Positions 1 to 64,000 of a stretch of 64,000 bases of DNA are shown here, in pieces (positions within the stretch are counted from its first letter, which is position 1; every line of letters begins with the position of its first letter). This stretch comes from Basidiobolus meristosporus CBS 931.73. Taxonomy: Eukaryota; Fungi; Basidiobolomycota. The DNA is taken from contig MCFE01000214.1 in NCBI GenBank assembly GCA_002104905.1, positions 1 through 64,000 of the forward strand, read 5' to 3'. A program made the translations under genes and the position numbers. The notes below the pieces were generated by a model, which ran no database searches, was not told the DNA's origin, and saw only the letters and a list, made by a program, of their open reading frames with translations.

Positions 1-3000
1 AAGGAAAGTCAGGGCTTTCAGATGGCACCAAGCTCTCTTGATTTGGTTGAGTTTTGACCAAGTTAAGGTTTGTCTCCATTGGGGTAGCTGCCGGTTTACA
101 GTCTTCCATTTTGTACTTCTTTAATATATCTTGAATATACTTGGATTGGCTTAGGGTAATAGTCTGGGTACTTCTGTCTATGGAGAACTTAATCCCTAAG
201 TAGTAACTAAGTTCTCCTAGATTGGACATCTTGAACTCCTTAGATAGGCTGGATTTAGTCTCTTCCAATGTTTCTAGGTTATTGGCGGCTATAATAAGAT
301 CATCCACATATAGAGCTAATAGAACTGGATTTGCTCTATCTGGCTTATAGTATATACTATAGTCAGCATTACTCCTTTTGAAACTCAAAGATTCCAAATA
401 AGAATCTATCTTGCAATTCCAGGCTCTTGGTGATTGTTTGAGACCATATAGTGACTTTTTAAGCTTGCAGACCAAATGGGGGTTATCTTGGTCAACAAAC
501 CCATCAGGCTGGTCCATATACACGTCCTCATCAAGTTCTCCATTCAAAAATGCAGTTTTTACATCCATTTGATGAATAAAAAACTTATATTTGGCTGCAA
601 TAGCCAATATTAATCTGATGGAATTAAACTTGGCTACCGGTGCAAAGGTCTCAGTATAGTCAAGTCCTTTTGTTTGAGAGTATCCTTTGGCTACAAGTCT
701 TGCTTTGTATCTTTCAATTGTACCATCAGCCTTGTATTTTGTCTTGAAGACCCATCTGCATCCAATTGATTTTTGGTTGATTGGTAATTTGACTAAGTCC
801 CAAGTTTGATTTTCCATCAGTGCCTGATATTCCTCAGTCATTGCAGATCTCCAAAACTTTGTCTGAGGGCTATTTAGGGCCTCTTTTACAGTCTGGGGCT
901 CATCAATATGGACTGAATAGGCATAGGCTAAGTTTGTACCCTCATTGATATAGTAATTTGGGCTATTTCTTGTCCGATTGGATCTCCGGGCATTTGATAC
1001 TGGAATGATCACTTCTGGGATATTCCTGGGCACTGATTCTGGCTGAACCACGGTTGTAGAGTCCTCTGGAGTGAAAAAATTTTCATTGTTTTGCTCTGAT
1101 TCAATCCTGACAATTGGTGGACTTGAGATCAAATTTTCGTCATCATCTGATGTCATTTTTTGTGAAAATTTTGAATTTTCATCAAACAACACATCCCTGG
1201 ACTTGATAAGCTTCTTTGCTTCGGTATTGTAGAGTCTGTATGCCTTACTCTCATTGCAGTAGCCCAAAAATATGCATTTTACACTTTTTGGCTCAAATTT
1301 TGACTGATTTCCGGCCAGTTTTTTGGCATATGCTGTGCACCCAAATATTCTTAGATGTTCTGCACTTGGTCTGTATCCATACCATGCTTCAAATGGAGTA
1401 GAATCACGAAGTATTCTGTTATAACTCCTATTTTTAAGGTATACAGCAGTGGCAACTGATTCCGCCCAAAAATCATAGGATAATTTTTGATCATGGATCA
1501 TAGATCTTGCCATATCAATTATTGATCTGTTAGCTTGTTCTGCTACTCCATTTTGCTGTGGGGAGTATGGTACAGTAGTCTCTTGCTTTATCCCATGAAT
1601 TTTGCAGAAGTGGATGAAGAGTTTTGAGGTATATTCTCCACCATTGTCAGAGCGTATTTTCTTGATTTTTTCACCAGTTTCTCTCTCCACCATGGCTTTA
1701 AACTCCCTGAGCTTAGACAGAGCTTCTTCCTTTCTCTCCATGAAGTAGACCCATGTGTATCTTGTATAATCATCAATAAAAGTGATTAAATACTTCATCC
1801 CGCCTAAGGATAAATTTTGCATAGGTCCACACAGATCTGAGTGAATTAGATCTAATTTTTTCTTAGTTTTGATTAACCCAGAGCTCTTGAACAGTTGTCT
1901 GGCTTGTTTCCCATATATGCAGGCTTCACAGTGCTCCAAATTAGCTGGGGGATCAATTTTCACTCCAGAAATTAGCTGATCTTTGATCATTTTGCGCAAA
2001 TAATCAAAATTGATGTGTCCAAATCTCCTGTGCCAAAGCATTGGTGTTTCTTCATTTAAGTTACTTATATTGGCTTCCAAATATGATGGAATATAAGTCA
2101 ACTTGTATAGATTCTGATCTCTGATGCCCAAAGCAATATGGGCACCATTTTGATCAGTGATCCTGCATCCAGAATTGTCAAAACTGAAACTGAGTCCTTC
2201 TGCTGTGGCCTTGCTTACAGAGAGTAGGTTCTTGGCTATTTCTGGTACATAGAGTACTTCTTTAAAGGTCAGTGTATGGCTTCCTTCACTGCTTCTAAGG
2301 TTTACTTGGATAGTTCCTTCTCCCACTGCATCAAGTGTTCTATTGTCACCCATGAAAACCTTCTTAATTGGAATTTCTTGATATTGGGTAAAAAGTACTT
2401 TTTGGTGTGTAAAGTGTTGGGAAGCTCCAGAGTCAATATACCATGTCTGAGAATCCTTGTTTGTGGTCATATTTAGTGCAGATATGAATAGTCTATCTTC
2501 AGTTGTTGCAGCATTTCCATATTCAGGCTTCTTTTGCTGATAATCTCTCTTTTTGAAACACCGGTCTGATGTGTGTCCTTTCCTTTTGCAGTAGTTGCAA
2601 AATAGGTTGTTGTTGCCTTTGTAGGGTCTTGGGTACCTCCTTTGTTGGTTATCATTGCTTATTAAAGCATTTTCTTCTTCCTTCTTATTGGCGCTTGATT
2701 TTCTTAATTCTTCATCCAGGAGCCTTCCATATACGTAATTTAAGGTCAAATCTTCAGTTCTGGACTCTAGGGCTGATACAAGGCCCTGAAACTCGTCTGT
2801 CAGGCTATTCAGGATGGTAACTATCACATCCTCATCAGTAGTTGGTACGCCCACAGATTCCATCTCATCTACCAGCAGGGTAATTCTGTTAATTAGATTT
2901 TTCATTTCTTCTCCTGGCAGCATCTTTGTAGTGAAGAATTTTCTTCTCAGATACATTTTCTTGGCAGCTGAACATGACTGGTAGGTGTCTTCTAATGCCT

Positions 3001-3274
3001 TCCAGGCATTCTTTGCCATTTTTGCTCTTGAGCATTGAATTAGCAATTTGTCCTTGACATTAAGGCAAATGCAGTTAAAGGCACTTTGTTCTTTCTTCTG
3101 GTACTTTAAGGCTTCCTCTCCCACGTTTTTAGGAGGGCATTCTTCTCCCATGACAATATCCCAAAGGCCTCTTTCTTGTAGCAGCATCTTCATCTTCACC
3201 TTCCACACTTGGTAGTTAGATCCATCCAACTTTTCAGCAGAGGGAAAAATTCCAGTAATAGCAGTAGTAGACAT
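1..3274 (-). CDS. Copia gag-pol polyprotein, single open frame (~1091 codons in window, runs off the left edge)
   Basis: Manual translation found no stop or frameshift. Motifs: gag LDGSNYQVWKVKMKMLLQERGLW; CCHC knuckle CNYCKRKGHTSDRC (2558-2599); protease WYIDSGASQH (D at 2432-2434); LWHRRFGH; integrase HSDLCGP, FIDDYTR, RSDNGGEY, PQQNGVAE; RT KARLVAKGYSQ, QMDVKTAFLNG, SLYGLKQSPR, YVDD (299-310). Probably absent from the ORF track because it has no stop in the window. Confidence 0.96.
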   Translation of the reverse strand, partial: MSTTAITGIFPSAEKLDGSNYQVWKVKMKMLLQERGLWDIVMGEECPPKNVGEEALKYQKKEQSAFNCICLNVKDKLLIQCSRAKMAKNAWKALEDTYQSCSAAKKMYLRRKFFTTKMLPGEEMKNLINRITLLVDEMESVGVPTTDEDVIVTILNSLTDEFQGLVSALESRTEDLTLNYVYGRLLDEELRKSSANKKEEENALISNDNQQRRYPRPYKGNNNLFCNYCKRKGHTSDRCFKKRDYQQKKPEYGNAATTEDRLFISALNMTTNKDSQTWYIDSGASQHFTHQKVLFTQYQEIPIKKVFMGDNRTLDAVGEGTIQVNLRSSEGSHTLTFKEVLYVPEIAKNLLSVSKATAEGLSFSFDNSGCRITDQNGAHIALGIRDQNLYKLTYIPSYLEANISNLNEETPMLWHRRFGHINFDYLRKMIKDQLISGVKIDPPANLEHCEACIYGKQARQLFKSSGLIKTKKKLDLIHSDLCGPMQNLSLGGMKYLITFIDDYTRYTWVYFMERKEEALSKLREFKAMVERETGEKIKKIRSDNGGEYTSKLFIHFCKIHGIKQETTVPYSPQQNGVAEQANRSIIDMARSMIHDQKLSYDFWAESVATAVYLKNRSYNRILRDSTPFEAWYGYRPSAEHLRIFGCTAYAKKLAGNQSKFEPKSVKCIFLGYCNESKAYRLYNTEAKKLIKSRDVLFDENSKFSQKMTSDDDENLISSPPIVRIESEQNNENFFTPEDSTTVVQPESVPRNIPEVIIPVSNARRSNRTRNSPNYYINEGTNLAYAYSVHIDEPQTVKEALNSPQTKFWRSAMTEEYQALMENQTWDLVKLPINQKSIGCRWVFKTKYKADGTIERYKARLVAKGYSQTKGLDYTETFAPVAKFNSIRLILAIAAKYKFFIHQMDVKTAFLNGELDEDVYMDQPDGFVDQDNPHLVCKLKKSLYGLKQSPRAWNCKIDSYLESLSFKRSNADYSIYYKPDRANPVLLALYVDDLIIAANNLETLEETKSSLSKEFKMSNLGELSYYLGIKFSIDRSTQTITLSQSKYIQDILKKYKMEDCKPAATPMETNLNLVKTQPNQESLVPSESPDFP

Positions 3275-3293
3275 TGCAGAGAGTGACAGCTTG

Positions 3294-3305
3294 GGGCTCA
3301 TAACC
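3294..3305 (-). promoter_or_regulatory. Primer binding site complementary to the anticodon arm of initiator tRNA-Met (half-tRNA priming)
   Basis: Minus strand reads GGTTATGAGCCC directly after the LTR-terminal CA; the plus strand GGGCTCATAACC equals the iMet-tRNA anticodon-arm sequence, as in the Ty5/copia (Hemivirus) type. Confidence 0.9.
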
Positions 3306-3638
3306 TGTTGTAAGAGTCTTGGAGATATTGGAAGTGATTTGGAGAACAAGTAGATTATGTGGTTTTCACTTAATGATTTATTGAATGTAAAAGTAGTATT
3401 TATACTTTTACATGGTCTTGGCATTACAAACACGTAGAATAGGTTAAGGAAGGTCCCAAGAACATGTGTGCAAAGTTTGGGGCTGTTTGGACAACTTTGA
3501 GAATTTTCATGTTCTGGGTAAATATTCTAAGTAAATCCCGACAAGGAATTTGGTCAGTATTCTCTAGGATTTGAAGGTGATGATCTAAGTGACTAAGTTA
3601 GGTGAATATTTAGGTGGAAAATACAAATTTTTACAACA
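3306..3638 (-). repeat. 5' LTR of the Copia element (333 bp)
   Basis: Terminal inverted repeat TGTTGTAA/TTACAACA; adjacent to the PBS; homologous to 3793-4140. Confidence 0.92.
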
Positions 3639-3792
3639 ATTCAAAGTACATTGTATAAACATAAATAAATATCCTTGCCTGTATATGACAATAGAAGTAC
3701 AAGGATAGTATCTGCTGGGTGTGTAACTACACAGGTGGCCATATTTAGTTGTTTCTGCAAGCAGCATATTGTAAGTATTTGCAGCTATATAT

Positions 3793-4140
3793 TGTTGTAA
3801 GAGTTTTGGAGATATTGAAAGTGATTGGGAAAACAAGTAGTGTATGTGGTTTTCACTTAATAATTTATTAAACGTGAAAGCAGCATTTATACTTTTACAT
3901 AGTCTTGGCAAAACAGACACATAGAATATGTTTTGGAAGGTCCCAAGAACATGTGTGCAAAGTCTGGGGCTGTTTGAACAACTTATCAAAATCTCATGTT
4001 CTGGGTACCTGATATTTTGGTGAGAATATTCCAGGTAAATCCCAACGAGGAATTTGGACAGAATTCTCTAAGATTTGTAGGCAATGATATGAGTGACCAA
4101 GTTGGGTGAAAATTTAGGTGTGATTACAAAATTTACAACA
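3793..4140 (-). repeat. Diverged solo LTR of the same family (348 bp)
   Basis: Colinear with 3306-3638 (shared ggaaggtcccaagaacatgtgtgcaaagt etc.; roughly 80-90% identity by eye); same TGTTGTAA...TTACAACA ends; flanks TATAT/GCATG are not a TSD. Confidence 0.88.
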
Positions 4141-5061
4141 GCATGTATAAGATCATTGGGCTTGTTCCATCATTCAAGATATTGCCAGATTGTGTCAGAG
4201 TGACAGATTAGGAACAAAATTCCCCTGCACATAACCCTATATTGTCAAATCAAGAATTAATCGTACAGCACTATCTAGCACAATGCCCAAGTCAGAAATC
4301 GATATATTTCATACAAGTGAATCCAGGTTGGCAAGCATTAGGTGACAATAATCAAGATAGAGTATCATATATATCTGAGCAGCTTGTTGCTAAGCCAAGT
4401 ACAGTCAATACAAGGCTGAATGTAGAGGGGCTTTACCTATCTTTGGCTGCTAGCTCAGGGCGCATGATATGATGAATCGAACAGAGAATCCGGAAGTGAT
4501 TTGAAGTATTAGAAAGCATTGATCTATACTTTTGAGTGAGCAATGTAAATGTATTATAATAATATCACAAAAAAGAAATCCGGTGGTCTTTTGACATGAT
4601 GGATTTCACCTGAATAGCTCTATAGTTACCCGCCAAGTCATGCACGGCCCTAGATGATGCTGATGTTGCCAGGGTTCAACTCACATAGCATCCTCGATGT
4701 GATCATAAGGCACCCAATCCCAGTGTTTAGTACAACGCATATACAGCAGTATTTCAACAAGAGAAATCTGTTCAAGTGGGCCCAACCCCAACTTTGTACC
4801 TGCCGCCTGCTGCCTGCTCTGACCTCAGCGCTTTACCCCTAACCCTACGCTTCATAAAGAATATCCGAGTATTGTGGAGGAAGAAATTTTTCTAATCCAG
4901 TTAATGCTCCACCCAAACCCTACCCTTTCCTGCGATGGCTACCCCTAACTAGCAACAGTAAAAATAGCAGTTATCAGTTGACTTAATTTTCCCTTTTTTG
5001 TTGGCGAAGAGTAACTGTTGTGTAGCATATTTTCATTGCACGAGCACTCATTGACTCGGAA

Positions 5062-5899
5062 ATGACCGATGAAGGCGGAGAGATAGAGGTGCCCAGATCC
5101 GAATCCTCTGTTGAGGAGGACACTTTAGAGAATAACAACTGGACTGAACCTACAGATGTTGAGCATCAACAATACACCAATTTACCAGTCAATTGGTCCC
5201 CTCAGATGGAGATTGCGCTATTTCAAGCTATGGGGAAAAACAAACCTGTTGGTAAGGATTCTCCACCACAAATAAAGGAACTCTCAACTTCTTACCAAAC
5301 AATTTAACGCTATTAGGTATTCATAAACATTTTCGCATGGCAAATATAGTTCGTTTATATAATTCCAACAGCCCAGTCAAATGCACTTCTCAAGATATTT
5401 GGGATTATCTTGAGAAATTATTTCATCTTCCCTCACTAGATGAAACGGTGAGTGCAAGGTACTTCTTGAAGACAAAAGTTGGCATATCACTTAATGTACA
5501 TTCAATTTACAGGAGGATCATAGTGAATCGGAATGGGGGCTACCTTTAAAGCATCCTTTTCGCACAAGCGATTTCTTTCTCCCTGCATATGATTTCGAAG
5601 AAATCCTGAAAGATGGTCATCCACTTGGACAGCACTACCGCGATCTTAGAGAATGCTCACCAACCTTGTCTGTACCTACTTCTGGCCCATCAACACCAGA
5701 ACCAGAAGGTTAGCTTTTTATTTTGCTTGACATAGGTATTGTCGGTATTGACTCTGGTGAAGCACCCGCAATAGTTACTGTAAAAAAGCCCACGCGCACT
5801 AAACGTAACGTGGAGAGTGAGCCAAAAAGTGCGTTGAGCAAACGAGGTAGAGGTCGGAATACCATCGGTGGGGTCAAAAGGAAAGGGCACAAGCGGTAG
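5062..5899 (+). CDS. EAF7: Eaf7/MRGBP (NuA4 subunit), 4 exons
   Basis: Spliced WSPQMEIALFQAMGKNKPVG|IHKHFRMANI across intron 5252-5316; second intron 5448-5512; FxLP motif (SDFFLP); basic C-terminal tail after a third intron starting at 5709. Confidence 0.85.
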
Positions 5900-6871
5900 C
5901 CCTACCCAAGAAACCAAGTAATCAGAAGATGAGCATACTACCAATGTCTACGCTACATGGGGAGGACTGCATATCATTGAACATGTGTATTGTATTGTCA
6001 GTTCAGCATGCAAGCAAACATCCATCCATCCAAGCCAACCATGACTTTACCTAATCACTTGGCTCGCCAATCTATATATGGACCGTGTTGTATACATTTC
6101 CCCGTCCGTCAGCATTAGCTAGGCTATCAGGCCACAAGATGGGCGCACATTCAGCTCATATAACTGAATAAAACTACCCAGCGAGCACGTGTAATGGTGT
6201 CGTGCAGTATATATCCCATCTCATGATAGCTAGGCTGAAATGAGCCCATGCCACAACCACTAATAGCGATGCTGCAACCCAGATGCAAACCCAGGCCGTA
6301 TCTAGATAAGAGCCATCCCAGTTGATACATCTGGAGGCGTGCGTTGGAGGCGAAATAATAGTATTGTGAATAAACTTTGCCATTTTCGTGCCAATCCCTA
6401 CTAATTTCGCCAAACTCGCCCAATTCTCAGCAAACCCCAACCCTTCATTCCAATCTGCGCATATTTATGGCACCCAATATCGCGCCTATGACATAGCAAT
6501 TCTACCCCATTTAAGCTCAACAGACCTCACTATGGATCATTTTGACTGGCGTATCCTCCTTAATCCCGCAAATTGATCTCACTCCAACTTAAGCTTGTCT
6601 GTCAAAAGCTTTTCTCTAATAACCACACCCAGTTTTGTTGTTATTACTGCTGTCATAATATCCAGTTGGTCTTTTCGTATAAAATTTCCCATCTAATTCC
6701 GTCCAAGGTACCTTCCGTATTCGGCTTTCTGAGTACTGTGTATTAAGTTCGTTCTAATCCCCTTTTGCTTCATTGTTGATGCCCTCTCTTTATTCTTTCC
6801 TTGTTGTATCATAAAGGATTCGCGAGAAAGCAACGTGTACTCCGTCATTGACAGTAGTCCAGTAAACAGTA

Positions 6872-8890
6872 ATGAACTTAGAAGGTTCTCAAGTCTTGAA
6901 AGTCGTCAAATATCACCTTGGAACCTATACGTACCGAAGTCAAAGGTTTCCTCTATGCCTTTTCCATTTCACGTCACTCTCCAACTTAAACGGGAGAGTT
7001 TACACATTTCACTTTAAACTTCGTGATCTGGATCAAATATTCTGCGAAACCACTACCGGATACATTTATAATACTAAAGTCTTAGACCTTTGTAAAAACG
7101 ATAAATCCCATAGAGTTCTCACCGAGGGCAATGGAGAGATTTATGTTGCTTCGTATATCGTAGAAGAAATAGCACGCCAAATAGGAGAGAACATACTAGT
7201 GGAGCTATGTCGGTTAGATGATGCAGCCCTCAGATCTGGTAGAGCCAAGAATATATTAGGATTTCTACGCAATGCCGAGCTTGATGAACTGGTGAAAGTT
7301 GAAGAATGCGAGATCCATGTATCGGCTGGTCTGAGCAGCAGGGAGATGGAGGCGCCGGTCAAAACGGAAGAGTTGATCGATTCCAGTGGATTCCACATAC
7401 CACGATTGTCGAAATCGCCCAAATTAGACAAAACAATCCGCAGGGTGAGGTCTTTGAATGCAATGGCTATCGAGGAAGGACGCTCCATCATTTATGAGCG
7501 ACTTAGCGCCGGCGGCGTGCCATCGCGTAAAATGGGGGCTATTGCGGAGAACTATACGTCACATTTGATCAATCATAGATTTCCTCGTGATTCCGACCAT
7601 TCATCTTCGCACTCTCCTCCAGCCACTCCAGCGCATATACTAGAGAGCAACCTACGAGAGCGTAAGCGCAAACGCCCCGTAACTCCGTTGAGCGCCGTCA
7701 CTGCCTCTGCCATAGCTGCGCCCACGGTTACAGTGACAACCGAAGGTTACGGGAGACCAACCCATGTTGTGGAGGATGTGACGGAGCATATCCGCTCACT
7801 TCATCAGCAGCAAAAGCACAAGGCAGTAGCTGACGGGCATTCCTACATCCACCCCTCCCGGCCGAATGGAGCTCTCTCCAAGCCCCCAGGCCCGATCCGT
7901 GGCAAAAACACACGTAACTTGACCATCTCCACACCTTCTTATGGAGAAGCCGCTGGAGCACCCAAATCCGCACCAATCCACCCTACATACCAACACCTGG
8001 GTAACTCTGGGCTCCGGATATATTCTGCACAAGGCGGGCAAATCTACCCTGGAAATACCAACCAGAGCCTAATTCCACCGAACACTGCCATTCCTCATGA
8101 GCCATCCCAGTATTCTCATGGCGTTTCTTCCTATCATCCGTCCAGCTACATCGGCGCTACGCCCACAGTTAAATCTAACGCTCCGCCTCAAGATCCATCG
8201 GTCATTATACCTCAACCATCAGTGCCACCACGGCCAGTAACTGCACACCCTTACAGCTCACAAGCCAATTACTACACGAACAAGGCACTTCCCCAACGGA
8301 ATTCCCCTTCAAACTTCCTGCCTCACACGACCGCATCCAACGGCCATGCAGGGTCCAAGCAGCAATTCATGATGCTTTTCGAGTCGTTATACGATAACGT
8401 CGACTCGGCAAGAGGGCTCAAGGCCCAGTTAGAGGATCAGATACGCAAATCTACGACGCTCTTGCAAACTCTACAAGCCTCCGGCCCTATGATCGAGGGA
8501 CTCGTGCGAAGCCACTTCCGGGACATGCAGGGGCAATTCATCGAGAAGTATGACTCTTCTATTGAAGATATAGTGCGGCGGCTGGATCGAATTGAGGAAC
8601 GCCAGCTTCATATAGACCAACAACGTAGTAAAAACGTAAATCGTGCAGAGAACACAGAAGATCCTCGATCCAAGTCACAGCAGCCTGATGTAGAAACAGA
8701 GGTCCCTACTGAGCTGCCATCACCTCCACCTATCTTAAGCCATCCACGGCTTGACAAGGAAGGACACCTTACTAAGGTGGTAAAGAGTCAAGGCTTGAGC
8801 TCTGACATGAAGACAAGGGATTACGAGGAAATGATCAAAGGGCTGGTGGATCGATTAGAGACTCTCGAGCGAAAGATAGACCGGCAATAG
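6872..8890 (+). CDS. Uncharacterised 672-aa protein: globular N-terminus, Pro/Ser/His-rich middle, C-terminal coiled coil
   Basis: Long uninterrupted ORF; amphipathic helix KQQFMMLFESLYDNVDSARGLKAQLEDQIRKSTTLLQTLQ; function not recognised. Confidence 0.85.
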   Translation: MNLEGSQVLKVVKYHLGTYTYRSQRFPLCLFHFTSLSNLNGRVYTFHFKLRDLDQIFCETTTGYIYNTKVLDLCKNDKSHRVLTEGNGEIYVASYIVEEIARQIGENILVELCRLDDAALRSGRAKNILGFLRNAELDELVKVEECEIHVSAGLSSREMEAPVKTEELIDSSGFHIPRLSKSPKLDKTIRRVRSLNAMAIEEGRSIIYERLSAGGVPSRKMGAIAENYTSHLINHRFPRDSDHSSSHSPPATPAHILESNLRERKRKRPVTPLSAVTASAIAAPTVTVTTEGYGRPTHVVEDVTEHIRSLHQQQKHKAVADGHSYIHPSRPNGALSKPPGPIRGKNTRNLTISTPSYGEAAGAPKSAPIHPTYQHLGNSGLRIYSAQGGQIYPGNTNQSLIPPNTAIPHEPSQYSHGVSSYHPSSYIGATPTVKSNAPPQDPSVIIPQPSVPPRPVTAHPYSSQANYYTNKALPQRNSPSNFLPHTTASNGHAGSKQQFMMLFESLYDNVDSARGLKAQLEDQIRKSTTLLQTLQASGPMIEGLVRSHFRDMQGQFIEKYDSSIEDIVRRLDRIEERQLHIDQQRSKNVNRAENTEDPRSKSQQPDVETEVPTELPSPPPILSHPRLDKEGHLTKVVKSQGLSSDMKTRDYEEMIKGLVDRLETLERKIDRQ

Positions 8891-9428
8891 ATTGGCTATG
8901 GCTGCCCTTTTCCAAACCATCATCATACTTCGGCGATGGTTCCTATTCCATTCGATATTTCTACAATGTAAAGACCAGCTTCTGTTTGGATTCAATATTC
9001 ACCTAATGACCCTACTAAAGACCTTGATTCACTTCCTGAAGCTGTGATGTGTAATGGGTTTGAATGATAAAGTTAATGACAAATATATTAATGATGAACC
9101 AAGGCCAACCATAGTTGACTATACTTAGATTCGTATGTAAATGAACAGTATGCTCTGCAAAGCATCAGATCTTTGGGTTTCTTGGGCCCCTGACTGGTTG
9201 ATTCAAAAGGCAACAATGAACGGTACCTCAGGGATGGCAGGCTGCAACACCAGGCTTTACAATTAATTGGTAAGAACAACGTCATAGGCGACATGGATTC
9301 GCGTAAATTATATAATCTGATTGGAATACTATTTTCATTGTAGTCGAGGGCAGAATGCATCAGGCGAAGAGATAAAAGCAGCCAAGAGAATCGGCATATC
9401 TCTCAATTCAATCAGTCTGTATCTCAAG

Positions 9429-9884
9429 ATGCGTTGCTCCAGTATCGCTCTCCTTCTGTTAGTGTCTGTTGGCTACACTGCTATTGCTCAGAGTATATCC
9501 ACGACTCCCTCCAGCGTTTCCTCCCCGACAATCTCAGCTTCAAGTCCTGGCACTAGCACACCGCAGGCTTCCCCCTTGACATCGGCAGTATTGAGCTCTG
9601 CGTCATCTGTGCCATCGGCGCCACCGACGACTTCCAATCCAAGTCCTTCCTCCACCGCATCGAGCATTGGATCTGTCACCCCTCCACCAGTACCGTCGGG
9701 GAGTAGCAGCGGCACGCTATCCGTCCCGCCAGGTAGTACTATATCAGGAATTGTCGGTCAAAGTACCCCAGTAAGAAGCAGCACACCTTCTCCCCACAAC
9801 ATAGGCAATGCTGTCACCCGACCTGAGCTTAGCTTAGCATTACTTTTCCTCAGTGGTGTCCTTGGCATGCTTCAACAGCTATAG
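9429..9884 (+). CDS. Small secreted Ser/Thr/Pro-rich protein, probable GPI anchor (151 aa)
   Basis: Signal peptide MRCSSIALLLLVSVGYTAIA; S/T/P-rich body; C-terminal hydrophobic tail LSLALLFLSGVLGML after a plausible omega region (GNA). Confidence 0.8.
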   Translation: MRCSSIALLLLVSVGYTAIAQSISTTPSSVSSPTISASSPGTSTPQASPLTSAVLSSASSVPSAPPTTSNPSPSSTASSIGSVTPPPVPSGSSSGTLSVPPGSTISGIVGQSTPVRSSTPSPHNIGNAVTRPELSLALLFLSGVLGMLQQL

Positions 9885-10199
9885 ATGTACTCCTTTATCT
9901 GTAAGATGCAAATGTAACCAAATACAATACTATCCACTGGCCAGTTGTCAATCAATTGTGATCGAGGGATTTCGGTCCGAAGAATGTAGGCATATCGCAC
10001 ACAATTTGAGCCCAGATATTTCTTGGGGTCTATAACCCAAAGTAGCCGTCTGATCTGCCTCTCACATCGGGATTACTTTTCAACGACTCAATTTCACATG
10101 CTATCACAATCCATACATGGCTACGTTCGACTATTTTAAGGCATTGTGAATTTTTGTGGACTCATCCGACTCTCTTGGTATTATTGTTGGCCTTGAAGA

Positions 10200-11361
10200 A
10201 TGGTGGAATTCGCCCCCCTCAACGTTCCTCTACAACGTAGACGTCAAACACTGAGTGTATTCTTGTGGGCCTCATTTTTACCAATATGCCTCACCTCCTT
10301 TTTGCTCTGCCTTTCGATCCCTATCTTCTGGCCTCTAATGATTATCTACCTCATTTGGGCCTATTTCGATAAAGCCCCAAGAGAGGGCTCAAGGAAGAGC
10401 GAGTGGATGAGGAGATTACCCCTATGGCGTTGGTTTGTGGAGTTCTTCCCTATCCAGATTGTTAAGGAAGCCGAGCTTGATCCCAAACACAACTACTTGT
10501 TCGGTATGACCCTGAAGATTCTACTACAATAGTTTGCTTGACTCTCACTCTGCTTTTTCAAAGGCTACCACCCTCACGGAATTATAGCCGTCGGGGCCTG
10601 GGGTGCCTTCGGCACCGAAGGCGCCAACGTTTCTGAAGTATTCCCCGGTTTGGATATCCGTCTGATGACTTTGGATAGCAACTTCAACGTTCCTTTCTAC
10701 CGAGATCTTCTTATGTCTTTTGGCTTGGCTTCTGTAGCAAGAAAATCTTGCAACAACATTCTCCAAAAAGGGCCAGGCCACTCCTGCATGATAGTGGTTG
10801 GTGGTGCTTCGGAATCACTGACAGCCTATCGTGGGACATACAATCTGATCCTCAAGAGGCGGTACGGATTCGTCAAGGTCGCCATGAGAAATGGGTAGGT
10901 AAAGTGCGAGGATAGAGCCATGATTACTGCTAACAAAATGAACCCAGTGCCCGTTTGGTGCCCGTTTTGGCTTTTGGCGAGACTGAAGTCTATGACCAGG
11001 TGAAATCAAAGCCCGGAACCTGGCTTCATGCGATTCAACAGAAGATTCAAATGATTTTTGGGTTTACCACACCTATTGCTATAGGGCGAGGGATCTTCGT
11101 TTACGATTTTGGGGCCCTGCCTCGTCGTTGCCCTATTCACATTGTTGGTAAGTGTACTTTTGCCGAAGCCTGATTCTTGTTTCTTCAATAACCAGGGTTT
11201 TAGTTGGCAAGCCAATTGAGGTCAAGCAAATGGATAATCCGTCGAACGATGATGCCAAGGTTTATCATGAGCAATATATGTCACAGCTCCAAGAGCTCTT
11301 CGACAAGTATAAAGATACCTACGCTGCAGATCGTCAAGGTGATCTCGTTTTTGTTGAATAG
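10200..11361 (+). CDS. DGA1: Diacylglycerol O-acyltransferase, DGAT2 family, 4 exons (~330 aa)
   Basis: VEFAPLNVPLQRRRQT N-terminus; spliced FG|YHPHGII (intron 10504-10563); IVVGGASE; G|ARLVPVLAFGE (intron 10895-10947); intron 11148-11203. Confidence 0.95.
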
Positions 11362-11735
11362 TCCAATCGACTTGTCTGAGTTAGGTTTGGGATTAGCATA
11401 GATCGATAGAAAGGCCCGTTTTGAATAAAGTTCTTCTATGCATATATATTTATTGATGAGGTATTGTGCAAAGTTGGCAGTGCAGCATATGCGATCATTT
11501 TGCTCTAATATTTACTCATCTGTGCCCCTTGTTAGATCGATATCATAATTGGTAATTCCTTGAAAATCAAGTGACTGTCACCGGATACATAGCTCACGGT
11601 GCGACACAGCTACGTTTCTACTATTTGAGATACACAACAGAGGGTTCTAATGTGTATAGCGAGTGATAGTCTTTAAACAAACTAAGCCTCTACAACTCCC
11701 TGCAATATCCAATATATATACACTTGAGATAGGCT

Positions 11736-13085
11736 ATGAGCAAGAACCGAGCAGAAGCAACACTCACCACCAGAGCAACCTTGTTGGATTCGGTACGAGA
11801 AGAAACTCGCCGATACGGCACTCATGCTTGGTATGGCGTGAAAGATGCCTGCTCCATCCCAACCACATTAATCATTATTTTTGGGTAAGTAGTAGCGTTT
11901 CTTCTTAGCCTTAAACCAGTGTCTTAACAAATATCCTATTCAAATAGTTCAAACACCATTCAAACTCGAGCACTTAAATGCTTTCTACTCAACGGCTTAA
12001 TTTTCCTCGGCAGCTTAACATTCTTTGAATATGTGATAATCCCCCTGATGTACTTCGTTTTTGGGAATACACTTATGTTAAATCCCTCGGGTGACGCCAC
12101 CCCTTTAGCAAGCACCATGAAATTTCTCACCAAAATGATATACCATGTAAGTAACTTTACTTTCTTCACTAGGAGCACTGAAATACTAACCTACGTTCCA
12201 GCTGTTTTGGGTGTATCCGATTTATTGCATAAGTTTTGTTCTGAACTCTACCTGGTATCAAGAAATTGCTGATCGAGCATATCGACTTCAAGTGGGAAAG
12301 CCAGAAGCAGTAGAGAAGTCGTACGACAGGTGAACCAGACAAAAGAAGCATTTTCAATGATGCATCGACACTAATGACCTTTTTGAATGTGAAAATTGAC
12401 TCAGTGTTTTGAATGGTATGGTGGAGGTCATATATGAGGCTTTTCTAATCCTCAATTATTTGATATTCGCGTCACTGGTCCACGCCATTCCAATAGTTGG
12501 CCCATTCATATCCTTCACCTATTTATGCTGGCTGAACGCCTATTATAGTTTTGAGTAAGCTTCAGACAGATTCTCTATGTAATCAGTATCAACGGGAGAC
12601 TAACAGCCGCCTATCAGATATAAATGGATCAACAAGGGATGGAGTCTTGACCAACGGCTGAATTATTTTGAGGAGCACTGGGCATACTTTGCTGGCTTCG
12701 GTATAGCACTTTCTCCGGGCTATTGCTATCATTTGAGTCTAAACATCCTACACAAACTTAGGGTTTCCCGGCACCATCTGCTCTTTCTTCTTTCCATCTT
12801 TCATCAATGTCGGTGTATTCGCACTGCTGTTTCCCCTGGTAAGATAACTGGAGCATCGCTCATGATAGCGTAACATCAAGACTGACACTCGACACTGTAT
12901 ACTAGTTTATTATAATGGCCAACAAAGCTGTACCAATGCCACAGCGGCCGTCACGTGCACGAGCTAATCTATCCATCCTCGAGAAAATGCCTATCTTTTA
13001 TCTTGCCAAGAAAACCAATCTATTCTGGATTCGTAAGCTAAACAACACGAGGAAAGCAAGCAAATCAAAGAGTAAATCCAAGTAA
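11736..13085 (+). CDS. EI24: EI24 (etoposide-induced 2.4)-like membrane protein, 7 exons; not in the ORF track
   Basis: Spliced motifs KCFLLNGLIFLGS, LFWVYPIYCISFVLNSTWYQEIAD, WLNAYYSFE|YKWINKGWSLDQRLNYFEEHWAYFAGFG, VFALLFPLFIIMA; all introns GT-AG. Confidence 0.88.
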
Positions 13086-13474
13086 GACGGACCACTAGAG
13101 TATTTATAAAGATAGTCGTATCGGATAATCGCTTGCACCCAAAACTACCTGACCTGCTACACAACCCAAAATTGAATACTGAATAATACACAGACCTTGT
13201 AACAAACTGCACCAATGCTTGAGGGGGAGTCTAAATCATACAAAGCTTGAGACGTACAATTTCTGTATTTCAGTGTAGAGGTAACTTCATTGCAATATTG
13301 CTGTCTTGCTGTTATCCGTGAACTACCAAAAAATATATTGCTGGGTATAACTAGCACACTTTATGATGATGCAAATGAACACAAAACCGAACACATGAAT
13401 ATGTAGATGTAGAAAGTCAAGTGACTCTTCTATTGCAGAGTGGATTGTAGTAAAAGTGAGTCACTACCAGGGTT

Positions 13475-14743
13475 CTAATTGTTGAAGCTACCGATGGTCT
13501 TCTTGGCTTTCTCGTAAACACCAAGGAAAATATATCCACCAATACTGATCCACATCACTCTCGGCCCAATACCTGAGAAGAGGGCACGCAGGCCCTCTTC
13601 AGCGTAGATGCGTCGCATAGTCCCGAAAATACCAGAATATTGATGGTGGCCCTAACACGGTAGTAATTTAGCAACAATTTCGTGATTGACTAATGAAAGA
13701 TACCCCAACCTTCACCGACAACATCAGTCTGGTTTTCACAACATCTAATGGAGTAGTGATAGCAGCAGCAACACCGCCAGCAAATGAACCACACAGACCT
13801 GCCTCCCACGGTTCAACCTTCCGGCCTTTGTAGCGACCCCATTCAACCTTGGGAGAAAAGGCAATTAGTAATTCCTCCGCATTCTCAAACAACAACAAAG
13901 CACACACCTTCAGTCTTTCGTACAATGGGAATTGAATACAAGTAAACGGAATCTGGGAAACAACAAATGAGGTTAACATCCGTTGTTCACCGTGGCTCAT
14001 GAAACGATCTCATTTATATCAACCTCACGGACAACTGTCGACAGATATCCTCTATAAAATCCAAGAACGCCATCGGCTCTCAGCAATGCTTTGATTGTAG
14101 CACTCATAGTGGAGTGTTGTTTGGTTTGCATTCTTTGCTTAATGACTTCGGTAGGCACTCTGACAAAACAGGCACTCTGGAAGTTACGTTGAAGGTCAAT
14201 GAACACAACACACGGGTCGTATGATTTGAGCGCAGTCTTACGATTTCTCCACCAGTAGCAGCAGCCATATGAACAAAGGGGGACTCGTTGGCCTCATTTC
14301 CGGACAAGGTCGTTTTCAAGGTTTCGTAGGTGACGAAGAAAGCAGCAGCTGCGTACGAATAGAAAACAGATTTCAATTCTCAAAGGAGCCTAGGTATTCT
14401 ATGGATAGAACAGATGCGAACCTCCAGGCGCTGAACCGATAACTGCCGAGGATAGTCCGGAATAGATACCGGAAAACCCGCCTGATTTGATAAACCCAGC
14501 TTTAGACTGAAGCCTGGTCTTAATGGTATCGAGGGGGAAAAGTGCAGTATCGACTGCGGTACCCGCCATGCCACCGGCCTATATGAACGGGTCGAGTGTA
14601 GGTGAGTAGTGGCAAACTAGAAGGTCAGGGTGAAGATCTCGGTGAGCGGTCAGAAGTATTACCAAAATAGATTGCTTCCAGCTCAAACCAGAGTTCTTGG
14701 TGATTTCTTTGCCTGAAGATACCGTTTCGACAGCTGAAGCCAT
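13475..14743 (-). CDS. PET8: Mitochondrial S-adenosylmethionine carrier (SLC25A26-like), multi-exon
   Basis: [24 protein letters not shown]; [13 protein letters not shown]; [14 protein letters not shown]; [16 protein letters not shown] (three PxDxxK carrier repeats). Confidence 0.92.
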
Positions 14744-15111
14744 TTCGGAATATTGAATAGAAAAGAGAAGCAGCAACTTGAGGCGAGCTAGTTTCTACGA
14801 GGTGGAATTGCCATTGTGGAACACATGACTAGAATTTTTAGCGTTCGATTTGGATTACAGTGTTCGGGAAAATCGATTTAGTTTTGATAGTAACTTATAT
14901 AATTGAAATCCTTTTTTTCGAAGTCCGTCAGTCAAATATTTGCTGGATCCGGGCCAAATGAAATTTCGCGGAATGAATTTGATGTATGAGAGAGCCTCCA
15001 ACTGAATTTGATGAGCTTGCTAATTTTTAGTCATTTTAGTCTCTGTCCAATTCTACTCTATAGATTCAACATAAAGCCTCTTTATAAAGAGGCGAAGTCG
15101 TTTGGAAAGAA

Positions 15112-17955
15112 ATGCTCTCCCGAGTTCGAACAACTACCCGGTTTTATTGTTGGCCCCGGCCTTGTCGACAGTCCCAAATTTCTATAAGTGTGGAGAGATT
15201 CCGATCGTTAGCATTAAGTCGAGCCTTACGCTCGTTGAGCCCACAGATTCGAGTATATAGTGTTCCCTCAAAATACTCCCCCAAGCTGCCAAAGCTGGAG
15301 CAGGTTACGCATACTGAACAGCATGAATTGTACCGTTGGCTTGCAGGGCTCGAAATCAAAGCCTCCACCTTTTCAAAGTCTCAGTTCTCTCCTCTGTTGC
15401 ATGAGCTAAGCCTAATTCAAAATGCAGCCGAAAGAGCCGAAAAATATCACCAAGTATTGGGCATCCTCAAGAAGTACGAATGCAACCTGGGAAGCAACAG
15501 TACAGCCTATACTGCTCTGTTCGAGATATACAACGCCCTGAGGTTGCCCAAATTGGCGGTGAGCAATTTTCGAGAGATGCAAAGACAAGGTATAAAAGTG
15601 GACGTTGATTCGTATGCTGAGCTATTCTCTATTCTTGGTAAACGCAGCTCCAAAGAAGTGTTGGAGTTGAAAAACACCATGATTAAGGACGGCATAGCCC
15701 CTAATGCTGGCGTTTATGATGCACTTATTAGAGCATACGGAAAGCAACGAGACTTCAAGAATCTAGATTCCGTGTTTATGGATATGCTTAGAAGTGGAAT
15801 CAAACCTACAGCGGTGCATTATGAGATTTTGGTGGCTTGTCATTATCATACCAGGATGCTAAATACTCGTCAATTAGAACAATGGCTGCGTGAGGTGAAG
15901 CACCAAAAGATTGAGCTAACCCGAGCCACCTACCTTACCCTCATGCGATGGTATTGCAACAGCCGACAAGCACAGAAAGTCAACACTCTCTACTCGGAGA
16001 TGCGCTCCCGGAAGATATACCCTGACCTTCATGCATTCAACACCTTACTGAATCTGTGTGTACGTAGTGGCGATATGGGCAGGGCTGCCTCCGTCTATCA
16101 AGATATGATTGAAGCAGGGGTCAATCCAGACATTGTCACATTCAACACTCTGATGGCTGGTTATTCAACCAAGAGAGATATCGCCAAAGTGGAGGAGCTG
16201 TACCAACAAATAGAAAAGCGGAGGCTCTCTCCTGATGTGACTACATTCAATATCTTGATCAATGCCTATGCTCGCATGTCGCAGATGTCACAGGCATTAC
16301 GCATATATCGGGACATTCAATGCTCCAACATTGTTCCTAATCACAGCACCTACAACACATTGATTCACCACCATCTCAAGAATGCAGACACTAGGCAAGC
16401 AAAGGAAATCTATCTGGACATGAGAAAGCAAAACATCATACCGGAGACCACCATCTATAATGCGATGATTGATGCCTATGTAAAGCAAGGCGACCACTCT
16501 ATGGCCAATATGATTTACAACGACATGATCAAGTCCCGAGTGGCGTTAGACCTTTTCACTTACTCCATCCTTATCAACCATTTTTCCCGCACCGGAGCAT
16601 ATGACAGAGTTTCGAAGCTTTACGAGCAGTTGAAGCACAGCCGGATGCGGCCTGACCATGTGATCTACAATTCGCTATTGAGTTCATTCATCAAAAGCCC
16701 GGACACGACTCAAGCCACACAGATCTACAACGAGATGATGGAGCGTGGAGTGGCACCCAATACCCGCACGTTTAACATTCTAATCCATGGACACTCACAG
16801 CACAAGGACTTTCAGAGAGCGCACCAACTGTTTCAAGACATGCTAAAGAGCGGTGTTGTGCCAGATATCACCACGTTTAACACTCTTCTACAGATGTACT
16901 TCGTCACGGACCCAAGCCTTGAAAAAATCCACCAAACCTGGAAGGATATGTCCACAAGGAAGCTGCTTCCGAACAATCATACGTATAGCATCATGATTCA
17001 TGGATATTCCGCACAAGGAGCAACCAACAAAGCCCAAGAGATGTACAAAGATATGCAGAAACAGGGGCTTATTCCCGACGTCCCAACATTCAATACTCTG
17101 ATCTCCGGTCTGGCAAAGAACTCCCAATTGGACTCTGCCATATCCGTATTGCACGAGATGAAATCGCAAGGATTCCAACCCAACATCAATACATATAACT
17201 CCCTGGTTGATGGATATGCGAAGGCAGCCGACTTCTCGAAAGCTTCGGATCTAGTTCAGGAAATGATGGCTAGTTGCATCCAACCCAACGTCGTCACCTA
17301 CACCGCCATGATCCACGGCCACACGCTTGTGGGTGATCTCGATAAGGCCATTGACTTGTTCAAGGAAATGAATGCAAACAGTATCACCCCTAATGCAGCC
17401 ACGTATGACACAATCATCGATAGCTATCTCAAATCAGGCAGAGTTGACGAGGGCATGTCGTGGTATGACAAAATGCAGGAAGCAAACGTCGAGCCTACCT
17501 CGCACACCTACTCAATCCTCATGGGTCACTTCAGTCGCAGCCGAGAGCTTTCCAAGGTGTTTGACATTTGGGAGAAAACGAAGGCCCGGTTCCCAGCTGG
17601 GTCACTGCACGCGGCCATGTCCTTGTTGATCGATGCATGTGGGTTTAGTGGCGATGGGGAGCTACTAAGATCCACCTGGGCAGGTCTCAAGACCGAGTTC
17701 CCATCCAGAATTGCCGAAAACACGTACAATTCATGCATCGAGGCCTACTGCCGACTGGGATTCTATGACGAAGCCAAGCTCGTGTTTATGAATGAATTGA
17801 AGGAGGACCATGTCCAACCAAGCGTGAAAACGGCTCGTACTCTGATATCCCCGCTAAAAAGCCAAGGCCTCGACTCGGATGTACAGGAGGTGATGAAATA
17901 TATACTACAGGAGTATCCGCATCTACATCCGCATCTACATCCGCATCTTGCCTAG
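15112..17955 (+). CDS. P-class pentatricopeptide repeat protein, 947 aa, about 20 PPR motifs, likely mitochondrial
   Basis: Intronless ORF with 35-aa repeats (e.g. PDIVTFNTLMAGY, PNVVTYTAMIHGH); Arg/Ser-rich, acid-poor N-terminus resembling a presequence. Confidence 0.95.
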   Translation: MLSRVRTTTRFYCWPRPCRQSQISISVERFRSLALSRALRSLSPQIRVYSVPSKYSPKLPKLEQVTHTEQHELYRWLAGLEIKASTFSKSQFSPLLHELSLIQNAAERAEKYHQVLGILKKYECNLGSNSTAYTALFEIYNALRLPKLAVSNFREMQRQGIKVDVDSYAELFSILGKRSSKEVLELKNTMIKDGIAPNAGVYDALIRAYGKQRDFKNLDSVFMDMLRSGIKPTAVHYEILVACHYHTRMLNTRQLEQWLREVKHQKIELTRATYLTLMRWYCNSRQAQKVNTLYSEMRSRKIYPDLHAFNTLLNLCVRSGDMGRAASVYQDMIEAGVNPDIVTFNTLMAGYSTKRDIAKVEELYQQIEKRRLSPDVTTFNILINAYARMSQMSQALRIYRDIQCSNIVPNHSTYNTLIHHHLKNADTRQAKEIYLDMRKQNIIPETTIYNAMIDAYVKQGDHSMANMIYNDMIKSRVALDLFTYSILINHFSRTGAYDRVSKLYEQLKHSRMRPDHVIYNSLLSSFIKSPDTTQATQIYNEMMERGVAPNTRTFNILIHGHSQHKDFQRAHQLFQDMLKSGVVPDITTFNTLLQMYFVTDPSLEKIHQTWKDMSTRKLLPNNHTYSIMIHGYSAQGATNKAQEMYKDMQKQGLIPDVPTFNTLISGLAKNSQLDSAISVLHEMKSQGFQPNINTYNSLVDGYAKAADFSKASDLVQEMMASCIQPNVVTYTAMIHGHTLVGDLDKAIDLFKEMNANSITPNAATYDTIIDSYLKSGRVDEGMSWYDKMQEANVEPTSHTYSILMGHFSRSRELSKVFDIWEKTKARFPAGSLHAAMSLLIDACGFSGDGELLRSTWAGLKTEFPSRIAENTYNSCIEAYCRLGFYDEAKLVFMNELKEDHVQPSVKTARTLISPLKSQGLDSDVQEVMKYILQEYPHLHPHLHPHLA
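17915..17948 (+). repeat. 12-bp tandem repeat (ATCCGCATCTAC x2.8) encoding C-terminal PHLHPHLHPHL
   Basis: Direct reading of the sequence. Confidence 0.9.
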
Positions 17956-18313
17956 AGTTCATTTACATTTTCACTTATTAGACTGTCGACTCATCTGTCA
18001 CTTCAACCGTTCAACCCTCCCCTCATCACATCATTTCGTACCCCCTAATGCCGGGGATGCGCGCAATTATTCCATTCACTTCCTCAGCATCCTTTATTTC
18101 AATCCCACCATATTCATTTCATTCCCCACCTCAACCCTCCTTCACTCTAGCGTGTTGTATAATTATTTGCACCCTTTGACATGACATTCCCACCCTCATA
18201 TCAAATCCAGCCAATCCCTCCTCCATCAGTGTAGAAATAAACGAGCGAGGTAAGCACACTCTATTTGGGTTGTATATATGTACAAGTGGGAGGGGGAAGC
18301 GCCTAGCTTATGG

Positions 18314-20494
18314 TTAATGAAGGAGTTTTCTCTGGCCGAGAATGGATTCCAGATACGCGTAGGTGGCGTCGTCAACCGTCTCTTGCTTTGGAGGTAGCGG
18401 ATTGATAAGTTGAAAAAGAGGCGGCTGGGAGGTCTCCAGGTAGTGGTAGATCTCCAGCAGATCGCTGAACCTTCGGTTCGCCCGTAAGGAATGGATCAGA
18501 ATCATGCATGTTTTGACGGTAGGGAGAACGCCGCAGCCATCCATCCCGCGGAAGACTTCAATGGCCCTGGAGAACGCACGATGTCGGCACAGCGCCTCCA
18601 GATAGGAGTTGTAATTGTTCTCGTTCAGCAGGATTCCTTCCTTATTTAGGGAATCCCAGGTGGTTTCTAGGGACTGAAGATCCTGGTGGAACCCGTGGGA
18701 ATCGATCAACACCGAGACGAGCGCAGTGAGTTCGTTTTTCGGGTAATGCGGCTTCACCTCCTCCCACAGCTCCATTAGCTTCTGGATCTGCCCGGTGAAG
18801 TTGTAATGATTCATCAGCACGGCGTAGGTGAATGTTGTTGGCGGGATATCCTTGGCAAGTAGCTCTTGGTAGAGCTTGAACCCGCTGTCGACCCGGTTGC
18901 TGCGAAAGCACGCCTCCATCAGGATATTGTAGGTGACCACGTCGGGCTCCAGCTTGTGCTTGGGAAACTCCTGGAAAATCTCGAATGCAGTCTGCATGTC
19001 CAGCGCTTTCGAGTAGCCAGAGAGCAGGGTATTGAGGGTGACAGCGGTTGGATGAAGTCCAGCTGCAACCAGATCTTTGTAAAGCATGGCTGCCTGCTTC
19101 ATGTCATAGGACTTGACAAAGCCATTGATAAGGATGCTGTAAGTAACGATGGAAGGCGGGCAGCCGAGGTGGCTCATGTCTCGAAACACCTGCATAGCTT
19201 TGGACATCTTGCAATTCTTCACATGGCCGTGGATGAGGTTGGTGAAGATCACCGTGTCGGGGCAAATCCGACGGTTCACCATGTCTTGATAGATGGTGTT
19301 GGCCGCATGGATCTGATCCCCTTGAATGAACCCGTTGATCAAGGTGCTAAAGGTGACCGCGTTTGGCGCGATTCCATGGCTCGACATCTCCTTGTAAAGC
19401 TGGTGGGCTTGAGCCAATTTCGAGTCCTTGACACAGCCGTGGATTAGCGTGGTGTAAGTAACCACAGTGGGCTGGACTCCCCGCTTTATCATGGACTTGT
19501 AGATGCCGATGGAGGCCTCGAAGTTCTTTTGTCGCATGAAGGTGTCGATCAACGAGTTGTACGTGACAGCGTCGGGCGGCACTCCCTTCCGCTGCATGAT
19601 GCGATAGACTTCCATGGCGCGATCCACCTGGGATACACCGGCGAATGCTTTGATCAAGGTGTTGAAGGTGATCCTGTCGGGCCACACTTTCCGCTCGCGC
19701 ATCTCCTTGTATATCTGCTCTACCTTGGCAATGTCGTTTAGCTTGGAGTACGCAGAGATTAGCGTGTTGAAGGTCACTACATCTGGCCCGATTCCCGAGT
19801 CGATCATCTCCCGATAAAACTGGGTCAACCCCACCGGATCCTGGTGAATCTTGGATGCCTTGAGTAGAGCGTTGAATGTACGATCATTCAGCCGGACTCC
19901 CCTCGACTCCATGTCCTTTTTGATCTCCCCCACCATGCTCACGCTTAGTCCTGAGAAGATGTTGATCATCTCGGTGAAGAATACGACGTCCAGCTGTTTG
20001 GAGAACCTCGTTTTGGCCAGGGTGTATTTCTCCGTCGCACGCTTCCACTGGCCAAGGGCGCCCTGGCAGGCGATGAGCGTGCTCAGGCCTCGCAGACAGT
20101 TGAATGCGTGTTGGTTCCCTTCGATATATCGCGAAATCTCCTTGTATTTGGCTGGGAACCGGGTTCTTGTTGGATCCTCCTTGAGCAAGAGTCGAACCAC
20201 ATGCGACAGGTGCTGGCTATCCACTTGTTGCTTAGGTAGCGAACGAAAGGCATTCCAGGTGAGCTCCACATTATTCAGCCTCAGCCCTTGGCGAAGCTCG
20301 CGGAGTCGTTTCTTCGTGTCGGTGGTGTCATGTTGGGCGCCTTCAGAGAGTGGTCGCGGTAAACTGGCAAAGGGTTTGACGCTTCTTGGGCTCGCCTTGG
20401 GTACGACGCTTGGCAACGCACGCCTGGGGGAGCTTCCGTGTGAAGGTGTGTAGAGACTGAGCCATTTGGTACACTGCTTGGTTGTCGAAGTCAT
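18314..20494 (-). CDS. P-class PPR protein, 726 aa from the first ATG, about 15 PPR motifs, likely mitochondrial
   Basis: Intronless; repeats PDVVTFNTLISAY, PDAVTYNSLIDTF, PNAVTFSTLINGF. The ORF-track start at 20554 is a GTG; the first ATG is at 20494. Confidence 0.94.
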   Translation of the reverse strand: MTSTTKQCTKWLSLYTPSHGSSPRRALPSVVPKASPRSVKPFASLPRPLSEGAQHDTTDTKKRLRELRQGLRLNNVELTWNAFRSLPKQQVDSQHLSHVVRLLLKEDPTRTRFPAKYKEISRYIEGNQHAFNCLRGLSTLIACQGALGQWKRATEKYTLAKTRFSKQLDVVFFTEMINIFSGLSVSMVGEIKKDMESRGVRLNDRTFNALLKASKIHQDPVGLTQFYREMIDSGIGPDVVTFNTLISAYSKLNDIAKVEQIYKEMRERKVWPDRITFNTLIKAFAGVSQVDRAMEVYRIMQRKGVPPDAVTYNSLIDTFMRQKNFEASIGIYKSMIKRGVQPTVVTYTTLIHGCVKDSKLAQAHQLYKEMSSHGIAPNAVTFSTLINGFIQGDQIHAANTIYQDMVNRRICPDTVIFTNLIHGHVKNCKMSKAMQVFRDMSHLGCPPSIVTYSILINGFVKSYDMKQAAMLYKDLVAAGLHPTAVTLNTLLSGYSKALDMQTAFEIFQEFPKHKLEPDVVTYNILMEACFRSNRVDSGFKLYQELLAKDIPPTTFTYAVLMNHYNFTGQIQKLMELWEEVKPHYPKNELTALVSVLIDSHGFHQDLQSLETTWDSLNKEGILLNENNYNSYLEALCRHRAFSRAIEVFRGMDGCGVLPTVKTCMILIHSLRANRRFSDLLEIYHYLETSQPPLFQLINPLPPKQETVDDATYAYLESILGQRKLLH

Positions 20495-20660
20495 CAAGCA
20501 TCCAATATCTCCCAAATACTCCGCTGTTGTAGACGAATGAATAATTTTACCCACTCAAAATAAACAGATGGGCGAGAGCACGTGACCTTTTATTGAACCA
20601 TCTATCAAGAAAAATATACAAAAATTGACCAGAAAGTAGCGAGCGAGGGCAGCCAGCGTT

Positions 20661-23600
20661 TCAGAAGCAATTCAGATTTCTAAACACATTTCCCATGCGA
20701 TGTTCTTTGATGTAGTCGCCGCCCATCTCCTCGTATTCCTTTTGGGTGACAGATACCCGATTGAACTCCTCGGTGCTTTGACTGGCCCATTTACTGGCTC
20801 CTTTCCATGCATCCAGCAAAGGATCCTGTGCGCAATGGATATTAATGGGGGTTCCAGCTGGGAGGATAGCTTTCATCGATGAATGAAGGCGCAGGCTTAG
20901 ATTTGGGGTCAGTGTGTAGCCTCCGGTAAGGAAGATGCTCTGAAGAATAGGGGATCAGTGATGATGCTCAAAATCGGCGTGGTGACTAGGGAGCAAACCT
21001 ACCTTAACCATGTTGCTTCGCTGGTCGGCGTTAAACCGATGAAGTGTATCATTGATGGTCTCGACAAGTCCTGCCTGGTCTAAACCAATAATCGTGGGTT
21101 GGAACAGGACCTCCGGAACTCGGATTCTTTCCACGTTCAGATGGAGTTGATACTGCTGGGCCATATCGTCCGCTTCTAACGGCTGAAAGCCGTAATAGAA
21201 CCGATGAAGTGTGGAGGTCTGCCAGGAATTCTGCGCCTCCAGGACATCATCAGGAAGGAAGTTCTCGTCGTACTTGAGAAGGGTAGCTTCGTACTGCTCC
21301 AACAATGCTGCGTCCTCTTCTTCGGCTTCGGAATCGTCCTCCTTACTCTGCAGAAACTCGTTTAGCTGGAGAAAAAAGCGCATTTGTTCAGACTCGAACA
21401 TACTATTTGCCGGTAGACAGCCCAGTCATCGTCGTCAGCACCAAAAGTATCGTCTAGGTAGATGCCAAAGCGTTACCCACTATTAGCGCCAATGTAGGCT
21501 TCGTATTGCCACGGTACCTGTGTCTCCTCTTTTTCTTCGACGAGGTGTGACATTGGATTCACCAACTAGATTCGCGATGGATTTCATCCTTAGTTGGGAA
21601 GCGTGACTTCTTCGATCAGAGAGCTGTTCTTTGCGACGTTGTCTCGATCTAATCTTCTCGAGGAGATTCTGATGGAAACGCATATGAGCATCTTGACATG
21701 GCATCTCCTACATCACAACTGACCGTTCTTTTTCCATGCAACTCTTCAAGCCATTTCTCGGGATTCTCAAGTCTCCGCTCCTCATCCCGCTTCATTTCTT
21801 CTTCCTAAGAGGGGGGTTGGGTTGGTTACAAAATCCATGGAATGGGTCAGGAGCCTTACCTGTCGAGCCTTCTCCTCTTCCTTTGCAATCCTAGCGCGTT
21901 CTCGCGCTTCGTAGCCAGCCTTGAGCAGCTTCTGCTTTCTTTTTTCCTTTCGGTCAGCTTCCGACAGCTGTTCATCAGGTACGTCCACCAAAGAAAAGTT
22001 GGGCTTCTCCTACAAACGCCGCCAGTTGAATATACGGGTCTCCGGTAATGTCCCAACATCCCCATCTTCTTACCTTTTCTTCTTCCTCAACAATTCCTAA
22101 CTCCTTGTTTCTGGCTCTTCTAATAGCAGTCTCGGTTTTCTTGATTGCCTCGTCAAGCTCCGATTCTTCCTCGAAGCCCAAATCCTCAAGTTTGTCCTAG
22201 TATTTGGTGTTAGCTTCTGGAGAACCTCGTCCAATCCAAAAACCACACAAACCAAGAATTCACTCTTATGCATCGATCTCTTCGTCTCCTTTAGATTCTT
22301 GTAAACTTTAAGGTTCTCCTCCTTTTCGATCAACTAAGCCACGTGCTGAGCATTAGAACGGAAAGAAGTTGGCCGAGATTACAGTGCCGGGGTTACCTTC
22401 GCTAGGCGAGTTTTGGCTGCTTGCTCCTGAAGGCGCTTAGCCTGTTCTTTCCTTTTGGCAGCTATCCGTGCTTGCTCCTCCTCGGTTTTCTCCTCGACGA
22501 CCTGCAGAAGCAGGGATAGCATAAATCATCTGTAGACTCGGCCAACGCATGTCAAGGCTGACTTACCGGCGGGGTGAAGGGGAATTGTATGACGTGATCA
22601 TGCTGATTGAGATATTGTGGATCTTCAAACTGTCGCAGCTCTTGCAGGTAATCCTGAGAGAAATAGGTGTGGTCGTGCACGAGTTGCTAAGAGGGGATGT
22701 GAGGGGATTGCTGGGATTCTCTAGTCAGCCGGACCTATTAGCATACCTGCGCCTGGGTATGGCTCATCTTCGATGGGAACGTTGGATATTTCAGCTGCAT
22801 CAACTTTAACATGTAATCGGTTGCGCCAACTCCGCCGTAATTGATTCTGTCAACATAAGGATAAGGCTGTGCTCATAAGATGCCATCCAAAGACACGTAC
22901 CTTTTCGTGTGCTCCAAAACACCACGGCCACCAACCACAGGTATGACGTGGGAGGCGGTGTTACCCGATGAAATAATAAGGCCTCCGTCATCAAATGAAT
23001 GGCCGTTTCCGTAATAACTGAATAAAGAATCAATGCCATATGCAACGGAGGGAACGGAGTAGGCCTCGAATAAAAGCTCTGTCATGACTAGATTGAACCG
23101 TAAGCATCGGATGCGCTGAATGTCACATGTGTTTGATGATCCACATACTCTTTCTATTATAGTGGGGTATGCAAGGAACCTCAGTCATCAAGATGGGATG
23201 GAAGATTCTCTCTGTGTCAATTCCAAGTTGGACAAATGTATAATCGAGGATATGTTCCTTACGAAAGCTCACGTTAGCATCCATGGGCAAGGGCGTATAG
23301 GCTCCACACATCCAATGAGTACATACCATGGTGTCTGTATTATACACGATACCGTTATCGAATGCGGAGCGAGCATTCGATTTGGCCATGGGATCATGAT
23401 TGACATCATTCCCCACTACCATAACGTTCCCCGCTGCTGATTTACGGTCTCTATACTTTCCAATTACGTTCTCGAAATTGACTACATTAATATATGGTTG
23501 AAGGTCAGAGATGGTGAAGCGTCCCGGAAACAAGCGACAACTCACGTCTAGGTGTGGTCTCGGAAGCCCAACCAGCACGGCAGAACGAAGAGCCTATTCA

Positions 23601-23823
23601 AGTGAAAGAAACCCGTTAGATTTCTGTTTTGGAACCAGTTCAAACCCTCAATTTCGCTGGTCAACAGTATATCTCAAGGTGGATTCACAGTACCATTATC
23701 AATCACTATGGGCGTATTCGAGGAGAAAAACCTTTCACGGTAATCCTTGGCAGGTGACAGGGGTCCCGGGTAGGTTCTCTCTTCTAGAGTGTAGATGGGT
23801 GTAGCCGAACCGGAAGAAACCAT
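20661..23823 (-). CDS. ARP5: Actin-related protein 5 (INO80 subunit), many exons
   Basis: TPIVIDNG; PILMTEVP; MTELLFEAYSVPSVAYGIDSLFSYY; long charged insertion; ERIRVPEVLFQP; EYEEMGGDYIKEHRMGN C-terminus. Confidence 0.93.
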
Positions 23824-24029
23824 TGCTACTGAGGTTTAAACGCGTCGCAAGCTTCTTTTCAAAGAATTCGTCAAGCAGCCCAACTGGAGATAGTACGATG
23901 CGTCACGTGATCGACAATTTCCAATCGACAAATGCCGTGAAGCAAGTGAGCAAACCCGGCCAACACAACACTCGATGTTCTAGTAAATCAGACGCAGAAT
24001 ACCACAGAAAACGAAGTTTATTAACAAAT

Positions 24030-25001
24030 TTATTGAACTGTCGAGGATTTAAGGGCGTTTTGAATCAACTCGGTAATCTCTTGAACTTTAACGGTGGCGA
24101 TCTTGGAGCAACGGAAGATCTGCTCTAGATCCAGCGGTATACCACCAGCCTTCGATAGAGTACACATTTCGCGATGGGCGTTCATTGCAATGGTCATATC
24201 GCCAGTGCGAAGTTGCTCCTCCAACAGGTTTGGATCTACCACCAGCAACTCGCCATTATCAAAGAACGAGAAGGTGATGCAGATTGGAATATGATGTATG
24301 CTAAGAGGAACTGGGTTACGCTCTTCAACCGGATGGATCGTCACTTCCTCGCCCACCACAGTTACGTCAGGTCTGCGGAAATGTAAAAGTGCGGAGATGG
24401 CAGCGATGCAGGCACAGTCAATCAGATTCCCCTCATGGTCAAGAAAATGTATGTCAACACGAATCGACCAGACCTTCTCCCCGGCCACTATACATAGCCC
24501 TTCCGTGTCGATAGCTCTGCTTCTACGGAGTGCCTTTTCGATGACTCGACTAATCAATACTTCCTCTTCGGAGGGTCTGTTCGTAGGTAAGCAATGTTTA
24601 GTAAAGAGGATCTTTACGGTGTTCAGCCGTTTGCCTAGACAATCTACCTTCCAATCTCAAAGGCGGGGGAAGCCAGGGGGGAAAGCTCGGTGTTGAAAAT
24701 CAAAAACCCTTCGGTCGGCTTGTCGGGGTAAGGACGAGTAACCTCACAGGATACTTTGGCTAAAACTCTGGGGAGACGCGCGTGAATATCATACAGAGCG
24801 AGAAGCGGTTTGATGTTCTATCGTTAGACCAAGGTACCTTGTTCTGCCTAGTTGGATTTCGGCTTGTCCCAGTTCGGGACCCAGAGAGATTTTGATATTA
24901 CGGAAATCATAGAGACCACGACCATCGATACGATGCCCTTCTCTCAAGGCCTGAAGCACGAAGGTGCGTTCGTTAATTGAGGGTTCTACCTCTTTGACCA
25001 T
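24030..25001 (-). CDS. RRP45: Exosome RNase PH-like subunit Rrp45/EXOSC9
   Basis: EPSINERTFVLQALREGHRIDGR; GLCIVAGEKVWSIRVDIHFLDHEGNLIDCACIA; PLSIHHIPIC. Confidence 0.93.
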
Positions 25002-25258
25002 GAATAATGACTGTTAAAGAACGAAGTATGAAAAAATTCGAGAAACCGCTAAATCATGTGAATCTAGGATATTACTTCAATCAGTACCTCGAACGAAGGA
25101 AATTCATGTCATTTTTTTTCTTTTTCTCATTGTTTGCGCAAAGGCCAATTTTGCGGTCACTCGAAGGTGGGTGATTTTGAGGGGATAAGAAGGGGACTTG
25201 ATATTCCATAATAAATCTGGTCAGTACAAACTCCACAAGTCAACCAAGCGTCAGCACC

Positions 25259-25932
25259 ATGTCCTCGAATAAATCCCGTTCTTCTGAGCTTCTAGAAGTA
25301 AACCCCGAGGGGAATTCGCTAAGTACGTCCCTCTGTAACATCTTGCTATGGAAACTGCGTACTCACCCCTTTATTTTAGCTTCCAAACTGCTCGTTGCTC
25401 AACCAGATGCATCCCCAATTGGCGTTATTGACCCCACGCCCGAGCCCTCCTCAGTGGATAAGAAAACCTTCAAAATAAGTCCACCCAGCAATCGTAAGTT
25501 GCCCCTTCTTAAACTTGAAATCTCAAGCCTGAAATTAACCTTCTGCATGGCAGTACTCGAACGTCTTCAAAGTTTCCTACCTCAGATCGCCGAGGCAAAC
25601 CAGAAACTGCAGACGCAACTGGAGGAAGATCCTTCTAGTGTCGATATCGAGAATGTCGAAGAGGAAGAAGGCTACATAGAGATGGTAAGTCCTAAGGTGG
25701 TCAAGACGTGTCTCGTGATAGTTTGACTGACGCCCATTATCACCAGAACCTCGGTTTAGGGGTTTTCGAGGAGAAGAGTGAAGAGAATGAAGATAGTATC
25801 ATTATCAACCCTAGCGATTCAGTGAAGGCTATACCAAAATCAGCAATCGTAATGCTTGGCGGGTCGGCAGATAGCGACTCGAGTGAAGACGAGGGTGGGA
25901 GCGAGAGTGAAAGTGACCGTATGGCCGAATGA
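25259..25932 (+). CDS. NOPCHAP1: NOP protein chaperone 1 (C12orf45/DUF4598)-like, multi-exon
   Basis: VLERLQSFLPQIAEANQKL; DIENVEEEEGYIEM|NLGLGVFEEK; acidic tail. Confidence 0.75.
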
Positions 25933-26112
25933 AGAGACCCCGTATCATGATAGAGACAGAGAATTCGACCCTGGACATCAAATTTCCTAATAGACTCGAT
26001 CAAAGCCTTCCGTAGCTGAAAGTCAATGTATACAGTGCACCCTAGTGACATCGTGGAGTAAACAAGCGCGCTTTATTTCCCGGACATTTCTATTGAATTT
26101 ACATCAGAGTTC

Positions 26113-27334
26113 CTAGAACTTCTTCGGCTCCGGGTGCTGAATCTTGAGCCTGGCCCTAACGGCAGGAACCTTGAAGGCAATGTTCTGGAGCAATGAGTAA
26201 GTGCTGGAGGAAAGCCAGTAGAGGCATATACCCTGAGAAGTAGGTTAGTGAGTTGCTTAGTTGGGGGCAGGTGGGTGGGATTTACCATGGGCACTTGTGA
26301 AGCCACTGGGATCATAAATACCGAAATCCCTCGGAATATGTTTTGAATCGCCTTTTGCTTAAGTGTTGGTGCTTGCTTCATGAAGTAAGCGTTCAGCTGT
26401 GATGCGGAGAAGTCGCATTAGTCGTGGATCTCTGATGATGAGGACAGCGCAATCTCTTACCTCAGTGTTGGCCAGGTGAGTCAGTCCAATAGCAAGGGGG
26501 AAGGTCCATGTAGGATCAACGCTGGTTAGATCGGTGAACCATGCCAATCCGCCCGTTTCAAAGCCACTGATTGGATTGGATCCACTCAAGCCTAACCAAG
26601 GAATAGGATACCCACTCATATCTCTCAGAGTAAAAGAAAGGGTGATGAAGAGTGGCATTTGAACCCACGGTAGAAGAAAGCTTACAATGGGCTGACACCT
26701 ATGTTGTCGATACAGTGCTTTCACTTTGCTTCTATACTATTGGTTGCATGTGGGTTTAGATACATTCAACGGTCGCGTGCGCAAGGGTAGAACCTACTTG
26801 TTTTTGGAGCTCGTTGTTGTATTCTTCGTACGAAAATTTTTTCCTCGAAGAATCCTTGGCAATTTGCTGTTTCAAGGTCTCTCCCCAAGACAACACCACC
26901 GGTCGTAGAGCAAGCATTCTCCCAATAGAACGCTGCTGGTATAAGGCGATGGGAAAGGTCGCCACTGTCCTGAGTAGGAATGTAGTGCTGATGATAGTGG
27001 CCCACCAAGGAAGAGCGGTCCCTTGATGGACAGCTTCGAAGATGGTTTTGGTGCATTCAATGAAAAAAGGCAGAGTATCTTGGGAGGAGGTGGTGACTAT
27101 GTCGAGAGAATCGCCGAGGTTGTTTCCTACAAGGTTGGTGTCTTGGCCAAGCGTGCTGGTAGTAGTGTCTAGTGAAGTGCTCTCAGTGCTAAGGTATTTT
27201 CTGCTCGCTAGCAATTGTGGAGTTTGGTTTCGTAAGCTTAACGGAGAAAGCAGCTTCTGTATAGGAGAACGCCGTAATGGTGCACCGTTATAGAGCCAAG
27301 CCCTTCTCAGCTGGGAAGTACTGTTCAATAGCAT
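26113..27334 (-). CDS. COX18: Cox18 (Oxa1/YidC family) mitochondrial insertase
   Basis: LPWWATIISTTFLLR; LLPWVQMPLFITLSFTLR; GGLAWFTDLTSVDPTW; spliced GICLYWLSSSTYSLLQN; presequence-like N-terminus. Confidence 0.88.
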
Positions 27335-27523
27335 AATTTGCGTATTGTCTACTGGGCTTGAGGTGATACTTCGCTCTGATAGTCCGCCAACTACTCAACC
27401 TGAGGATGGTCGATTTCTCGACGATTCAATCAAATCTTTCGAAACAGTCATGAATTCCACATTAATAAAAATTTCTAACACTGCAGCCATATCTGTAGAA
27501 TCCAACGACTAGTTCTCTGAATT

Positions 27524-29213
27524 ATGTTGGTGGTTGAAGCATTCAAGGCTACTCGAGGGGCCGCGCGTAACCTCCAGCATCTCAACCGCAGACATTCTCC
27601 CCTGCTACAAAAAACCTCTCTTATTCAGAAACGTCTCTTTTTCAACTTCTTCCGGTCAGGTAATGATGCACAGGGGCTAGACAAAGAATCTTCGGCAAGC
27701 GCTTACAAGCTGAATTGGGAGGATTCCAAGCCACGCACTTTTTGCTGGGACGGCAGCCACACGCATATGTTGGGTGAGGCGTTTCCCAAGCCTGTCTTGA
27801 TTCCCGCTTTGAATGACCACAAGATTGACAGCTTTTCCTGCGGGGTAAGTTCCCCATTGGCCGTGGCTCTGTACTCTCGATGAAACTTTCTAACCAGAAG
27901 GCCCGGTTATGTTCAGGTCAATCATAGCACTGCCCTTGTTTCCAAAAAAGTGTTCTCTTGGTACGAAACAGCACCCCACCGCCCACGCTTCGTATTTTAA
28001 CCACCTTCTTATATCCCGCAGGGGAACGAACGATTATGGACAGGTAACTGGATATTCCTTCGAGCATCAAGTTCAGTCTAACAGCCTTGGCAACGTAGGT
28101 CGGACCCACCCACCAAGTGTTCGCTCTGATCGACGACGACTCCGACGATCAAGTCAACAGCCCCTTTATGATCCCCTCGTTGGCAGATGACGATTTCAAG
28201 GCAATCGCTTCGGGGAATTTCCATAACTTGGCTCTCTCGGAAGAGGGAAAGCTATGGACTTGGTAATTCTAGCATGATGGTCTGTGCACCTGGGAGACGC
28301 TAATCTTTCGCTAGGGGGGCAGGCATTCTGGGCCGTGGGACCGAGATCTATGATACCAACCCTGGATTGGTTACCTTCTTCGATGAGATCGAGAGAGTGC
28401 CCGAGTCGATACATGCGGCAGGGTAAGTGTTGACATCTCTACAGCCAACGTAAGCATGCAGCGGTTAACCGGCGTGCGATCAGTGACTATTCCCTCGTTG
28501 TCGCAAGGCCCAAGGACCCTACCCAGAATCTACAGGAAGTGTATATCTGGGGCTATCTCCCCTGTCAGAACGACGGGGCCCAAAAAGCCTTGAACCCCAT
28601 TCTCGTGGAAGGGCTACTTGGGACTGCAGTGGAGCAGATCGTGTGCTCCCCCACTCATTTTACTGCCATGGGGACCAGCCTCGACAATGGCAAGCCCACC
28701 ATGGTCTCGTTCGGCCAAACCCAAGCCCAGGTGGACGCCAAAGTTTACGAAAAGCCCTACTACCCAACCTACCACGACGTCGCCACCAACGATCGCCTGT
28801 ATTCGGAAAAGCCGAACAGCGTCATGAGTCCGCCTGACATGATCAGGCAGATATGTCCAGGCCGCGGGTTCGACCTGCTTCTGCTAGGTAATCACCAGTT
28901 CATGTTGATCCGTTGAGAACATACTAATCCATTGGCCATGGAAGCTGACGGAAGCATCTGGCGTCGAACCACGGGCCAAGCCCCAGCCAAGCTGGCAACG
29001 GATTTGCCTGAAAAGATCCTCCAGGTAGCGGTAGGCGGGACTCAGGTTGCTGCAGTTGGAGATCAGGGCGGTGTCTATTTATGGCAAGCACCGAATCCGG
29101 ATCTGCCGGAGCTTGGAAAACTTATTGGCAGCAAACAGGGTAGTCAAGTGATCCTCCGAAAGCCCGGGTTAGCAATGCTGACCTCGCAATATGATCGCTT
29201 CATGGTTTGCTGA
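27524..29213 (+). CDS. RCC1-repeat protein with mitochondrial presequence-like N-terminus (RCC1L/FMP25-like); 3' end approximate
   Basis: Spliced repeats FSCG|FNHSTAL, IASGNFHNLALSEEGKLWTW, VAVGGTQVAAVGDQGGVYLW. Confidence 0.75.
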
Positions 29214-29436
29214 GCGGAATCGGAAATGATCCCAGTTCAGAGTGGGAGAAATGATCCCATTACTCAGAGTAGGCATGAGTGGGAGAAATTTGGATTTGGA
29301 AAAGTGGCTAAAATGGGGAGCTCTATTAATATCAATAAATCTTGCGGCGCTTAATATAGACGTTCACCTGGCGAAATTCATCTCACTTTCTTTATGCGTG
29401 TACCTGGTGCTTCCTTCGTGTTGTCTAAAGATACTC

Positions 29437-32267
<2,831 letters not shown>

Positions 32268-32435
32268 GAATTCAGCCGTGTATAAACACCTACTTCATAA
32301 TGTAATTTCTGTCTCGAACCCCCCTCCCCCTCCCCAACCTCCACTTTCACCCGTGTATCTTCCAGTCTGTACCATGCAACATCGGGGAGTTTTGTCCCTC
32401 CGGAAAACGATTCACTTATTTATTGCCAAGTAAAC

Positions 32436-33809
32436 CTATTCCAAGAAATGGGCCTCGGCCATTGCTCCCATACAGTATTGATCATCATCCCACCATTTCT
32501 CGGTGGTGATGTTCACCCCATGTGGAACAAGAACCCGATCGATCACATGGACAACTCCGTTCTTGTTGATCAGGTCGGTGTGTAGAACCCGAGAATCATA
32601 GTCGACCCATAGACCAGCCTGGTTGGGGGATTCCCTCACCACGAAACGCGCCTCGTCTCCGAAGAGCATCGAGAGATCCTTGCTCTTGCGGAAGGGGTGG
32701 TCGCACTTATATTTGTGTTTGTGCTTACACTTGTCCTTGCGCTTATGCTTACGCTTGTTCTTGCGGCTATGCTTATGCTTGCGTTTGTGTTTCGAGGAGG
32801 AGGTAACTTCCTCGCTGGTAGAAGAATCGGCCGGTGAGAGATGCTTGAAACTGCTGCTGTAGGCCACTTCCAAGGACATATGATGTCTTAGGATCTTCTC
32901 CAAATCCTTTCTACCCTGGGGGGAGAAAAGGCGGTTGATGCTCTTGCAGCCCAGATTACGAAAGGCAAGGTTACTCGGCGCCAGCAGGGTGACCCCTCGG
33001 ACTTCCGACAAGAATCGATCCAACCCGGTTATTTGTAGAGCCAAATTCAAGGCAGAGAACTTGTTAGGGTGTTCGACCAGAGTTTTGGTGACGATCGAAG
33101 GCTCGGCCAGCAACTCCTGGACCACATGGATTACCCCATTGGACGCAACCAAATCAACCTCCTTTACCAGCACTTCCTCGTTCAATCTCAACCCATCGTC
33201 GACTTGAGAGATCTTGATTCGTTGCGATTTTCCCTCTAGATAATCTTCCTTATGAAAAGTCTTTGCCACTGGGGTGACCAGCAATTTCTGGGCAAGCAAG
33301 CTGCCAGGAACCGCGTGGTATCTTATGATCTTTCCACGGGTTCACATAGGAGTCGTAAATCGTGAGCAACTCTTCCCGAAAAATGGGAGGCGAGAGAACC
33401 TTAACCAACCTGTTGTAGCTTGCGAAGGCTTTCTTCTTCGGTGGGGCCTGTCTCTCTTCGGTTCAGAAACCGAGATATGGCCTCGTTGGTGGGGGCAAAG
33501 AAAGTGGTCTATCGAAGAAGCTGCGTGAAACTGGGCTCCGACTGGGCGGGAGTTGGACGGATCACTTACCTGACGCCCTGGATCTTGAAGTCGGCTAAGC
33601 AACAGTTTGTCGGCTTCTATGAGAATCGACACTTCCGAGAACCGACTCTCCTTCTTTAGCGTGTCGTAGACGGTGCTGCCGGAATCAATCTCCATCGGCT
33701 GGTAGCTCACCGGGGTTTCTTGGAACGCGAGTTGCTTTGGGAGGGACTGGGAAACGATGGAACTGACGAAGAACCATCCTAGACAACACTGAAGTCCCAA
33801 AATCCTCAT
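32436..33809 (-). CDS. Secreted fasciclin with two FAS1 domains
   Basis: Signal peptide; spliced TFFAPTNEA, YHAVPG, ASNGVIHVVQELL; second domain TLLAPSNLAF, ILRHHM, KNGVVHVIDRVLVP. Confidence 0.9.
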
Positions 33810-34356
33810 TTCTTTAGGTTATATGATGCCCTACCCTCTTGGTATGTAGTAGGTGAGAAGGTTGACAGCTTGATGGGAATCCTGAATAGGAAACCAATCA
33901 TGCGTGAAGTGGTTTATATATGAGTGGTTGACTTGCTTCGAATGATTCCCAGCTGACAAGACGATCGATCGAGACATCCCTTCCCCAATATAGATAATCA
34001 TCTCCCAAAAGAGCAATTCCAACTGTTCTCCAACACCCACTTGATACTAGGGCAGCCCACCCGATTGATCACCAGATAACTCGCTAACCCTAACCCCCCC
34101 CCTACCCACCTCCGCTCCAGCTGAATAGGCATCCTCTGCCAGGGAAACTACGGCCAACACAGAGGTTGATTTAGAAGCATTTAATCATGTAGGATCGAGC
34201 TATCAAATCGAAAGGGAACATGAATGTCACCCAATATAATGTATAGAGGAGGGGAAAGGAGGTAGGGCAAGGGTAGATGTAGAGTCCAATAGGAGAAAGA
34301 ATCGATGTCAATGGATGTTTCCCTAAAAGCTACCGGCGATCTTTCTATTTAGCTAT

Positions 34357-35087
34357 CTAATCGATGTGGACTGCGTTGAATCCAAACAATCGAACCCGGT
34401 GCATGGCGGGTAACTTTCCTATGAGGTTGATGGTCAAAGCGGTCAAGTTGATCATGAAGGTGATACCGTCGTAATGTGTGTAATGGATACCGAGAAGGAA
34501 CCTATCCCCAACAAGGAGAACTAGTTAGTAAATGCTCCGCAGGGGAAGCCGCAGCTAGGGACTTACAGAATGATCGGTGCTGCGGTGAAGTATTTCTTCG
34601 ACGGGGAGAACTGGGTGCCGTTGTCCATCTGCTCCCACAGGGTCAACTCGTCGCAGGCGCCTTGGTTAAACTCAAAGGGAACCCCGATAATCCAATGGAA
34701 CACCGCGTAACTGATCTGCAAGGGAGAGGGAAATGGAAGGGTTAGACCGAATGCGAGGGAAGATACGGTCAAAGAACACCGATATTTACAAGATTGTATG
34801 CGAGGTTGGTTAACGTCCAGCTGGTTTCGGTGGAGATCCCCGGAATCACTCCGAAAAATATTTTGAGAGCGAATATAAGTATGAAATTAAACACCCACAC
34901 CCCTATTTCAAGTGGAAACCAAATGGATGAGTGTCTTGGAGAGGAAAACGGGCCTTTCTGCCGACTCTGTCTTGGAGAGTATGGACCCACCTTTGTAGTT
35001 TACCCAGGAGGAATTTAGGTTGGTTTGACAGGTGGTATCGGTATACGTAGCATTGTCTGGAGACTTTTGATGTGTGATCACAGACAT
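34357..35087 (-). CDS. ORM1: ORM1/ORMDL sphingolipid regulator, 4 exons
   Basis: NLNSSWVNYKG|VW; SWTLTNLAYN; FHWIIGVPF; LTLWEQMDNG; KLPAMHRVRLFG. Confidence 0.93.
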
Positions 35088-35741
35088 GATGTTGAGGAGG
35101 GGATATAGGGATTAACTAGCAAAATCGAGGTTGGCGATGTGAAGAGGTATAAGAAACAGGTAATTCGGAGATGGTGTAGCTAGCCAGGAGTATTATGAAA
35201 ATCACCCTTTTTTAAGTGCAAGTGAGTAAGTGAGAGCCACGGCCAAGTGAGGGTGGTTGATAACCTCGAAATTTTTTGTTTGATTTACACTGGTCTTGAG
35301 TGGGTTGATTTGTAATGATTTGGTGATTTGTTTGGTCGAATAACTAGCCAAGCTGGAAATATGTGGCCACGTCGGTTGGTTGGGAATTGAGGTGGATCTT
35401 GAGGAATGGCTGGGTTTTCGTCGGCCATGCCATGCTACCTGTGCGGAAAGGGATAGAACATGGTGGATGACATAACGAGCGGAATCCATGTGATACGAAA
35501 GCTTACGTATTCCGTGATTTCCTTACAAGTGGACTACGGAAAAAATATCGTCAGTGGGTGTTCAGTACGGATAGATAGGGTAAATGGTGGTTTATTTACT
35601 ATTCACACATGTGTAAAATGGATTTATAGGAAATTAATGGTCAGCAACTATGCAACATTCAACCAACATAGAAGTGCTCAGGGTGGCAACGAGCACGGTA
35701 GTGATGGTGGTGGTGGTGAGGAGGGCGGGGTGGGGTGGCAC

Positions 35742-36560
35742 TTAAATCTCCTTCTTGGATTCTTCAGCACGGCCCTCCCGGATCTTTTCAAGGTCATTGT
35801 GTTGGTCAGCAAGTCGGTTGTACTCGGTGGATTGATTATCAGCTTGCTTTTTCAAGAGTTCAAAGTCACGGTCCTTCCTCTTAAGGTCATCCAATTCTTT
35901 CAAAAGTTCCGCGATTTGTTTCTCTTGTTTGTCGTTGGATTCTTGGTAGAACTTGACATCCTTGTGCTCGACCGGCGAATGCTCTCCGAATTTCTCTAGC
36001 TCCTCTTGGACGTAGAACAAGTCCATGAGGATGGCGAATGTGCGGTTGATGATGAGGGAAAGGAACAATGTGAACCCGGTGAGGTACATGTTTCTCTGAC
36101 TGTAGAATTTCTTGACGTGCAACTGAGTATCGGTACGAGGATCGGCCAGGTTGGCTTGATTAACTTCTTCCGTGGCACGGATCATTCTATTGACGGAATC
36201 GATGAACAGGATGAACACGAAAAACCCTACGATATTGATGATGTATTGATTCCTGCGTATGATTCCAGACTCGTCGATCTTCATCAAGGCGGCTCGCTTC
36301 CATTTCTTAGGGAAGGGGAACTAGAATGGACGAAAGATGGTTACTACCGATGTTTGGATACCATACAGAAGGGTGAAATCGATAATGCGGATGATGAACA
36401 CGAAGAGGTATATTACGTACCACCATCAAACCAAAGAGAGTCATCTAGAGATTAAGTGAGATAAGTACTTCGGCCCCGCAACAACAGCCACGAGCATATC
36501 TCGGAAAAGACTTACCTCGAAAATCAGCAGGCCAAACACGATACTGTAATACAAGACCAT
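35742..36560 (-). CDS. YET3: BAP29/BAP31 family ER membrane protein
   Basis: MVLYYSIVFGLLIFE start exon; KKFYSQRNMYLTGFTLFLSLII; coiled coil LKKQADNQSTEYNRL; C-terminal KKEI di-lysine-type signal. Confidence 0.92.
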
Positions 36561-36944
36561 CTTGAATCTTTGTATGGATTAATAGTGTTATGATAATAAA
36601 GGAACGGAAGGGAGACAGGAAAAGGAATTAAAAACTGAGGTTTGGTAGTTCTTGGAAATGAACTTTATACCATGCCCGGAGTGGTTCTTTCCTATGACGT
36701 GTTCCGGCGGAAAAAATCATGCACACACTGACGAATGAGCGCTTCCATTTATAGGATGGTACGTCAAAATCATATCACTGATCATTAGCATACAATTTCA
36801 TCCCAATGCCCATGATTTCTCACTGAACCCAGTCAATCACATGTATCCACAAGACAGCGCAAGCACTACACTTACACCAGGCTACCATTGGATAAAACCC
36901 AGGTACACGCCAGAGTAATATATGACTGTAATTGGTATGGGTGC

Positions 36945-36995
36945 GGGTAATGGTAAGGGTAAGGGTAAGAGCAAGGGCAAGGGCAAGGATTAGGG
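36945..36995 (+). repeat. G-rich hexamer microsatellite (GGGTAA/GGGCAA variants)
   Basis: gggtaatggtaagggtaagggtaagagcaagggcaagggcaaggattaggg, intergenic. Confidence 0.75.
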
Positions 36996-37306
36996 TCCAG
37001 CACCGATTGTGATGCAATCCCGACTGTAGGTGATGAGTATAGCATCCATCTGGGGATTCATGAGGCATTACCCAATATACCTTTCCCCGATGCCATCCTA
37101 CACGTGACTCTTGAAGGATCGAGGTTTATTCAAGGAAGTGATTGAGATGGTCTGGATAACAAAAACACTGAAACATCGAACTATGTATAACCTCTAGCAT
37201 GGCAGAGCATAGTGGTAGGAGAGTGGGAGAGGAAAAATAAATACACTTTGATCGAAAGGTCCGCCCCCTGGATCTTCCGGCTCGGCTGCAGCGCCATGAC
37301 GGTTGC

Positions 37307-38714
37307 TCACGAGCTGCTTCCGTAATTATTGGTGTTGCGCACTAAGGATGGAAGCTGAAATTTGGCAAGTTTGCAAATTAGGTAGGCCCGGTCGTAGGTA
37401 TCTATGCTTGTGAGGTCGGTGCCAAACGCGCCCCCAACTTTCATATGGACGTTGAACAGCTCGTAGCCACCGTCTTTTCTTCTGATATGGATGGCCTCCG
37501 TGACGTCCATCGAGCCGGAGGCAGGGTTGGTTAGCTTTTCATATGATTGCTTCTGTATATCCCCCAGCGTCAGTGAGCATCCGAAGCCCTCCCGCAGTGG
37601 CGCAGCCAAGAATGAGCCCTGATAATCGGTGACTACTTTCACCACATGGTCTATCAATTTCGTCTTGAGATTCTCAATTCGGTCAGTGTCGGTAATGTGC
37701 ACAATGTCGTAGAGAGAGCGATGAACCAGGTCTTGGGACGTGTAGCCTAGCAAGTCGTGATACTCCTCCGAGATCATTGCACAATCCATTTTGAAGTTCA
37801 GCAGCATCACAAAATCCCTGCTATCCGATGTGTGAGGGGTGGAGTCGTCTTGGGGATTGTGGTGCTCCGACTTGGATGGGTCGAATAGGTTGTAATGGAG
37901 CGATGACGGTGGCTCGTCGTTGGCCGGTCCTTGGAAATGAGTGGTGTGGTGACTAGCCAGACTCAGTGTCGATGGGGTGGATGATCTTCGGATTGATACT
38001 GAGGAGGATGGAGTTTGACAAGGGTAATTCGACGCCTCTATGCACAGCTCTGGAGGTTTCGGGTGGTTCATGCTGGTGCGATAAGTCAGGGGTACGTTGT
38101 TTGTAACTGTACTAGACGAGCTCGAACCCGATGTACTTTGGAGATCGGTTTGAGTGGTGTAGGCATGAATAGGGGGAGGAATAGGTGCAGGGGCAGGGAC
38201 AGGGACAGGCGTGGGCGTAGGATTAAGGTTAATGATTTGAGAGTAATTCGAATCTTGCAGGTAAGAGTCAGATTTCCGGTCTCTTATCTTGGGTCGACCT
38301 CGTTTTTTATGCTGTATGTCGATACAAGTGTCGGTTTTTCCCATAGCGATGCATCGTTTACAAGGTCTAGAGACTGCATTTAGACAAAATTTAGATAAGA
38401 CCTAGGTAGGGGAGGGGGGGGTAAACTCAGCGATACGAACCGTCACACGCCAGATGCGCCTTCTTGCAATTAGCACAAGCGCTAGGAACATGGGTCTTGT
38501 TCACCCTTTTAGAGTTAGAGCTTCTGGTTGGCTCAGAACTACTGTCATCGGAACTTGGCCGTTTGGTTTTGTGAGCTTTGCTATCAAAACAGAGCTCGCT
38601 CTGGCGCTTCAGGTGACTCTCTGAAGACCAGGTCAATTCCCGGACAGAGAAGTCTTTGGCCTCCTCCTCAACAACTGGGGAGTGCAATAAGAACTTGCTT
38701 CGCTCCCTTTCCAT
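37307..38714 (-). CDS. Zn(II)2Cys6 transcription factor with PAS domain (AcuK/AcuM/Rds2/Ert1/Gsm1-type architecture)
   Basis: Spliced CANCKKAHLACD|RPCKRCIAMGKTDTCIDIQHKKRGRPK; PAS-like ISEEYHDLLGYTSQDLVHRSLYDIVHITD. Confidence 0.87.
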
Positions 38715-40153
38715 TTTGCCAAGTGCTTAGGAAATCGAGCTCAAACAGCAAACAACAACAGACCAGTATAATTTGTCCACCGAATGAGGGCAGGGGAGTG
38801 CAAGTAAAAGTAGGTATATGCCGGTTAGAACAGGTGGATAGAAGGCGCACACTTGAGCGCAGTTAGTTGGCAGAAGTGAAAAAAAGTAAGGAAAGGTGCA
38901 TGATATCACATGTACACCTTGGCCTTCTTATGTGAAATACTAGAAAAGAATGATGGGGTAGTGCATACCCTACACAGCTGAACGACTCAGCCAATAATGG
39001 GATTCAATTAGAAGATTTATCGTAACCCAATCATATCTAAACAGTGATCTTCACTTTGGACATACTGATACACAGGCTGCCTGAGATGGTTCTATGGAAG
39101 AATGGATTTCATGGCTATGTTTCCAGTGATTTGGATAATTTTATTCTTGCTAAAGTAATTAATGTAGGTGATCCAGCAGAAAATTTCCCGATATCCAACT
39201 TTAACTTAAAATGGAGACTCCTGAGTAGTTCGGAGGTTAGCGTCTTCCCACTACCATATAGAGCATGTGCTCAACACCACCCTTTTATGACTGAATGGCC
39301 CTAATAATAAAAGATAGATATCAGTTGCTTATTATAGCGCTTTCTGATGGTTTTTTTTCGACAATGGCCCAATTTATCCGAATGATCAGTACTTTACAGG
39401 TGAAGTAATATTGACTTGGTGACACGAATAGTATCAATCAAGTTCGTCAGGATACCCTCTACCAATCACCTCTATCGAGATTCAGATGTCTTAGATATCG
39501 TATCTGTTTTGAGATGTTCATGGTAACTCGATTGGGATGTGAGGATAATCCTGCTCCGGGAATGTTTCACGACAAGACCACAAATAAATTTCCGAGAACC
39601 TAAAGGCCATCAAATGGCTCAATGAAACTCTGGATCGGGTTTCGGATTTATCTGGGATTAATCCCGATCTCGATGCAATCAAGCTTATTCTGTAACGGGA
39701 TACGAATTTCTGTTAACTCGGCTATTTTCTGTACTATGCGAAGAACGAGCCCAAGAAGAGGAAATTTCATTTTCTGCGACCGAGATTGTCCCCGATGCAA
39801 TTCAAGGCTCAACAGAATGAGGGAAGATCTGTTACCTGAAAAACAAGGCAGCCTCGGTTATGGTATAAATTATTATCCATGGATTCCGGGCCCTCCCCCA
39901 GTAATTCTCCCAGATTTGGGCAGCACTGCATATGTCCTTTGATTGGTGTGTTTCTCCTCGAATTTGCGCCATAACAGCTCACAAAACTCCACTCCGTTGA
40001 GCTGACTCATCGGTGACGACTACATGGTTAATCGATCAATCGATCGTTCGTTTTATTGGTTCCGTGATCTGAGTTGCTGGTTGAAACAGGTACACTTGGC
40101 TTGCTGAGCGCTAAGGTGAAATCAATTTTTTGTCCGATTTAAACACCCTAGGC

Positions 40154-41473
40154 ATGTCTTCCAAGGCGAATGTTAAATCCGAACCTGCGGAGGATAGCCC
40201 TTCAATGACTCAAAGAAAGACCAAGGGCTCCAAATTTAGTGACATCCCTTTGATGTCTCTAGAAGAAGGTGGGGCGTTTTCTGCGATCTATTTGCTAGAT
40301 TACGAGCGATCTATTCATCCACTCTACCTTAGCCAATACCCCAAGAAAAAAGCGCGAGAGAAAAGCGGTTGATCGTTACGAGCCTGGAAAAGAGAAGACT
40401 GCGACACCTGAGCCACAAAAGCCCATAGTACACAAAGTAAGGAGAAATCACCCGCTCTTTCCCCTTCAACATCGTAGTCTTGTTTCTAACTCCAGCTCAC
40501 TCAAGGGCACTGGTACCAAACTATCGAGCATTCCGCGTGGTATATGCCTCTTTTTTGCTTCTTCTTCCGTGGGCTGATACTTAATTGGTGCTTTTGTGTT
40601 TATTTTTCAAAGTCGCGTCAAATATCAGTTCGCGAAAAAACAAGGATTACACATTGTATGTGCTTCATCGATTTTTGTTCGGCCGCCTCGAAGGGAAGCC
40701 AAATGTTAAAGAAGATTTGGAGGCCTTCAACGGATTTGCCTTCCAAAACCTGGTAAGTGACTGGCTTCTTACGTGGCACGTGGATAGACCTTTTCGAACA
40801 CCGACCACTCATGCGGCCGATTCTCTAGGAAGAGGAAGATGTATATTGGAACAAGCTGGAGAAATGGACTCTGGATACATGTAAAAACGTGTGCGAGATC
40901 TTCGATTTACCATTCCCCAATAATAAGGTAAACTTCGAAGTAACTCGCCTCATATTGTTCCTCGAATTGTACTCATTCATATCCCGCCACCTGTAGAACG
41001 ATCTCCATAGCTCCATCATGGAGTTCCTTAAAAACCCGCAAATACAAGATACCGTGGATACTCAAGTAAGTGGTTATTTCACCTGGGGAAATGGGTACAG
41101 GGAGTAACACCAACCCGCATAGCAGGAAGAATCCACCTTCCAAATCTCCCCCTTCTCGTTCTTTGTCAGGGAAAAGCGCGGGGAGCTGATCCAAAACAAC
41201 CCCGACAAATCGTTGGAGGATATCCAGAAGGAGCTCGTCTCGCTATGGGACTCCCTTCCAAATGACGAAAAGGCAGTGTACCAAAGTCGGATTCCAAGCG
41301 AGGCAGCGACCACCAAGAAACGTAAATACACCAAGCGAGGTGGGAAGAAATCAGCACCAGGTGCCGCACAATCTACACCCGGTAAACGTGGTCGTAAGGC
41401 AAAGTCTGCGCATGAGTCACTGACCAAAAGTAAGGAGCTGGTGGCGGACTCCGATTCTGAGGAGGTAAATTGA
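40154..41473 (+). CDS. DEK: DEK-like chromatin protein (psi-SAP/SAP region) fused to an HMG box, about 7 exons
   Basis: KRERKAVDRY; GTGTKLSSIP; LHRFLFGR...FNGFAF; CEIFDL; IMEFLKNP (DEK N-domain pattern); then SPFSFFVREKRGELIQNNPDKSLEDIQKELVSLWDSLPNDEKAVY (HMG box). Confidence 0.78.
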
Positions 41474-41832
41474 TCAGTGTGTGTTGCATTGAGAAAAAAA
41501 TGAGTAAAGCGAGCTGAGGTGTTACTTAATGTAGAATCTGTCCCAAGTGAATAATGGCACTTCAAAAGAAATAGATGATGATGCCAAAGGTGGCTTTGAT
41601 TAAACATGAATGCCCCCTCCCTGAATGTGTTTATTGAAGCATTTCAACCGCCTTATTTATGTCAATTTCGAAGAAGTGATGCATCGAAGGCTCTGATGTT
41701 GAAGAAACGTAGGGTTGTTTGATGAAGTCGAATTTGTTGCCAACCATCAGTTGAATAGCACGGATTTAATATTTGAACCGTAATAGTACATTATTCTATT
41801 TATTACAAGTGAAGACGTATAAAATCAGTCAA

Positions 41833-44800
41833 TTAATTGCCACTTCTGCTAATCATGGTGACATCCCTCTTGAGGGTGGGAAGAGTCTTAACCTGGCTCT
41901 TCTGGTCTTCACTTAGCTCCGGCAATTCCAAGAAGCCAACCTTGATCAAATACGCCAGATACAATCCCATCAGGGTATCCATCGAGGCGCATTTGACCGA
42001 GGTGTTGGCAATCGACCAGTTAGTGTTGGTGTCATCAAGTTCTGGCGACTTACTGGATGTGGGAAGGTCATCAAGAACAAAGTGCAACAAAGGATATAGG
42101 GCGTTGTCCGAGTTAGCTGACAAAGTAACATCCATGAGGTGATTACGCCAGAGAATGTATTCGACTGGCTTGACATCAAAGCCATACTGCATCAATGAAG
42201 CAAACATGTCATTGAATCGGAATCTGTGAGGATTGGTGGTGTGATAGGCCACACGTTGGAGACACTTCTCCTGTGTAGCCACAGCCACCACAGTTCCAGC
42301 AACATAGTCGACCGGGCACATGTTGACGATGTTGTTCATGATTGGGACTTCCCCAAGCTGTATGCATCCCTTCACCAAACGCCAAAGGAAATCATCGGTA
42401 TTGGTAACGCCGATTTCGGAATCTCCCACAACATACCCGGGTCTGATGATAGTGGCCGGAAGGCCTCGTTTTCTTGCTTCCATGATCAACTTCTCTGAAA
42501 CCCACTTGGATTGACCGTAGCCAGTTTGGAGTCCAGTGCGACTTCCTTCCAGGTCATCATTCTCAGAAACAGGGGTGCCGGTGGTAGAGAGTTGAATGTA
42601 GTGGTCGGAGTCTAAGACGGATGTGGATGAGACAAAATGCAACGACTTGGTCTTGTGTTCAGATGCCAGGCGGAGAGCCTCGAGAGTTCCAATGACGTTG
42701 GCCGCGCGAAGCTTTTGATAAGGATACACCCAATGGACCAAGGCTCCATTATGGATAATGATGTCGACGACCTGGGTCAATTCGGCCCATTTCTCCTGGC
42801 CAATTCCGAGGTTCTCCATGTTCAGATCCCCCTTAACTGCCAGCACATTCTCGTTTCCTGCTTGTCCCCAGCTCTCCTTCCAGACCAGGTGGGCTTCGCA
42901 GTTCTTCTTGATTCTCTCAAAGCCCGACTCTTCGTCCTTGCAACGAACAAGGCAGTGCACTTTGGAGTTTGGGAGTACCCGAAGAATTTCTGCCAAGATA
43001 AACGCACCAAGGAACCCGGTGGCTCCCGTAAGGAAGAAGTGAGTAGTCTTATTTTCTTGAACAGGGAATTGTTCGAGCGGAGCATAGGAGGGGAGAAGCT
43101 TCACGAGCTCATCAAAGTCGTGACTATAGTTCACAGTTTGGGCGTCCTCATTTCCTGAAGGCTGGTCGGGGGTGGCATCGGAATTATCGGGCAAGTTGAG
43201 GTCTTCATTTTTGATCGCTTCTACTTCCTTGCTCATACCACGAATGGTGGGCTCTCTGAACACGAGACCGAGAGGAACATCAACGCCGCATTTCTTACGC
43301 ACATCGAAGATCATGCGAGTGGCCAGGATGGAGTGTCCGCCAATATCGAAGAAGTTGTCGTCGATAGAGATAGAAGCCTGGTTGAGGATGGATCTCCAGA
43401 TATCATGGATAAGCTTCTGAGTGGGAGTAAGCTCAAGTGCAGAGTTTCCGGTCTGGGTTACCGGAGCAGTCTGTGCAGTATCAGGGAATGGTAGAGCAGG
43501 CTTGTCCACCTTTCCGTTGGGTGTCAGAGGCATCTTCTTGAGTGGAACAAAAACTGGAAAATCTTAGTACAAATACTCATTTCTGGGCCATATTTACCCA
43601 AGTTACTTACCAGATGGTACACTGTAGCTGGGGAGCTTCTTCTTCAGCCACTCTCGGATATCTCTGATCAAACGAGTGTACTTTCTGGGTTGTCCAGAGG
43701 AGACGGTCTCCTCATCTGTGCTGAATCCTTCAGCATTCTCCATTGGAACGAAGTAAGAAACCAGAGTCTGCTCTTCGTTCTTGTCACGGCGAACCAAGGT
43801 AACATTTTCGCGAACCAGTGGGTGCTGAGACAGGTGAGTGTCAATCTCACCCAGCTCGATTCTGAAGCCACGGATCTTAATTTGGTCGTCGGCGCGTCCT
43901 GTACACTCGACTATTTTGGCAAAACCTATGAGTGAACAATCTACTTGAAGCATCATTGAAGAAGTCTACTAACCGCATCCATCAGGTTTGTAGCGACCCA
44001 AGTCACCGGTTCTATACATTCTATCACGTGGTCCCTTGAAAAATGGTAGATCGCTGTTGCCATTGTGAAGTGATGGAGACCCGAACCAATTTGTCAAGAA
44101 CTTCTCATTGGTCACCTCCTCCAGCTTCAAGTAACCTTCAGATAAGCCACCACTTCTCACGTAGATTTCACCTACTTCGCCTACGCCACAGAGGCCCTTT
44201 CCTAGTCGGTTCACCACCAAAAGTTGTACGGATCTCATACCGCGACCAGCTGGCATGATATCTTTGGTTGAGGTGAGGAATGACGGATGGGTTGCTCTGG
44301 GTGGGATCGCAAAATACGAAACAGCGCGCTGCGTTTCAGTAGTTCCATACATGTTGATGATTGTGGCATTTGGGGCCAAATGTTGGAGGCGATTGCAATC
44401 TCTCTTGGTCAGAATATCGCCAACGAAGAAAGAGTTGCGAAGGGAGGGAATGGGCGTGGTGGCATTTGCCGAGAGAAGCTGACCCATAGCAGGTGTCAAG
44501 TGGGTTACGGAGATCTCGTGTTCAGCCATCCATTCAGCCAATCTTCCAGGAATCCCAATATCCTCGGAAGTGGGGATATGCAATTCAGCACCTAGGAAGA
44601 GAGGTGTGAAGATATCTCGCTGAATAGGGTCGTGCGCGATACCGGATAGCATTGTGAAGTGATCCTCGTTTGACAAAGAAAACTCTTGCGACATCCATGG
44701 ATAAAAGTGGGTTAGGGAGAAGTGGCGGCCTCTCACGCCCTTTGGAATTCCGGTACTGCCGCTGGTGAATGATAGAGTACCAATACTATCTGGGCCAAGA

Positions 44801-46223
44801 ACTATATCAAGAGAGGTTGAGGCGCAGCCTCTAACTGGCTCCAAAATATCGTCAGCGTCCTCGTCGGAGCCGCCACTTAGGTGGCCATCATCAAAGAGTT
44901 CTAGTGCAGGAATTTCACACTTGATGGATAATTCAGAATCGATGTACTCTCGGACAGTGGGGTGTAAGCTTCCGGCATGCTTGAGAACAACCAGAGCCCT
45001 CGGCTGGGCAACAGAAAGATAGATTTGCTGGCGCGCAGGAGGGTAGGCAGGGTCAATCACACTGAAGGTTCCCCCCGCCATAAGTGTACCAATAATGGCG
45101 ACCACCAAATCAACACCACGGTAGGCATATATCATAACAACATCCTCCCGCTCCAGTCCATTCTGAACAAGATAGTGCGCTACGGTATTGGCGGCTTTGT
45201 AGATATGCTCATAGGTAAAGCGGCGAACTCTTGTAGTCTGGGTAAGGCTGGTGCTAGAGCTTGATTCCAATAGGCTCTCAACGATACAAGTACGCTCAGG
45301 GAAGCTATTGGCATTCCTAGTAAAGATATCGGTAATGGCTCCCTGCCATTGGCACCAATTGAGATCGGCAGTCGGATCAGGAATCACGCTCCTGCAACGC
45401 TCGGAAATGAGATCCATGGTTCCCACTTGAACGCTCTTGTTTGCTGCAGCTGATTCTAACACTAAAACCAGTTGATCAAGGATATGCTGGATACGGGAGG
45501 GCGAGAAGAGGACCTGGTTATATGAGACCTTAACTTCGATTCCGGGAATGAGGCGGCGTAAAGAAGTGGATGAGGAGGTAATGAAGATGGTCAGATCGTT
45601 TGTAGAGGTGGTTTCGGTAATAGTGTTAGTGTCTGTGTCAGTCTGGTTGAAAAAGCGGACTTTGAACAATGGATTTGAAGAATTCTCTTGTTCCTGATAT
45701 AACTGGCTTAGTAAGGCGCCGAATGGGACCTCAATTTTGGCTGCCTGCTCTTCAACCTGGAGCAGTATAAGTTAGATTGATTGTACATCATGGTTGCTTA
45801 CATGTATTGCCATACCTTCTGAACCATCTGAACCACTTCCTCAAAGGTATCGGTGCCCTTGACCGTCAAGCGCAGAACCAGCGGGTTACGGGAGTCGGAG
45901 GAGCTTCCCACTGGGATATCCTCTTCGCCGGTGTATCTGTGCAATAATACTGCAAAAGCAGCAAGCAGTATACTAAATGGAGAAGGGTGCTCAAGTTGAG
46001 CGTTTTCAGTGTTAACCTTGATAGCCAAAGAGAGCTGTAGGATAGCTAAGCAGGTGGCTTCAGAGAGCTGCAACGCCTCAACTGCCTCCACTATCTTGAG
46101 AGGCACCGAGCGTGGGTAATCCGTGGGGAGCTGAAGCTCAGTTAAGCTTTGAAGTCTCTCTTTCCAAGCATTGATTCTGTCAGCCATAGGTATGCTATCG
46201 TGCTGAGGTACGTCGACAGTCAT
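41833..46223 (-). CDS. LYS2: L-2-aminoadipate reductase (ADA-A-T-R), 4 exons
   Basis: [21 protein letters not shown]; [20 protein letters not shown]; [12 protein letters not shown]; [16 protein letters not shown]; reductase [16 protein letters not shown]. The HDPIQRD motif is characteristic of Lys2. Confidence 0.97.
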
Positions 46224-46533
46224 ATTAAGTCTATTTTATGACAGCTGATTAATAATATGAGAGGAAATATCACAAGGAAGTTGAAAAGAGGGCAAGTCTA
46301 TCAGATTACAATTGCTTGCAAACGCACGAAATATGGACCAACAGTATGTGTGTACCGAGAAAGCCGTGGCAATCTATTTATAATGATAAAATGGCTTAGG
46401 TGCAAGTGCGACTGGCATTAGATTGCCAACAGCCATTTTCGGACGAGATAGATGGGATCAACGGTGAATCAATATGATTCAATTGAAATATTCCATCCCA
46501 AGATATGTGTGATGACTGTTTGGGGGCATAGAG

Positions 46534-46540
46534 TGAGTCA
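46534..46540. promoter_or_regulatory. Perfect Gcn4/CpcA-type element TGAGTCA, ~310 bp upstream of LYS2
   Basis: gagTGAGTCAgtc; a second half-site ATGACTC lies at 46813-46819. Confidence 0.55.
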
Positions 46541-48017
46541 GTCTGACGAACAATACTAAAACTTGGACTCAACACCCTCAAATAAACCGCCAGTCCAACA
46601 CCCCCTCAGACAAAGCTCAAGCAAAGCATGCTGTGTTGATAGAAAACACTCGGCTGCATTCCGCCCTAACCCCACAGTCACTCTAATGCATCAGCGTTAG
46701 TGAGGCATCCGTTCTAATCGCCACATCCATATTCAGGCTGGTGGCAATACTTTTCATCCATGTGACGCTCATAAACGGATATTTTGGGATGGATTAGTGA
46801 TGATGACTATGGATGACTCCGGACCACCCCATCCATGATCCACCCCAAGACTAGATTGACGCTGGATGAGTAACGTAACAACATAACACATAGGAAATGT
46901 TGCGCTGTTGTGTTTCAACTGGCACTTTCGTGGAACATGCAGCCAACTCTAAAGAAAATTGGCGTGATCCATTGGAATTGATTAAAAATAGCTAATTTCA
47001 CCGCGATCAGTAATTTAACGCAACCCCCACAAACAGCAATTTTTGGCTCAGAAAAATGGTAAGTACGTGAGCAGCGCCAAGGCCTGAATAATCACTAAAC
47101 AATTATAGGACTTGGTGGATTCTCTTTTGGAGCTACCAGCTCTAGATCCCAGTAAGAGTCCAAGAGTAGCTGATTTGTGCAATAATATAGCCCAACATGA
47201 TACGCTGCGAACGAGGCCTCCCCTCGACATAGATAAGTAGCAGTGATCATTCGTCGGTTCAGTTCAGTTCACTTGGGCATCTGCGCAGACAGGCTCTTAA
47301 TGGCCAACCCCCGTGTCGTCAACCTTCAGATTAGTCAAAGGCGTTCCAAACTTGTCATTCCTGCATCGATAAGAACTAGACTTGGGCAATTAAGTCATAC
47401 CTGTGGATATCTTGGGTAGCATGTACCTTAGAAGGCCCCTTGTTGCGGTTTGCGTAGTAGCCCTGCCACCAGCTTAGCAGCTGCTCGACAAGGAATACAA
47501 TGATCGAGGTTCGTGGAACCTGACCATGAACACGAACGCATAAAGGAACGAATCAAGTCATTTTGGTTACTTAAGACATCGACAGCCTTAACAAGGATGT
47601 CACCCTCGTGGTAGGTTGGGATTTTGTGCCAGCAAAATAAACTCTGAGCATTCCATTTCCGGAGGAGCTCCTATATTTAGCCTTATCTCCCACACTATAT
47701 GCCGGTTTATAACCACCCATTACCAATCACCAGCCCGTATTAGATTGAGAGTTGACTCTGAATCTAAAACCTCGAACTAGATTGAATATATACCTGACCG
47801 TCACAATGCCCCGAGTAGGCCATCGAATTTTTTGTCGAAATTTTATTTGATCGCTGTTAACTCCACCTATTTATTCATTCTTCTAGCCACTTGTTGAACT
47901 GTTAGTTCAATTTTGACATTTAGCACTTTTGACGTTTGCCTATTTCTAGTTGTATATATCTCTGTCTTTGACAACCTCCTACCTTCCTATAATCAACTCA
48001 GCGGAGTTAGAAACACC

Positions 48018-50530
48018 ATGAAATCCACTGACTTTCCTGACCCCTCCAAACTCCCCAAGAGAAAAAGGTTGACGCAAGCCTGCGATACTTGTAGAAAAAA
48101 GAAAGTGAAATGCGATGGAAACCGCCCGAGCTGTTCTAATTGCATTCGACTCAAAGTCCCTTGTACTTACTTGCCAACGGCCAAAAAGCGTGGCCCGCGA
48201 CAGGGGCAAACCGAGAAAGCTGAACATTCAACGAATACTGGAAGCCCCGGTTTCATGAACCAAGCTCAAATGTCCAGCCCTCTACAGCCCTTCGGACTCA
48301 GACCGGCCACCTCCCTTGGCAATTTACCCAGATACATGGACAACGTGAGCGCCAGCCCTGATCCTACCCGAAATATGTATCTCTCGCAATCTCCACAAGT
48401 CAACATACCACAATACCAGGGATCTAGAGAAAATTTTTCGCCAGCTTACAGTTACCAAAACAGCCAACTGAACACTCCAAACATGAACTTCTCGCCAAAT
48501 AATGGGCTGCAAGAAGAGGAGAACGCCGTGCGGGAAAAGGTGGAGCAGGTGTGGTCGCATTCGTATTTGGGGAACACCTCCGGCCTCAACGCAATTACGA
48601 GCAACGGCCAGAAAGAGGCCACCCCGTCCCCGAAGCAATTCTCGAATGCCAACAATCTGCTGGGTGCCACTTCTCTCCCGCCCACCGAGATTACCGAGCA
48701 TTTGCTGTCGGTGTATTTCAGTACCATCCACCCCCAAATGCCGTTTATTCACAAGCCTACCTTCTTCAACCGACTCAAAAACGGAGAGATTCCACCCATC
48801 TTGATCTTGAGCATATGTGCGTGTGTGTCGCGGTTCTCCAACCACCCGGGTATTTTGGCTGACCCCACTACCAGAAGCGGCGAGGTGTTCTCAAATCGCT
48901 TCAGGAATATCTTACTGAAATGTCTGGACGGGCCGAACGTCTATACAACAATGGCCTTGTTGATTGCCTCGTACTACGAATACATGAACGCACGCTATCC
49001 TAGGGCATGGATGTATCTGGGGATGGCCATTAGGTAATTGGGAATTTTCGTCGCCTGTATATTCATTGATTAACAAAATGACGCCACTGTAGAATGGCAC
49101 AAGAGCTGGGAATCAACCGTATCGATGAGCACAACGATAACAGCCGAATCTCTGAACAGGCTCCGGACGACTGGGTTGAGATCGAAACGCAGCGCCGCCT
49201 TTGGTGGTCGTGCTTTGTTCGAGATAGGATCGGGAGCACCGGAACAGGGCGACCAATGGCTATCGACGAGCAGGACAGCCGAGTTCTGCTGCCAAGCTGT
49301 GATTCGGATTGGGAAAATGAAAGGCCCGTCCCTAGCACGATGCTGGAAACATCCAGTCAGACGAAAACCGTGTATTCGCTTACCGCGTCCGCCCCAAAGC
49401 AGCAGCTAAGCCCCTGGTCAATATTCATTCAGCTGGCTGCGCTGATGGGCAAGGTTTCCCAATTCGTGAACAGCCCCAAAGACCGACGCGGAGACTCCAT
49501 CGAGAATGATACGAAATTTGCCTTTCTGGATACTGCGCTGACCTCATGGTCGATGTCTGCTCCCGAAAACCTGCAATACCCAAGAAACCTAATCTCAGAG
49601 AAATCCCCCAAGGGATATGCTGAGGCGGCATTCCTCTGTACACTGCATATCATGTATCACACATCCGTAATATTACTCCACCGTTCAAACCTTGACCAGG
49701 TCGAGAACCAACCCATCTATTCTACCTCCACCAGCTCCGCCTCCGAATCGCTCGATAGGTGTATCGCTTCCGCCGATACCATCACCAAAATCATCGAAGA
49801 TCTCGACAAATACCCCGCATGCTACAATTATCCGCATATCTGCTTTTGCATCTTCAACGGTGGGACCATCCATGCACACACGCTCTTCTCCAGCTCGGAG
49901 GCAGACAAGATTGCCGAAGCGAAGTCAAAGCTTGAAATCCACTACCAAGCATTACAACGACTGAAATCGGTCTGGATCATGGCTGAGAAATATTGTGCTA
50001 TTCTCAAGGGGATTGTGGCACTCGGGCAGCGCCCAGCTTCCGTCTCACCCAACACAAACTCCCTTGTTCAAGAGCTTAGCCAGAACGCAGCCCAGGTTGG
50101 GTTCAACTTTGAACAGCCTATTTACCATTTCTCAGGCAGTCTTGCTTCCAACGGCGTGCATGGCCAGGAGTTCGGGGGAGTCTCTAGCGCGGGTTACCCG
50201 ATCTCCTCTAATTATATCTCGAGCGGTTTACAAATGATTCCCGACTTCAATAGTCCCAGCATACGTATAGCAGACAGCTCGATAGACAGCTCTGCAGGCT
50301 TTCCGAATCTGTTGGACCTTCCAATTGCTCAAGGGAACGCATTCTTTGACACCTTATTTGGCAATATGCCAGTTGACTCCCTCAATCCAGATCCAAACTG
50401 TAATCTATTTAGCAATCTCTACAACCAGCCAGCATCCCAACCAGGAAACACCATGCTCAATGGGCTCAATAATCTTCAAGACAACAACGGCGTTCAAAAT
50501 GTTTGGAGCATCAAGAGCCCGTCCACCTAA
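48018..50530 (+). CDS. Zn(II)2Cys6 transcription factor with fungal-specific TF (middle homology) domain, 2 exons
   Basis: ACDTCRKKKVKCDGNRPSCSNCIRLKVPCTY; YFSTIHPQMPFIHKPTF; WMYLGMAIR|MAQELGI (intron 49034-49091); RRLWWSCFVRDR. Confidence 0.94.
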
Positions 50531-50807
50531 GCGCCAAGACATCTTTACAACCATTGAAATGTAAATAGTTTTTAATAAATGCCATGTTTATCTGCTCATT
50601 GCTGTTGGCTGTCACGATCTCCGGAGAATAGGGTTATCAGTCAGTTGCCGTCGGCCCTAATATTCCGTGTTCCGAGTGCCAAATTAATAATAGGAAATCC
50701 CAGGTGGCGTACGACTGGATGAGGTCACCACCTATGAAATTTCATATGATCATTTATTATTTATATTACCTGGAGGGATCCTCTTTTGTTTCCACAATCG
50801 TTTCACC

Positions 50808-52224
50808 ATGGTCAAGCCAAAGCAAGACCAAGCCTTCGAACATAGGACCACCGACGTGTTGCCGGAGGACAATGAAACGAAATCCGAGAAATGGAGTTTC
50901 ACTTCGTGGATACCCAAATTCCCCAACCTCCCCAGCTACACTGGGTCTTTTACCGTAGGGTGCTGTGACCTCACCTGGTCGTACCTCAAAGAGAAACAGG
51001 TCTTCGAGGGCGCCCAAGAAGTCAACCATACTTCTCCCAAAGAAAACAAGCACATGCTCGTCAGACTGTACTATCCTGCGGTAGTGACCGGTGCCGAAAA
51101 AACTGCAGCCTGGCTGCCTTCCCCCAACTCGGCATATGCACAAGGTAAATCTCTTTTCGGTCGCCCAGGTGACGTTTCTTTTACTGAACGCCTTGTGCCA
51201 TTTGCACTTAGGTTATGGTGACTTCAAAAAGCTTCCCCGCTGGCTGTCGATTCCAGCAATGGTTGGAATGCTGTCTTTTACTTCAGTCAAAACCTTCGTA
51301 GAGGCTAAACTATCCCCGGTCGGGCCTTTCACTAACTCCGATGAGGGTGATCGCTCGAGTCAGCGGGATCGATTCCCGGTTGTAATATTTTCCCACGGAT
51401 TGGGTGGTTGTAGAACCACATATTCGTCCATTTGTGGTGAGATCGCGTCGCATGGATATGTTGTTTGCGCTGTAGAGCATCGAGATGGTACCGCTAACGC
51501 ATCCGCTCTGCCGAAGGGTGAAAAAGAGTTAATATCATACCGCTGGCCACCTGTAGATATCGATGCCGAGTACGTGTTCCGACGGGAGCAGCTCCTCTTC
51601 CGGGTGACGGAGATTCAGCAAATCATTCAGAGACTTGAGCGGCTCAACCGTGGTCTGGGGGTTGATGACAACAACCCGCCAACCGACATGGAGGCCCAAT
51701 TCCAAAATCGCTTGGATCTCTCCAACGTAGTAATGGCTGGGCATAGCTTTGGCGCCGCCACTGCAATAGAAACCCTACGGGTGGAGAAGTCGTTCTTCAA
51801 GTGTGGAGTCCTTTTAGATCCTTGGGTATTCGCTTTGGAGCATACTACAGACAACTGGAGGGGCCCCCTGGTACCCACCCTCGATCAACCAGTCCTTGTC
51901 ATCAATTCTGAAGGATTCACTGAATGGAAAGAGAGCTTTGATATTCTACTACCATTTCTCAACGCAAACCCTCAACGTGACCACTCTCCGTTTATCACCA
52001 TCAAAGACTCACTCCACATGAATCAGAGTGATTTCCCTTTATTGTTTCAATACGTGTACGGCCTGAAAAACAAATTCGGTGGGAAGATAGATCCGGAATA
52101 TGCCATCGCACTAAACAACCGTGCGATCCTGCAGTTCATGAGGGAATCCATCCCACTCTTCAGTCGTTTTTTAGCCGATGATGATAGGATCTTCTCTTCT
52201 GAGCCACATGTACTCTTTCATTAA
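50808..52224 (+). CDS. Platelet-activating-factor acetylhydrolase-like alpha/beta hydrolase, 2 exons
   Basis: FPVVIFSHGLGGCRTTYS; ASHGYVVCAVEHRDG; nucleophile GHSFG; LDPW; HMNQSD; intron 51145-51211. Confidence 0.9.
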
Positions 52225-52334
52225 TACCTAGACCGGCTCTTTTTATTTCAACCATGCGCATTCCGGATCTAATCTGCACATCAATCCTTTCCCTCGGTAT
52301 TCAAAGACCAAAGTTGCTTAAACAAGAAGAGCAT

Positions 52335-53477
52335 TTACCGAGTTGGCTCCAGTTCAAATCCCCAGTCTTCATGCACATGGATTAGATCAGTGACCTTCCA
52401 GGAACCACGTCTCCACATCTCTTCATCCTCTGGATACGCTTCAGCCAGCTTTTTCATCGCTCGTACACTCTTGATTGCATGCCCATGGATATCCTCATCA
52501 TCGATGGCCGCTTGGGAGATCTTCTCCCAGGCTTTTGCTTTGTCGCTAGATAAGTTATTGATGGGATATTCAGTGACATATTCCCATTTGGGCTTCAACT
52601 TTCTGGCGAAAATAAAGATTCTTAGAGTGGTTAGCCACATCAAACGTAACGCACGAACTTGATCGTTCTTGGATAAATAAGGGAGAATCACCCGAGTGCC
52701 ATGAAGCCCGGTCATTAGATGACATATGTAGAAGTTGGGAGGTTGCTCAACTGGGTGACCCAGAAAGAGCAGCGTGATTGCTCGGGCAAGTTCATGGATC
52801 TTGTGCTCCAGGTTTTCCTGGGGATCCCAAGCAGTGAAGTATTCCTGGATATACCTCACATGTTCAGCATCCATCGACCTCTCAAATACTCCATCAATAT
52901 CAAGTCCTTCAAGGTCATTGAAACGTGGGTCAACTCTCATCTCATCCAGAATACTGATGATATCCTTGGAGGTATGTCCAGGATGCACCTTGTCAACCAG
53001 TTCTCCAGCTGCATCATATGCCAAGGTAGCAAACGCTAGAGCCTCTCCAAGAATCAAATCATTCCTGAACTCCGTAGCATACCCCAGGTGAATCAATGGA
53101 TGGATTACTTGTGCAGCGAGACCAGGAATTAGACTTGGTGCATATTTCTGGAATGCAGTATCGAAGCCCAGTTTGGCAACCTCGCCATCGAAGAAATCGG
53201 TCAAATCGCGATATGCGTCATTCTTACCGGTGTATTGGCGGTAGTTGCTCTCGTTGATCTGGTACTTTGACTCTCCCAATTTGCGCAGATGTTGGGTTGC
53301 CCCTTTCTGGAGTTGTTCCCGCATACGCTCTCCAGTGGCTCCCAAGTCATACAGGCTTCCAAGAAGATGCACACTATGGTTGTGGTAGTAATCGTTGAAG
53401 AAAAGGTCGTATTCCCGATGGTTTTGGCCGATCAGTTCCTCAAAGGCTTTCTTGTTATTGCTAGTGGTAGCGGACAT
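52335..53477 (-). CDS. Questin-oxidase-like protein (DUF4243/PF14027), copy A, 380 aa
   Basis: YHNHSVHLLGSLYDLGA; HPLIHLGYATEF...GEALA; FYICHLMTGLHG; HGHAIKSVRA. Start MSATT chosen by alignment with copies B and C. Intronless. Confidence 0.82.
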   Translation of the reverse strand: MSATTSNNKKAFEELIGQNHREYDLFFNDYYHNHSVHLLGSLYDLGATGERMREQLQKGATQHLRKLGESKYQINESNYRQYTGKNDAYRDLTDFFDGEVAKLGFDTAFQKYAPSLIPGLAAQVIHPLIHLGYATEFRNDLILGEALAFATLAYDAAGELVDKVHPGHTSKDIISILDEMRVDPRFNDLEGLDIDGVFERSMDAEHVRYIQEYFTAWDPQENLEHKIHELARAITLLFLGHPVEQPPNFYICHLMTGLHGTRVILPYLSKNDQVRALRLMWLTTLRIFIFARKLKPKWEYVTEYPINNLSSDKAKAWEKISQAAIDDEDIHGHAIKSVRAMKKLAEAYPEDEEMWRRGSWKVTDLIHVHEDWGFELEPTR

Positions 53478-53564
53478 ATTGTTGTTTGAATGAGAGCCAT
53501 TCCCCCTGGAGCTCTCTATTATATACTTGCTCAGCCATGCCCACTCCATCTTTCATCCCGTTCT

Positions 53565-53596
53565 AAATGAAGCATAAGCAATTAGTAATCCATGCA
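53565..53596. promoter_or_regulatory. Conserved 32-bp upstream block containing TTAGTAA (Yap1/Pap1-type YRE), copy A
   Basis: aaatgaagcataagcaattagtaatccatgca, 29/32 identical to the block upstream of copy B (56172-56203); TATATAA (minus strand) lies between it and the ATG. Confidence 0.6.
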
Positions 53597-54935
53597 ATAC
53601 TGTGTGACGAAGTGGCAGGGTTGCTGGTTGAAAGGACCCAGCCAAGCCACCAATAGTCAGAGCTTTTCCGTAGTGAGACAATCATTGCTCCAGAAATACC
53701 TCGTAAGGCGAATCATTGGCCACCAACCTGTACTAAACAACCTATCAAATCTCAACATAATCCTTGGACCGAGTTTATTTTACATCACTTCGAATTATAG
53801 TGAATTGCCGTTTCAGGCGAGATGTGATCGTTCAGACTATACATTCCATTTAGAGCACCAATACATGATCCGTGGATTAGGAAATCCAATCGTCCAGAAC
53901 ATAAAACCCTTCCCAGAGATGATTGACAGGATGGCATGACTCTCATTCATGATGTTCAGGTGCGACTCAATGGTTGGTAGCGTGGGAGTGACGATCGTAC
54001 TTTTCGACCGCGTATGTTGGTAGAACTAGTTACCACCAGCTCATTCGGGATGCCTTGCAAATGAATCAGCGCTCTGGATTTGGGATCCCTTAAAGTTCCA
54101 TGAACTTTTTCTGCCTCGTTAGTCATCACTTTATCCATTCCTTAGGCAATGGAATTGGTTTCTGTACAATGCCATCATCCAGCGGTTGGGAACTCGACTT
54201 GACCAACGGGAACCCTTACTAGTAAACATACATGATTATCTATCGATTTCAAACACTAACTTGCGGTCGGGGAAACGGCCTACTCTGCGCCCCGAGATTT
54301 GAATTACTAATAGGAAGCAAATTATGGTGTGCAAAGGAGTGACACAGCTCAATATGGTAGTATTTCGCCAACTAGGCTGGAGGATCTACCAGATTCTTGG
54401 CAATTCCAAACCAGTTTGTGCCAACTGGTGTAGCGTTTCTGAGCACAAATGCCGGATGGGAGTATCTAATAAGCATTAGTTTCGTACTCGACTGTCCGAG
54501 TAGAAACGCAATAGGGGTCTGGCTGGTTTGAAATAGAGTACTCGCAGGTTCCAGGTTGGAGTTTGTGAATCATCAGGAGCAGTTGCCATTCTGAGGGTCG
54601 GAGGTTCGGCTCATCATCCACGAACCAATGTACCTCGTCTATAGATTGGTGAATAGAATGGGGTAGGGCCCACATCACCTATAGTTTCCGATTTTGAAGT
54701 GATACACATCCGTGCGTTTCCTTGATCCATAATGATACTCCTCCAGTATGCTTTATCCAACGGTGATGTCAGTCACGTATTCTCATCCACTTGCTTTTAG
54801 AAACATTTACATTTATTCAGATCGACAAATAAACCAAATAGCATAAAGATGTGCCATCTCCTTTGAAACAAGTCGTGCGACAATCACTTACCTCAGTTAA
54901 CTATGGCCGAGGCCACTAAGGATCCCAAGATATAT

Positions 54936-56078
54936 TTACTCAGTTGGTGCCAATTTGTAACTCCAGTCTTGATGAACATGAACTTGATTGGTGACCCTCC
55001 AAGAGCCCCGTCTCCAGATTTCCTCATCCTCTGGATAGGTTTCAGCTAGCTTTTTCATGGCTCGAACACTCTTGATCGTATGGCCATGGACATCATCATC
55101 ATTGATGGCCGCTCGGGATATCTCCTCCCATGCCTCTGCCTTGTCTTGGGGCAGGCTGTCGATGGGATACCCCGTGATATGCTCCCATTTGGGCTTGAAG
55201 TGTCTGACGAGAATAAAGTATCGCAGAGTGGTTAGCCACATCAAACGCAATGCACGAATCTGGTCATTCTTGCATAGGTGGGGGAGAAGAACCCGAGTGC
55301 CATGAAGCCCAGTCATTAGATGGCATATGAAGAAGTTGAGATGCTCCTCAGGCGGGTAGCCCAGGAAGAGCAAGGTGATCGCCCTTGCGAGTTCATGGGT
55401 CTTTTTCTCCGTGTCTTCCTGAGGATCCCAGGCGGTGAAGTATTCCTGGATATGCTCCATATGTTTGGCATCCATTGACCCCTTAAACACCCCATATACG
55501 CCAAGATCTTCAAGGTCGTTGAAGCGAGGGTCAGCTCTAACCTCATCTAGAATACTGGCGATATCCTTGGAGGTAGGTCCAGGGTGAACCTTGTCAATCA
55601 GTTCTCCAGCCGAGTCATAGGCCAAGGTGGCTAGTGCTAAGGCCTCCCCGAGGATCAGATCATTCCTGAACTCCGCAGCATACCCCAGGTGAATCAAAGG
55701 ATGAATCACATGAGAACCAAGACCGGGGATTAGGGCTGGCACATACTTCTGGAAAGCAGCATCGAATCCCAGTTTGGCAATCTCACCATCAAAGAAGTCG
55801 GCCAAATCACGATATGCCACACCCTTGCCGACATATTGTTGGTAGTTATCCTCGTTGATCTGGTATTCGGATTCGGGTCGCTTCAGCAGATGTGATTTGA
55901 CCCCCTTCTGGAATCTCTCACGCATACGCTCCTCACTGGCTCCCAGATCATACAGACTCCCAAGAAGGTGTGCGCTATGGTTGTGGTAGTGCCCGTTGAA
56001 GAAGATGTCATATTTCTGATGATTTTGGCCAATCAGATCCTCGAAGGCTTTCTTGCTAGTACTAGAAGTGACGGGCAT
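54936..56078 (-). CDS. Questin-oxidase-like protein (DUF4243), copy B, 380 aa
   Basis: Same His motifs as copy A; intact and intronless. Confidence 0.85.
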   Translation of the reverse strand: MPVTSSTSKKAFEDLIGQNHQKYDIFFNGHYHNHSAHLLGSLYDLGASEERMRERFQKGVKSHLLKRPESEYQINEDNYQQYVGKGVAYRDLADFFDGEIAKLGFDAAFQKYVPALIPGLGSHVIHPLIHLGYAAEFRNDLILGEALALATLAYDSAGELIDKVHPGPTSKDIASILDEVRADPRFNDLEDLGVYGVFKGSMDAKHMEHIQEYFTAWDPQEDTEKKTHELARAITLLFLGYPPEEHLNFFICHLMTGLHGTRVLLPHLCKNDQIRALRLMWLTTLRYFILVRHFKPKWEHITGYPIDSLPQDKAEAWEEISRAAINDDDVHGHTIKSVRAMKKLAETYPEDEEIWRRGSWRVTNQVHVHQDWSYKLAPTE

Positions 56079-56325
56079 GTTGTTGTGTGATTATGGGAAT
56101 CCCTTCACTTGACGCCCTCTGTTATATACTCATACAACCTTGCCAACTTCCTTTATGTTTCGTCGTATGCCAAATGAAGCATTTGCAATTAGTAATCCAA
56201 GCATGAATGAGAGCGCGTGGTTGATCAATGTCGCATAACTAACACCAGGATCCAAATTGCCCAAACCCACTCAGTAGTGATGTAACAAAGTCAAATTAAG
56301 GCTGAATGAGTCTGCCAGCTGCGGT
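55003..56325. repeat. 1,323-bp near-identical segment, copy 1 (partner 58774-60096)
   Basis: Constant offset of 3771 bp; only 5 amino-acid differences over ~360 codons; upstream ~245 bp almost identical. Confidence 0.92.
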
Positions 56326-57420
56326 GGATTGGTAAGATATATTGCCCACCAACCTTACAAAGGCAATTCATTGTTTATGGTGTGAGGAGATTGTAATAAA
56401 CTGAGCACAGGGAGGTCGGCATTGGAGATGGATTAGAGCAGTATTTCTCAAGTGTTCAAACATTGGCTAATTGCTAGCCACCTAATTGCCTATTAATACA
56501 ATCCAGATGCTCACTAATAACTCCTTGCCTTGACAGCTCTACCTCTCGTAGTACAGTCAACCTATAGTACCCTCCAGGATGCCTGAATCTGAGATCCTCC
56601 ATGCGCAATAAGAAATCTCCTTAATACTTTATATGGTGCTAAAATGGACGATCTATTTCTACCCTTTGCAGTTCTCAGATTGGGATGGTATTGGCAATGC
56701 TTAAATCTCGATTAAGCAGTAGGCCAATCGGCCATTTTCATCCTCGGCGTTAGAGCTCCTTGCACCGAGGTTTGTATTACTAATCCATCAATTCATGAGG
56801 TGCGGAGTGGTATGAGGTCACTTGGCGTATTCAGCATTCATTAGCTTTGGCAAGTCACAAATTTAGGTTCCTGAGAATTTCGCGTCATTTGGTGTCACCC
56901 ATCTTAAATGAACAAGAGCTACTCATTCTGAACCTATTTCTGGAAAGGTTGAAAACCCACTCGTGTCACCCTGGAAAGTGTTTGCATGGTTATGCGTAGA
57001 TGTCAAACGATACAATTCCATGGTGAAATCGCAACTCCTGGGCTGACCACCGAGTAAGTGAGAGTGCCCACAAACCAAGACGCCATATCGCATGCCCTCG
57101 GTTCTGCATCGGTGGTGAAATATGCAAAAGTCCATTTCACTGTTTTGGCCTTTGCTGCCATGTGGTGAGGTTGTCTGGATCAAGTCACAGGCTCTCATCC
57201 ACTGGTGTTTCGTCTTGTTTTAGAGACGTCACTGTTCATTCAGCTCTGCAAATGACAGCTTTGAGAATTTACTCCCAGGCTGCTGCCCCGTCTTTGGTAG
57301 GTTATTAATGAGGTGTTCAGCGATATGTTCCCATCTGCGCCTCAACTGTTCGATGAAATCAAAGACTGCGAATGATTAATCACCTCAAATACCATGTACA
57401 AGCTATATCATCCTAGGAAA

Positions 57421-57887
57421 AGTGCAGGAAAATAGGCCCAGTGCCATGAAGCCCAGTCATTATATGCACTAGGAAGAATGTGAGAGGCGGCTTAGACGGA
57501 TGACCCGAAAGAGCAAGATGATCATCCGTGGGAGTTCATGAACCTTGAAGGCCGTTGAAACATGGGCCAATCTTAGCGATGATGTCCTTGAGTTTATAGT
57601 ACATGTTTCTGGAAAGCAGCATTGATGCCCAATTTGGCAACCTCACCATCAAAGAAATCGGTCAAAATGCGATGTGGTACCCTATCAGTACATAGCTGAT
57701 AATTATTCTCATTGAACTGATATTTGGATTCAAATAGTCTATACGAATCTTCTTTGGCTCTCACGCTTACATCCTTCAGCAGCCCTCGGTTCTATGTGGT
57801 TCCGAAAAATACATGTGGTACTTCCGAGAATTACTCTTTGGCGATAACGCTACTAGATTCCTCTAAAGCCTTCTTGCTACTATACAT
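57421..57887 (-). pseudogene. Internally deleted DUF4243 pseudogene (psi1)
   Basis: Blocks matching copies A/B in colinear order (gtgccatgaagcccagtcatta; ctggaaagcagcatt...caccatcaaagaaatcggtcaaa; aaagccttcttgcta...cat) but compressed to ~470 bp with no open frame. Confidence 0.85.
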
Positions 57888-58709
57888 AATGGTGGTGATA
57901 TCGTTGTTTAGATATACGTGCTTTCACCCGATACTTATTAACAGGCCACTTTGAAGCCAGGTTCAACAGCCATTCAGTTCCCAGAAACAGTTCTAACCAA
58001 TTTAGTTAGGATGACAAGCTACCGACCGTTCTGTCATTTGTCTTCAGAAGTAAAGCGCTACACTGTAAGTGGTAGATCAATGAAATCCATGAGTGGTCGT
58101 CATTTATATCATATCACTTGATATCGCGTACACTGCTAGTTTAGATTACCAAAACAAGCTTAAGTCGGCTAACCAATAAACACTCGACTTTTAGTTAACG
58201 CCTAGTAGAAATATCCTTAGAATTGGGCATTTGCCGATGGTGCGAAGTTCTGATTAATCATGGTGGCTACCATCTTGTTAATCCTTTCAGGATTCCTAAG
58301 AATCTGGAAAATATGAAGACAATAACTGGCACCTTTGAAGGAATATTTATTAATGGTGATTTGTATCCGGTAAAAGCGGTACTATTTACAGGTAATGCTT
58401 TCCATCGTGTAGAACGTATGGAAAAGTTACACAAGCAGTATATAGCCCCTAGGGCAATTTTTAGAGCATCACAGACCAGAAGAGTCCTCAAAACAAGTAT
58501 AGACGATTTCTAGCTTGCAGACTTCAATGGATCACTGGGTATTTGAAACACCAGCTGAGGAGCCGATTATTCACAGTACTCAACATTAACCTTAACCAAT
58601 AGCCTTCCTCTGCAACACCACGTGAGCATCCAGAGATCCGTAGCAAATGCTTTATTTGAAATACCCGCTTGTTGGATGTGAGTGACACAATGGTGCTTTT
58701 CTCCATTCT

Positions 58710-59849
58710 TCAATTATCGAGACCTTGGAATCCCCAATCATCATGAACATGGACAAGGTTGGCAACCTTCCAGGAGCCCCGTCTCCAGATTTCCTCATCC
58801 TCTGGATAGGTTTCAGCTAGCTTTTTCATGGCTCGAACACTCTTGATCGTATGGCCATGGACATCATCATCATTGATGGCCGCTCGGGATATCTCCTCCC
58901 ATGCCTCTGCCTTGTCTTGGGGCAGGCTGTCGATGGGATACCCCGTGATTTGCTCCCATTTGGGCTTGAAGTGTCTGACGAGAATAAAGTATCGCAGAGT
59001 GGTTAGCCACATCAAACGCAATGCACGAATCTGGTCATTCTTGGATAGGTGGGGGAGAAGAACCCGAGTGCCATGAAGCCCAGTCATTAGATGGCATATG
59101 AAGAAGTTGAGATGCTCCTCAAATGGGTAGCCCAGGAAGAGCAAGGTGATCGCCCTTGCAAGTTCATGGGTCTTTTTCTCCGTGTCTTCCTGAGGATCCC
59201 AGGCGGTGAAGTATTCCTGGATATGCTCCATATGTTTGGCATCCATTGACCCCTTAAACACCCCATATACGCCAAGATCTTCAAGGTCGTTGAAGCGAGG
59301 GTCAGCTCTAACCTCATCTAGAATACTGGCGATATCCTTGGAGGTAGGTCCAGGGTGAACCTTGTCAATCAGTTCTCCAGCCGAGTCATAGGCCAAGGTG
59401 GCTAGTGCTAAGGCCTCCCCGAGGATCAGATCATTCCTGAACTCCGCAGCATACCCCAGGTGAATCAAAGGATGAATCACATGAGAACCAAGACCGGGGA
59501 TTAGGGCTGGCACATACTTCTGGAAAGCAGCATCGAATCCCAGTTTGGCAATCTCACCATCAAAGAAGTCGGCCAAATCACGATATGCCACACCCTTGGC
59601 GACATATTGCTGGTAGTTATCCTCGTTGATCTGGTATTCGGATTCGGGTAGCTTCAGCAGATGTGATTTGACCCCCTTCTGGAATCTCTCACGCATACGC
59701 TCCTCACTGGCTCCCAGATCATACAGACTCCCGAGAAGGTGTGCGCTATGGTTGTGGTAGTGCCCGTTGAAGAAGATGTCATATTTCTGATGATTTTGGC
59801 CAATCAGATCCTCGAAGGCTTTCTTGCTAGTACTAGAAGTGACGGGCAT
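58710..59849 (-). CDS. Questin-oxidase-like protein (DUF4243), copy C, 379 aa
   Basis: Intact; near-identical to copy B except for the last ~20 residues. Confidence 0.85.
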   Translation of the reverse strand: MPVTSSTSKKAFEDLIGQNHQKYDIFFNGHYHNHSAHLLGSLYDLGASEERMRERFQKGVKSHLLKLPESEYQINEDNYQQYVAKGVAYRDLADFFDGEIAKLGFDAAFQKYVPALIPGLGSHVIHPLIHLGYAAEFRNDLILGEALALATLAYDSAGELIDKVHPGPTSKDIASILDEVRADPRFNDLEDLGVYGVFKGSMDAKHMEHIQEYFTAWDPQEDTEKKTHELARAITLLFLGYPFEEHLNFFICHLMTGLHGTRVLLPHLSKNDQIRALRLMWLTTLRYFILVRHFKPKWEQITGYPIDSLPQDKAEAWEEISRAAINDDDVHGHTIKSVRAMKKLAETYPEDEEIWRRGSWKVANLVHVHDDWGFQGLDN

Positions 59850-60096
59850 GTTGTTGTGTGATTATGGGAATCCCTTCACTTGACGCCCTCTGTTATATAC
59901 TCATACAACCTTGCCAACTTCCTTTATGTTTCGTCGTATGCCAAATGAAGTATTTGCAATTAGTAATCCAAGCATGAATGAGAGCGCGTGGTTGATCAAT
60001 GTCGCATAACTAACACCAGGATCCAAATTGCCCAAACCCACTCAGTAATGATGTAACAAAGTCAAATTAAGGCTGAATGAGTCTGCCAGCTGCGGT
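58774..60096. repeat. 1,323-bp near-identical segment, copy 2 (partner 55003-56325)
   Basis: See partner. Confidence 0.92.
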
Positions 60097-60600
60097 AGTT
60101 CGGTATGACACATTGTCCACCAACATTACATAGGCTTGAGGAGCATAAATTCAGAGGTTGTATCAGATATGGATCAAAACAGCACTCCTCAAGTGTCCAA
60201 ACATTGGTTAATTGTTGGCCACTTAATTACCTGTTAGTACAATAGATATTCACCAATGGCTCCTAAACATTCAATACTCCCCAGGAATACCAAATCTGAA
60301 GGTATTGTGACACTACTGGAATGTAGTAGACAATCTATTTTTGCTCTGGGAAAAAAGCCTGTTAAGCTAGCAAGCCTGAACCATCCATGCTACCTTAACA
60401 ATAAAGAGCCACTGTACTTTGTCTGCATTAATCATGAAATATACATTATGTTGACGTCTTGTGGGGAGATTATTTGGATCAAGCCACATGCTCGCATCTG
60501 CTAGTATTTTGAGTTACTTCCTGAATAATAGGTGGTGGTTGGAAAGCAAGTAATCTACTTTGAAACAAATTGTTTAACAGCCACCCACCTTAAGAGGGGC

Positions 60601-61290
60601 AGTTACTAGGCTGGGGTCCCCATGAGCATGGACTAAACTGGTGAACCTCCAAGAGCCACGTCTCCAGGTTTCTCCATCCTCTGGATAGGTCTCAGCCTGC
60701 TTTTTAATGCTTGTCAATGCATGATTGTATGACTGCGAACGCCATCGTCATTGATGACAACCATGTGGAATTACTCCTGGGCTTTAGCTTTGCCCTCCCA
60801 CTAGTTGCCAATGAGGTGGCCAGTAAAATTTTCCCATTTGGGCATCAACTCTTACAATGAATATAATGACCAAATAAATGTTCTAAAATCAATCTGTTCT
60901 TCAGCAGCCAAACCAGTCCAAAAACTAATTGCATAATAGCTACAGATGCATCAAATACATACAGGGGATCCATTTCCAAAGGAATTTTCCCACAATGGTA
61001 ATGCACAGCACCTATTGCTTCCAATGTATCCTGTGTAGGATTTTCTTTGGAGTCCCACTTTAATATATACATTTGCAGTACATTCAGCACATATGCTTGC
61101 ACCTTGAAATAAGTATAAAGGTACTGATTCAAATTTGCTGGAAATATTTTGGGCCATATAAGCTCTGAAATATATTGCTAGTTCTTCACATTTATCTGGT
61201 CACTCATAGAGCTCATAAGCATAAGATGCCACCTGTGCACTCTGTCTTTAGTATTGGCATATTGTTGGAAGGTAAATGGGTTGCTTACAA
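60601..61290 (-). pseudogene. Degenerate, more divergent DUF4243 pseudogene (psi2); upstream limit uncertain
   Basis: 60601-60850 matches the 3' end of copies A-C (ctccaagagccacgtctccag, catcctctggatagg, tcccatttgggc); LQMYILKWDSKENPTQDTLEAIGAV aligns with IQEYFTAWDPQEDTEKKTHELARAI; stops and frameshifts present. Confidence 0.7.
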
Positions 61291-61935
61291 TGAAAAGTAC
61301 TTGCTACTACATATTCCCACTATCTTCAATAACTCTACTTTACATTTAGATCCCTATTGTGCTGCAATGCAAAGCACCCTATTCCTATGGAGTGGGAGAA
61401 AGTATTACACAAATTTAGCAAAATCAACTCAAGGAAATTCTACTGCCAGCCAAAAGGAATGAAGCAACTGATTGCAAGCCTGATTGGAGTATACAACCAA
61501 GCATTAGTTGGCCAGTATACAGCTAAGTGTTGTCTGGAAATAAGGAAACTCTAGATCTGTTGTAAATGACAAACCCTTACCTTGACCAAAAGTGAGTTAA
61601 TTTTGCCCAAATAGGAGCCATGGGATAGCCCAGAGACTATATAGCACTATTACCATCTGATATAATGACTCTGCATATAATTTCAGCCTGTGCAAGGGAT
61701 TAAAGATGATGATTAGTATGTTGATCAGATTGTTCTGATGTTTAGGCATACAATTAAGTAGATAAGCACATTGTATTACAAATAATTTCTTCAGTTATGT
61801 TAAACACCAATGCATATACTGTTGAATAGTATATTAGTTCAGTATGCAATACATTTAAATCTTTTTATACACTTATTACAGATTGCACACTCTCAGTATG
61901 TATCTATTACATATGAGTATTTTGTCAAGTGGGAG

Positions 61936-62284
61936 TGTGGTAATTATAAAGTTGTCATGTAAATGTTCATGCTAACTTAGTGACATAGATCATATTCTTT
62001 GATTAGCATTCTGTCCTGACCAAATGTCTTGTCACAATTTACTTGGAATACTTTCACCATATTATCAGGTACCCAGATTATGGTCTTGCTCAGAGTTGTC
62101 CAAAAGCCCCCAATCTTTGCACACATATTCTTAGGACCTTCCTGAGCATATTTTACACACTTGTTTACTCTACTTTATCAAAAGTATAAATCCCATACTT
62201 TTGATCAGTAAATCAACAAGTGGATAACATTTAAGTCCTCTTGTTCTCCATATCTCTTCCAATACTCCTCCAAATATTGCAACA
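61936..62284 (+). repeat. Solo LTR related to the Copia LTRs, opposite orientation (~349 bp)
   Basis: Reverse complement reads tgttgcaatatttggaggagtattggaag...ggaaggtcctaagaatatgtgtgcaaag...ttaccaca; no matching TSD (GGGAG/GATAT). Confidence 0.82.
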
Positions 62285-63227
62285 GATATATACCATATCC
62301 CTAGCCACAACATTACATTGTTAACCAGTAGATGGATCACTAGGCAGTCCTGGGTCCATGGAGTATCCTGGCATTCTTTTCTATGGGTGTAGTCTCATTG
62401 CATATTGGGATCTTGCCAGGCTCATGCAGGTTCCTGTTGCAAGGGGAGATAGTCACAAAATCAATCAGCAAGCCTTCTGCTTCAGTGCAATCACCAAGTG
62501 GGCCATATTCAGAAGGCTGAGGTGAGCTAACAGGCATCACAAGCTCATATCAGTCAGTTTGTGATAGATGACAAGTATGGTTAGGTGCTGTTATAGAAGT
62601 ACCAGGTGGCCAGCAAGATATTACTGATACAGTAGTGTCTGATGGATGCTTAAATTTGACTGGTGTGGCAAGTCAGTGGCAGTGATCCTTGTAACACTTC
62701 CAATACTGATGTGTGCTTCACAGCTGAAAGGCTGATTAGAGCAGCAACATGGTTGTTTGCCACTTCTCTTGAGGTGTTGAATCAAAGTAGTCCTTTCTGT
62801 AGGGCAAACAGCTTGACACTCATTAGTATAATGCTATCATATCCCTACTTTTCAAACTAAAATGATTATAAGACAATCTTTTATTTAAGACATTGCACCT
62901 ATGTCAATATAAGATTCAATGATGACCCACCATTGTAAGCACTATGAACAAAGTTGTGGCATCACATACATCAAGATAAGTGGCACTACTTCCCCATTGT
63001 CTTAAAATACATCCATATATATATATGCTGCCAAAAAACAAAGCCAAGTTGTCTGGTTCCCAACCAAACACCACTGCTGACAGCAGCAGAATAATGGATG
63101 GACAACATCTTGCTTTGACATTCAATGAAACAAGCAGGGCTACATCCAAAAAAAGCCATGTTGACTGTGAGACCACTGAAGGTAATAATGTAGACTCCTC
63201 AGGCTCCCAGTCAGGTAGGCAATTGAG

Positions 63228-63430
63228 TGTTGCAATATTCTGAGGAGTATTGGAAGTGATGTGGAGAACTAGAGGATTTACATGTTATTCACTTATAGAT
63301 TTATTGATCAAAAGTATGGTATTTATACTTTTGATAAAGTAGAGGAAAACAAACGTGTAGAGTTTGTTAAGGAAGGTCCCAAGAATATGTGTGCAAAGTT
63401 TGGGGTCTTTTGGACGACTTTGAGAAAAAT
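63228..63430 (-). repeat. Truncated LTR of the same family
   Basis: tgttgcaatattctgaggagtattggaagtgat...ggaaggtcccaagaatatgtgtgcaaagtttgggg...ctttgagaa; homology stops just before the DNA transposon end. Confidence 0.85.
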
Positions 63431-63438
63431 AATAATAT

Positions 63439-64000
63439 AGACTTGTTCCGTTGGATAGTGCCACATAGTGCCAGCCGGTTTATAGTGCCGGATCGATCTG
63501 GCACTCTATGGCACTATCTGGCACTATAATTTCTACCATGATGCCAGTGGTATGATACAGTTACTGGTAATTTTACTCAATCTTACTTATGTTGCTCAGA
63601 ATAGTGCTTTCCTTGCTTTATTTACTCTTCATAATGCTCCAGACACATTTCTCTCAGTGGATGTCTTCTTGTATGAACATACTGTGCATTGATAAGTATC
63701 TTAACTATTTTACCTATTCTGCTGTTTTCTCCTATATATGACTTTCCTCTGTATTTACCTGCCAATATGCTGAATCTCTTCAGATATCCAAATGTGTGCT
63801 CTACCCTTACTCTGAAATGATTAAATATCTCATTGTTGAGCTTCTGCTTCCTGCTAAGCACACCATTCCTTGGCTTCCTATAAGCTGTAATACATCCTAA
63901 TCTCTGACAATCCTCTCCTATATAGGCCAAGTCTGCCATACATTTCTCCCCTCTACTGAATTCAGGATGATTCTCTACCCAGAGTGCTTTGTCATGCCTA
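63439..64000 (-). mobile_element. PIF/Harbinger-ISL2EU-type DNA transposon, downstream end
   Basis: Transposase ORF plus a terminus AGACTTGTTCCGTT (resembles PIF-type TIRs) and inverted subterminal ATAGTGCC repeats; the TIR position is inferred. Confidence 0.7.
63622..64000 (-). CDS. DDE_Tnp_4-type transposase, C-terminal part (5' end outside window)
   Basis: RHDKALW...MADLAYIG...NEIFNHFRVRVEHTFGYLKRFSIL...YR (HD, D and E catalytic-type motifs); frame open to the window edge. Confidence 0.88.
   Translation of the reverse strand, partial: RHDKALWVENHPEFSRGEKCMADLAYIGEDCQRLGCITAYRKPRNGVLSRKQKLNNEIFNHFRVRVEHTFGYLKRFSILAGKYRGKSYIGENSRIGKIVKILINAQYVHTRRHPLREMCLEHYEE

Follow-up and report, generated by a model that had tools for sequence, protein, structure and literature searches.

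Loss of CpG by mutation, the kind of process behind the pattern described here, is already known. In vertebrates, CpG settles at an equilibrium observed/expected ratio (O/E) around 0.2, Neurospora-type RIP targets CpA and yields an excess of TpA, and TpCpG hypermutation of Pucciniomycotina repeats was reportedly described by Hood et al. in 2005. The zoopagomycete lineage is, to our knowledge, discussed almost only for 6mA. Among early-branching fungi, 5mC is reported to be restricted to transposons (PMC12695648), and CG methylation of transposons in this group is attributed to Zemach et al. 2010, as far as that work is cited in PMC7862722. Phycomyces blakesleeanus, which has DNMT1 and Dim-2, carries CG methylation on its transposons (Lax et al. 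2024, PMC11258239; PMC7862722). In view of these reports, the statement of an earlier, sequence-only reading of our locus that complete CpG erasure would be notable in an early-diverging fungus was too strong. Basidiobolus meristosporus is, like Phycomyces, an early-diverging fungus with DNMT1 and Dim-2-like proteins listed: Funabiki et al. 2023 (PMC10538959) give DNMT1 (ORX99839), UHRF1 (ORX90637), HELLS, and two Dim2-like proteins (ORX98566 and ORX84408), list no DNMT3, DNMT4, or DNMT5 (the DNMT4 column reads ND), and leave the 5mC column for the species blank. The two cases are also alike in that the mark would sit on repeats or silent DNA, genes are spared, and a CpG-specific footprint is expected. 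They differ in that the B. meristosporus locus is known from the mutational scar alone and not from the mark, in that every CpG is gone over 2.6 kb, host-derived pseudogene sequence included, and in that the species is a zoopagomycete.

The window analysed here is a stretch of 64,000 nucleotides of B. meristosporus CBS 931.73 (contig MCFE01000214.1); Zn2Cys6 and Fungal_trans domains agree with its fungal origin. Close to its right end lies a core free of CpG (positions 60747 to 63353, assigned to neither strand; GC content, 37.6%), flanked by CpGs at 60746 and 63354, and the intervening gap of 2608 nt is 4.6-fold longer than the second-longest CpG-free gap in the 64-kb window (567 nt). Base composition predicts 92 CpGs for the core and the local background 55 to 66; none was observed. 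The sequence-only reading had seen no CG between 60748 and 63353, which the count bears out, although its estimates of ~36% GC and ~80 expected CpGs were somewhat lower than the computed values, and it would have been overturned by a CpG O/E near background, from which the core clearly departs in this window. The erasure is real and unusually complete: the probability of finding no CpG is 1.5e-29 with the window-wide O/E of 0.72, 1e-24 with the O/E of 0.60 of the adjoining noncoding DNA, and still ~1e-6 to 1e-8 with an O/E of 0.15 to 0.20, a range that brackets the 0.18 of the other CpG-poor block of the window (positions 1 to 4500). The loss is also mutational and has left a C-to-T/G-to-A decay footprint. 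TpG and CpA, noted as abundant before, have O/E values of 1.41 and 1.49, and together they reach 1.45, compared with 1.11 ± 0.07 in the background (z = 4.7), a surplus of ~104 dinucleotides that equals the missing CpG pool in size. Because 0 instead of 92 CpGs are present, TG and CA are in surplus, and GpC has an O/E of 1.19 (1.19 to 1.20), the pattern reflects dinucleotide-specific decay and not low GC.

No sequence context was spared in the core (observed/expected: ACG, 0/57.5; CCG, 0/34.7; GCG, 0/34.7; TCG, 0/57.5). With 444 TpG/CpA sites and no CpG, the loss of CpG must exceed its regain by T>C change at least ~74-fold (95% bound). The corresponding value for vertebrates, 10- to 15-fold by estimate, is well below this, and therefore, passive deamination alone may be insufficient to bring CpG to zero. 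The locus would share with vertebrate CpG depletion (e.g., PMC12582260) the decay of CpG to TpG/CpA that extends from methylated transposons into nearby host DNA, as well as unmethylated DNA that stays CpG rich, but the O/E of the core is <0.033 (95% bound) and positions 5001 to 60000 of the window are essentially undepleted (O/E, about 0.8).

Direct evidence for the ancestral state comes from an LTR-like repeat, here called R, of 333 to 348 bp with the ends TGTTG...CAACA, which agree with the LTR label given in the sequence-only reading. Two copies in direct orientation, R1 (3306 to 3638, plus strand) and R2 (3793 to 4140, plus strand), lie in the CpG-poor block at the opposite end of the window. 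The full-length copy R3 (61937 to 62284, minus strand; it starts with TGTTG at 62284, and its other end is placed approximately) lies within the core, and R4 (63228 to 63436, plus strand) comprises the first 209 nt of R, is inverted relative to R3 and 86% identical to it, is cut at ~63436, and has CpGs at 63354 and 63415. A pairing of R3 and R4 as the LTRs of one retroelement is ruled out by their inverted orientation. In an alignment of the four copies, six columns have CG in one copy and TG or CA in all others; each copy retains its own set of at most two CpGs and R3 retains none (0/6). The ancestor of the family had, judging from this alignment, at least six CpGs. R3 has TG at three of the six columns and CA at three, a small sample, and C>T/G>A changes outside CpG affect 5 of 55 sites in its lineage. 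Pairwise substitution spectra within the window (the flanks upstream of Bc and C, R1 to R4, Bc/C, A/Bc, and psi2/Bc) gave transition/transversion ratios of 0.7 to 2.9 and no clear asymmetry, but these samples are too small, and counting CpGs by alignment column within family R was more telling.

The core is part of a larger CpG-poor domain that starts at ~60100 and continues beyond the window end, so that it is not closed on the right. It contains the 5' side of an oxidase pseudogene (psi2), the two inverted copies of R, about 2 kb without a family match, and the end of a Harbinger element. Its left shoulder (60098 to 60746, assigned to neither strand) consists of the 3' end of psi2 and of old, diverged DNA that flanks gene C upstream, and has 6 CpGs (O/E, 0.21), in line with the earlier observation that CpG is scarce from ~60100 onward. 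Psi2 is a questin-oxidase pseudogene with stops and a frameshift, whose robust part (60595 to 60887, minus strand) matches amino acids 286 to 378 of the intact copies, and the left edge of the core (60746/60747) falls within it. The segment of psi2 inside the core has 0 CpG, and the same part of the intact oxidase copies has 4 to 6. CpG loss thus affects both repeats and DNA of host origin, as had been claimed. Coverage of most of psi2 is not supported, because the robust match stops at 60887, which leaves 141 nt inside the core, and its extension to ~61080 is marginal. This extension rests on a possible continuation (60888 to 61177, minus strand) that is colinear and weakly matches amino acids 210 to 247 of copy A: in BLASTP, the open reading frame at 60848 to 61177 (minus strand) gave E = 0.022 against copy A and E = 9.9 against copy Bc, and the continuation has no Pfam match. 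Psi2 has diverged by 46% inside the core versus 29% outside, with transversions among the GC>AT changes, and CpG decay alone leaves this extra divergence unexplained.

The neighbouring oxidase array provides controls for position. Copy C carries a gene conversion tract (58754 to 60097, minus strand; CpG O/E, 0.54 to 0.64) that is 99% identical to positions 54983 to 56325 of copy Bc (54936 to 56078; copy B of the sequence-only reading), and the identity drops abruptly on both sides. CpG scarcity begins exactly at the right edge of this tract; the converted tract and its relation to the edge had both been recognized before. Because the scarcity starts at the tract edge, Bc appears favoured as the conversion donor over a formerly CpG-poor flank. 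The idea that conversion keeps copy C alive fared less well: the unconverted 3' end of C and its downstream flank have normal CpG. The linked pair Bc/C (1.33 kb, 99% identical) has an O/E of 0.54 to 0.55, with 3 of its 19 differences at CpG. A further oxidase pseudogene of the array, psi1 (57251 to 57740, minus strand), is as old as psi2, yet it retains 13 CpGs (O/E, 0.57). Intergenic DNA has an O/E of 0.62 to 0.77 and genes one of 0.54 to 0.63. Since psi1, intergenic DNA, and the Bc/C pair keep O/E values of 0.54 to 0.77, CpG loss tracks position and not repeat status.

In sum, the core is probably a transposon-nucleated, CpG-methylated silent domain that decays by deamination. In our model, silent chromatin would occupy the distal edge of the oxidase array, in a domain that holds LTR relics, the Harbinger insertion, and other decayed DNA. 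CpG cytosines throughout this domain, repetitive or not, would be methylated by maintenance enzymes of the DNMT1/UHRF1 type, possibly assisted by the Dim2-like ones, and deamination of 5mC would convert CpG to TpG or CpA whatever the preceding base. The zero counts in all four NCG contexts are as expected for such context-blind CpG methylation, and the graded shoulder at 60098 to 60746 is counted as support, together with the rise of O/E from 0.12 to 0.95 across 3 to 8 kb at the CpG-poor block of the opposite end. Removal of CpG would have been long-lasting and either continues or ended only recently, and decay may have advanced about 0.6 to 1.8 kb into host-derived sequence, namely psi2 and the old flank upstream of gene C. 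A later conversion from Bc would then have replaced gene C, together with 250 bp upstream of it, by CpG-normal sequence, setting the present left limit of CpG-poor DNA at ~60100. We infer 5mC as the cause, the direction of the conversion, and the nucleation of the domain by transposons. The very low 5mC generally reported for early-diverging fungi (PMC8298701) speaks against a methylated domain. The interpretation in the sequence-only reading agrees with the present one in the C-to-T footprint, the host sequence covered, the LTR, and the conversion, and its statements on the extent of psi2, on a spacer and a reading frame, and on the survival of copy C are not supported.

A homology-triggered, RIP-like hypermutation directed at CpG, in which a methyltransferase or deaminase acts on repeats in a sexual or parasexual stage, takes the LTRs and psi2, an oxidase paralogue, as its repeat targets, and leaks into neighbouring DNA, is conceivable but doubtful. 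An enzyme-driven process of this kind stays in play because zero CpG needs a loss at least ~74-fold above regain, or else a recent sweep; total loss argues for a strong process, as about 30 new CpGs are expected to have formed from TpG/CpA (a figure based on a T>C/A>G divergence of 7% after R3 and R4 split) and none survives. Psi2, which is depleted together with its flank, is indeed a repeat of the oxidase array and itself a paralogue. Furthermore, signals of such a process have been suggested for Entomophthorales (PMC11105155), and the CpG-poor block at 1 to 4500 (O/E, 0.18) retains TCG least (0.12 of expectation versus 0.18 to 0.30 for ACG, GCG, and CCG), a depletion only ~2 to 3 times that of the other contexts. 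TpCpG hypermutation in Pucciniomycotina (Horns et al. 2012, PMC3318451) likewise turns CpG to TpG in transposon-like DNA of a RID-less fungus, with a loss far above the expectation for passive deamination, but it is strictly TpCpG, whereas the core has lost ACG, CCG, and GCG as fully as TCG; erasure of CCG and GCG is at odds with the strict targeting in Microbotryum as well, and targeting of TCG with VCG spared can be ruled out for the core. Dependence on repeats is disfavoured by the linked, 99% identical 1.33-kb duplicates Bc/C, which are unmutated, and by psi1 with its O/E of 0.57. The locus resembles Neurospora-type RIP, with its leakage into adjacent single-copy DNA, in the irreversible C-to-T change of a repeat-rich island and its extension into neighbouring sequence. 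Its indices are the opposite of those of RIP, with a TpA/ApT of 0.82 (RIP, >0.89) and a (CpA+TpG)/(ApC+GpT) of 1.55 (RIP, <1.03), linked duplicates longer than ~400 bp should be mutated but Bc/C has 19 differences over 1.33 kb, and DNMT4/RID is absent from the list for the species (PMC10538959). Neurospora-type RIP is thus ruled out.

An enzyme could also act on chromatin domains instead of homology, and we regard active, enzyme-driven CpG hypermutation targeted in this way, in a zoopagomycete without RID, as a tentative option, with Dim2-like or DNMT1-type enzymes perhaps acting as the catalysts of deamination. Native avoidance, that is, mobile-element sequence that was without CpG from its origin or was selected against CpG, would fit the CpG-free transposase part of the adjoining Harbinger element (63495 to 64000) and the about 2 kb of the core without an assigned origin. 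It is very improbable in the face of a core that is a mosaic of unrelated pieces without an intact open reading frame, of two components with CpG-bearing ancestors (family R, with six sites or more, and psi2, with 4 to 6), and of a TG/CA surplus equal to the missing CpG. Chance, low GC, or an assembly or contamination artefact has only the lower GC content of 37.6% in its favour and can practically be dismissed: P(0) does not exceed 1e-24 at the background O/E, GpC is undepleted, psi2 joins the core to the oxidase array without a break, and the LTR family R is common to the core and the opposite end of the window.

The locus provides evidence at the sequence level for long-standing activity of cytosine methylation, or of a related CpG-directed mutator, on transposon islands of a zoopagomycete. 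Within 9 kb, it unites four kinds of related sequence: the intact gene pair, one pseudogene with normal CpG and one stripped of it, and a conversion tract whose edge meets the erasure. This makes it a compact natural experiment, suited to ask whether an array of secondary-metabolite genes is reached by silencing that spreads from transposons. The locus could also reveal if passive deamination suffices for so extreme a loss rate. Domain-targeted hypermutation, if true, would be an analogue of RIP outside Dikarya with another targeting logic, which reaches adjacent host genes and in which the destruction of CpG outpaces its re-formation at least ~70-fold.

The CpG-free DNA between the possible psi2 continuation and R3 (61178 to 61936, assigned to neither strand) has no repeat within the window and no protein family match, and the 943-nt segment between the inverted R3 and R4 (62285 to 63227, assigned to neither strand) is unassigned and CpG free. 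A stop-free piece of 122 amino acids (62919 to 63284, minus strand), which extends 57 nt into R4, found no relatives in a word search among proteins of 0.55 to 1.75 times its length. Pfam scans at permissive E-values of 20 open reading frame pieces from the core and left shoulder (60256 to 63243) returned nothing usable, although the same scans miss even the clear C-terminal piece of psi2; with no piece matching a family, the labels non-TE spacer and decayed reading frame of the sequence-only reading find no backing. R4 is interrupted by the end of a PIF/Harbinger-type transposon (63437 to 64000, minus strand), which runs past the window end and whose subterminal repeats, of the ATAGTGCCA type, contain 4 CpGs. 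Of the 6 CpGs at 63354 to 64000, four lie inside 46 nt and none past 63494, and the DDE_Tnp_4 open reading frame of the element (63622 to 63939) is CpG free.

A direct count at the right-hand end of the window revealed CpGs at 60746 and 63354 and none in between, a gap of 2,608 nt that is 4.6 times longer than the runner-up CpG-free gap in the window (567 nt); the claim of the sequence-only reading that CpG is absent from 60748 to 63353 is thus borne out. This core (60747 to 63353; GC content, 37.6%) should contain 92 CpGs according to its base composition, or 55 to 66 at the local background observed/expected ratio (O/E) of 0.6 to 0.72. The probability of zero CpGs is ≤1e-24 at background density and ~1e-6 to 1e-8 at an O/E of 0.15 to 0.20, a range that brackets the 0.18 of the CpG-poor block at 1 to 4500. 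GpC is not depleted (O/E 1.19), TpG (1.41) and CpA (1.49) are both elevated, and the TG+CA O/E is 1.45, whereas background windows of 2.6 kb give 1.11 ± 0.07 (z = 4.7); the surplus of ~104 TG/CA matches the missing CpG pool in size. ACG, CCG, GCG, and TCG are each at zero, that is, all four NCG contexts. The left shoulder (60098 to 60746) has six CpGs (O/E 0.21), in line with the scarcity noticed earlier from ~60100 up to the edge of the converted tract of oxidase gene C. The right side (63354 to 64000) is also CpG scarce, with six CpGs, four of them inside 46 nt and none beyond 63494, and therefore, the CpG-poor domain probably extends beyond the end of the window.

Two alignments show that the loss has a mutational rather than a native origin. 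Repeat R (333 to 348 bp, ends TGTTG...CAACA) is present at the core as R3 (~61937 to 62284, minus strand) and R4 (63228 to 63436, plus strand), which are inverted and 86% identical, and in the other CpG-poor block as R1 and R2 (3306 to 4140) in direct orientation; the ends and the direct pair make "LTR-like" a fair name. In the four-copy alignment, six dinucleotide columns have CG in one copy and TG or CA in all others, and a seventh has TG and CA only. Each copy retains at most two CpGs, the set differing between copies; R3, inside the core, retains none and has TG at three and CA at three of the six CG columns, and its lineage changed C>T or G>A at only 5 of 55 non-CpG G/C sites. The second alignment concerns psi2, an oxidase pseudogene whose robust part (60595 to 60887; amino acids 286 to 378) overlaps the core by 141 nt. 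Its in-core segment has no CpG versus four to six in the intact copies, whereas the adjoining 147 nt outside has three versus three to four. Divergence is 46% within and 29% outside the core, with a GC>AT bias inside (19 GC>AT versus 10 AT>GC changes) and 8 versus 15 outside. With the TG/CA surplus and the CG to TG/CA changes in the LTR-like copies, the earlier proposal of either methylation and deamination or a CpG-directed, RIP-like process was right in kind. At the very edge of the core (60736 to 60747), a 12-nt stretch of psi2 holds three private CpGs at sites that read TG, TG, and CA in every intact copy; these are either new gains or ancestral sites lost by the functional lineage.

The loss tracks position, not repeat status. 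The adjacent array comprises three intact questin-oxidase-like genes (PF14027), A (52353 to 53477), Bc (54936 to 56078), and C (58710 to 59849), all on the minus strand, and two pseudogenes, psi1 and psi2; its genes have CpG O/E values of 0.54 to 0.63 and its intergenic DNA 0.62 to 0.77. A 1.33-kb stretch common to Bc and C (54983 to 56325 and 58754 to 60097), 99% identical and with abrupt edges, is a gene-conversion tract. Upstream of both genes, CpG positions are identical through +244 from the gene start, and the next 650 nt hold 14 CpGs at Bc versus 6 at C. The tract end is the exact onset of CpG scarcity, and this would be explained most simply by conversion from Bc as donor, replacing a C flank that had already become CpG poor. 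The tract and its edge support the suggested conversion of C by Bc, but that it kept C alive was not established: the unconverted 3' end of C and its downstream flank are CpG normal.

What could have erased CpG so completely? We regard domain-wide CpG methylation nucleated by transposons, with subsequent deamination removing CpG, as the probable cause and favor it over a homology-triggered process. B. meristosporus is listed in a published survey as having DNMT1, two Dim2-like proteins, UHRF1, and HELLS; DNMT3, DNMT4/RID, DNMT5, and an experimental 5mC entry are not listed in that survey (Funabiki et al. 2023; PMC10538959). Phycomyces, with DNMT1 and Dim-2, has CG methylation in transposons (PMC11258239, PMC7862722), and the 5mC pattern of early-branching fungi is described as transposon confined (PMC12695648). 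RIP-like signals outside Dikarya have been proposed, with caveats, in Entomophthorales (PMC11105155). Here, a homology-triggered, RIP-like mutation directed at CpG seems rather unlikely. A mutator of the Neurospora kind would be expected to strike linked duplicates, but the Bc/C tract is nearly unmutated (19 differences, only three at CpG); psi1 (57251 to 57740), an old dead paralog that lies mid-array, has retained an O/E of 0.57, and the classical RIP indices in the core (TpA/ApT, 0.82; [CpA+TpG]/[ApC+GpT], 1.55) are both opposite to the RIP direction. Strict TpCpG targeting, known in Microbotryum and rusts (PMC3318451), is at odds with the equal erasure of ACG, CCG, GCG, and TCG in the core. 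Residual CpGs in the other CpG-poor block indicate a 2- to 3-fold stronger loss of TCG than of other contexts; O/E there is 0.12 to 0.25 (1 to 6000), with an edge graded through 0.39, 0.64, 0.79, and 0.95 over 4 to 8 kb.

An enzyme-driven, RIP-like mechanism is given a minor probability chiefly because of the strength required. With zero CpGs observed (95% upper bound, 3) among 444 TpG/CpA sites, a steady state demands that CpG undergo transitions, per site, at least ~74 times as fast as T>C changes restore it. T>C/A>G changes since the R3/R4 split amount to ~7% per A/T site in each copy, which predicts ~30 new CpGs in the zone; none is present, and hence, either the CpG-specific process far exceeds the 10- to 15-fold estimate for vertebrates, or the zone was swept recently. 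Among the papers searched, none describes CpG-erased islands in Basidiobolus. The phenomenon is of an already known kind, not a new system; its completeness, context blindness, and built-in controls make the locus good for testing.

As for the contents of the core, a colinear, marginal match to copy A (E = 0.022) suggests that psi2 may continue as far as ~61080, where Pfam detected nothing. It had been claimed that the zone holds most of psi2 and non-TE spacer; neither was established, as robust psi2 ends at 60887 and the open reading frame (ORF) pieces of the zone match no Pfam family. No relatives of a 122-amino-acid stop-free piece were found among proteins 0.55 to 1.75 times as long. About 760 nt before R3 and 943 nt between R3 and R4 are unassigned; in the unassigned CpG-free segment 60888 to 61959, GpC O/E is 1.42 versus 0.94 in the background. 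R3 and R4 were rejected as two LTRs of one element, being inverted. A Harbinger-type transposon truncates R4 at ~63436. The end of this element (63437 to 63530) carries subterminal repeats of the ATAGTGCCA type along with an inverted repeat of 21 nt (63454 to 63474 and 63498 to 63518); four of the six CpGs on this side sit in these repeats, and the transposase part that follows (DDE_Tnp_4 ORF, 63622 to 63939) is CpG free. R1 and R2 (81% identical, with the same ends) flank a very short internal segment of 153 bp. The unit resembles an LTR element in miniature form or with an internal deletion; a matching target-site duplication was not seen.

The window is fungal in its gene content, with Zn2Cys6 and Fungal_trans domains, an NRPS-like A-T-R gene, and PPR genes. 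A likely secondary-metabolite cluster (41833 to 61100) ends in the questin-oxidase array and includes the NRPS-like A-T-R enzyme, split into two ORFs (41833 to 43533 and 43969 to 45669), a split Zn2Cys6/Fungal_trans regulator (47913 to 49037 and 49094 to 50530), and a PAF-AH-type hydrolase (51091 to 52224). Two large, convergent genes at 15112 to 20554 (947 and 746 amino acids) carry many PPR_2 repeats.
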